Source: Thalia democratica
Taxonomy: Eukaryota
Length of the DNA stretch: 64,000 nucleotides
NCBI GenBank assembly: GCA_965202585.1
Contig: OZ241828.1
Location: forward strand, 40,982,001 to 41,046,000
Direction: 5' to 3'
In this document: positions 1-64,000 of the stretch, piece after piece
How the letters are laid out: every line of letters begins with the position of its first letter
Numbering within the stretch: the stretch's first letter is position 1
Translations under genes and position numbers: made by a program
The notes under the pieces: model-generated
Told to the model about the DNA's origin: nothing
The model's input: only the letters and a program-made list of their open reading frames with translations
Database searches by the model: none

Positions 1-353
1 ATTCGATTGCTCTCTCTTAACTTTTTTCTGTTTGTTTTCAACTGAAAGCTTTTGCTGACCTGGTTTTGTATTACGTTTCGGTTAGCAGTAAATCTCTTTA
101 ACCCAGCCTTGCATGCAATGTAATCTTTAAAGCTATTTTTGTGGTTTTTTGAACAAGGTGTTTTACGGCCGACTACGAATAGTGGCTTCGAAGAAACTAC
201 ATTTCGAACAACTTTGCTTTTCTGACTTCTTACACATCGGTAGCTTCTCAATCTTTTCAACGCAGCCTTGTAATCTTTGAAATTAGATTTTTTTAAATCA
301 TAATCTTTTTGACCGACTACAAATAGTGGCTTCGAAAAAACTTTTCGAACTTT
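1..353 (-). pseudogene. ORF-X 3' fragment (fifth copy, 5' half removed by a deletion junction into hAT)
   Basis: Minus strand reads open as KVRKVFSKPLFVVGQKDYDLKK...LRESNR; homology stops at ~353, where hAT sequence (AAGTAAAAAATCATAG) begins. Confidence 0.85.
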
Positions 354-1359
354 AAAGTAAAAAATCATAGTTGCTGTGAGACTGGTCAAAGTAGTCAAGT
401 TCTTCTAGTAAGGGCTAATAAACTTAAAGCTAAACTACCTAAAAACGATGTTCCCAAAAACTTTTTGTCGTTCTATTCTACATTTAAATATAAAACAAGT
501 GCAAACACTCACGATAGTGAGCAACAGGATTCAGTTGATCAAGAGATTGAGACAGAAATTAAGTTTTTGTTCCTGAAAAAAAATATTTGCTGGAGAAATT
601 AAAGAAGCTGAAGTCTTGTCTTGGTAAAACTCAAACAAGATAAATACACACATCTTGCCAGGTTTGCAAAAAGGTATCTTTCGGCACTACCATTTTCTGT
701 TTATTCTGAAAGGTTATTTTCAGAAGCTGGTAACTTGTGCGAACAAAAGCGAAATCGATTGCTTCCAAAAACTGGCGAAAAACATTTATATCTTTATAGC
801 AACTTGAACAAACAAGAGTAGGTTTCTTTGTAGCTTAATGGCGTTGATACGAGTAAATGTTATTTACTAGATTACTTAATTTTATATTTGTAAACATAAA
901 CAGTTGCTAAAGAACTTATTGTTCATCTTATAGTTCGAACTCACATAAATAAAAGTATAATGTAAAGCTTAAAATAAATAAAGTTAGTCATTTTTTAAAG
1001 CATTGTTACATTTATTTTCTTTTTCTTTTAAGTCATACAAGGTACAAAATTCAACTTTAGTCGTATAAGTAGCTTGTTATTTAACACTTAAACTGAGATT
1101 TCATATAAGTTAGTTTTTTTTTTACAACTTTCTTTTTCCTAGTGTTACAATACAATATTTAGGCAATAACATTTTGTTTTTTTCAACAACTATTACTAAC
1201 TAATGGTATTATGATAATTAGTTTTTATAAGTGTGTTCTTTATCGAAACTACATAAAACATTTAGGATCCGGAACCGGATCCGGCCGGATATTAAATTAA
1301 AAAATAAATGCGGAACCAGATCCGGACAGATTCTAAATAGTGGATCCGTTAGATCACTC
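354..1359 (+). mobile_element. hAT element, 3' part with right TIR
   Basis: ORF 621-821 is the hAT dimerisation domain; right TIR GGATCCGTTAGATCACTC ends at ~1359. Confidence 0.88.
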
Positions 1360-1796
1360 AGTGTTGTATATGTTAGCGACTCAGTAACTGGTTTTTTCTA
1401 TCGTATGAAACATTAGTTGACCTCCAAATTACTGATAAAGATTTTCCCACTATTGGTTCTCAGCTGCCTCATCAGCATTCTAAAACTATTGCAAATTTGA
1501 ATGAAAAAAAAAATCAAAGTGAGCTGAACTCACATGATGTAATCTGTAATTGCCCAACAAGGAGCAAAGTTCCAGAGGGGGCGTAAACGAAGGTTTACAG
1601 CAGAAATTTTCAGCGGAACATGTGCGACGACGTACTGTCGATAAAGAAACCCATAGGAATTGGCCTAAAATAACCCAAGAGATCATTGCGGGGTGGAAAA
1701 CAATAGAAGGAAGGAACCCGTAGGCTTCCAACGAGGTGGTTACAACCCTTTCAAACTACCCTTTAAAAACTATGAAAACAACATGTGAGGATATAG
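1360..1796 (+). mobile_element. Gypsy remnant continuing after the hAT insertion (second copy at 47816-48250)
   Basis: The frame ...KEISCNSV left of the hAT continues as VYVSDSVTGFF..SYETLVDLQITDKDFPTIGS right of the hAT; AGTGTT is duplicated across the insertion. Confidence 0.65.
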
Positions 1797-2529
1797 TTGT
1801 TGTCTTATCTTTAATCTATTGTCTAAAGTTTGACCTAATACTTCATCTTTGAACTAATGACTTAATTTGATTTGAAGTCTCAACGTAAAATCAAAGACAT
1901 AGTGATTGGGTTAAATAAGATAGCTCATGAAGAATAAATCCTTATTTAATTTTATTTATAATATTTATAAACATTAAACGATCTGTAATATACTATAGGT
2001 AATAGATAATGGAATACTATAAAATGAGCTACATAACCCTACAGTTACAGTCTTTTGATGCTAAACATCTAATCATACACAAAATCTAAAAGTAAAAACA
2101 TAAATTATTAAGACAAAAAATATAGTTATGAAAGTTATGTGTATATTCCTGAAACGTTTTACTTTTAAAGCAACACAACAAAGTTTGATTGAAGATTATA
2201 AAAATTAGGTACAAAAATTTATAAAGAATACTAAGCTTTGGACTTTTTTAAAGTTGAAATTAAACAACACTGTTTAAAATCAGGTGTCAACTTTTGTAAA
2301 GTATTTAAATTGTTTTACAAATAGTATATGTTATATATTTTTTGCAGAGATAAATTAATGTAATGCCGTTTATTTTGATAAAATCAACTTTTGATGTACT
2401 TTTTTTTTATAACCTAATATTTTTCTTGAATACTATATACAAGCTTATACAATATTTAAGTGACACAACATTATGGCTTTATCAAAGAAATTAAAGTTTG
2501 CATTAGTTGTATGATTTTAATTTGTTTTA

Positions 2530-2823
2530 TAGTTGATGCACTTTAGTCAATTGGATTGAGTCTCCAGAGATATCTCAATTTTTAACCAATTTCAGCAGAA
2601 AGACCAACGAGCAGGCAGTTGTAAAGTTTAAAAAATATGTGATTTTATTTTTACTTAAAGTTAAGAAAGTAACATATTTTTTAAACTTTACAAAAGGTGC
2701 ATCCGACATAGCTAAAAGTTAGCTATAAAGCTTTCCGTATAAAGAGTTGTAGCTAATGTTTATTAATAATACTGTTTACAATCTAATTTAAATTTAATTG
2801 ATAAAAATTGGCTGCAACTCTTT
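2530..2823 (+). ncRNA. Candidate structured-RNA block of nested hairpins (copies ~24735-25026, ~41759-42049, ~48980-49267)
   Basis: A 22-bp perfect stem at 2619-2693, a 27-bp stem at 2741-2823, smaller stems, and an enclosing GATGCAC/GTGCATC helix. Conserved in all four units. Transcription not shown. Confidence 0.45.
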
Positions 2824-3837
2824 GGAAACATAGTTTCCTTTTCTTTTTAATAAGAAAAACATTTCATTAAACTAATTATAGCGAACTAAAAAAACTTAAA
2901 AAATGTTAATAATTAAACGTCATTAAGCAAAATATACAGTAATAAATATCTTAAGAAGTTAAATAAATACTTTTTTAAACCATTTTAAAGGTAGATGTCT
3001 CGTTTAGTTTATGATCAATAAAAAGTGGTATTTGAATTATTATTTTAGTTTCAAAACATAAGTTAACACAGCGAAAAATTAAAAAAAAAACTCTAGACAA
3101 AGATAACGAACTTTAAATTCATTCTCAAAAACAGCATTTCAATTTAATTTCAAAAATAAAAATTTGTTGCTTTAAAAAAAAAGATTTAAAGAATAATGTT
3201 ACAAAAAATAAGTATATATTTAGTTATATTAAAATAACAGGTTATTTAAAAAATGAAAATATCTTTTAAAAAAGAAAAAAGAAGAATAGGTAGTAAACTC
3301 GGAAAAAAGTATTTTATATGATCAACCAAAATTAAGTTGGTTCTGAAAGTTAAAAATATTAGCATAAGTCTAACAAATTCACTAAAACAATAATTAAAAT
3401 GAATAATTTTATGAATAGAATTAACTAATATTAATTTAAAACTAATAATTTAAACAAATTATATATACATGACTGAAACATTATACATTAGAGGTATTAG
3501 ATATATGCAGGATACGAAAGATATGTTCTAAATTATCAAAAGAAAACAAATTAAAAGCGAATCCTTGACTTTTAAATTATGTTTAGTTTATATTTAGAAA
3601 AACAGCTAGCTAGAAGTATTTTGTTTTTAAAAATTGCACCTTAAACAAAACTATTTTGGTACAGTCACATGTAAAAACTTTGTATTATTGACTAAAATGT
3701 AACATAGTGTAAAAAACATACTAAAATATTTATTTAAAAGTTTTAATAAGTATAGTGCTAAAATTTTGAACTACTAAAGAGAGTTAAATAAAAATAACAG
3801 TGATGTAAACTAACTTGGAGCTTTTTACGATAAACAC

Positions 3838-4695
3838 TTATAATCGTTTTTTAACTCTTTTAATTTGTGTGTTCTCGCATATTCGATTGCTATCTCTTAA
3901 ATTTTTTCTGTTTGTTTTCAACTGAAAGCTTTTGCTGACCTGGGTTTGTTTTACGTTTCGGTTGGTAGTAAACCTCTTTAACCCAGCCTTGCATGCAATG
4001 TAATCTTTAAAGCTGTTTTTGTGGTTTTTTTAACTAGGTGTTTTACGGCCGACTACGAATAGTGGCTTTGAAGAGACTTTCTTTCGAACAACTGTGCTTG
4101 TCTGATTTCTTACACGTCGGTAGCTTCTCAATCTTTTCAACGCAGCCTTGTAATCTTTAAAAACAGATTTTTTTAAATCATAATCTTTTTGACCGACTAC
4201 AAATAGTGGCTTCGAAAAAACTTTTCGAACTTCGCGTTTGTTTTCACCACAACTGTAATGAGGTCCGCACACTTCAGCCATTTCTTTAACCTTTAGCATT
4301 CTAACTTGTTTTTCTTTTATACCAATCCAAGGATCAGAAACGTCAACCAGTGTGACCGAAACGTCATCATCAGCATTTTGGCCTTGAACATAACTTTTGT
4401 TTTCTGCAGCATTTTCTTTGATTGTGGTTGTTTGAACACTGGACGGGAAAGATACTTTCCACTCATGTCGTCTTTTTAACTCATTTGGCAGGTCTTCCTC
4501 GTTTGCATGATCGAGTGTAGGAGTATCGAAATTGAATCTTGTAAATTTCAAAACTAGCCTTTTACGTTTAGCTTGATCTTCATCTGTAGTAATTCTTTTG
4601 CTGCCTCTTTCACATATTCTAAGTGTTGCTTGTGTCTCATCTGTACGTTTTAGCATTTCACCCGAAAAAATCATAGAATTTTGAACAGAAAACAT
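3838..4695 (-). pseudogene. ORF-X copy 1, orphan K/R-rich protein with premature stop
   Basis: Homologous to the open copies. TCA (Ser) is TAA at 4030-4032 and the downstream part stays in frame to the shared stop at 3838-3840. First ATG at 4695. Confidence 0.8.
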
Positions 4696-4798
4696 GGTAT
4701 CACTGTAATAGGTTGCAAGATTATACAAGTATGAAATACAATGTACTTTTGATTTTGTACTTTTTACTAAAAATGAATTTTTAACATAACTTCTTGAC

Positions 4799-4806
4799 TG
4801 ACGTCA
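4799..4806. promoter_or_regulatory. Perfect CRE palindrome TGACGTCA ~104 bp upstream of the ORF-X ATG (also 27010-27017, 43999-44006, 51268-51275)
   Basis: Exact 8-mer in all four copies, while adjacent bases vary. Confidence 0.45.
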
Positions 4807-6339
4807 CAAACAAACTTACTAGATAGCTCCAAATGCATAGTTACAATATTGCTAAAATTAATACTTTTGTATGATAAACTTATGCAATTTTGCAAGTCAT
4901 CGCGTTAAAACGTTTATTCCAAAATAAGGGAGTATTTCAGATATTTTTCTTGACTTAACAACTTCAACGTTTGATTGTTTCTTTATTCTATGTTCTTAAA
5001 GCATATTTTATACAGCATTGTATAGCTGAATTATTCAGCTTGAAAACCTTATGACTTTTTTGAGTCAAAGTTGATTGGGTTGGTGCTAGAACTAATAAAA
5101 AAAAGTAGGATATTTTGGATCTTTCTTAGTTAATTTCACATATCTCAAAGTTTACATACTAAATTTGATAAACATTTTATAAATATAGTCGAGGTTACAA
5201 ACTCTACTGTATAACGTTCCAATAAATTAAAGAAACTTATGTTTTTCGGAATGCTGTTAATTTTAACCTTTTCAATTTTTGTCTTGGATTAAGGTCTTTT
5301 TGCTGGTTTATAAAGTATAAAATTAATTAAGAAACACTAAACAAATAATACTTGTTCGTTAGACAAATACAACTAAAAAAATGTTGTTGAAAATAAATTG
5401 AATCTTTTTTTTGTATATCCTACCAAAAAAAAAAAAAATATCTATAACTTTTTTCAGTTTCTGTTTCATGTCTTCTCAAAAAAAGAATAGTTTTATTATC
5501 TAAAAAAAATTTAAATGGCTAATAAAATGCTCTTATTTGCTTAGTTTTTTTAAAATATTTTTAAAGTAGAGTATTTTTTGAACATGCTAAAAGACCCTAA
5601 TTAAAGACAAAAACTAAAAATATAAATTTGAGATATGATTCATAAACATTTTTTATTTAGCAAACAAATAAAATCGACTTCAACTAACAGTTATCAATTA
5701 CTTTTGTTAGCAACTAATTTTAAAATTAAGTTCTGAGTATGTAAACAGTTAGAGGTTTCATCAGAAAATATTCAATTAATACCAATTAACATAATTAAGA
5801 AAAATTAATTAGAGATAGATTAATAGTTTATAATTACATAATTATAAATAAATTACTTAGTAATTTAACTAAGATAAGCAAATGTATAAATATTAAAGTA
5901 AAACAAACAATAAACATAATAAAATAAGCGACAAACAACAATCATAACTATTTATAAAGATTAGATTTATAAACGTACTTTTGCTTGCACAAATAGGTTT
6001 AAATGTTTTTATAATAATAATGTTAGAAAATAAAGATAATAAAAATTTATATGTTTTTTTTTTGAGATACGTAGACAAACTAAAAAGAGCCAAAACGTCC
6101 CACTTTTACTATGTGATGTAACAATGACCCAATGAATTGTTGTATATTAATATTTTTAAAAGGTTTTTAATTAAAATGAAATATATTTACACAATTGCAA
6201 CAAAATCAAAAAGCACAGTTTTATATAAAAAGTGTAACACAAATAACAATAATGTGAAAGATATTCTGTTTACAGGAATACTCCTAGCTTAATATTTTAG
6301 GCTTTTTCTAGTAAATATCTTGTATTTTGTCGGCTTGAG

Positions 6340-6700
6340 CTCATCAATACAATTCTTTTGTTGGTGCAATCTATATTCTGATCTAAGTATTGTTAAAGAT
6401 CCCATTAATCAGTTTGCAGGTTTCTCTTCCAGATCTGGGTCTTTTCTAGTTGTCTTTATATTCAACTAAACTTCATTAATAAATTTTTTTAAACTTTTTT
6501 GTCCACCTATAATTGTTTTTACAGCTTTTTTACTCATACATTGAAGCTTAGTTAAAAAACATGCTTATCAAAGGCGTTTAAATAGAAAATTATTCGTTGT
6601 AGCATTTTGTATTTGTATTAATTTCATCTGGCTTACTACTTTCGTTTTACTCTCTATGATTTCTGTTTAGTAAAGAAATAATGTACTAAAGTTTTGGTGG
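6340..6700 (-). repeat. Dispersed repeat R, two diverged versions per unit (R1 ~6340 and ~52800; R2 ~19850, ~36800 and ~63560; hybrid ~45535); possibly a decayed Tc1/mariner HTH fragment
   Basis: Shared sequence such as CCCATTAATCAGTTTGCA and GTTGTCTTTATATTCAACTAAACTTCATTAAT. A broken minus-strand reading YRWTKKF...KRPRSGR resembles Tc1/mariner N-termini (weak). Confidence 0.55.
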
Positions 6701-7271
6701 TCCAAATTAGGAATTATAAATATTTAAACTGTGCTTACAATAATAATATATGATTATTAAATTCCTAAACTTAAATCTTTGTTTAGTATTTAAATCAACT
6801 ATTATTTTCTAAACCTAGATTTTAATCTTTTTTAATTTAAAACTGTGTAAGATTTTTTTGTAACCTTCTTTTTTATACATATAATTGTTCATAAGCTCAG
6901 CTATTAAAGTAGTTGTTTTTCTTAGAAAAAATTTTAATATTAATGTTGCTTTTTATTGCAAAATTTTTTTTTATTACATTTTTAATAATAACAATTTTTT
7001 ACTTATAAGCGACTAATAAAACTAGTGTGTTTTTAAAAACTATTATAATGAGATATACATTGCAAATTTATAGTTTATTAGACGCCATTTCGACTTTTCA
7101 TCAGTCATTATAAATTACAAAACTGTACAAAATAACTAAAAATTAGTGTTAAACAACTAAATACATAAGAAAAATTTATTACTTAGATATATATGTAAAC
7201 AGTTAAAGATTAAAATTATAAACTACAGTAAAACTAGAGGTTACATAAATATTTATACATGGTAAAAAAGT

Positions 7272-9386
7272 GGGTGGGTGTCACTTTTGCACGAGCGTCA
7301 CTTTTGCACGAGGGGACACTTTTGCACGAGGGTCACTTTTGCACGAAGGGTCACTTTTGCACGAGGGGACACTTTTGCACGGCGACTCTTTTGCACGAGC
7401 GTCACTTTAGCACGAGGGGACACTTTTGCACGGCGTCACTTTTGCACGCAGGGTCACTTTTGCACGAGGGGACATTTTTGCACGGCGACTCTTTTGCACG
7501 AGCGTCACTTTTGCACGAGGGGACACTTTTGCACGGCGTCACTTTTGCACGGAGGGTCACTTTTGCACGAGGGGACACTTTTGCACGGCGACATTTTTTC
7601 ACGATGACAATTTTTTACGGCAGCATTGTTGCACAACGTCACATTTTTACAATGAAATTTTCGCACAGCGACATTTTGGCATGATGACTTTTTCGCACGA
7701 AAAATAAATTTTGCATGCAGGCCGATTAAAAGTTTTTTAGCTACTACCAAGTCTGTAACATAAAAAGAAACTGAATCTAAAATTTTATAATATACCTATA
7801 TTAAAGCCAAAAAATGAAATATCTGAAATCTTAAAAAGTATAAGTTAATGTTAAAAACAAACTAACGAAATAATAAAATAAAATTATCTATAAAAGATTC
7901 ATACCAGGGACAATAAAGTTAAATCATTTAGAAACTAGGATAAAAAATACTTTAAGTGTAAGTAAGTTGTTCTAGCTTATTTTGAATTTTAATATATTAA
8001 TCAACAACTATGCCTTTTTATATATTTTACTATACGGTTACAAGTTTATTGTTCATATGATGAACCTAGGCATCAAAACCTAGACCGCTTAAACTGGAAG
8101 ACACATTAAGAAAAAATAAAATAACACATATAGTATATTTTTTATAACAAAATAAAAAAATTTATTATATAAAATTTAAAGGTTAACATAAAAAGCAAAA
8201 TTTTAACCACAAACTTATATTTATTTACGCTTTGATGTAGAAGGATCATCATCAAGTATTTAAATGCATTGACTAACAACAAAAATAAAAACCTAACGCT
8301 CCAAAGACATTAACGTTAGGCTCTAATTGGCTTATTTCATGATCATGGAATGCTGGTGTAAGCATCTCTTGATATTTTTGATGAACATAAGTTCAAACTT
8401 CCAAGTGTTACTCTCTCATTGGCTTATCATGATTATGCAACATTATTGTAATGAAATAATCTAGTTTAAATCATGAAAAATGCGCTATTTTATTGATTTT
8501 TTTGATCTCACGCTAAATTAAAACACAAAAATAAACATCAGGTAAAATATGAAATACCTTTACACTTTATAAACTAACAAATCTTTTTTTTAATCTAACA
8601 ATTGTTTGATATAAAATTACATAATTTAAAATAAAAATTTAAAATATTTTTTTACAGCTATATAATGCTAATTATAACATCAAGAGAAAATAAGTAAAAA
8701 TAATACTCAAAATTCGTGTTTCAAGCCTTACTAAATTAAGTTTATCTTTCTGTTTAAAAAGTAACAAAATTCAGATTGTTTTCAATTAATGTATTCAAAA
8801 TTGATTTTGTTTAAAATTAAAAATGTGTATTCAACTAGTTTATTTAAATTAAGCTAATAAATATAAATTAATGAATTGTGGTACGTTATTATATTTTTCT
8901 ACGTAAAACTTCAAAAACAACTTTAAATTAAAATTTCATTAAAAAACTACCACATTTTAGTTATTTACAACAACTTGCGTTTAAAAGCGAGTATTATTTA
9001 CATTAAAAAAAAAAAAAATTAAAAAAAAATGTCGCTGTGCAAAAGTGTCACCTCGTGCAAAAGTGACCCTCCGTGCAAAAGAGTCGCCGTGCAAAAGTGT
9101 CCCCTCGTGCAAAAGTGACCCTCCGTGCAAAAGTGTACCCTCGTGCAAAAATGACGCTCGTGCAAAAGAGTCGCCGTGCAAAAGTGTCCCCTCGTGCAAA
9201 AGTGACCCTGCGTGCAAAGGTGACGCCGTGCAAAAGTGTCCCCTCGTGCTAAAGTGACGCTAGTGCAAAAGAGTCGCCGTGCAAAAGTGTCCCTTCGTGC
9301 AAAAGTGACCCTTCGTGCAAAAGTGTCCCCTCGTGCAAAAGTGTCTTCGTGCAAAAGTGACGCTCGTGCAAAAGTGACCCGTTCCC
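7272..9386. mobile_element. Foldback/Mutator-like non-autonomous element with long modular TIRs and a 9-bp TSD
   Basis: About 18 conserved plus ~7 degenerate 15-19-bp units (CACTTTTGCACG core) at 7281-7710, and ~20 inverted units at 9030-9380. TSD TAAAAAAGT at 7263-7271 and 9387-9395; single-copy empty site at 53725-53733. Confidence 0.92.
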
Positions 9387-9395
9387 TAAAAAAGT

Positions 9396-11390
9396 ATATA
9401 TACAACTAATCAAAAATTCTTAATGTGTGGGTAATACCTGTTTAATTAATTGTTTGTTTAAAATTGGATTATAACGTTTAATTATAATTGCTTTGCTGAT
9501 CAAAGTCTCAAGTTCATTTCTACATTCTTTTAAAATACCAAGACTGTTAAATGTTTTTCTTTCATTTTTACAACTATTACAATTACTAATGTGGTCAGAT
9601 ACAGCTGTTTTACTTTTTAAATGTTTTTTGACTCTTTCTATTAGTGGTCTCGAAGTAAATCCAATATATTGGATGCTCTTATCCTTATAGCACTTTTATT
9701 CGTATACCACGTTAGATTTCAATTCGTGAGATGTCTTGTCTTTGTTGCTGAAGTAGTTACCTATTTTGCTTGTGGTAAAAATAACTTTGAAGTCTGCAAT
9801 GTACTAGTTTAACAGTTTTTCTTGTTTCTTTTTATACTCGCTACTTGGTTTTTCTATGTAAGGTACTTTTAGGATGTTTTTGAAGTTTGAAGTATTTTGT
9901 TTTTCATTAGTGCTCTCTTTATTGTTGTTGATATATCTTTAAATTACGTTTTCAACGAATTTCTTTTGGTAACTATTTGTATGAACTTTTTTTTTAAGTT
10001 TGTTATTTCTTGTTTGTAAACTATATCAGTAGAAGCTATAGTTTTTGCTCGAAACAAAAACCATAGTATTCAAGCCCTTTTTCATTTAATTGGTGTCATT
10101 GCACTAAAATTTAAAATAACATCTGTATCAATTTCTTTTTTGCATACCTTTGTTATTACTTTTTCTGTCGTTATTTTGATTTCAATATCCAAAAATGGGA
10201 GTTCTTTTCCACTTTAAGTAAATTTTATTGATTTATGTAGGTTGTTTAATTTTTTGTTGAAGTTTTTAAATAAAACATCTTTTCGAAAGATACAGAATAT
10301 GTCATCCACATATCAGAGGTATAGCACTGGATTGTTTTCATCTTCAGTGTTAAATAGTTGTTTTTCTAATGTTACCATAAAATAATTTGCCATAGTAGGA
10401 GCTAACGGGGTTCCCATACTTACACCATCTATTTGTGTGAATAATTTCTTAATATACTGAAATAAGCCTCCAGTAAATATTGATCGTGTTTGATTTTGGT
10501 ATGGTATTATCAGGTACTTCATCGGTACTCATCTGTAATTGGTACATTAGTGAATAATGAAGCTACCTCAAAGCTAATACAGTAGTGTCCATCTTTACGT
10601 TCGTATTTGGAGATTTGTTTTTAATTACTTATTATTTTCTACACAATATTGTTTTGGAATATGTGGTTTGATTATTTTATTCAAATTTTTTGCAAAGTTG
10701 TATGACGTTGGATTTAACATTGATACAGTAGGTCTCAATGGGTGTTGTTCTTTATGTACTTTACACGTTCCATACAATTTACCAGTCGAGTTACCACCCG
10801 TAATTAGACTGTTATATGTCTTTTTGTCTATATGAGGCTTGAGGTTTTGTTTTATTATTTCTCTTATGTGTTGGATTCTTCTTCTTAGGGGGTGTCTGGA
10901 GTTTTTTCTATTGTCTTTTTCTACTAATTGAAACTTAGTCTTATCTTCAACAATAGTATAAAGTTTATTTAGATAATCATCTTTTGAGATCAAGCAAATA
11001 CCATTTCCTTTGTCATATTTATTAATTTTTATATTTGTCTTATTTTTCAGATTAAAAAGAGTTTTGTGGAATTCTTGTTTTTTTTCCTATTTTGACATAT
11101 TTGCTTGCTTTTATTGAGAAACGTTCTTCTTCATTCATTGTTTTCATACTTTAGGTTGTTGGAAGGTTATCTTTTCATTAAAGCATTTTTTAACTAACTG
11201 TTCAATTTCTATTTTTATTTTATCAGCATCAATCTTTTTTGTTAGAAATTGATGTTATAATCCCCTGTAAAGACAAGTATTCCTCAATCGTTGAATTATA
11301 CCTAGTTAAATTTAGTAAGCAGTTTTGGCTTCTCGGTCTTTGTCTAAACCACATCTTTTTTTCAATAAATGTGTTTTTAAACAACTTTTA
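9396..11390 (-). mobile_element. Penelope-like retroelement (RT plus GIY-YIG endonuclease), decayed; 3' tail continues left of the Foldback insertion to ~7000
   Basis: KLYGTCKVHK..PLRP.VS, FTNVP, QIDGVSMGTPLAP..ANYFM..LE, YL*YVDDIF; GIY-YIG-type VVYE*KC..YIGFTSRPLIERVKKH at ~9620-9715. Confidence 0.9.
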
Positions 11391-11497
11391 TATTATTGTT
11401 TATTTTTGTTGTTATTATATATACTTATTTAATTAAACAATTTTTTTTGTGTAAAATCAATTAAAGTGTGTAAATCTTTTAATCTAGAATATTCTAG

Positions 11498-11833
<336 letters not shown>

Positions 11834-12087
11834 TAGCCACTAAAAACATATTAAGCATTTGCTAGTTTTTTTAGCACTTTAATTTTAGAATTATTATAAA
11901 GCTTTAAGATCATTTAATAATAAACTAATTTGTATGAATTTTGAACTAACATTGAAAAAAAAAGTTTAGTTGATTAATGCAAATGCATATGCTTTTAAAA
12001 CAAAAAAAAATTCTTTTATTCTAAAGTATTATTATGTACTGTAAATTACCAATACTTAAAAAAATTATGTAGATATTTTTTAATTAG

Positions 12088-12219
<132 letters not shown>

Positions 12220-12922
12220 TAAGTTATTTTTTTTTCCACAGCATGTTACAATGGTCAGTATATAATATCGAGTTCTGGCGTATCATAGCAGGCCATGACT
12301 TTTTTTTTAGGTTTTAGTTATACGTTTATATAATTTGTTACCTCAGTTTGTTTAAACACGTTTGTTTGATCTCAATAAAATTAAAACTTAAAGTTTTTAA
12401 TTTTAAACTTAGTTTAAATTTCTTTGATAGTTTAATATTTTTAGATGACCGTCTTAGTTTTTTGTTTTGACTAAAACTATTAATAATTTTAAGAATTATA
12501 CTTGGAGTATTTGAGAAGATTTATATCAAATGTTTTTTCAGCATCTAAGTCGACACTTCACTCCAGTGTTGTTTCACTACAATCACAATAAAGCAATAAT
12601 TTAAAGCTACAAAAAATACATATTTCTAATATACATTTTAAGAAAAAAATAAGAATTTATTTAACGTATTTGCAACTTTTGTAACTTATTTTTATTAATT
12701 ATACAAATATTTCCCACTTAATTTAGTTCGTTGCTCACGATACTTTACCTTCTTGAAATGTAGCATGAACAAATGTCGAATTATGTATTTAAAACTTGTT
12801 ATTATATTTAGTAAAATTGATAAAAACATATAACCACTTCTATATTTTCGTATCAAATACAGTCTAGTGTACAGTTTATACAAACTTGTTTATACAGTTT
12901 ATCTAAGTTAATGACTTTAGCC

Positions 12923-13169
12923 CAGGGTTTGGAAAACTGCGGTCCGCAAGGTACTTTTAAGCCTAACAATAAAAATGAAAGATTTTGAGGTAGAAATTAA
13001 GCTTTTATATCTAAATAATTAACTATTCTTCACTGGTGCTATATAGATGCTTACTGTATCACGTGTATGGTGAAGATGCTAGTTTTATATTTATTACTAC
13101 AACATTTTAAAAATAATTTCGGCCTACGAGCGACTTTTTTTTTGGCTCATAAAAGGATGCCGACCCTTG
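12923..13169. mobile_element. hAT (Charlie/MER5-like) MITE in HSP70 intron 2 (copy at 56907-57132)
   Basis: Ends CAGGGTTTGGAAAACTGCGGTCCGC and AAAAGGATGCCGACCCTTG; 8-bp TSD CTTTAGCC/CTCTAGCC. Confidence 0.75.
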
Positions 13170-14413
13170 CTCTAGCCTCTGTTAATTTCTTATAAAACGT
13201 TATTTCTTTCTTTTACTTTAGAGCGATGAAAGTTGCTAAAAAAACTGAGTTAGCCTATATAAAAACTATTTTCTGCTGAAGTTTCATTGAGCCCCTCTCA
13301 TCAAAGGTTTGCTCATTACATTTTAGTATTACTAACTAATAATAAACTTTGATTTTCAGTTTGATTATTTTATTTAAATTCTATATTAAACAAGTAAACT
13401 ACTCAGATTTTCAAGAGAAACCTGTCTCACTAAAAAATGAGTATTTTTAAGTCGGACAGTGGATAAAGCTCGCCTTTTAAAGTAAACTTTATCTATTTAA
13501 ATTTTTATTATTAGTATTATATGTTTAAAAGTATAACTCAAAATACAGCCAAAAAGTAATTTTTAAGACAATTATTTTCTTAATCAAATTTTACATACCG
13601 TCTTGTTTTTTCATCTATAATGTAAAAAATATAGACTCACCTAGGTATAAACTAAAAAACGACTCAAGCTTAAAAGTTCTAATTTCACATTGAATTCCAG
13701 GCGAGGATTTCGACAACCGCATGGTGGACTTCTTCATGAACGAGTTCAAAAGAAAGCACAACGCTGACATGAGCGCGAACAAGCGCGCGGTGAGAAGGCT
13801 GCGCACCGCGTGCGAGAGGGCGAAAAGGACAATTTCGTCGTCCACCCAGGCCAGCATTGAAATCGATTCGCTGCACGACGGAATCGACTTCTACACCAGC
13901 ATCACGCGAGCCCGCTTCGAAGAGCTGTGCAACGATCTTTTCAAAGCCACGTTGGCGTCAGTTGAAAAAGCGCTTGTCGATGCTAAGCTGGACAAAAACA
14001 AAGTTTGAAATGTTCTTTCTTGGTGTGAATAAACTTGTCTGTTTAGAAATTGTCCAAGCATATAAGTAAAGTACAATTTTTTTACGACTTCTACAACTTC
14101 AGTTGCAAAAGTTTTTTTTTTCTAATATAGGTATGTAGTTAATTTTAGTTTTAATTATGATACTTTAAGACTAATATATATAACTTAAAAGTTGGTTTAA
14201 TTTGTTGTACAGTTGTTTTCTAAAAAATCTATTAAGTCAGTCGAAATGTAAAATCCATAGCTTGTTGTTTCATAAATTTAAATATAATTTTAAACACAGT
14301 TCAACACTACTTTATATTATTAAATTAAGTATTTTAAAATAGTTTTAATTAAAGTAAAGTGAGTATAATTCGTGCAAGAATGATAAGTATAGTAAGGTGG
14401 TTTTAGTTTGTAA

Positions 14414-14913
14414 CAGGGACGTAGCTAGCTCGAAAAATTTACGAATCTGCAAAATACAAAAAACAACAGGCACGACGCATGATGGCGTAATACGAAGTAC
14501 AGGGCACTTTGTGCTACCTCTAATGTTACTGTTATTTATCGAGTTGCTCCTGGTTTTATTCATTTGTTTTAATATTCTCGTGTTGTAGTGAATTTTTAAT
14601 TCATATTCTTTCACATTTAAAAAATCTGTAGCTTATTTTTTTTTAAATTGTATTGCTTTATGATAAAGAGAATCTGAGCTGAGTTAAATATATATAATTT
14701 TAAGCTATTTAATTTGCTTAAATTTTTAGACACTACAAGTGATATAGAGTGTTTATATTTCAATATTATCTATCAGAAGGGCAAAACTAAATATTAAAAA
14801 GCTAAGAAAGCAGGGTTTTTTAAGCTAAAGAATTGATACAAAATCTTGTTTTTTTTTTGCAAAATTATATAGGTTTCTGCAGGTTTGCAGAAACGTACCA
14901 AGCTACGTGCCTG
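14414..14913. mobile_element. 500-bp hAT-type MITE in HSP70 intron 3 (copies at 31353-31856 and 58381-58885)
   Basis: TIR CAGGGACGTAGCT and AGCTACGTGCCTG; perfect 8-bp TSD GTTTGTAA; subterminal 9-bp hairpin GTTTCTGCA-GGTT-TGCAGAAAC. Confidence 0.85.
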
Positions 14914-15031
14914 GTTTGTAATGAACCGTTAACTTAGAAGTTGTCTTAGCAAACAAACTTTCTTCAATTTGATTTGTAATTTTCTAAAATTTAGCTAAAT
15001 GTTTTAAATATTGCCTAAAGTAATTGCTTAA

Positions 15032-15403
<372 letters not shown>

Positions 15404-18400
15404 TAATATTTTGTATTTTTTTGCTTTTTTTTTTACTGGAGGTATAAAGAAGTCCTTAGTAAAAGCTCAATACAATTTGATTTTTAGTTTTAAAAAGTTG
15501 CATGGCAAAACATAAACAAAAGTATCAGCTGGTTTTTCAACAGGTGTTCGAAGGAGAAAGAACGTTGACCAAAGACAACAATCTGCTGGGAAAGTTCGAG
15601 TTATCTGGAATTACACCGGCTCCCAGGGGTGTGCCGCAAATCGAAGTTACATTTGACGTGGATGTCAATGCAATTTTAAATGTTTCTGCAGTTGACCGAA
15701 GCACCGGAAAGAAAAACAACATCAAAATAACCAATGACAAAGGTTGTAAATACTTTATTAGCTTCAGGAAGATATTTCTATTTGTATGAAATTTGATATT
15801 ATTTTTATTTGTTTCTAGCCTTTTTCAATACGTTTTATAGAAACTACATTTATATTGTGTTAAAATGTTACTCATCATAAATATTATAAGTAAAAAACTA
15901 TAAGAATAGAAGTTTGTTTGTTTAGTTTATGTTTTAAAGATTATGATTTTTATTGTTAATTTTAGAGTATAAAGAGGTATTTTACATGTTGATCTCATTT
16001 TCAAGATCTTTGACTTATTTAACAATTAGTTTTTAGCACTTTTTTTAATTTAAACTAGTTTTTGAGATAAAAGACTAAAAATTCGAAAAATTAAATGGAT
16101 TCCCTAAGGAAACTTTAAGTAGACTATTCCATTGCAAATATATCTTCTACAGTTTTCTTTCAATCCTACAAGAATGTAAAGTAAACTTATCAAAAAATAT
16201 GATATTTATAGTTTATTGAACGACAAAAAAAGACGCTCAAAAGATTTGGTCCTAGGACCTGGTGTACGAAGAGCCTTTCGGTTATCGATTTCCACACCAC
16301 GGATACCTTTTAACGTCTTGTCCAGGAAAAATTATAGTGAACATATTTTGTTCTAATCACAAAAGACTTCGTGTAATTAATACGTAAAGGATACAAATAA
16401 ACAACTTATCAGTTGTTTTAATACCTCTTTAAAACATTTGAAGATATTTTTTTTAGGTCGCTTAACAAAAGAGGAAATAGATAGAATGGTTAAAGATGCG
16501 GAAAGATACAAACAACAGGACGAACAGTTGAGAGACAGCATGCTTGCAAGGACCAATTAAGAATCTTACGTGTTCAGTTTGAAACAGATTTGTGAAGATG
16601 ATGTGTTGAAAGATAAGCTTTCAGAAGCTGAACAAAACTTGCTCATTCAAAAAGTTTATATTTTAATAATTTTCCGACATATATATGTACATTGTTAAAC
16701 TGTAAGAAGTATCTTTTTAAAGGTAAAATAAATTGTTAGGCACATTCAATAAAAGTGTATTGAATTTGTATTGTAGAGTTACTTTTTTCTTTGAGAATTT
16801 ACTTAAAGGTAGACACAACTTTTACACTTATCTTAACTTGAATTAGTTTTCTTGTTATATATAAATCTCTACAGTCTAATGAAGCAGAAAGTTGGTTGTC
16901 ATCAAATACTGAAGCAAAGAAAAGTGAACTGTTATTGAAATTCAAAGAGCTTGAACAAATTGCATATCCATAATGACTAGATTACATCAGAAAGGAGCCA
17001 CCGGTTTGATTATTTCATTTTAATTTTAAAAGTTTTATCATCAATATTGTTTTATCAATACAAATAACTTAGAATAATGATAATATAGCTTAGTTATTAT
17101 TATCGTATATTAGCATACTACTTTTCTGCTGAAATATAGCAAATATACAAACATGTTTACTAACTATCTATTGGTTGCACTTACTTTGATTTATATACCG
17201 ACAACTAAAATTTCGGCAATTTGAATGCTGAGTTATTTAGAATTATCTCTATTAAGTATATTTTCATCATTGTTAGTTACTGTCAAATTCTTTTATAATT
17301 GAACGTTTTATTACGAATTTTATTTTATTATTGAGTTTCAAAAGAATCTTTGATATATAGGTAAATAAGTTTTCAACCTTACTAGAAAATGGCTATTTTA
17401 AACAAATATGAGTAATCTTTTATAAAAATTATTAAAAATTGTTTTGCCTTCATTATCTTTATTAATTGCATTTAAATGGTATATTTTAATTTTTGAAATT
17501 TCATATGGCCTTTTCAAAAGTCTTTTTGTTATTTAGCCCTCCCCCGCTCTAAAATATTACTTTGTTTTACCAAAAGTTTTTCCACATTCTCTTAGTCTGT
17601 ATTTAAAGTTAATATAAAGCATAAAGTTCAGATTTTAAGGTGCTTTATTTGTTTACAGTAGTAAACGTACTTTGAGAAAATACGGAGCTGGTTTTATGAT
17701 CAGTACTAGTTTTATATAAACTTAGCTTTTTTTTTAATCTTCATGTACTCAATTATGTTTTTTATTACAAGTTTCTATGTTTCATTTAGAACTTTTTGTT
17801 TAAGCTTTTCAAATCATTTTTATTTCATTATCATTATGTATTTAGAGCTTTTAGGCCAGTTTGAGGTTTCTTTAAAAAAATAACAGTAAATTAGACTTTG
17901 TCTTGTTTTTAAAGTACTCTTGCTCGATTAATGTAAGTTATTTGAACTGGAAAAAGTTATCTTGGTTGTAGATCAAGTATTTTTTTATAGAATCCTAATT
18001 AGTTTTATCAAGTAATTGGAGGCATAAGAGAATAATTTCTACTTGCTACTATATTTTTCCTATAACCATTTAAAATAGATGAGTATTTGAAAAACAAGGT
18101 TTGTTTGGCAATTAAATACGCCCCTGTATGAACTCCAACGATAACATTTAGAAATTTGACAAACTTTTATGCCGAGCAAGTGTTTAGCCTTTTGTCTAGT
18201 TTTAAAGCTGATTAATATTAGTTTTTTATGATTTTAATTTAAACGCATTTCGATTTATCAAAATACTAAAAAACTTGTACTTAACTAAATAATAATAACA
18301 AACTCATGAATTGTTTCCTTTTAACTTATCTTATTAAGGCTGTGTAGTAGAAACAGGCATTGATGGTTTTTTTGGATTAGCTCATGCACTTTTAGTAACT

Positions 18401-18513
18401 AAAAAACTAAATCAATGACATGGAGTTTGTTTTGACAATTCGAAAAAGCTTATTTACTTATAATGAGTATACTAATACTTAATGTACTTGCAAAAACTAG
18501 ATGTGTTTTCTCG

Positions 18514-18978
18514 GGGTACGGGTCTAAATTGCACGAAGACAAAATTGCACGAGAACAAAATTGCACGAGAACAAAATTGCACGAGAACAAAATTGCACGA
18601 AGCCAAATTTGCACGAGGGAACGAAATTGCACTAAGACGATTTTGCACCAAGGGTCAATTTTGCACGAGTTACATTTTTGCACGAGAGTAAAAAGTTACA
18701 AAAAAAAATTAAAACAGAAAAAAGAATAAAAAATTTAATAAAAAAAAAGAGTAAAAAGTTAGTGACCGAGGGTAAGGGTTAGGGGTAACAGTGATAGTAA
18801 AAAAAAATATTAAAAATAATAATAGTAAATAAATAAAATTTAACCTGTGCAAAATTGTCTGCTTGTGCAAGACTGTCTTCGTGCAATTTTATCCCCTCTG
18901 CAAAAGTATCTTCGTGCACTCGTGCAATTTTGTCCTCTCGTGGAATTTTGTACGTTCGTGCAATTTAGACAGCTACCC
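18514..18978. mobile_element. Small Foldback-like MITE in the last HSP70 intron (copies at 35452-35932 and 62244-62688)
   Basis: TIR GGGTA...GTCTAAATTGCACGAA, subterminal AAATTGCACG repeats, flanked by GTTTTCTCG/GTTTTCTCA (9-bp TSD, 8/9 match). Confidence 0.85.
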
Positions 18979-20230
18979 GTTTTCTCAAGCTAAATTCGTT
19001 TCTGATATTTGATTATTTTGACTTCTTTTTAGTAACAAAAAGTTATATTTTGTAGGTGATACAGCTTCTCCTGTCGGAGGACCGACCATTGAGGAAATGG
19101 ATTGATTCTTCAGAAAGAGTTAATTTTTAATACGTATTGAATTTTTTATATAAAATGTCCTGTTTAAAATAAACATTTATAAAAGACGGACAGTTAATTC
19201 AATATTTTACATGTGCAAAGATTTTACCTCAAACAATCAACATGCAAAATGATTAGTCTGTTAAGTTGTATTAGTATTTTTTGTAATAATAGCTCTATTA
19301 TAATATAATAAAATCACATTATCATTTAATCTTACTTTACATGTTAGTAGCTAATGTATATAATTGATAAGTGCTAACTGTAAACATTTTTACAACTTCT
19401 AAGAATTTAAGTAGTTATGGTTTTTAGTTTTAATAACATAAGTTAATAATACGTTTTTTATAAAACGTAGTTCTTCGCTTTTATACTGACTTAACTTTAA
19501 AATTAATTTCTAATTTAATGAAATTAGTTTAATTTTATTGAACAAAGTCACGATTATCAACGGAGAAAAGCTTCAAACTACATGTACTTTTATATATTGT
19601 ATACGTAAAAACTATTGCCTTGGAATCCAAGTTCTTTTGTATGTATATATATATTCCTATATTCTACCCTATCGCTAGTTGTCAATATTTATGTAAGAAC
19701 TAACAAACTACAAAGAGATTTTACCAAGTAAATTTTGTGTTTATTAAAGCATTCAAGTAAATTTGCCTAAATAAATTCAAACCCAATTGACTTAGGTTTT
19801 AAGGACTTAAGTTTTCTATGGGACCTAACAATAACCTAATAAATTGTTTTTATTGGGTCTTTTATTAATGTAATCTTTATTTTGATATAGTATTGTAAAG
19901 ATTCCCATTAATCAGTTTGCAAGTTTCTACCAAATTTTGGTCTATTGTAGTTGTCTTTATATTCAACTAAACTTCATTAATAATTTTTTTTAAATTTTTG
20001 TTGTCCACCTATAATTTTTTATAGCTCTATTACTCATATATTAAAGCTCTGTTATAAAACATATTTATCAAAGGCATTTAAATAGAAAATTAGTCGTTGT
20101 AGCATTTTTTATTTATTAATTTCATCTAGCTTACTACTTTCGTTTACTCTCTATGGTTGCTTTTTAAGAAAGAAATAATGTACAAAAGTTTTGATACTCA
20201 ACATTGTGCATCAACAAACTTAAGGGGCTA

Positions 20231-21683
20231 TGTAGCATAGTTGAACTGTAGCTCATTTTATTAATAATAAATGTTCATATTACACATAAGTGTTTATACT
20301 TATATCGTTTCAGATTTTTCATTGTAAATAAAGTATTTAAACCTAAGGAGTTTTTCATCGTGAAAAACCGTTTAAGCTTATAATGGTTATAATAAAGTAC
20401 CTAATTCATTGATGTAACTACAAGACGCTAAATTACCCATGTGGTATATTTTGCAGACTTCTTGACCTGCACAAAGTAGAATATGAGAAGAATTCTGGGT
20501 CATCAAAAGCTTTTATAATGCCAAATTTACCTCAGCTATTTAGGCCAAGAGTTGATCAGGGGATCAGCCAAGAAACATGGCTCGCCTTCATTCGCAGGTG
20601 GGAGGCATTCAAAACTGGTTCGAACATAAGCAGCCAAAATGCAAACTTACAGCTTTTTCAATGCGCACATGACAAACTTGGCAATCTTATGTTCGCAAAT
20701 GATCCTAGGCTGATGGCTTAGTCAAAAGAATATGTGGCTAAACTGATGGTAGCAGTCATAAAAGTTGCAATTGGGGTCAAAAGGGCAGGACTTATGAACT
20801 TGCATCAAGAGCGCGATGAACCATTTAAGACATTTGCAACCCGTGTTCGCAGCAAAGCAGAAACTTGTAATTTTAAAACAGTCAGTAAGTATAAATGTGG
20901 ATAGAAAAATGTGACAAGTTATAAGGAAGAAGTAATAAAAGACGTGATGCTTGAAGGTATAGGTGACGATTACATTAGAAGAGAAGTTTTCAGCACTGAA
21001 GATACCCTGTCTAGGTCATCGTACCATATAATTTCTTTTATTGAAAGCATGCAATAAAGAACTCACGTACAGTGTCAGCGATATCTTCCTTCAAACGTCA
21101 GAAAAAGAAAAAACATCAATGTAGGAGATAAGTCTCATTACGTCCCTTGCCAGCGCTGTAAAAAGTTGTTCTATCCATTCAAAGAAAAAGCAACTAGAAA
21201 TGTAAAACCTTTTAAATTTTGCTTATCTTGTTGGCGCAACCAGTCAAAAAAGGTTACTGCTGTTCAAACTCATGATAGTAGTGCTATTTCTTGTCAAAGA
21301 AGGTTATAGTTCCTGCTTTATGCAACAGGATACCCAGATAATGTTATTACACGCTAATAAGGGAATTATGTTGAAAAATATTATATTTTACAGGAAAAAA
21401 TTGCGTTAAGTCAAGGCCTTAAACCATCCACGTGCATCAATTAAAGTTACTAAATAGAGCACAAACAAGTTTATTAATGTTAATGCTTTAGCTGATACTG
21501 GTGCACAGTCGAGTTTTTGGGGATGGAAAGACTTTAAAGATGCTGATTTTGGTAAGAATGATTTACTTCCTGTATCAATCACTTCATGATGCTAATAAAA
21601 TTCTTGTAAATATTTTAGGCGCTTTTAAAGCTACTTTAAGTGTAACGTGTCTAAAGAATAAGGAAATCAGCTGCAATAGTGTT
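20231..21683 (+). mobile_element. Ty3/gypsy LTR-retrotransposon remnant: putative LTR (20231-20422), gag-like region, Cys motif, aspartic protease
   Basis: RPRVDQGISQETWLAFIRRWEAF gag-like ORF; CQRC...CLSC; NALADTGAQSSFWG retropepsin motif at ~21483-21525. Putative LTR is TGTAG...CTACA with AATAAA (lower confidence). Many stops. Confidence 0.75.
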
Positions 21684-23537
21684 TAGTGATCTACCGGATC
21701 CAAGATCCGGATCTACCCAGAAACAGCCAATTTTTGCCAGGATCTGGAACCGGCCGAATCCTAATTTAAAAAAAAAGTTTGGAATCGGATCCTAGTTGAG
21801 ATTTGGCCGGTTCCGGATCAAGTCAGTTTGAAATACTTTGTTTTCCGCGATCAGTTTTATTGCTTATACTATTGTGTTTGGAATAATTATTATATATAAA
21901 ATTAGTCAAGCAAAGCAGATTAATTAAGTAATTCAATTATTTGTTGTAAACATACAGGTACATACATCCATTAGAGTAAAAATAGTGAATTAGTTGAGTA
22001 GTTAATTAATGAAAAGTTAGTTTAAAGTTTCTTGCAGATTTAATTCTTCTATTATTGAGTTCTATTTATAAACTTAAAATATTTTCTTTTGTTAATATAA
22101 AACATGTATTTAAATTTTGATGTGTTTCAATTTGTTAAAAGTCTTAACATTTTTAGTTTAACTATTTTATTCTCATTTGATTATATTAAATAATGTAAAA
22201 ACTCTACATGTACAGCTCATTTAGTATTTGGTTACTGAAACTTTAAGAAGCAGCAATAGTTCAACAAAATTTTCTGCGAGACAATTTATTTAACATGAAG
22301 GCTGGTATGTTGTTCTTAGAATCATCTTCAGCACTTTGTTTCATTCATACGCTTCAACTGATAATTAAAGATTCACTCGTTTCAGAAAATAACATAAGTG
22401 TGTTAATAGCGAAGGCCCGTCAAACTGTTGGCCACTTTAATAATTCTTCTACAGCGAGCGAGAAACTAAAAAAACCCAGGTCACTTTTGGTTCATCAGTG
22501 TCAATGCAAAAAACCTTGCTACTTGTGCAAGATTTTGAAACAAGGTGGAACTCAACCTACCTTTTATTCTGAAAATACTAGAAAAATTAAAAACAAGTTT
22601 CCAGAGAACTACGTGGCTAACAACAAATTTAACCCGAAAATTTTTTTTTCACCTGATGAATGGAAACTAACTTAGTAGCCTCCTTAATGAGCTGCTCGAA
22701 CCATTTTACTTAGTAACGCAGCAGTGTAGTAAAAACAACGCATTGCTGTCAAGTGTAATCCCGCATGTAGCAATACTAAAAAAATGTTTTGTTCATAAAG
22801 TTTATAGTCCACCAGGTCAATGTAGTTCTTCAACCTTAGCAGAAAATATAAAAGAGGCTTTTGAAAGAAGGTTTTAAACTACTAATAACAGCACACGAAT
22901 AAACCTTCATCATAACAACTTGTTTTTACTCACAACAGCTGTTTATCCACGGTATCGACTTAAATTTTTCCATACTAATCTCAAACAGAAGGTTGTTAAG
23001 GCTACTGAAATCAGAAGTAAAAAATCATAGTTGTTGTGAGACTGGTCAAAGTGGTCAAGTTCCTCTAGTAAGGCCTAATAAACCTAAAGCTAAAATACCT
23101 AAAAATTATATTCCCAAAAACTTTTTGTCGTTCTATTCTACATTTAAATCTAAAACAAGTGCAAACACTCAAGAAAGTGAGCAACAAGATTCAGTTGATC
23201 AAGAGATTGAGACAGAAATTAAGTTTTTTTTTGCTGAAAAAAAAATTAACTGCTAGAGAAGTTAAAGAAACTGAAGTCTTGTCTTGGTGGAACTCAAACA
23301 AGAAAGATACACACATCTTGCCAGGTTTGCGAAAAGGTATCTTTCGGCACTACCATCTTCTGTTTATTCTTAAAGGTTATTTTCAGAAGCTGGTAACTTG
23401 TACGAAAAAAAGCGAAATCAAATGCTTCAAAAAACTGGCGAAAAACATTTATATCTTCATAACAACATGAAAAGGCAAGAGTAGGTTTCTTTGTAGCTTA
23501 ATGGCGTTGATATGAGTAAATGTTATTTACTAGATTA
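21684..23537 (+). mobile_element. hAT element, left TIR plus transposase remnants, right end replaced by block J
   Basis: Left TIR at 21684; ORFs 22295, 22993 and 23159 are frameshifted transposase pieces including WWNSNKK. Confidence 0.88.
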
Positions 23538-26042
23538 GATAAGGTTTTGGAAATTTTGTATACATAATATTAAGCAAATGAGGTGAAGTATAAATACAGC
23601 AGTTAATTTATATTATCTGAACCTATCCCTAACCAATTTTACCCAAAAATTTTGATCTGTACCCTTTTCAAAACATATAACAAATAAATTAAATAATATA
23701 TATATTTAAAACTTAAAACAAAGCTATGTAAAATTTTAGCCAATCAGAAGCGTCGAGAATTTGCAACTGATAGGATGAGCGTCGCTCTGATTCTAAATTA
23801 GACATTTGTTACTAACTAAAAGAGATCGGTATTCCCAGACTTTCAGGGTTAGCGTTTCTGAACTCTTTAATCATCTTTTATAAAACGCCTCTTCTTTAAT
23901 CTTTCTCTGCATTATCAAACTGCTGGTTTGGAGAACAAGTGAAACTTGTTTAAAAATAATAAACTATTCCGCAGCTGACGTCCATATATCGTTCTAGCTG
24001 GTGACTTAATAATCTTTTTTTGAGTGTTTTTCAGATGAAGCATCTCACCTAAGAACATACCGATTTTGTAACTACAACAAAGTTTTTGTCTTATCTTTGA
24101 TCTATTGTCTCATGTTTGACTTAGTTTTTCGTCTTTGAACTAATGACTTAATTTTGGATTGAAGTGTTAACGTAGAATCAAAGACATAGTGATTGGGTTG
24201 AATAAGATAGCTCATAAATAAAATCGATAAAATGAGCTACATAACCCTACAGTTACAGTGTGTTGATGCTGAGCATCTAATTATATTTAAAATTTTAAAG
24301 TAAAAGCATAAATTATTAAGACAAAAAATATAGTTATGAAAGTTATTTGTATATACCTAAAACGTTTTACTTTTAAAGTAAACAACAAAGTTTGATTAAA
24401 GATTATAAAAATTAGATACAAAAATTTTTAAAGAATACAAAGCTTTGAATTTTTTTTAAAGTTGAAATTGAACAACACTGTTAAAAACCAGGTGTTAACT
24501 TTTGTAAAGTATTTAAATTATTTTACAAATAGTATATGTTATATTTTTCGCAGAGATAAATTAATGTAATGCCGTTTATTTTTATAGAAAACAAATTTTG
24601 ATGTACTTTTTTTTTTACCTAATGTTTTTCTTGAATACTATATACAAGCTTATACAATATTTAAGTAACACAACATTATGGTTTTATCAAAGAAAATAAA
24701 GTTTGCATTAGTTGTATGATTTTAATTTGCTATATAGTTGATGCACTTTAGTCAATTGGTTTGAGTCTCCAGAGAGATCTCAATTTTTAACCAATTTCAG
24801 CAGAAAGACCAACGAGCAGGCAGTTATAAAGTTTAAAAATATGTAATTTTATTTTTACTTAAAGTTAAGAAAGTAACATATTTTTAAACTTTACAAAAGG
24901 TGCATCCGACATAGCTAAAAGTTAGCTATGAAGCTTTCCATATAAAGAGTTGCAGCTAATGTTTATTAAAATTAATGTTTACAATCTAATTAAAATTTAA
25001 TTAATAAAAATTGGCTGCAACTTTTTGGAAACTTAGTTTCCTTTTCTATTTAATAAAATAAACATTTTATTAAACTAAATATAACGACTTAAAAAAACTT
25101 AAGAAATGTTAATAATTAAACGTCCTTGATGAAAAATCTAATTTTATAAAATTGTTAAAAAGCTAAATAAGTACTTTTTTAAGCCATATTAAAGGTAGTT
25201 GTCTAGTTTAATTCAAGAATATTAATAAAAAGTGGTATTTAAACTATTAACTATTTAAGTTTCAAAACATAAGTTAACACAGCAAGAAAAAAAGAACTCT
25301 AGACAAAGAAAACGAACTTTAAATAAAATCTCAAGAACAACATTTCAATTTAATTATTAAAATAAAAATTTGTTGCTTGTTTACAGAAAAAAAAAATTAT
25401 AGAATTGTGTTACAAATAATAAACATTTATTTTGTTATATTATAATAACAGATTATTTCAAAACTGACATTATCTTTAAAATAAAAAAGCAAAAAATAGT
25501 TTGTTAAATGTTAGATAGTAAATAAGAATCAAAGTCTATAATATGATTAACAAAAATTAAATTGATTCTGAAAGTTAAAAAATAATAGTATAAGTCAAAC
25601 AAAATCACTAAAACAATAATTAAAATAAATAATTTTTGAATAAACTTAACTAACATTTTAAAACTAATAACTTAAGCAAACAATCTATACATGTAAGAAA
25701 AATTACATACTAGAGCTATTAGATATATGCAGGATACAAAAAATATGTTCTAAGTTATCAAAAGGAAACAAATTGAAAGCAGATCCATGAGTATAAGTTA
25801 TATTTTAAGCTAGCTAGAAGTCTTTTGTTTTTTAAAATTACAACTTAAAAAAAAACTATTTTAGTACAAACACATGAAAAAAACGTTGTGTTATTGATTA
25901 AAATACATCAAAGTGAGAAAAACGTACTGAAAAAATTATTTAAAACTTTTAATACGTATAGTGCTAAAATTAAGTACTACTGAAGAGAGTTAAATAAAAT
26001 AACAGTGATGTAAACTAACTTGGAGCTTTTTACGATAAACAC

Positions 26043-26906
26043 TTATAATCGTTTTCTAACTCTTTTAACCTGGGTGTTGTTGCATATTCGATTGCTCTCT
26101 CTTAACTTTTTTCTGTTTGTTTTCAACTGAAAGCTTTTGCTGACCTGGTTTTGTATTACGTTTCGGTTGGTAGTAAATCTCTTTAACCCAGCCTTGCATG
26201 CAATGTAATCTTTAAAGCTGTTTTTGTGGTTTTTTGAACAAGGTGTTTTACGGCCGACTACGAATAGTGGCTTTGAAGAGACTTCTTTTCGAACAACTGT
26301 GCTTTTCTGACTTCTTACAAGTCGGTAGCTTCTCAATCTTTTCAACGCAGCCTTGTAATCTTTAAAAAGAGTTTTCGATTTGTTTAAACCATAATCTTTC
26401 TGACCGACTACAAATAGTGACTTCGAAAAAACTTTTTGAACTTTGCGTTTGTTTTCACCACAACTGTAATGAGGTCCGCACACTTCAGCCATTTCTTTAA
26501 CCTTTAGAATTCTTACTTGTTTTTCTTTTATACCAATCCAAGGATCAGAAACGTCAACTAGTGTGACCGAAACGTCATCATCAGCATTTTGGCTTTGAAC
26601 ATAACTTTTGTTTTCTGTAGCATTTTCTTTGATTGTGGTTGTTTGAACACTGGACGGGAAAGATACTTTCCACTCATGTCGTCTTTTTAACTCATTTGGC
26701 AGGTCTTCCTCGTTTGCATGATCGAGTGTAGGAGTATCGAAATTGAATCTTGTAAATTTCAAAACTAGCCTTTTACGTTTAGCTCGATCTTTATCTGTAG
26801 TAATTCTTTTGCTGCCTCTTTCACATATTCTAGGTGTCGCTTGTGTCTCATCTGTACGTTTTAGCATTTCACCCGAAAAAATCATAGAATTTTGAATAGA
26901 AAACAT
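26043..26906 (-). CDS. ORF-X copy 2, uncharacterised basic protein (287 aa from first ATG)
   Basis: An 864-bp open frame in very AT-rich DNA, conserved in 4 copies, with an internal repeat (KPLFVVG...FKDY). No family recognised. Could instead be a terminal exon (TATTACAG acceptor-like sequence just upstream). Confidence 0.7.
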   Translation of the reverse strand: MFSIQNSMIFSGEMLKRTDETQATPRICERGSKRITTDKDRAKRKRLVLKFTRFNFDTPTLDHANEEDLPNELKRRHEWKVSFPSSVQTTTIKENATENKSYVQSQNADDDVSVTLVDVSDPWIGIKEKQVRILKVKEMAEVCGPHYSCGENKRKVQKVFSKSLFVVGQKDYGLNKSKTLFKDYKAALKRLRSYRLVRSQKSTVVRKEVSSKPLFVVGRKTPCSKNHKNSFKDYIACKAGLKRFTTNRNVIQNQVSKSFQLKTNRKKLRESNRICNNTQVKRVRKRL

Positions 26907-29168
26907 GGTATCACTGTAATAGGTTGCAAAATTAGACAAGTATAAAATACAAGCTACTTTTGATTTTGTACTTTTAATTAAAAATGAATTTTTAACATAA
27001 CTATTCGACTGACGTCACAAACAAACTTACTAGATAGCTCCAAATGCATAGTTACAGTATTGCTAAAATTAATACTTTTGTATGATAAACTAATGCAACT
27101 TTGCAAGTCATCGCTTTAAAACGTTTGTTCCAAAATAAGGGAGTATTTCAGATATTTTTCTTGACTTAACAACTTCAACACATAATTGTTTCTTTATTCT
27201 ATGTTCTTAAAGCATATATTATATAGCATTGTGTAGCTGAATTATTCAGCTTGAAAACCTTGTTATTTTTTTGAGTCAAAGTTGATTGGGTTGGTGCTAG
27301 AATCAATAGAAAAAGTTAGATATTTTGGATCTTTCTTAGTTAATTTCACATATCTCAAAATTTACATACTAAATTTGATAAACATTTTGTAAATATAGTT
27401 GAGGTTACAAATTCTAATGTATAATGTTCCAATAATTTAAAGAAACTTATGTTTTTCGGAATACTGTTAATTTTAACCTTTTTAATTTTTGTCATTGATT
27501 AAGGTCTTTTAGCTGGTTTATAAAGTATAATATTAATTAAGAGACACTGAACAAATAATACTTGTTCGTTAGACAAATACAATTAAAAAAATGTTTTTGA
27601 AAATAGATTGTATCTTTTTTTGGATATACTACCAAAACTAAAAAAAAAAACAAAATTATCTAACTTTTTTCAGTTTCTGTATCATGTCTTCTAAAAAAAA
27701 AAGAATAGTTTCATTATCTAAAAAAAATATAATGCTTTATAAAATGGTCTTATTTGATTAGTGTTTTTTAATTTTTTTAAAGTAGAATATTTTTTGAACA
27801 TGCTAAAAGACCCTAATTAAAGACAAAAACTGAAAGTATAAATTTGAGAGATGATTCATTCAAAAACATTTTTATTAAGCAAACAAATAAAATCGATTTC
27901 AACTAACAGTTATCAATTACTTTTGTTAGCAACTAATTTAAAAATTAAGTATTGAGTATGTATGTAAACAGTTAGAGGTTTCATGAGAAATTATTCAACT
28001 AATACCAGTTAACATAATTAAGAAAAATTAATTAGAAATAGATTAATAGTTTATAATTACATAATTATAAATAAATTACTTAGTAAAACTTATAAAAGTA
28101 AAACAAACAATAAATATAATAAAATAAGAGACAAACAACAATCATAACTATTTATAAAGATTAGATTTATAAACGTACTTTTGCTTGCACAAATTAGATT
28201 TAAAAGTTTACATAATTTGATTAACATTTTGTAAATATGGTTGAGGTTAGAAACTCTACTGCATAATGTTCCAATAACTTAAAAAAATTATGTTTTTCGG
28301 AATACTGTTAATTTTAACGTTTTCAATTTTTGTCTTTGATTAAGGTCTTATAATGTTAGAAAATAAAGATAATAAAAATTTATATGTTTTTTTTTTTTAA
28401 ATACGTAGACAAAATAAAATAAAGTCAAAACGTCCCACTTTTTCTATGGGATCTAACAATGACCCAATGAATTGTTGTATATTAATATTTTTAAAAGTTT
28501 TTTTAATTAAAATGAAATATATTTACACAGTTGCAAAAAAAATCAAAAAATACAGTTTTATATAAAAAGTGTAACACAAATAACAATAATGTGAAAGATA
28601 AAGATTGTCTTTGTTTAGTATTTAAATCAGTTATCATTTTGTAAAACCTTGATTTTATATCTTTTTTTATTTAAAACTGTGTAAGCTTTTTTTATAACCT
28701 TCTTTTTTATACATATTATTGTTCTTACGCTCAGCTATTAAAGCAGTTGTTTTTCTTAAAAAATTGTAATATTAATGTTGCTTTTTACTGTAAAACTTAC
28801 TTTGATTACATTTCAGTAATTATTTTTTTTTACTTATAAGCGACTAATAAAACTAGTGTGTTTTTAAAAACTATTATAACACATTGCAAATTTATAGGTT
28901 ATTAGACGTCATTTCGACTTTTCATCAGTCATTATCAATTACAAAACTGTACAAAATAACTAGAAATTAGTGTTAAACAACTAATTATATAAGAAAAATT
29001 AATTATTTAGATATATATGTGGAAACAGTTAAATATTAAAATTATAAATTACAGTAAAACTACAGGTTACATAAATATTTATTCATGGTGTCGCAGTACT
29101 CACGCGATTAATTTATTTAAAAGCGGATGTTGTAAACTGTTATAGGTACTTAGTGTATCTGTATGATG

Positions 29169-30215
29169 CTTCAATGTTAAATAGTTTTTTTTTCAATGTT
29201 CCCATAAAGTAATTTGCTACAGTAGAAGCTAACGGGTTTCCCATACTTACACCATCTATTTGTGCGAATAATTTCTTAATATACTGAAATAAGCCTCCAG
29301 TAAATATTGATCGTGTTTGATTTTTGTATGGTATTATCAGGTACTTCATCGGTAATCATCTGTAATTGGTACATTAGTGAATAATAAAGCTTCGCCAGAG
29401 CTAATACAGTAGTCACCATCTTTACGTTTGTATTTAGAGAGTTTTTCTAAAAATTCTTTATTATTTTCTACACAATATTGTTTTGGAATATGTGGTTTGG
29501 TTATTTTATTAAAATATTTTGCAAAGTTGTATGACGTTGGATTTAACATTGATACAATAGGTCTCAATGGGTGTTGTTCTTTATGTACTTTACACGTTCC
29601 ATACTATTTACCAGTCGAGTTACCACCCGTAATTAGACTGATATATGTCTTTTTGTCTATATGAGGCTTGAGGTTTTGTTTTATTATTTCTCTTATGTGT
29701 TGGATTCTCCTTCTTAGGGGGTGTCTGGAGCTTTTTCTATTGTCTTTTTCTACTAATTGAAACTTAGTCTTATCTTCAACAATAGTATAAAGTTTATTTA
29801 GATATTCATCTTTTGAGATCAAGCAAATACCATTTTTTTTGTCATGTTTATTAATTTTTATATTTGTCTTATTTTTCAAATTAAAAAGAGTTTTGCGGAA
29901 TTCTTGTTTTTTTTCCTATTTTGACATATTTGCTTGCTTTTATTGAGAAATGTTCTTCTTAATCCATTATTTTCATACTTGTTGTTGAAAGGTTATCTTT
30001 TCATTAAAGCATTTTTTAACTAACTGTTCAATTTCTATTTTTATTTTATCAGCATCAATCTTTTTTGTTAGAAAATGATGTTATAATCCCCTGTAAAGAC
30101 AAATTTTCTTCAATCGTTGAATTATACCTAGTTAAATTTAGTAAGCAGTTTTGGCTTCTCGGTCTTTGTCTAAACCACATCTTTTTTTCAATAAATGTGT
30201 TTTTAAACAATTTTT
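29169..30215 (-). mobile_element. PLE copy 2, RT 3' end and endonuclease deleted
   Basis: ORFs 29140, 29346 and 29604 match copy 1; homology stops at ~29169. Confidence 0.88.
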
Positions 30216-30301
30216 ATATTATTGTTTGTTTTTGTTGTTATTATATATACTTATTTAATTAAACAATTTTTTTTTTGTGTAAAAGCAATTAAAGTGTGTA
30301 A

Positions 30302-36059
<5,758 letters not shown>

Positions 36060-37185
36060 TTCTTCAGAAAGAGTTAATTTTTAATACGTATTGAATTTTT
36101 TTATATAAAATGCCCTGTTTAAAATAAACATTTATAAAAGACGGACAGTTAATTCAATATTTTACATGTGCAAAGATTTTACCTCAAACAATCAACATGC
36201 AAAATGATTAGTCTGTTAGGTTGTATTAGTATTTTTTGTAATATTAGCTCTATTATAATATAATAAAATCACATTATCATTTAATCTTACTTTACATGTT
36301 AGTAGCTAATGTATGTAATTGATAAGTACTAACTGTAAACATTTTTACAACTTCTATGAAATTAAGTAGTTATGGTTTTTAGTTTTAATAACATAAGTTA
36401 ATAATACGTGTTTTATAAAACGTAGTTCTTCGCTTTTATACTGACTTAACTTTAAAATTAGTTTCTAATTTAATGAAATTAGTTTAATTTTATTGAACAA
36501 AGTCACGATTATCAACGGAGAAAAGCTTCAAACTACATGTATTTTTATATATTGTAAACGTAAAAGCTACTTGCCTTGGAATCCAAGTTCTTTGGTATAT
36601 ATATATTCTTGTATTCTGCCCTATCGCTAGTTGTCAATATTTATGTAAGAACTAACAAACTACAAAGAGATTTTACTAAGTAAAATTTGTGTTTATTAAA
36701 GCATTCAAGTAAATTTGCTTTAATAAATTCAAACGCAAATGACTTAGGTTTTAAGGACTTAAGTTTTCTATGGGACCTAACAATGACCTAATAAATTGTT
36801 TTTATTGGGTCTTTTATTAATGCAATCTTTATTTTGATATAGTATTGTAAAGATTCCCATCAATCAGTTTGCAGGTTTATCTACCAAATTTTGGGTCTAT
36901 TGTAGTTGTCTTTATATTCAACTAAACTTCATTAATAATTTTTTTTAAATTTTTGTTGTCCACCTATAGTTTTTTATAGCTCTATTACTCATATATTAAA
37001 GCTCTGTTATAAAACATATTTATCAAAGGCATTTAAATAGAAAATTAGTCGTTGTAGCGTTTTTTATTTATTAATTTCATCTAGCTTACTACTTTCGTTT
37101 ACTCTCTATGGTTGCTTTTTAGAAAAGAAATAATGTACAAAAGTTTTAATACTCAACATTGTGCATCAACAAACTTAAGGGGCTA

Positions 37186-38638
37186 TGTAGCATAGTTGAA
37201 CTGTAGCTCATTTTATTAATAATTAATGTTCACATTACACATAAGTGTTTATACTTATATCGTTTCAGATTTATCATTGTAAATAAAGTATTTAAACCTA
37301 AGGAGTTTTTCATCATCAAAAACCGTTTAAGCTTATAATGGTTATAATAAAGTACCCAATTCATTGATGTAACTACAAGACGCTAAATTACCCATGTGGT
37401 ATATTTTGCAGACTTCTTGACTTGCACAAAGTAGAATATGAGAAGAATTCTGGGTCATCAAAAGCTTTTATAATGCCAAATTTACCTCAGCTATTTAGGC
37501 CAAGAGTTGATCAGGGGATCAGCCAAGAAACATGGCTCGCCTTCATTCGCAGGTGGGAGGTATTCAAAACTTGGTCGAACATAAGCAGCCAAAATGCAAA
37601 CATACAGCTTTTTCAGAGCGCACATGACAAACTTGGCAATCTTATGTTCGCAAATGATCCTAGGCTGATGGCTTAGTCAAAAGAATATGTAGCTAAACTG
37701 ATGGTAGCAGTCATAAAAATTGCAATTGGGGTCAAAAGGGCAGGACTTATGAACTTGCATCGAGAGCGCGATGAACCATTTAGGACATTTGCAACCCGTG
37801 TTCGCAGCAAAGCAGAAACTTGTAATTTTAAAACAGTCAGTAAGTATAAATGTGGATAGAAAAATGTGACCAGTTATAAGGAAGAAGTAATAAAAGACCT
37901 GATGCTTGAAGGTATATGTGACGATTACATTAGAAGAGAAGTTCTCAGCACTGAAGATACCTTGTCTAGGTCATCGTATGATATAATTTCTTTTATTGAA
38001 AGCATGCAATAGAGAACTCACGTACAGTATCAGCGGTATCTTACTTCCAACGTCAGAAAAATAAAAAACATCAATGTAGGAGATAAGTCTCATTACGTCC
38101 CTTGCCAGCGCTGTAAAAAGTTGTTCTATCCATTCAAAGAAAAAGCAACTAGAAATGTAAAACCTTTTAAATTTTGCTTATCTTGTTGGCGCAACCAGTC
38201 AAAGAAGGTTACTGCTGTTTAAACTCATGATAGTAGTGCTATTTCTTGTCAAAGAAGGTTATAGTTCCTGCTTTATGCAACAGGATACCCAGATAATGTT
38301 ATTACACGCTAATAAGGGAATTATGTTGAACAATATTATATTTTACAGGAAAAAATTGCGTTAAGTCAAAGCCTTAAACCATCCACGTGCATCAATTAAA
38401 GTTACTAAATACAGCACAAATAAGTTTATTAATGTTAATGCTTTAGCTGATACTGGTGCACAGTCGAGTTTTTTGGGATGAAAAGACTTTAAAGATGCTG
38501 ATTTTGGTAAGAATGATTTACTTCCTGTATCAATCACTTCAGGATGCTAATAAAATTCTTGTAAATATTTTAGGCGCTTTTATAGCTACTTTAAGTGGAA
38601 CGTGTCTAAAGTATAAGGAAATCAGCTGCAATAGTCTT
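37186..38638 (+). mobile_element. Ty3/gypsy remnant, second copy
   Basis: Collinear with 20231-21683, with the same TAG after ...PRLMA. Confidence 0.75.
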
Positions 38639-40490
38639 TAGTGATCTACCGGATCCAAGATCCGGATCTACCCAGAAACAGCCAATTTTTGCCAGGATCT
38701 GGAACCGGCCGAATCCTAATTTAAAAAAAAAGTTTGGAATCGGATCCTAGTTGAGATTTGGCCGGTTCCGGATCAAGTCAGTTTGAAATACTTTGTTTTC
38801 CGCGATCAGTTTTATTGCTTATACTATTGTGTTTGGAATATTTATTATATATAAAATTAGTCAAGCAAAGCAGATTAATTAAGTAATTCAATTATTTGTT
38901 GTAAACATACAGGTACATACATCCATTAGAGTAAAAATAGTGAATTAGTTGAGTAGTTAATTAATGAAAAGTTAGTTTAAAGTTTCTTGCAGATTTAATT
39001 CTTCTATTATTGAGTTCTATTTATAAACTTAAAATATTTTCTTTTGTTAATATAAAACATGTATTTAAATTTTGATGTGTTTCAATTTGTTAAAAGTCTA
39101 AACATTTTTAGTTTAGCTATTTTGTTCTCATTTGATTATATTAAATAATGTAAAAACTCTACACGTACAGCTCATTTAATATTTGGTTACTGAAACTTTA
39201 AGAAGCAGCAATAGTTCAACAAAATTTTCTGCGAGACAATTTATTTAACATGAAGGCTGGTATGTTGTTCTTAGAATCATCTTCAGCACTTTGTTTCATT
39301 CATACGCTTCAACTGATAATTAAAGGTTTACTCGTTTCAGAAAATAACATAAGTGTGTTAATAGCGAAGGCCCGTCAAACTGTTGGCCACTTTAATAATT
39401 CTTCTACAGCGAGCGAGAAACTAAAAAAACCCAGGTCACTTTTGGTTCATCAGTGTCAATGCAAAAAACCTTGCTACTTGTGCAAGATTTTGAAACAAGG
39501 TGGACTCAACCTACCTTTTATTCTGAAAATACTAGAAAAATTAAAAACAAGTTTCCAGAGAACTACGTGGCTAACAACAAATTTAACCCGAAAATTTTTT
39601 TTCACCTGATGAATGGAAACTAACTTAGTAGCCTCCTTAATGAGCTGCTCGAACCATTTTACTTAGTAACGCAGCAGTGTAGTAAAAACAGCGCATTGCT
39701 GTCAAGTGTAATCCCGCATGTAGCAATACTAAAAAAATATTTTGTTCATAAAGCTTATAGTCCACCAGGTCAATGTAGTTCTTCAACCTTAGCAGAAAAT
39801 ATAAAAGAGGCTTTTGAAAGAAGGTTTTAAACTACTAATAACAGCACACGAATAAACCTTCATCTTAACAACTTGTTTTCACTCACAACAGCTGTTTATC
39901 CACGGTATCGACTTAAATTTTTCCATACTAAACTCAAACAGAAGGTTGTTAAGGCTACTGAAATCAGAAGTAAAAAATCATAGTTGTTGTGAGACTGGTC
40001 AAAGTGGTCAAGTTCCTCTAGTAAGGCCTAATAAACCTAAAGCTAAAATACCTAAAAATGATATTCCCAAAAACTTTTTGTCGTTCTATTCTACATTTAA
40101 ATATAAAACAAGTGCAAACACTCACGATGTGAGCAAGAAGATTCAGTTGATCAAGAGATTGAGACAGAAATTAAGTTTTTTTTTTTTGCTGAAAAAAACT
40201 TATCTGCTGGAAAAGTTAAAGAAGCTGAAGTCTTGTCTTGGTAAAATCAAACAAGAAAAATACACACATCTTGCCAGGTTTGCAAAAAGGTATCTTTCGG
40301 CACTATCATCTTCTGTTTAATCTTAAAGGTTATTTTCAGAAGCTGGTAGCTTGTACGAACAAAAGCGAAATCAAATGCTTCCAAAAACTGGCGAAAAACA
40401 TTTATATCTTCATAACAACTTGAAAAGACAAGAGTAGGTTTCTTTGTAGCTTAATGGCGTTGATATGAGTAAATGTTATTTACTAGATTA
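38639..40490 (+). mobile_element. hAT element, same truncation as 21684-23537
   Basis: Left TIR at 38639; ORFs 39250, 39946 and 40238; identical right breakpoint (TACTAGATTA|GATAAG). Confidence 0.88.
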
Positions 40491-43074
40491 GATAAGATTT
40501 TAGAAATTTTGTATACATAATATTATGCAAATGAGGTAAAGTATAAATACAGCAGTTAATTAATATTATCTGAACCTATCCTTAACCAATTTTACCCAAA
40601 AATTTTGATCTGTATCCTTTTCAAAACTAATAACAGTAAATTAAAAGAATATATATATTTAAAACTTAAAACAAAGCTATGTAAAATTTTAGCCAATCAG
40701 AAGCACCGAGAATTTGCAGCTGATAGGATGAGCGTCGCTCTGATTCTAAATAAGACATTTGTTACTAACTAAAAGAGATCGGTATTCCCAGACTTTTAGT
40801 GTTAGCGTTTCTGAACTCTTTAATCATCTTGTATAAAACGCCTCTTCTTTAATCTTTCCTCTGCATTATCGAACTGCTGGTTTGGAGAACAAGTCAAACT
40901 TGTTTAAAAATAATAAACTATTCCGCAGCTGACGTCCATATATCGTTCTAGCTGGTGACTTAATAATCTATTTTTGAGTGTTTTTCAGATGAAGCATCTC
41001 ACCTAAAAACATACCGATATTGTAACTACAACAAAGTTGTTTTCTTATCTTTGATCTATTGTCTCATGTTTGACTTAGTTTTTCGTCTTTGAACTAATGA
41101 CTTAACTTTGACTTGAAGTCTTAACGTAGAATCAAAGACATAGTGATTGGGTTGAATAAGATAGCTCATGAAGAATAAATCCTTATTTAATTTCATTTAG
41201 ATTATTTATAAACATTAAACAATCTGTAAAAATAATAGATAATCGAACACGATAAAGTGAGCTAAATAACCCTACAGTTACAGAGTTTTGATACTAATCA
41301 TCTAATCATACACAAAATTTAAAAGGATAACGTAGATTATTAAGACAAAAAATATATTTTTGAAAGTTATTTGTATATTCCTAAAACGTTTTACTTTTAA
41401 AGCAACACAACAAAGTTTGGTAAGAGATTATAAAGATTAGGTACAAAAAAATTATAAAGAAAACTAAGCTTTGAACTTTTTAAAAGTTGAAATTAAACAA
41501 CACTGTTAAAAAAGCAGGTGTTAACCTTTGTAAAGCATTTAAAATAGTATATGTTATATTTTTTGCAGAGATAAATTAATGTAATGCCGTTTATTTTTAT
41601 GAAAAACAACTTCTGATGTACTTTTTTTTTAACCTAATGTTTTTCTTGAATACTATATACAAGCTTATACAATATTTAAGTAACACAACATTATTATTTC
41701 ATCAAAGAAATTAAAGTTTGCGTTAGTTGTATGATTTTAATTTATTTTTATTGATTATAATTGATGCACTTTAGTCAATTGGATTGAGTCTCCAGAGAGA
41801 TCTCAATTTTAAACCAATTTCAGCAGAAAGACCAACGAGCAGGCAGTTGTAAAGTTTAAAAATATGTAATTTTATTTTTACTTCAAGTTAAGAAAATGAC
41901 ATATTTTTAAACTTTACAAAAGGTGCATCCGACATAGCTAAAAGTTAGCTATGAAGCTTTCCATATTAAGAGTTGCAGCTAATGTTTATTGATAATACTG
42001 TTTACAATCTAATTTAAATTTAATTAATAAAAATTGGCTGCAACTCTTTGGAAACATAATTTCCTGTTCTTTTTAACAAAATAAACATTTCATTAAACTA
42101 AATATAACGACCCAAAAAAAACATAAGAAATATTAATAATTAAACGTCATTGATGCAAAATTTACTGTAATAAAAATGTTAAAAAGCTTAATAAGTACTT
42201 TTTTAAGCCACATTAACGGTATTAGTCTAGTTTATTTGAAGAATATTAATAAAAAGTGGTATTTAAGTTATTAACTATTTTAGTTTCAAACATAAATTAA
42301 CAAAGCAAAAAAAAAAAAAACTCTAGACAAAGAAAACGAACTTTATATAAATTTTCAAGAACAACATTTCAGTTTAATTATTAAAATAAAAATTTTTGCT
42401 TGTTTACAAAAAAGAATATTTATAGAATTATGTTACATACAATAAACATTTATTTAGTTATATTATAATAAAAGATTATTTCAAAACTGTCAATATCTTT
42501 CAAAAAAGAAAGCAAATAATAGTCAGTTAAATGTTAGATAGTAAATTCGGATCAAAGTATACTATATGATTAACAAAAAAAAATCTATTCTGAAAATTTC
42601 AAAATAATTGTATGAGTCAAACAAAATCACAAAAACAATAATTAAAAATAAATATTTTTATGAATAAAATCAACTAACAGCAATTTGAAACTAATAATTT
42701 AAACAAATTATCTATACATGACTGAAACATTATACATTAGAGCTATTAGATATATGCAGGATACAAAAGATATGTTCTAAATTATCAAAAGAAAACAAAT
42801 TAAAAACAGATCCATAAAGTTTAAATTTTATTTTAAGCTAGCTAGAAGTATTTTGTTTTATAAAATTACAACTTCAAAAAAAAAAACTATTTTAGTACAA
42901 TCACATGAAAAAAACGTTGTGTTATTGATTAAAATACATCAAAGTGAGAAAAACGTACTGAAAAGTTTATTTAAAACTTTTAATACGTATAGTGCTAAAA
43001 TTAAGTACTACTGAAGAGAGTTAAATAAAAATAACAGTGATGTAAACTAACTTGGAGCTTTTTACGATAAACAC

Positions 43075-43896
43075 TTATAATCGTTTTCTAACTCTTTTAA
43101 TCTGTGTGTTCTCGCATATTCGATTGCTCTCTCTTAACTTTTTTCTGTTTGTTTTCAACTGAAAGCTTTTGCTGACCTGGGTTTGTATTACGTTTCGGTT
43201 GGTAGTAAATCTCTTTAACCCAGCCTTGCATGCAACGTAATCTTTAAAGCTGTTTTTGTAGTTTTTTGAACAAGGTGTTTTACGGCCGACTACGAATAGT
43301 GGCTTCGAAGAAACTTCTTTTCGAACAACTGTGCTTTTCTGACTTCTTACACATCGGTAGCTTCTCAATCTTTTCAACGCAGCCTTGTAATCTTTAAAAA
43401 CAGATTTTTTTAAATCATAATCTTTCTGACCGACTACAAATAGTGGCTCCGAAAAAACTTTTCGAACTTCGCGTTTGTTTTTACCACAATTGTAATGAGG
43501 TCCGCACACTTCAGCCATTTCTTTAACCTTTAGAATTCTTACTTGTTTTTCTTTTATACCAATCCAAGGATCAGAAACGTCAACTAGTGTGACCGAAACG
43601 TCAGCATTTTCTTTGATTGTGGTTGTTTGAACACTGGACGGGAAAGATACTTTCCACTCATGTCGTCTTTTTAACTCATTTGGCAGGTCTTCCTCGTCTG
43701 CATGATCGAGTGTAGGAGTATCGAAATTGAATCTTGTAAATTTCAAAACTAGCCTTTTACGTTTAGCTTGATCTTTATTTATATGAACTTTAGTTCTTTT
43801 GCTGCCTCTTTCACATATTCTAGGTGTTGCTTGTGTCTCATCTGCACGTTTTAGCATTTCACCCGAAAAAATCATAGAATTTTGAACAGAAAACAT
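43075..43896 (-). CDS. ORF-X copy 3 (273 aa; in-frame 14-codon deletion)
   Basis: Open frame; KENA|DVSVTL versus KENAAENKSYVQGQNADDDVSVTL in copy 1. Confidence 0.7.
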   Translation of the reverse strand: MFSVQNSMIFSGEMLKRADETQATPRICERGSKRTKVHINKDQAKRKRLVLKFTRFNFDTPTLDHADEEDLPNELKRRHEWKVSFPSSVQTTTIKENADVSVTLVDVSDPWIGIKEKQVRILKVKEMAEVCGPHYNCGKNKREVRKVFSEPLFVVGQKDYDLKKSVFKDYKAALKRLRSYRCVRSQKSTVVRKEVSSKPLFVVGRKTPCSKNYKNSFKDYVACKAGLKRFTTNRNVIQTQVSKSFQLKTNRKKLRESNRICENTQIKRVRKRL

Positions 43897-45708
43897 GGTA
43901 TCACTGTAATAGGTTGCAAGATTATACAAGTTTGAAATACAAGCTACTTTTGATTTTGTACTTTTTCTAAAAATGAATTTTTAACATAACTTTTCGACTG
44001 ACGTCACAAATAAACTTACTAGATAGCTCCAAATGCATAGTTACAATATTGCTAAAATTAACACTTTTGTATGATAAACTTATGCAATTTTGCAAGTCAT
44101 CGCCTTAAAACGTTTATTCCAAAATCAGGGCGTATATCAGATATTTTTCTTGACTTAACAACTTCAACGTTTAATTGTTTCTTTATTCTATGTTCTTAAA
44201 GCATATTTTATACAGCATTGTATAGCTTAATTATTCAGCTTGAAAACCTTATGACTTTTTTGAGTCAAAGTTGATTGGGTTGGTGCTAGAACTAATAAAA
44301 AAAGTAGGATATTTTGGATCTTTCTTAGTTGATAAATATCTCAAAGTTTACATACTAAATTTAATAAATATTTTTTAAATATAGTTGAGGTTACAAACTC
44401 TACTGTATAACGATCCAATAAATTAAAGAAACTTATGTTTTTTCGGAATACTGTTAATTTTAACCTTTTCAATTTTTGTCTTTGATTAAGGTCTTTTTGC
44501 TGGTTAATAAAGTATAAAATTAATTAAGAAACACTAAACAAATAATACTTTTTGTTAGACAAATACAACTAAAAAAATTTTTTAAACGTAAATTGAATAT
44601 TTTTTTTGAATATACTACCAAAACTAAAAAAAAAAAAAATATTTATAACTATTTTCAGTTTCTGCTCATGTCTACTCAAAAAAGAATAGTTTTATTATCT
44701 AAAAAAAAGTTCAAATGCTTTATAAAATGGTCTTATTTGCTTAGTTTTTTAAATATTTTTAAAGTAGAATATTTTTTGAACATGCTAAAAGACCCTAATT
44801 AAAGATAAAAATTGAAAATAGAAATTTGAGACATGATTCGTTCAAAAACTTTTTTATTAAGCAAATAAATAAAATCGATTTCAACTAACAGTTATCAATT
44901 ACTTTTGTTAGCAACTAATTTTATAATTAAGTTCTGAGTATGTAAACAGTTAGAGGTTTCATCAGAAAATATTCAGTTAATACCAATTAACATAATTAAG
45001 AAAAGTTAATTAGAGATAGATTAAAAGTTTATAAATACATAATTATAAATAAATTACTTAGTAATTTAACTAAGATAATCAAATGTATAAATATAAAAGT
45101 AAAACAAACAATAAACATGATAAAATAAGCGACAAAAAACGATCATAACTATTTAAAAAGATTAGATTTATAAACGTACTTTTGCTCGCAAAAATAGGTT
45201 TAAAAGTTTTTATAATAATAATGTTAGAAAATAAAGATATTAAATTTTTTTTTTTTTTGAGATACGTAGACAAACTAAAAAGAGCCAAAACGTCCCACTT
45301 TTTCTATGTGATGTAACAATGACCCAATGAATTGTTGTATATTAATATTTTTTAAAGGTTTTTATAAAAATGAAATATATTTACACAATTGCAACAAAAT
45401 CAAAAAGCATATTTTTATAAAAAAAGTGTAACACAAATAAAATTAATGTGAAATATATTCTTTTTACTGGAATACTCTAGGTTAGTATTTTAGGCTTTTT
45501 CTAGTAAATATCTTGTATGTTGTCGGCTTGAGCTCATCAATACAATTCTTTTATTAATGCAATCTTTATTTTGATAGAGTATTGTTAAGGTTCCCATTAA
45601 ACAGTTTGCAGGTATGCTAATAAAATTCCTGTAATTATTTAAGGCACTTTTATAGCTACTTTAAGTGTAACGTGTCTAAAGAACAATGAAATCAGCTGCA
45701 ATAATGTT

Positions 45709-47815
45709 TAGTGATCTACCGGATCCAAGATCCGGATCTGCCTAGAAACACCCATTTTTTGCCTGGATCTGGAACCGGCTGGATCCTAATTTTTTGGATC
45801 CTAGCTGAGATTTGGCCGGTTCCGGATCCAGTTAGTTTGAAATACTTTGTTTTCCGCGATCAGTTTTATTACTTATAATATTTTATTTTGTTAATATAAA
45901 ACATATATTTAAATTTTGATGTGTTTCAATTTGTTAAAAGTCTTAACATTTTTAGTATAACTATTTTATTCTTATTTGATTATATTTAATAATGTAAAAA
46001 CTCTACACGTACAGCTCATTTAATATTTGGTTACTGGAATTTTAAAAGGCAGCAATTAATCAAAAAAAATTTCTGCGCGACAATTTATTTAACATGAAAG
46101 CTGGTATGTTGTTCTTAGAGTCCACTTCAAAACCCTGTTTCATTCATACGCTTCAACTGATAATTAAAGATTCACTGGTTTTTGAAAATAACGTAAGTGT
46201 GTTGATTTGATAGCGAAGGCCCGTCAGACTGTTGGCCACTTTAATAGTTCTTCTACAGCGAGCGAGAAACAAAAAAAACCCAGGTCACTTTAGGTTCATC
46301 AGCGTCAAAGCAAAAAGCCTTGCTACTTGTGCAAGATTTTGAAACAAGGTGGAACTCAACCTACCTTTTATTCTGAAATACTAGAAAAATTAAAGACAAG
46401 TGTCCAGAACTACGTGGCTAACAACAAATTTAAACCCGAAAATTTTATATAATCTGATAAATGGAAACTTAGTACCCTCCTCAATGTGCTGCTCAAACCA
46501 TTTTACATAGTAACGGAGCAGTGTAGTAAAAACAGCGCATTGCTGTCAAGTGTAATCCTGCATGTAGCAATACTAAAAAATTGTTTTGCTCATAAAGCTT
46601 ATAGTCCTCCAGGTCAATGTAGTTCTTCAAACTTAGCAAAAAATATAAAAGATGCTTTTAAAAAGAAGGTTTTAAACTACAGCACACGAATAAACCTTCA
46701 TCATAACAACTTGTTTTTACTCACAACAGCTGTTGATCCACGGTCTCGACTTAACTTTTTCCATGCTAATCTAAAACAGAAGGTTGTAAGGCTACTGAAA
46801 TCAGAAGTAAAAAATCATAGTTGTTGTGAGACTGGTCAAAGTGGTCAAGTTCCTCTAGTACCGCCTAATAAACTTAAAGCTAAACTACCTAAAAATGATG
46901 TTCCCAAAAACTTTTTGTCGTTCTATTCTACATTTAAATATAAAACAAGTGCAAACACTCACGATAGTGAGCAACAGGATTCAGTTGATCAAGAGGTTGA
47001 GACAGAAATTAAATTTTTGTTCCTGAAAAAAAATATCTGCTGGAAAAGTTAAAGAAGCTGAAGTCTTGTTATGGTAAAACTCAAACAAGAAAAATACATA
47101 CATCTTGCCAGGTTTGCAAAAAGGTGTCTTTCGGCACTACCATCTTCTGTTTATTCTGAAAAGTTATTTTCAGAAGCTGGTAACTTGTACGAACAAAAGC
47201 GAAATCGATTGCTTCCAAAAACTGGCGAAAAACATTTATATCTTTATAGCAACTTGAACAAACAAGAGTAGGTATCTTTGTAGCTTAATGGCGTTGATAC
47301 GAGTAAGTGTTATTTGCTAGATAACTTAATTTTATATTTGTAAACATAAACAGTTGCTTAAGAATTTATTGTTCATCTTATAGTTCGAACTCACATAAAT
47401 AAAAGTATAATGTAAAGCTTAACATAATTAAAATAAATAAAGTTAGTCATTTTTTAAAGCATTGTTACATTTATTTTCTTTTTCTTTTACGTCATACAAG
47501 GTACAAAATTCAACTTTAGTCGTATAAGTAGCTTGAAATTTAACACTTAAACTGAGATTTCATATAAGTTAGTTTTTTTTCAACTCTCTTTTTCCTAGTG
47601 TTAAAATACAACATTTAGTCAATAACAGTTTGTTTTTTTCAACAACTACTACTAACTAATGGTATAATAATAATTAATTTTTATAAGTTTGTTCTTTATT
47701 GAAACTACATAAAACATATAGGATCCGGAACCGGATCCGGCCGGATATTAAATTAACAAATAAATGCGGATCCAGATCCGGCCAGATTCTAAATAGTGGA
47801 TCCGTTAGATCACTC
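45709..47815 (+). mobile_element. hAT DNA transposon, internally deleted and non-autonomous, both ends present (~2.1 kb)
   Basis: TIRs TAGTGATCTACCGGATCC and GGATCCGTTAGATCACTC; subterminal GGATCC/CCGGAT repeats. Transposase remnants CFIHTLQL, QDFETRWNSTY and the C-terminal dimerisation domain (LARFAKR..SALPSSVYSEKLFSEAG). Multiple frameshifts. Confidence 0.9.
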
Positions 47816-50300
47816 AGTGTTATCTATGTTAGCGACTCAGTAGCTGTTTTTTTCTATCGTATGAAACATTAGTTGACCTCCAAATTACTGATAAAGATTT
47901 TCCCACTATTGGTTCTCAACTGCCTCATCAGCATTCTAAAGTTATTGCAAATTTGAATGAAAAAAAAATCAAAGTGAGCTGAACTCACATGATGTAATTT
48001 GTAATTGCCCAACAAGCAGCAAAGTTCCAGAGGGGGCGTAAACGAAGGTTTACAGCAGAAATTTTCAGCGGAACATGTGCGACGACGTACTGTCGATAAA
48101 GAAGCCCATAGGAATTGGCCTCAAAATAACCCAAGAGATCATTGCCGGGTCGGAAAACAATAGAAGGAAGGAACCCGTAGGCTTCCAACAAAGTGGTTAT
48201 AACCCTTTCAAACTACCCTTTAAAAACTATGAAAACAACATGCGAGGATAGAGTTGTTGTCTTATCTTTATCTATTGTCTAAAGTTTGACCTAATACTTC
48301 ATCTTTGAACTAATGACTTGATTTGATTAGAAGTCTCAACGTAAAATCAAAGACATAGTGATTGGGTTGAATAAGATAGCTCATGAAGAATAAATCCTTA
48401 TTTAATTTTATTTATATTATTTATAAACATTAAACGATCTGTAAAATACTATAGGTAATAGATAATGGAATACTATAAAATGAGCTACATAACCCTACAG
48501 TTACAGTCTTTTGATGCTAACCATCTAATCATACACAAAATCTAAAAGTAAAAACATAAATTATTAAGACAAAAAATATAGTTATGAAAGTTATTTGTAT
48601 ATTCCTAAAACGTTTTACTTTTAAAGCAACACAACAAAGTTTGATTGAAGATTATAAAAATTATGTACAAAAATTTATAAAGAATACTAAGCTTTGAACT
48701 TTTTAAAGTTGAAATTAAACAACACTGTTAAAAACCAGGTGTTAACTGTGGTAAAGTATTTAAGTTGTTTCAAATAGTATATGTTATACTTTTTGCAGAG
48801 ATAAATTAATGTAATGCCGTTTATTTTGATAAAATCAACTTTTGATGTACTTTTTTTTATAACCTAATGTTTTTTTTGAATACTATATACAAGCTTATAC
48901 AATATTTAAGTAACACAACATTATGGTTTTATCAAAGAAATTAAAGTTTGCATTAGTTGTATGATTTTAATTTGTTTTATAGTTGATGCACTTTAGTCAA
49001 TTGGTTTGAGTCTTCAGAGAGATCTCAATTTTAAACCAATTTCAGCAGAAAGACCAACGAGCAGGCAGTTGTAAAGTTTAAAAAATATGTGATTTTATTT
49101 TTACTTAAAATTGTAACATATTTTTTAAACTTTACAAAAGGTGCATCCGACATAGCTAAAAGTTAGCTATGAAGCTTTCCATGTAAAGAGTTGCAGCTAA
49201 TGTTTATTAATAATACTGTTTACAATCTAATTTAAATTTAATTAATAAAAATTGGCTGCAACTCTTTGGAAACATAGTTTCCTTTTCTTTTTAATAAAAA
49301 AAACATTTCATTAAACTAACTATAGCGAACTAAAAAAACTTAAAAAATGTTAATAATTAAACGTCATTAAGCAAAATATACAGTAATTAATATCTTAAGA
49401 AGCTAAATAAATACTTTTTTAAACCATTTTAAAGGTAGTTGTCTCGTTTAGTTTACGATCAATAAAAAGTGGTATTTGAATTATAATTTTAGTTTCAAAA
49501 CATAAGTTAACACAGCAAAAAATTAAAAAAAAACTCTAGACAAAGATAACGAACTTTAAATTCATTCTCAAAAACAGCATTTCAATTTAACTTCAAAAAT
49601 AACAATTTTTTGCTTAAAAAAAAAAAAAGATTTAAAGAATAATGTTACAAAAAATAAGTATATATTTAGTTATATTAAAATAACAGATTATTTAAAAAAT
49701 GAAAATATCTTTTAAAAAAGAAAAAAAAAAAGAATAGTTAGTAAAATGATAGGTAGTAAACTCGGAAAAAAGTATTTTATATGATCAACCAAAGTTAAGT
49801 TGGTTCTGAAAGATAAAAATATTAGCATAAGTCAAACAAAATCACTAAAACAATAATTAAAATAAATAATTTTATGAATAGAATTAACTAATATTAATTC
49901 AAAACTAATAATTTTAACAAATTATATATACATGACTGAAACATTATACATTAGAGGTATTAGATATATACAGGATACGAAATATATGTTCTAAATTATC
50001 TAAAGAAAACAAATTAAAAGCGAATCCTAGACTTTTAAATTATGTTTAGTTTATATTTAGAAAAACAGCTAGCTAGAAGTATTTTGTTTTTAAAAATTAC
50101 ACCTTAAACAAAACTATTTTGGTACAGTCACATGTAAAAACTTTGTATTATTGACTAAAATGTATCATAGTGTAAAAAACTTACTAAAAAATTTATTTAA
50201 AAGTTTAAATAAGTATAGCGCTAAAATTTTGAACTACTAAAGAGAGTTAAATAAAAATAACAGTGATGTAAACTAACTTGGAGCATTTTACGATAAACAC

Positions 50301-51164
50301 TTATAATCGTTTTTTAACTCTTTTAATCTGTGTGTTCTCGCATATTCGATTGCTCTCTCTTAACTTTTTTCTGTTTGTTTTCAACTGAAAGCTTTTGCTG
50401 ACCTGGGTTTGTTTTACGTTTCGGTTGGTAGTAAATCTCTTTAACCCAACCTTGCATGCAATGTAATCTTTAAAGCTGTTTTTGTGGTTTTTTGAACAAG
50501 GTGTTTTACGGCCGACTACGAATAGTGGCTTTGAAGAAACTTCCTTTCGAACAACTGTGCTTGTCTGACTTCTTACACATCGGTAGCTTCTCAATCTTTT
50601 CAACGCAGCCTTGTAATCTTTGAAAACAGATTTTTTTAAATCATAATCTTTCTGACCGACTACAAATAGTGGCTTCGAAAAAACTTTTTGAACTTTGCGT
50701 TTGTTTTCACCACAACTGTAATGAGGTCCGCACACTTCAGCCATTTCTTTAACCTTTAGCATTCTTACTTGTTTTTCTTTTATACCAATCCAAGGATCAG
50801 AAACGTCAACTAGTGTGACCGAAACGTCATCATCAGCGTTTTGACTTTGAAAATTACTTTTGTTTTCTGCAGCATTTTCTTTGATTGTGGTTGTTTGAAC
50901 ACTGGACGGGAAAGATACTTTCCACTCATGTCGTCTTTGTAACTCATTTTTCAGGTCTTCCTCGTTTGCATGGTCGAGTGTAGGACTATCGAAATTGAAT
51001 CTTGTTAATTTCAAAACTAGCCTTTTACGTTTAGCTTGATCTTCATCTATATGAACTTTAGTTCTTTTGCTGCCTCTTTCACATATTCTAGGTGTTGCTT
51101 GTGTCTCATCTGCACGTTTTAGCATTTCACCCGAAAAAATCATAGAATTTTGAACAGAAAACAT
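50301..51164 (-). CDS. ORF-X copy 4 (287 aa)
   Basis: Open frame with the same start and stop as copies 2 and 3. Confidence 0.7.
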   Translation of the reverse strand: MFSVQNSMIFSGEMLKRADETQATPRICERGSKRTKVHIDEDQAKRKRLVLKLTRFNFDSPTLDHANEEDLKNELQRRHEWKVSFPSSVQTTTIKENAAENKSNFQSQNADDDVSVTLVDVSDPWIGIKEKQVRMLKVKEMAEVCGPHYSCGENKRKVQKVFSKPLFVVGQKDYDLKKSVFKDYKAALKRLRSYRCVRSQTSTVVRKEVSSKPLFVVGRKTPCSKNHKNSFKDYIACKVGLKRFTTNRNVKQTQVSKSFQLKTNRKKLRESNRICENTQIKRVKKRL

Positions 51165-53499
51165 GGTATCACTGTAATAGGTTGCAAAATTATACAAGTA
51201 TAAAATACAAGCTACTTTTGATTTTGTACTTTTAATTAAAAATGAATTTTTAACATAACTTTTTGACTGACGTCACAAATAAACTTACTAGATAGCTCCA
51301 AATGCATAGTTACAATATTGCTAAAATTAATACTTTTGTATGATAAACTTATGCATTTTTGCAAGTTATCGCGTTAAAACGTTTATTCCAAAATAACGGA
51401 GTATTTCAGATATTTTTCTTGACATAACAACTTCAACGTTTAATTGTTTCTTTATTCTATGTTCTTAAAGCATATTTTATACAGCATTGTATAGCTGAAT
51501 TATTCAGCTTGAAAACCTTGTTATTTTTTTGAGTCAAAGTTGATTGGGTTGGTGCTAGAACTAATAAAAAAAGTAGGATATTTTGGATCTTTCTTAGTTA
51601 ATTTCACATATCTCAAAGTTTACATACTAAATTTGATAAACATTTTATAAATATAGTTGAGGTTACAAACTCTACTGTATAACGTTCCAATAAATTAAAG
51701 AAACTTATGCTTTTTCGGAATGCTGTTAATTTTAACCTTTTCAATTTTTGTCTTTGATTAAGGTCTTTTTGCTGGTTTATAAAGTATAAAATTAATTAAG
51801 AAACACTAAACAAATAATACTTGTTCGTTAGACAAATACAACTAAAAAAATGTTTTTGAAAATAAATTGAATCTTTTTTTTGTATATATACTACCAAAAC
51901 AAATAATATCTATAATTTTTTTCAGTTTTTGTTTCATGTCTACTCAAAAAAGAATAGTTTTATTATCTAAAAAAAATTTAAATGGTTAATAAAATGCTCT
52001 TATTTGCTTAGTTTTTTTTAAATATATTTAAAGTAGAATATTTTTTGAACATGCTAAAAAACCCTAATTAAAGACAAAAACTAAAAATATAAGTTTGAGA
52101 TATGATTCATAAACATTTTTTATTTAGCAAACAAATAAAATCGACTTCAACTAACAGTTATCAATTACTTTTGTTAGCAACTAATTTTAAAATTAAGTTC
52201 TGAGTATGTAAACAGTTTCATCAGAAAATATTCAGTTAATACCAATTAACATAATTAAGAAAAATTAATTAGAGATAGATTAATAGTTTATAATTACATA
52301 ATGATAAATAAATTACTTAGTAATTTAACTAAGATAAGCAAATTTATAAATATAAAAGTAAAACAAACAATAAACATAATAAAATAAGCGACAAACAACA
52401 ATCATAACTATTTATAAAGATTAGATTTAAAAACGTACTTTTGCTTGCACAAATAGGTTTAAATGTTTTTATAATAATAATGTTAGAAAATAAAGATAAT
52501 AAAAATTTATATGTTTTTTTTTTGAGATACGTAGACAAAGTAAAAAAGAGCCAAAACGTCCCACTTTTTCTATGTGATCTAACAATGACCCAATGAATTG
52601 TTGTATATTAATATTTTTAAAACATTTTTATTAAAATGAAATATATTTACACAATTGCAACAAAATCAAAAAGCATAGTTTTATATAAAAAGTGTAACAC
52701 AAATAACAATAATGTGAAAAATATTCTGTTTACTGGAATACTCCTAGCTTAATATTTTAGGCTTGTTCTAGTAAATATCTTGTATGTTGTCGGCTTGAGC
52801 TCATCAATACAGTTCTTTTGTTGATGCAATCTATATTCTGATCTAAGTATTGTTAAAGATCCCATTAATCAGTTTGCAGGTTTCTCTTCCAAATCTGGGT
52901 CTTTTCTAGTTGTCTTTATATTTAACTAAACTTCATTAATAATTTTTTTTTAACTTTTTGTCCACCTATAGTTGTTTTTACAGCTTTTTTACTCATACAT
53001 TGAAGCTTAGTTATAAAACATGCTTATCAAAGGCGTTTAAATAGAAAATTATTCGTTGTAGCATTTTGTGTTTGTATTAATTTCATCTGGCTTACTACTT
53101 TCGTTTTACTCTCTATGGTTTCTGTTTAGTAAAGAAATAATGTACTAAAGTTTTGGTGGTCCAAATTTGGAATTATAAATATTTAAAGTGTGCTTACAAT
53201 AATAATATATGATTATTAAATTCCTAAACTTAAATCTTTGTTTGGTTTTTAAATCAGTTATTATTTTCTAGACCTAGATTTTATATCTTTTTTAATTTAT
53301 AACTGTGTAACATTTTTTTGTAACCTTCTTTTTTATACATATAATTATTTTTACGCTCAGCTATTAAAGTAGTTGTTTTTCTTAGAAAAAAATTTTAATA
53401 TTAATGTTGCTTTTTATTGCAAATTTTTTTTTTGATTACATTTTTAATAATAACAATTTTTTACTTATAAGCGACTAATAGAACTAGTGTGTTTTTAAA

Positions 53500-55725
53500 A
53501 ACTATTATAATGAGATATACATTGCAAATTTATAGTTTATTAGACGCCGTTTCGACTTTTCATCAGTCATTGTCAATTACAAAACTGTACAAAATAACTA
53601 AAAGTTAGTGTTAAACAACTAAATACATAAGAAAAATTAATTATTTAGATATATATGTAAACAGTTAAATATTAAAATTATATACTACAGTAAAACTAAA
53701 GGTTACATAAATATTTATACATGGTAAAAAAGTATATATACAACTAATCAAAAATTCTTAATGTGTGGGTAATACCGGTTTAATTAATTGTTTGTTTTAA
53801 ATTGGATTATAACGTTTAATTATAATTGCTTTGCTGATCAGAGTCTCAAGTTCATTTCTACATTCTTTTAAAATACCAAGACTGTTAACTGTTTTTCTTT
53901 CGTTTTTACAACTATTACAATTACTAATGTGGTCAGATACAGCTGTTTTACTTTTTAAATGTTCTTTGACTCTTTCTATTAGTGGTCTCGAAGTAAATCC
54001 AATATATTGAATGCTCTTATCCTTATAGCATTTTTATTCGTATAACACGTTAGATTTCAATTCGTGAGATGTCTTGTCTTTGTTGCTGAAGTAGTTACCT
54101 ATTTTGCTTGTGGTAAAAATAACTTTGAAGTCTGCAATGTTCTAGTTTAACAATTTTTCTTGTTTCTTTTTATATTCGCTACTTGGTTTTCCTATGTAAG
54201 GTACTTTTAGGATGTTTTTGAAGTTTGAAGTATTTTGTTTTTCATTAGTGCGCTCTTTATTGTTGTTGATATATCTTTCAATTACGTTATCAACGAATTT
54301 CATTTGGTAACCATTTTTATGAACTTTCCTTTTAAGTTTGTTATTTCTTGTTTGTAAATTGTATCAGTAGAAGCTATAGTTTCTGCTCTAAACAAAAACC
54401 ATAGTATTCAAGCCCTTTTTCATTTAATTGGTGTCATTGCACTAAAATTTAAAATAACGTCTGTATCAATTTCTTTTTTGCATACCTTCGTTATTACTTT
54501 TTCTGTCGTTATTTTAATTTTAATATCCAAAAATAGGAGTTCTTTTCCACTTTAAGTGAATTTTATTGATTTATGTAGGTTGTTTAATTTTTTGTGTAAG
54601 TTTTTAAATAAAACATCTTTTCGAAAGATACAGAATATGTCATCCACATATCAGAGGTATAGCACTGGATTGTTTTTATCTTCAGTGTTAAATAGTTGTT
54701 TTTCTAATGTTACCATAAAATAATTTGCCATAGTAGGAGCTAACGGGGTTCCCATACTTACACCATCTATTTGTGTGAATAATTTCTTAATATACTGAAA
54801 AAAGCCTCCAGTAAACATTGATCGTGTCTGATTTTTGTATGGTATTATCAGGTACTTCATCGGTAATCATCTATAATTGGTACATTTGTGAATAATAAAG
54901 CTACGCCTGAGCTAATACAGTAGTCACCATCTTTACGTTCGTATTAGGAGAGATTTTCTAAAAATTATATATTATTTTCTACCCAATATTGTTTTGGAAT
55001 ATGTGGTTTGATTATTTTATTCAAATATTTTGCAAAGTTGTATGACGTTGGATTTAACATTGATACAATAGGTCTCAATGGGTGTTGTTCTTTATGTACT
55101 TTACACGTTCCATACAATTTATCAGTCGAGTTACCACCCGTAATTAGACTGTTATATTTCTTTTTGACTAGATGAGGCTTGAGGTTTTGTTTTATCATTT
55201 CTCTTATGTGTTGGATTCTTCTTCTTGGGGGTGTCTGGAGTTTTTTCTATTGTCTTTTTCTACTAATTGAAACTTAGCCTTATCTTCAACAATAGTATAA
55301 AGTTTATTTAGATATTCATCTTTTGAGATCAAGCAAATACCGTTTTCTTTGTCATATTTATTAATCTTATATTTGTCTTATTTTTCAGATTAAAAAGAGT
55401 TTTGTGGAATTTTTTTTTTTCCTATTTTGACATATTTGCTTGCTTTTATTGAGAAACGTTCTTCTTAATCCATTATTTTCATACTTTAGGTTGTTGGAAG
55501 GTTATCTTTTCATTAAAGCATTTTTTAACTAACTGTTCAATTTCTATTTATATTTTATCAGCATCAATGTTTTTTGTTAGAAAATGATGTTATAATCTCC
55601 TGTAAAGACAACTTTTCCTCAATCGTTGAATTATACCTAGTTAAATTTAGTAAGCAGTTTTGGCTTCTCGGTCTTTGTCTAAACCACATCTTTTTTTCAA
55701 TAAATGTGTTTTTAAACAATTTTTA
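53500..55725 (-). mobile_element. PLE copy 3, uninterrupted by the Foldback element
   Basis: Same RT and GIY-YIG motifs; hammerhead-like motif at 53543-53566 downstream of the ORF. Confidence 0.88.
53543..53566 (-). ncRNA. Minimal hammerhead-ribozyme-like motif in the PLE 3' region (copies 7081-7104 and 28905-28928)
   Basis: Minus strand reads CTGATGA-AAAGTC-GAAAC-GGC-GTC, with core boxes in type I order; stems I and II pair poorly. Confidence 0.5.
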
Positions 55726-55808
55726 TATTATTGTTTGTTTTTGTTGTTATTATATATACTTATTTATTTAAACAATTTTTTTTGTGTAAAATCAATTAAA
55801 GTGTGTAA

Positions 55809-62815
<7,007 letters not shown>

Positions 62816-63942
62816 TTCATCAGGAAGAGTTAATTTTTAATACGTATTGAGTTTTTTATATAAAATGCCCTGTTTAAAATAAACATTTATAAAAGACGGA
62901 CAGTTAATTCAATATTTTACATGTGCAAAGATTTTACCTCAAACAATCAACATGCAAAATGATTAGTCTGTTAAGTTGTATTAGTATTTTTTGTAATATT
63001 AGCTCTATTATAATATAATAAAATCACATTATCATTTAGTCTTACTTTACATGTTAGTAGCTAATGTATGTAATTGATAAGTGCTAACTGTAAACATTTT
63101 TACAACTTCTATGAATTTAAGTAGTTATGGTTTTTTAGTTTTAATAACATAAGTTAATAATACGTTTTTTATAAAACGTAGTTCTTCGCTTTTATACTGA
63201 CTTAACTTTAAAATTAATTTCTAATTTAATGAAATTAGTTTAATTTTATTGAACAAAGTCACGATTATCAACGGAGAAAAGCTTCAAAATACATGTATTT
63301 TTATATATTGTATACGTAAAAGCTATTTGCCTTGGGATCTAAGTTTTTTGGTATATATATATTCTTGTATTCTGCCCTATCGCTAGTTGTCAATATTTAT
63401 GTAAGAACTAACAAACTACAAAGAGATTTTACCAAGTAAATTTTGTGTTTATTAAAGCATTCAAGTAAATTTGCTTTAATAAATTCAAACCCAAATGACT
63501 TAGGTTTTAAGGACTTAAGTTTTCTATGGGACCTAACAATGACCTAATAAATTGTTTTTATTGGGTCTTTTATTAATGCAATCTTTATTTTGATATAGTA
63601 TTGTAAAGATTCTCATTAATCAGTTTGCAGGTTTATCTACCAAATTTTGGGTCTATTGTAGTTGTCTTTATATTCAACTAAACTTCATTAATAATTTTTT
63701 TTTTAATTTTTGTTGTCCACCTATAATCTTTTATAGCTCTATTACTCATATATTAAAGCTCTGTTATAAAACATATTTATCAAAGGCATTTAAATAGAAA
63801 ATTAGTCGTTGTAGCATTTTTTATTTATTAATTTCATCTAGCTTACTACTTTCGTTTACTCTCTATGGTTGCTTTTTAGGAAAGAAATAATGTACAAAAG
63901 TTTTGATACTCAACATTGTGCATCAACAAACTTAAGGGGCTA

Positions 63943-64000
63943 TGTAGCATAGTTGAACTGTAGCTCATTTTATTATATATCAATGTTCATATTACACATA
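63943..64000 (+). mobile_element. Start of a third putative gypsy LTR (runs off the window)
   Basis: TGTAGCATAGTTGAACTGTAGC identical to 20231 and 37186. Confidence 0.6.

Follow-up and report, generated by a model that had tools for sequence, protein, structure and literature searches.

The 22-bp hairpin at 2619-2693 (HP22) was found to be one of the seven helices of a far longer conserved element (2533-2838; about 300 nt), which recurs in roughly thirty copies across the genome of Thalia democratica. We favor, with moderate confidence and on the evidence of sequence comparison, a joint reading in which HP22 is a selectively maintained helix of variable length in a structured non-coding element, and in which that element is transcribed from the minus strand as part of a 3′-UTR exon. 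The initial annotation had singled out the hairpin as the feature in question. The helix is real, and the sequences that flank it are more constrained than the stem itself.

The arms of HP22 (2619-2640 and 2672-2693) are 22 nt each and fully complementary, as had been reported from reading the sequence, and enclose a 31-nt loop (2641-2671). The hairpin is statistically real: its folding energy is -25.8 kcal/mol (z = -6.07 on the plus strand and -7.29 on the minus strand), and none of 200 shuffled sequences folded as well. The window (the whole 64-kb stretch of DNA that was analyzed) contains five perfect inverted repeats of 16 bp or more that enclose a short loop, compared with 0.03 expected from first-order Markov simulations. 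Four of the five are HP22 and its paralogous copies at 24824-24896 (unit 2), 41847-41919 (unit 3), and 49069-49137 (unit 4), and the only other one is a (TA)n microsatellite at 60650-60700. The differences described earlier among the four units were all confirmed. The arms carry A6/T6 runs in units 1 and 4 and A5/T5 runs in units 2 and 3, the loop of unit 4 is 6 nt shorter with A6/T6 kept, and a G-to-A substitution at the third stem position of unit 2 (copy L003) gives an A-C mismatch on the plus strand and a G-U pair on the minus strand.

The window corresponds to C4:40982001-41046000 of an AT-rich 801-Mb assembly (about 28% GC), contains no N runs, and is built from two alternating units: one of ~7 kb, which carries HP22 and occurs four times, and one of 15-17 kb, which occurs three times and holds a multi-exon HSP70 gene. 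The HSP70 gene is thus repeated three times in tandem (approximately 11537-15789, 30269-32746, and 55776-59776). The stretches 400-1200 and 5600-6000 showed a summed depth 10-50 times that of their surroundings in public DNA unitig sets, and are therefore high-copy repeats, presumably transposon fragments. Three public runs compared with positions 1-6000 of the window consisted of DNA unitigs that covered everything and provided no informative joints. A genome search with the 201 nt around the hairpin revealed about 30 full copies and a few fragments on C4, C8, C2, C6, and C449, with identities of 69-96%, and the identical set was returned when a diverged copy served as the query.

Homology between the C4-type and C8-type subfamilies is limited to 2533-2838 and the adjoining open reading frame (ORF), and these borders, drawn on an alignment of 29 genomic copies, define the element, for which the minus strand is proposed. 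The fold of the whole element is more stable than expected on either strand (z = -6.5 plus, z = -5.0 minus), and an RNAalifold consensus of 17 representative copies returned the same seven-helix architecture on both. Read in the plus sense, the 5′ domain (2535-2591) comprises the first strand of the closing helix P1 (2535-2541 with 2697-2703), helix HB (2549-2554 with 2586-2591), and hairpin hp1 (2556-2560 with 2574-2578). P1 adjoins the base of HP22 and is predicted on both strands, with no covariation; HB shows a replacement of U-A in 15 copies by C-G in 10, and in hp1 a G-C pair was replaced by A-U twice independently. Next to HP22 on its 5′ side stands block A (2596-2618), an invariant 23-mer that is single-stranded in every fold. 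Block B, a nearly invariant stretch of 41 nt (2696-2736), begins 2 nt past HP22 and holds both the 3′ strand of P1 and helix hp3 (2708-2715 with 2719-2726), in which 97.8% of the cells are paired. The remaining domain (2741-2838) contains hairpin hp4 (2741-2753 with 2811-2823), with 13 conserved base pairs, 93.8% of cells paired, and a G-C to A-U replacement in three copies, and a terminal hairpin (2824-2829 with 2833-2838). The hp4/terminal-hairpin motif also has one match outside the known copies, with three mismatches, at C2:45540611-45540634 on the minus strand, near genes of the longer paralogue type.

The degree of conservation differs widely along the element. Block A was found at 31 places within three mismatches in the 801-Mb genome, all of them family copies and 19 of them exact; within the same limit, no further place was found for which block A could serve as an antisense guide or target. 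It carries zero or one change in 25 of the 29 aligned copies, two or three in L026 and L027, and a 12-nt deletion in L030, and block B carries zero to three changes in 26 of the 29. HP22 is the least conserved part, with 6-30 changes in 74 columns. Its stem is 22 bp in one subfamily and 13-18 bp in others, its inner helices are subfamily-specific, and even among well-preserved copies the inner stems and loops cannot be aligned between subfamilies.

The HP22 region is considered non-coding because a 44-codon minus-strand ORF that runs through it is broken in most copies; used as a query for contigs from elsewhere, the corresponding 44-aa pseudo-ORF gave no match. Block B, on reading the sequence, has stop codons in all plus-strand frames. 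No family of Rfam release 15 matched at its gathering threshold, and at E values of up to 10 only microRNA and snoRNA models appeared, at 14-23 bits against thresholds of 46-140; a tRNA scan found none. Hammerhead, H/ACA, C/D, snRNA, 7SK, MRP, and telomerase RNAs were considered and dropped, either because the defining boxes are absent or because internal T-runs or copy number do not fit. A full-text literature search for block A gave no match. An invariant 21-mer is absent from JGI metagenome contigs and viral contigs, and a protein-guided metagenome scan revealed no relative; contigs from ENA/TARA with homologous ORFs either end 36-120 nt short of the element or are without it.

Wherever the ORF is still recognizable, each copy of the element is convergent with a single-exon ORF of about 287 aa at a distance of 1-1.8 kb, and among the ~30 genomic copies no well-preserved element was found without such an ORF nearby. 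In unit 1 the ORF (3838-4728, minus strand) is shortened by a premature stop at 4030, so that 4030-4728 remains. Intact ORFs occupy 26046-26906 and 50304-51164, with another long one of 284 aa at 43075-43929, all on the minus strand. The encoded protein is basic, has an internal repeat, and belongs to no Pfam family; it had no Atlas neighbor, exact-protein look-ups of the window's own ORFs gave no match, and its matches among 1.8 billion cluster representatives numbered only 29, all unnamed. Full-length homologues with 43-90% identity are present in marine (TARA) metagenomes. Within the genome, the family forms a tandem superfamily with at least 87 matches on C1, C2, C4, C6, and C8. Between C4-type and C8-type copies, the ORFs have about 66% identity in DNA and encode proteins with only ~45% identity. 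Blocks A and B match at approximately 100% between the two types, which makes the element the most constrained part of the locus. The two blocks are conserved even beside frameshifted ORFs, in keeping with a function that is independent of the protein being made.

Several signals suggest that the element is the spliced, 3′-terminal untranslated exon of the adjacent minus-strand orphan gene, a proposal that we regard as somewhat probable. A donor-like motif stands 37 nt past the stop codon (exon end at 3815, with GT following). All paralogues and the relatives from marine metagenomes share it without change, and homology stops just past it. In longer relatives (387-418 aa), the ORF remains open right up to the motif. 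In one of them, L074, the motif comes after an intron of about 70 nt and an in-frame exon of 57 nt (4800-4935), which marks the motif as a probable exon-intron boundary of the family. L074 itself is a frameshifted member of about 400 aa, in which the 57-nt penultimate exon is followed by a second donor and, about 1.25 kb further on, by a degenerate element; in relatives of this kind, the conserved motif just before the donor includes the stop codon. An alternative donor directly after the stop (GT at ~3826) was rejected, as it reads AT in several paralogues. In old paralogues, the stretch 3791-3867 of the minus strand, which takes in the final ~25 bases of the reading frame, the stop region, and the 37-nt untranslated segment, is conserved in DNA well above the rest of the coding sequence.

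Downstream of the donor on the minus strand, the element is the only further conserved block. In 28 of 29 copies, homology begins again at an AG. It ends at an AATAAA within 0-4 nt in most non-C4 copies, and in most C4 copies an ATTAAA stands 13 nt beyond the end of homology. Read this way, the element lies on the gene's strand and downstream of the gene, between an acceptor and a poly(A) signal; its transcription, strand, and splicing are inferred from these position-conserved sequence signals. For unit 1, the gene model would consist of a coding exon that extends to 3815 (37 nt past the stop-codon position of the intact copies), an intron of ~980 nt (2838-3814, with donor GT at 3814-3813 and acceptor AG at 2839-2838), and an untranslated exon from 2837 to approximately 2533, followed by the poly(A) signal. 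Transcripts whose stop codon precedes the final exon junction by less than 50 nt escape nonsense-mediated decay, as expected where a 3′-UTR intron is tolerated, and the distance of 37 nt fits this rule. The substitution in unit 2, a G-U pair when read on the minus strand, is in keeping with the same strand.

Other features speak against the minus strand. At position -3 the putative acceptor carries an A, and it is directly preceded by a run of purines in C4-type copies. The consensus fold is 6 kcal/mol better on the plus strand (-58.6 vs -52.6 kcal/mol). Cells compatible with G-U pairing favor the plus strand overall (85, vs 36 that read A-C) and in the well-preserved copies (44 vs 12). In well-preserved copies, hp4 has G-U variants solely on the plus strand. 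This hairpin, with its closing U-G pair, accounts for most of the excess, whereas helix HB leans the other way, so that counted helix by helix the wobble-pair evidence is mixed. Mutational asymmetry gave no usable signal of strand. On the plus strand, a TATA-like motif lies 60-105 nt upstream of the element and an AATAAA or ATTAAA 4-28 nt downstream; these motifs are plausible on either strand, since such AT-rich signals are near-palindromic.

One possibility that these observations raise is that the element is an independent plus-strand non-coding RNA gene of about 350-400 nt, convergent with the ORF gene, driven by the TATA-like promoter and ending past the terminal hairpin, in which HP22 would play the same architectural role. 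Its attractions are the G-U counts, especially those of hp3 and hp4, the stabler plus-strand fold, the conserved positions of the flanking motifs, and the persistence of blocks A and B, far more conserved than the protein, beside frameshifted ORFs. Against such a gene, every well-preserved copy of the element has an ORF nearby, and the conserved donor past the stop codon would be left without a conserved downstream exon. The wobble counts of HB point in the opposite direction, the Rfam search up to an E value of 10 yielded nothing beyond chance matches to microRNA hairpins, and no Sm-type site was seen on reading the sequence. We therefore consider an independent plus-strand gene unlikely, if the most credible of the alternatives.

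Whichever strand may be transcribed, the alignment bears on whether the stem is under selection, as the initial annotation had proposed. Pairs were counted on a hand-drawn structure laid over the 29-copy alignment. Paired cells amount to 89.4%, and to 33-50% when the partners are slid by one to three columns. The covariation score of 0.108 (0.084 in shuffles) and the 48 cells changed on both sides (26 expected) were each reached by none of 500 shuffles. The counts of pairs and pair types were not significant (14 pairs vs 12.1, with 14 reached by 107 of 500 shuffles), and the support is accordingly attributed to a few events inherited by clades. Within HP22, two two-sided substitutions separate subfamilies: at columns 106/164, 14 copies have U-A and 12 have A-U, and at columns 109/161, 14 have A-U and 7 have C-G. 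Of the 21 well-preserved copies, 20 retain 11 bp or more at the base of the stem, with hairpin energies of -14 to -27 kcal/mol, and the remaining one, L016, has 7 and 8 bp around one mismatch. In L022-L030, by contrast, the stem is absent or weak, and the ORFs are frameshifted, fragmentary, or missing. Pairing thus appears to have been kept by two-sided changes in more than one lineage, which supports a selected RNA helix, the events being few. Of the earlier proposal, the maintenance of the basal stem, the two-sided substitutions, and the decay in dead copies stand in its favor, and the small number of covariation events stands against it.

The difference in run length had been interpreted as a compensatory indel, with both arms changing length together. 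This interpretation was not borne out by a maximum-likelihood tree of the 13 C4 copies, from which the hairpin columns were left out. The tree places A6/T5 with a 1-nt bulge as the ancestral state, which is still present in L004 and in L011-L013; the latter three form the outgroup clade of the tree and share with L004 a left run that is longer than the right. One T was gained in the clade of units 1 and 4, and one A was lost in that of units 2 and 3. These single-base indels are independent of each other, each removes the bulge and restores perfect register, and no lineage of the tree has a change that worsens it. As a signal of selection they are suggestive only, because in such slippage-prone runs the chance probability of this outcome is about one in four. 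The loss of the stem alongside decayed ORFs is more telling.

Matched changes can also arise without selection on an RNA fold. Template-switch mutations can create or perfect hairpins, and can produce matched changes in both arms in a single event; HP22 resembles such hairpins in the matched changes in its arms and in the perfect stems of its young copies. A two-base left-arm variant of L005, a young C4 copy, recurs in the distant outgroup clade L011-L013, which suggests that the variant was transferred by gene conversion or arose by templated mutation. The matched changes could have originated in template switching or in conversion between the arms. In a stronger version of this idea, the palindrome would be preserved as DNA, through template switching or arm-to-arm conversion or as part of a regulatory DNA module. 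The matched changes in slippage-prone A/T runs, the recurrent left-arm variant, and wobble pairs that favor neither strand clearly would all agree with it. Unlike the product of a template switch, though, the run lengths of HP22 derive from two separate single indels in different clades, and the stem has been kept over a long divergence. Its persistence across paralogues with ~45% identical proteins, together with its decay in dead copies, is the signature of purifying selection; the six other helices of the element behave likewise, and the arms tolerate G-T pairs. Maintenance at the DNA level is thus judged improbable, and selection on the helix remains the reading that we prefer.

The position of the hairpin between two nearly invariant flanks could also be explained if HP22 were itself a plus-strand intron of about 75 nt, running from the GT at 2621 to the AG at 2695-2696 with paired ends, either mirtron-like or acting as a hairpin that juxtaposes the splice sites of ultra-conserved exons. 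A GTAAAG is found 2 nt into the left arm and an AG 2-3 nt past the right arm, and introns of ~70 nt do exist in this genome. Mirtrons and tailed mirtrons are hairpin introns, and HP22 is like them in its length, in its stem of ~22 bp, and in the pairing of its 5′ GT with the region just before the AG. Of the 29 copies, 28 have the AG. The GT, by contrast, is mutated in four copies whose neighboring blocks are invariant: unit 2 (L003), which is otherwise intact, and L022, L025, and L026. HP22 further differs from mirtrons in its 31-nt loop and in that a plus-strand host transcript is hypothetical, and the microRNA models of Rfam score far below threshold on the element. Conservation of the arms extends over 11-13 nt, beyond the requirements of splice signals, the sole putative branch point is ~6 nt from the AG and hence too close, no retrocopy with block A spliced to block B was found in the genome, and the evidence from gene structure favors the other strand. 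An intron at this position therefore seems very unlikely. A spliced-leader RNA gene was compared as well. Block A followed by GT resembles an exon with its donor, and the family is multi-copy, but the GT is not invariant and no Sm-binding site of the form RAU(3-6)GR was seen in the element sequence; a literature search on spliced leaders in salps found nothing relevant.

That the stem might be the terminal inverted repeat pair of a dispersed MITE, as the initial annotation had allowed, has nothing beyond the inverted repeat itself to recommend it and can be dismissed, given that an arm-gap-arm pattern search of the 801-Mb genome found nine places (seven family copies and two unrelated, chance ones), that all BLAST and 23-mer matches are family copies with shared flanks, only ~30 in number, and that the arm flanks form no direct repeat and hence no target-site duplication.

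Returning to the minus-strand exon with a selected stem, a structural role for HP22 can be proposed. The hairpin would stack on the closing helix P1 and, together with a second arm made up of HB and hp1, form a three-way junction that keeps the 23 nt of block A next to the 41 nt of block B at the foot of the stem. The invariant blocks might then serve as the recognition surface for a protein or RNA factor. The role of the stem would be architectural, that of a spacer or scaffold helix whose closure matters and whose sequence does not. This reading draws on the free variation of loop length and inner-stem sequence, as seen in the loop deletion of unit 4 and in stems of 22 bp vs 13-18 bp. More speculatively, the element may represent a new structured-RNA family, in which a three-way junction presents an invariant 23-nt strand and the constraint exceeds that on the adjacent orphan protein. 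It could then act on its own, for example as an RNA partner or regulator of the basic protein, instead of being a passive UTR, and the coding part would be a dispensable passenger in some copies. We put this forward tentatively, as a possibility of rather low probability.

Structured cis-elements in 3′-UTRs, with several stem-loops and compensatory change, are exemplified by the localization signal of the bicoid 3′-UTR, and stems bound by Staufen are ~19 bp long. The Thalia element resembles these in having several helices in a proposed untranslated region and in keeping its pairing while the stem sequence drifts. It also shares with them a long, near-perfect duplex next to a conserved single-stranded flank, with the helix apparently acting as a scaffold. 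In contrast, it has no sequence or family relationship to the bicoid and Staufen elements, and its binding factor, strand, and transcription are predictions. It also differs in being common to ~30 fast-evolving paralogues and, as proposed, in occupying an exon of its own behind a 3′-UTR intron.

The finding is modest in itself, and elements of this kind are already known. The family nevertheless provides a natural series for studying how a helix is maintained, with perfect, bulged, shortened, and lost stems as well as two register-restoring indels. To our knowledge, almost nothing is known about RNA regulation in pelagic tunicates. If the minus-strand reading is correct, some 30 copies of a fast-diverging, lineage-restricted gene would share a near-frozen, structured untranslated exon, which would point to strong common post-transcriptional control, through localization, stability, or translation, in a pelagic tunicate.
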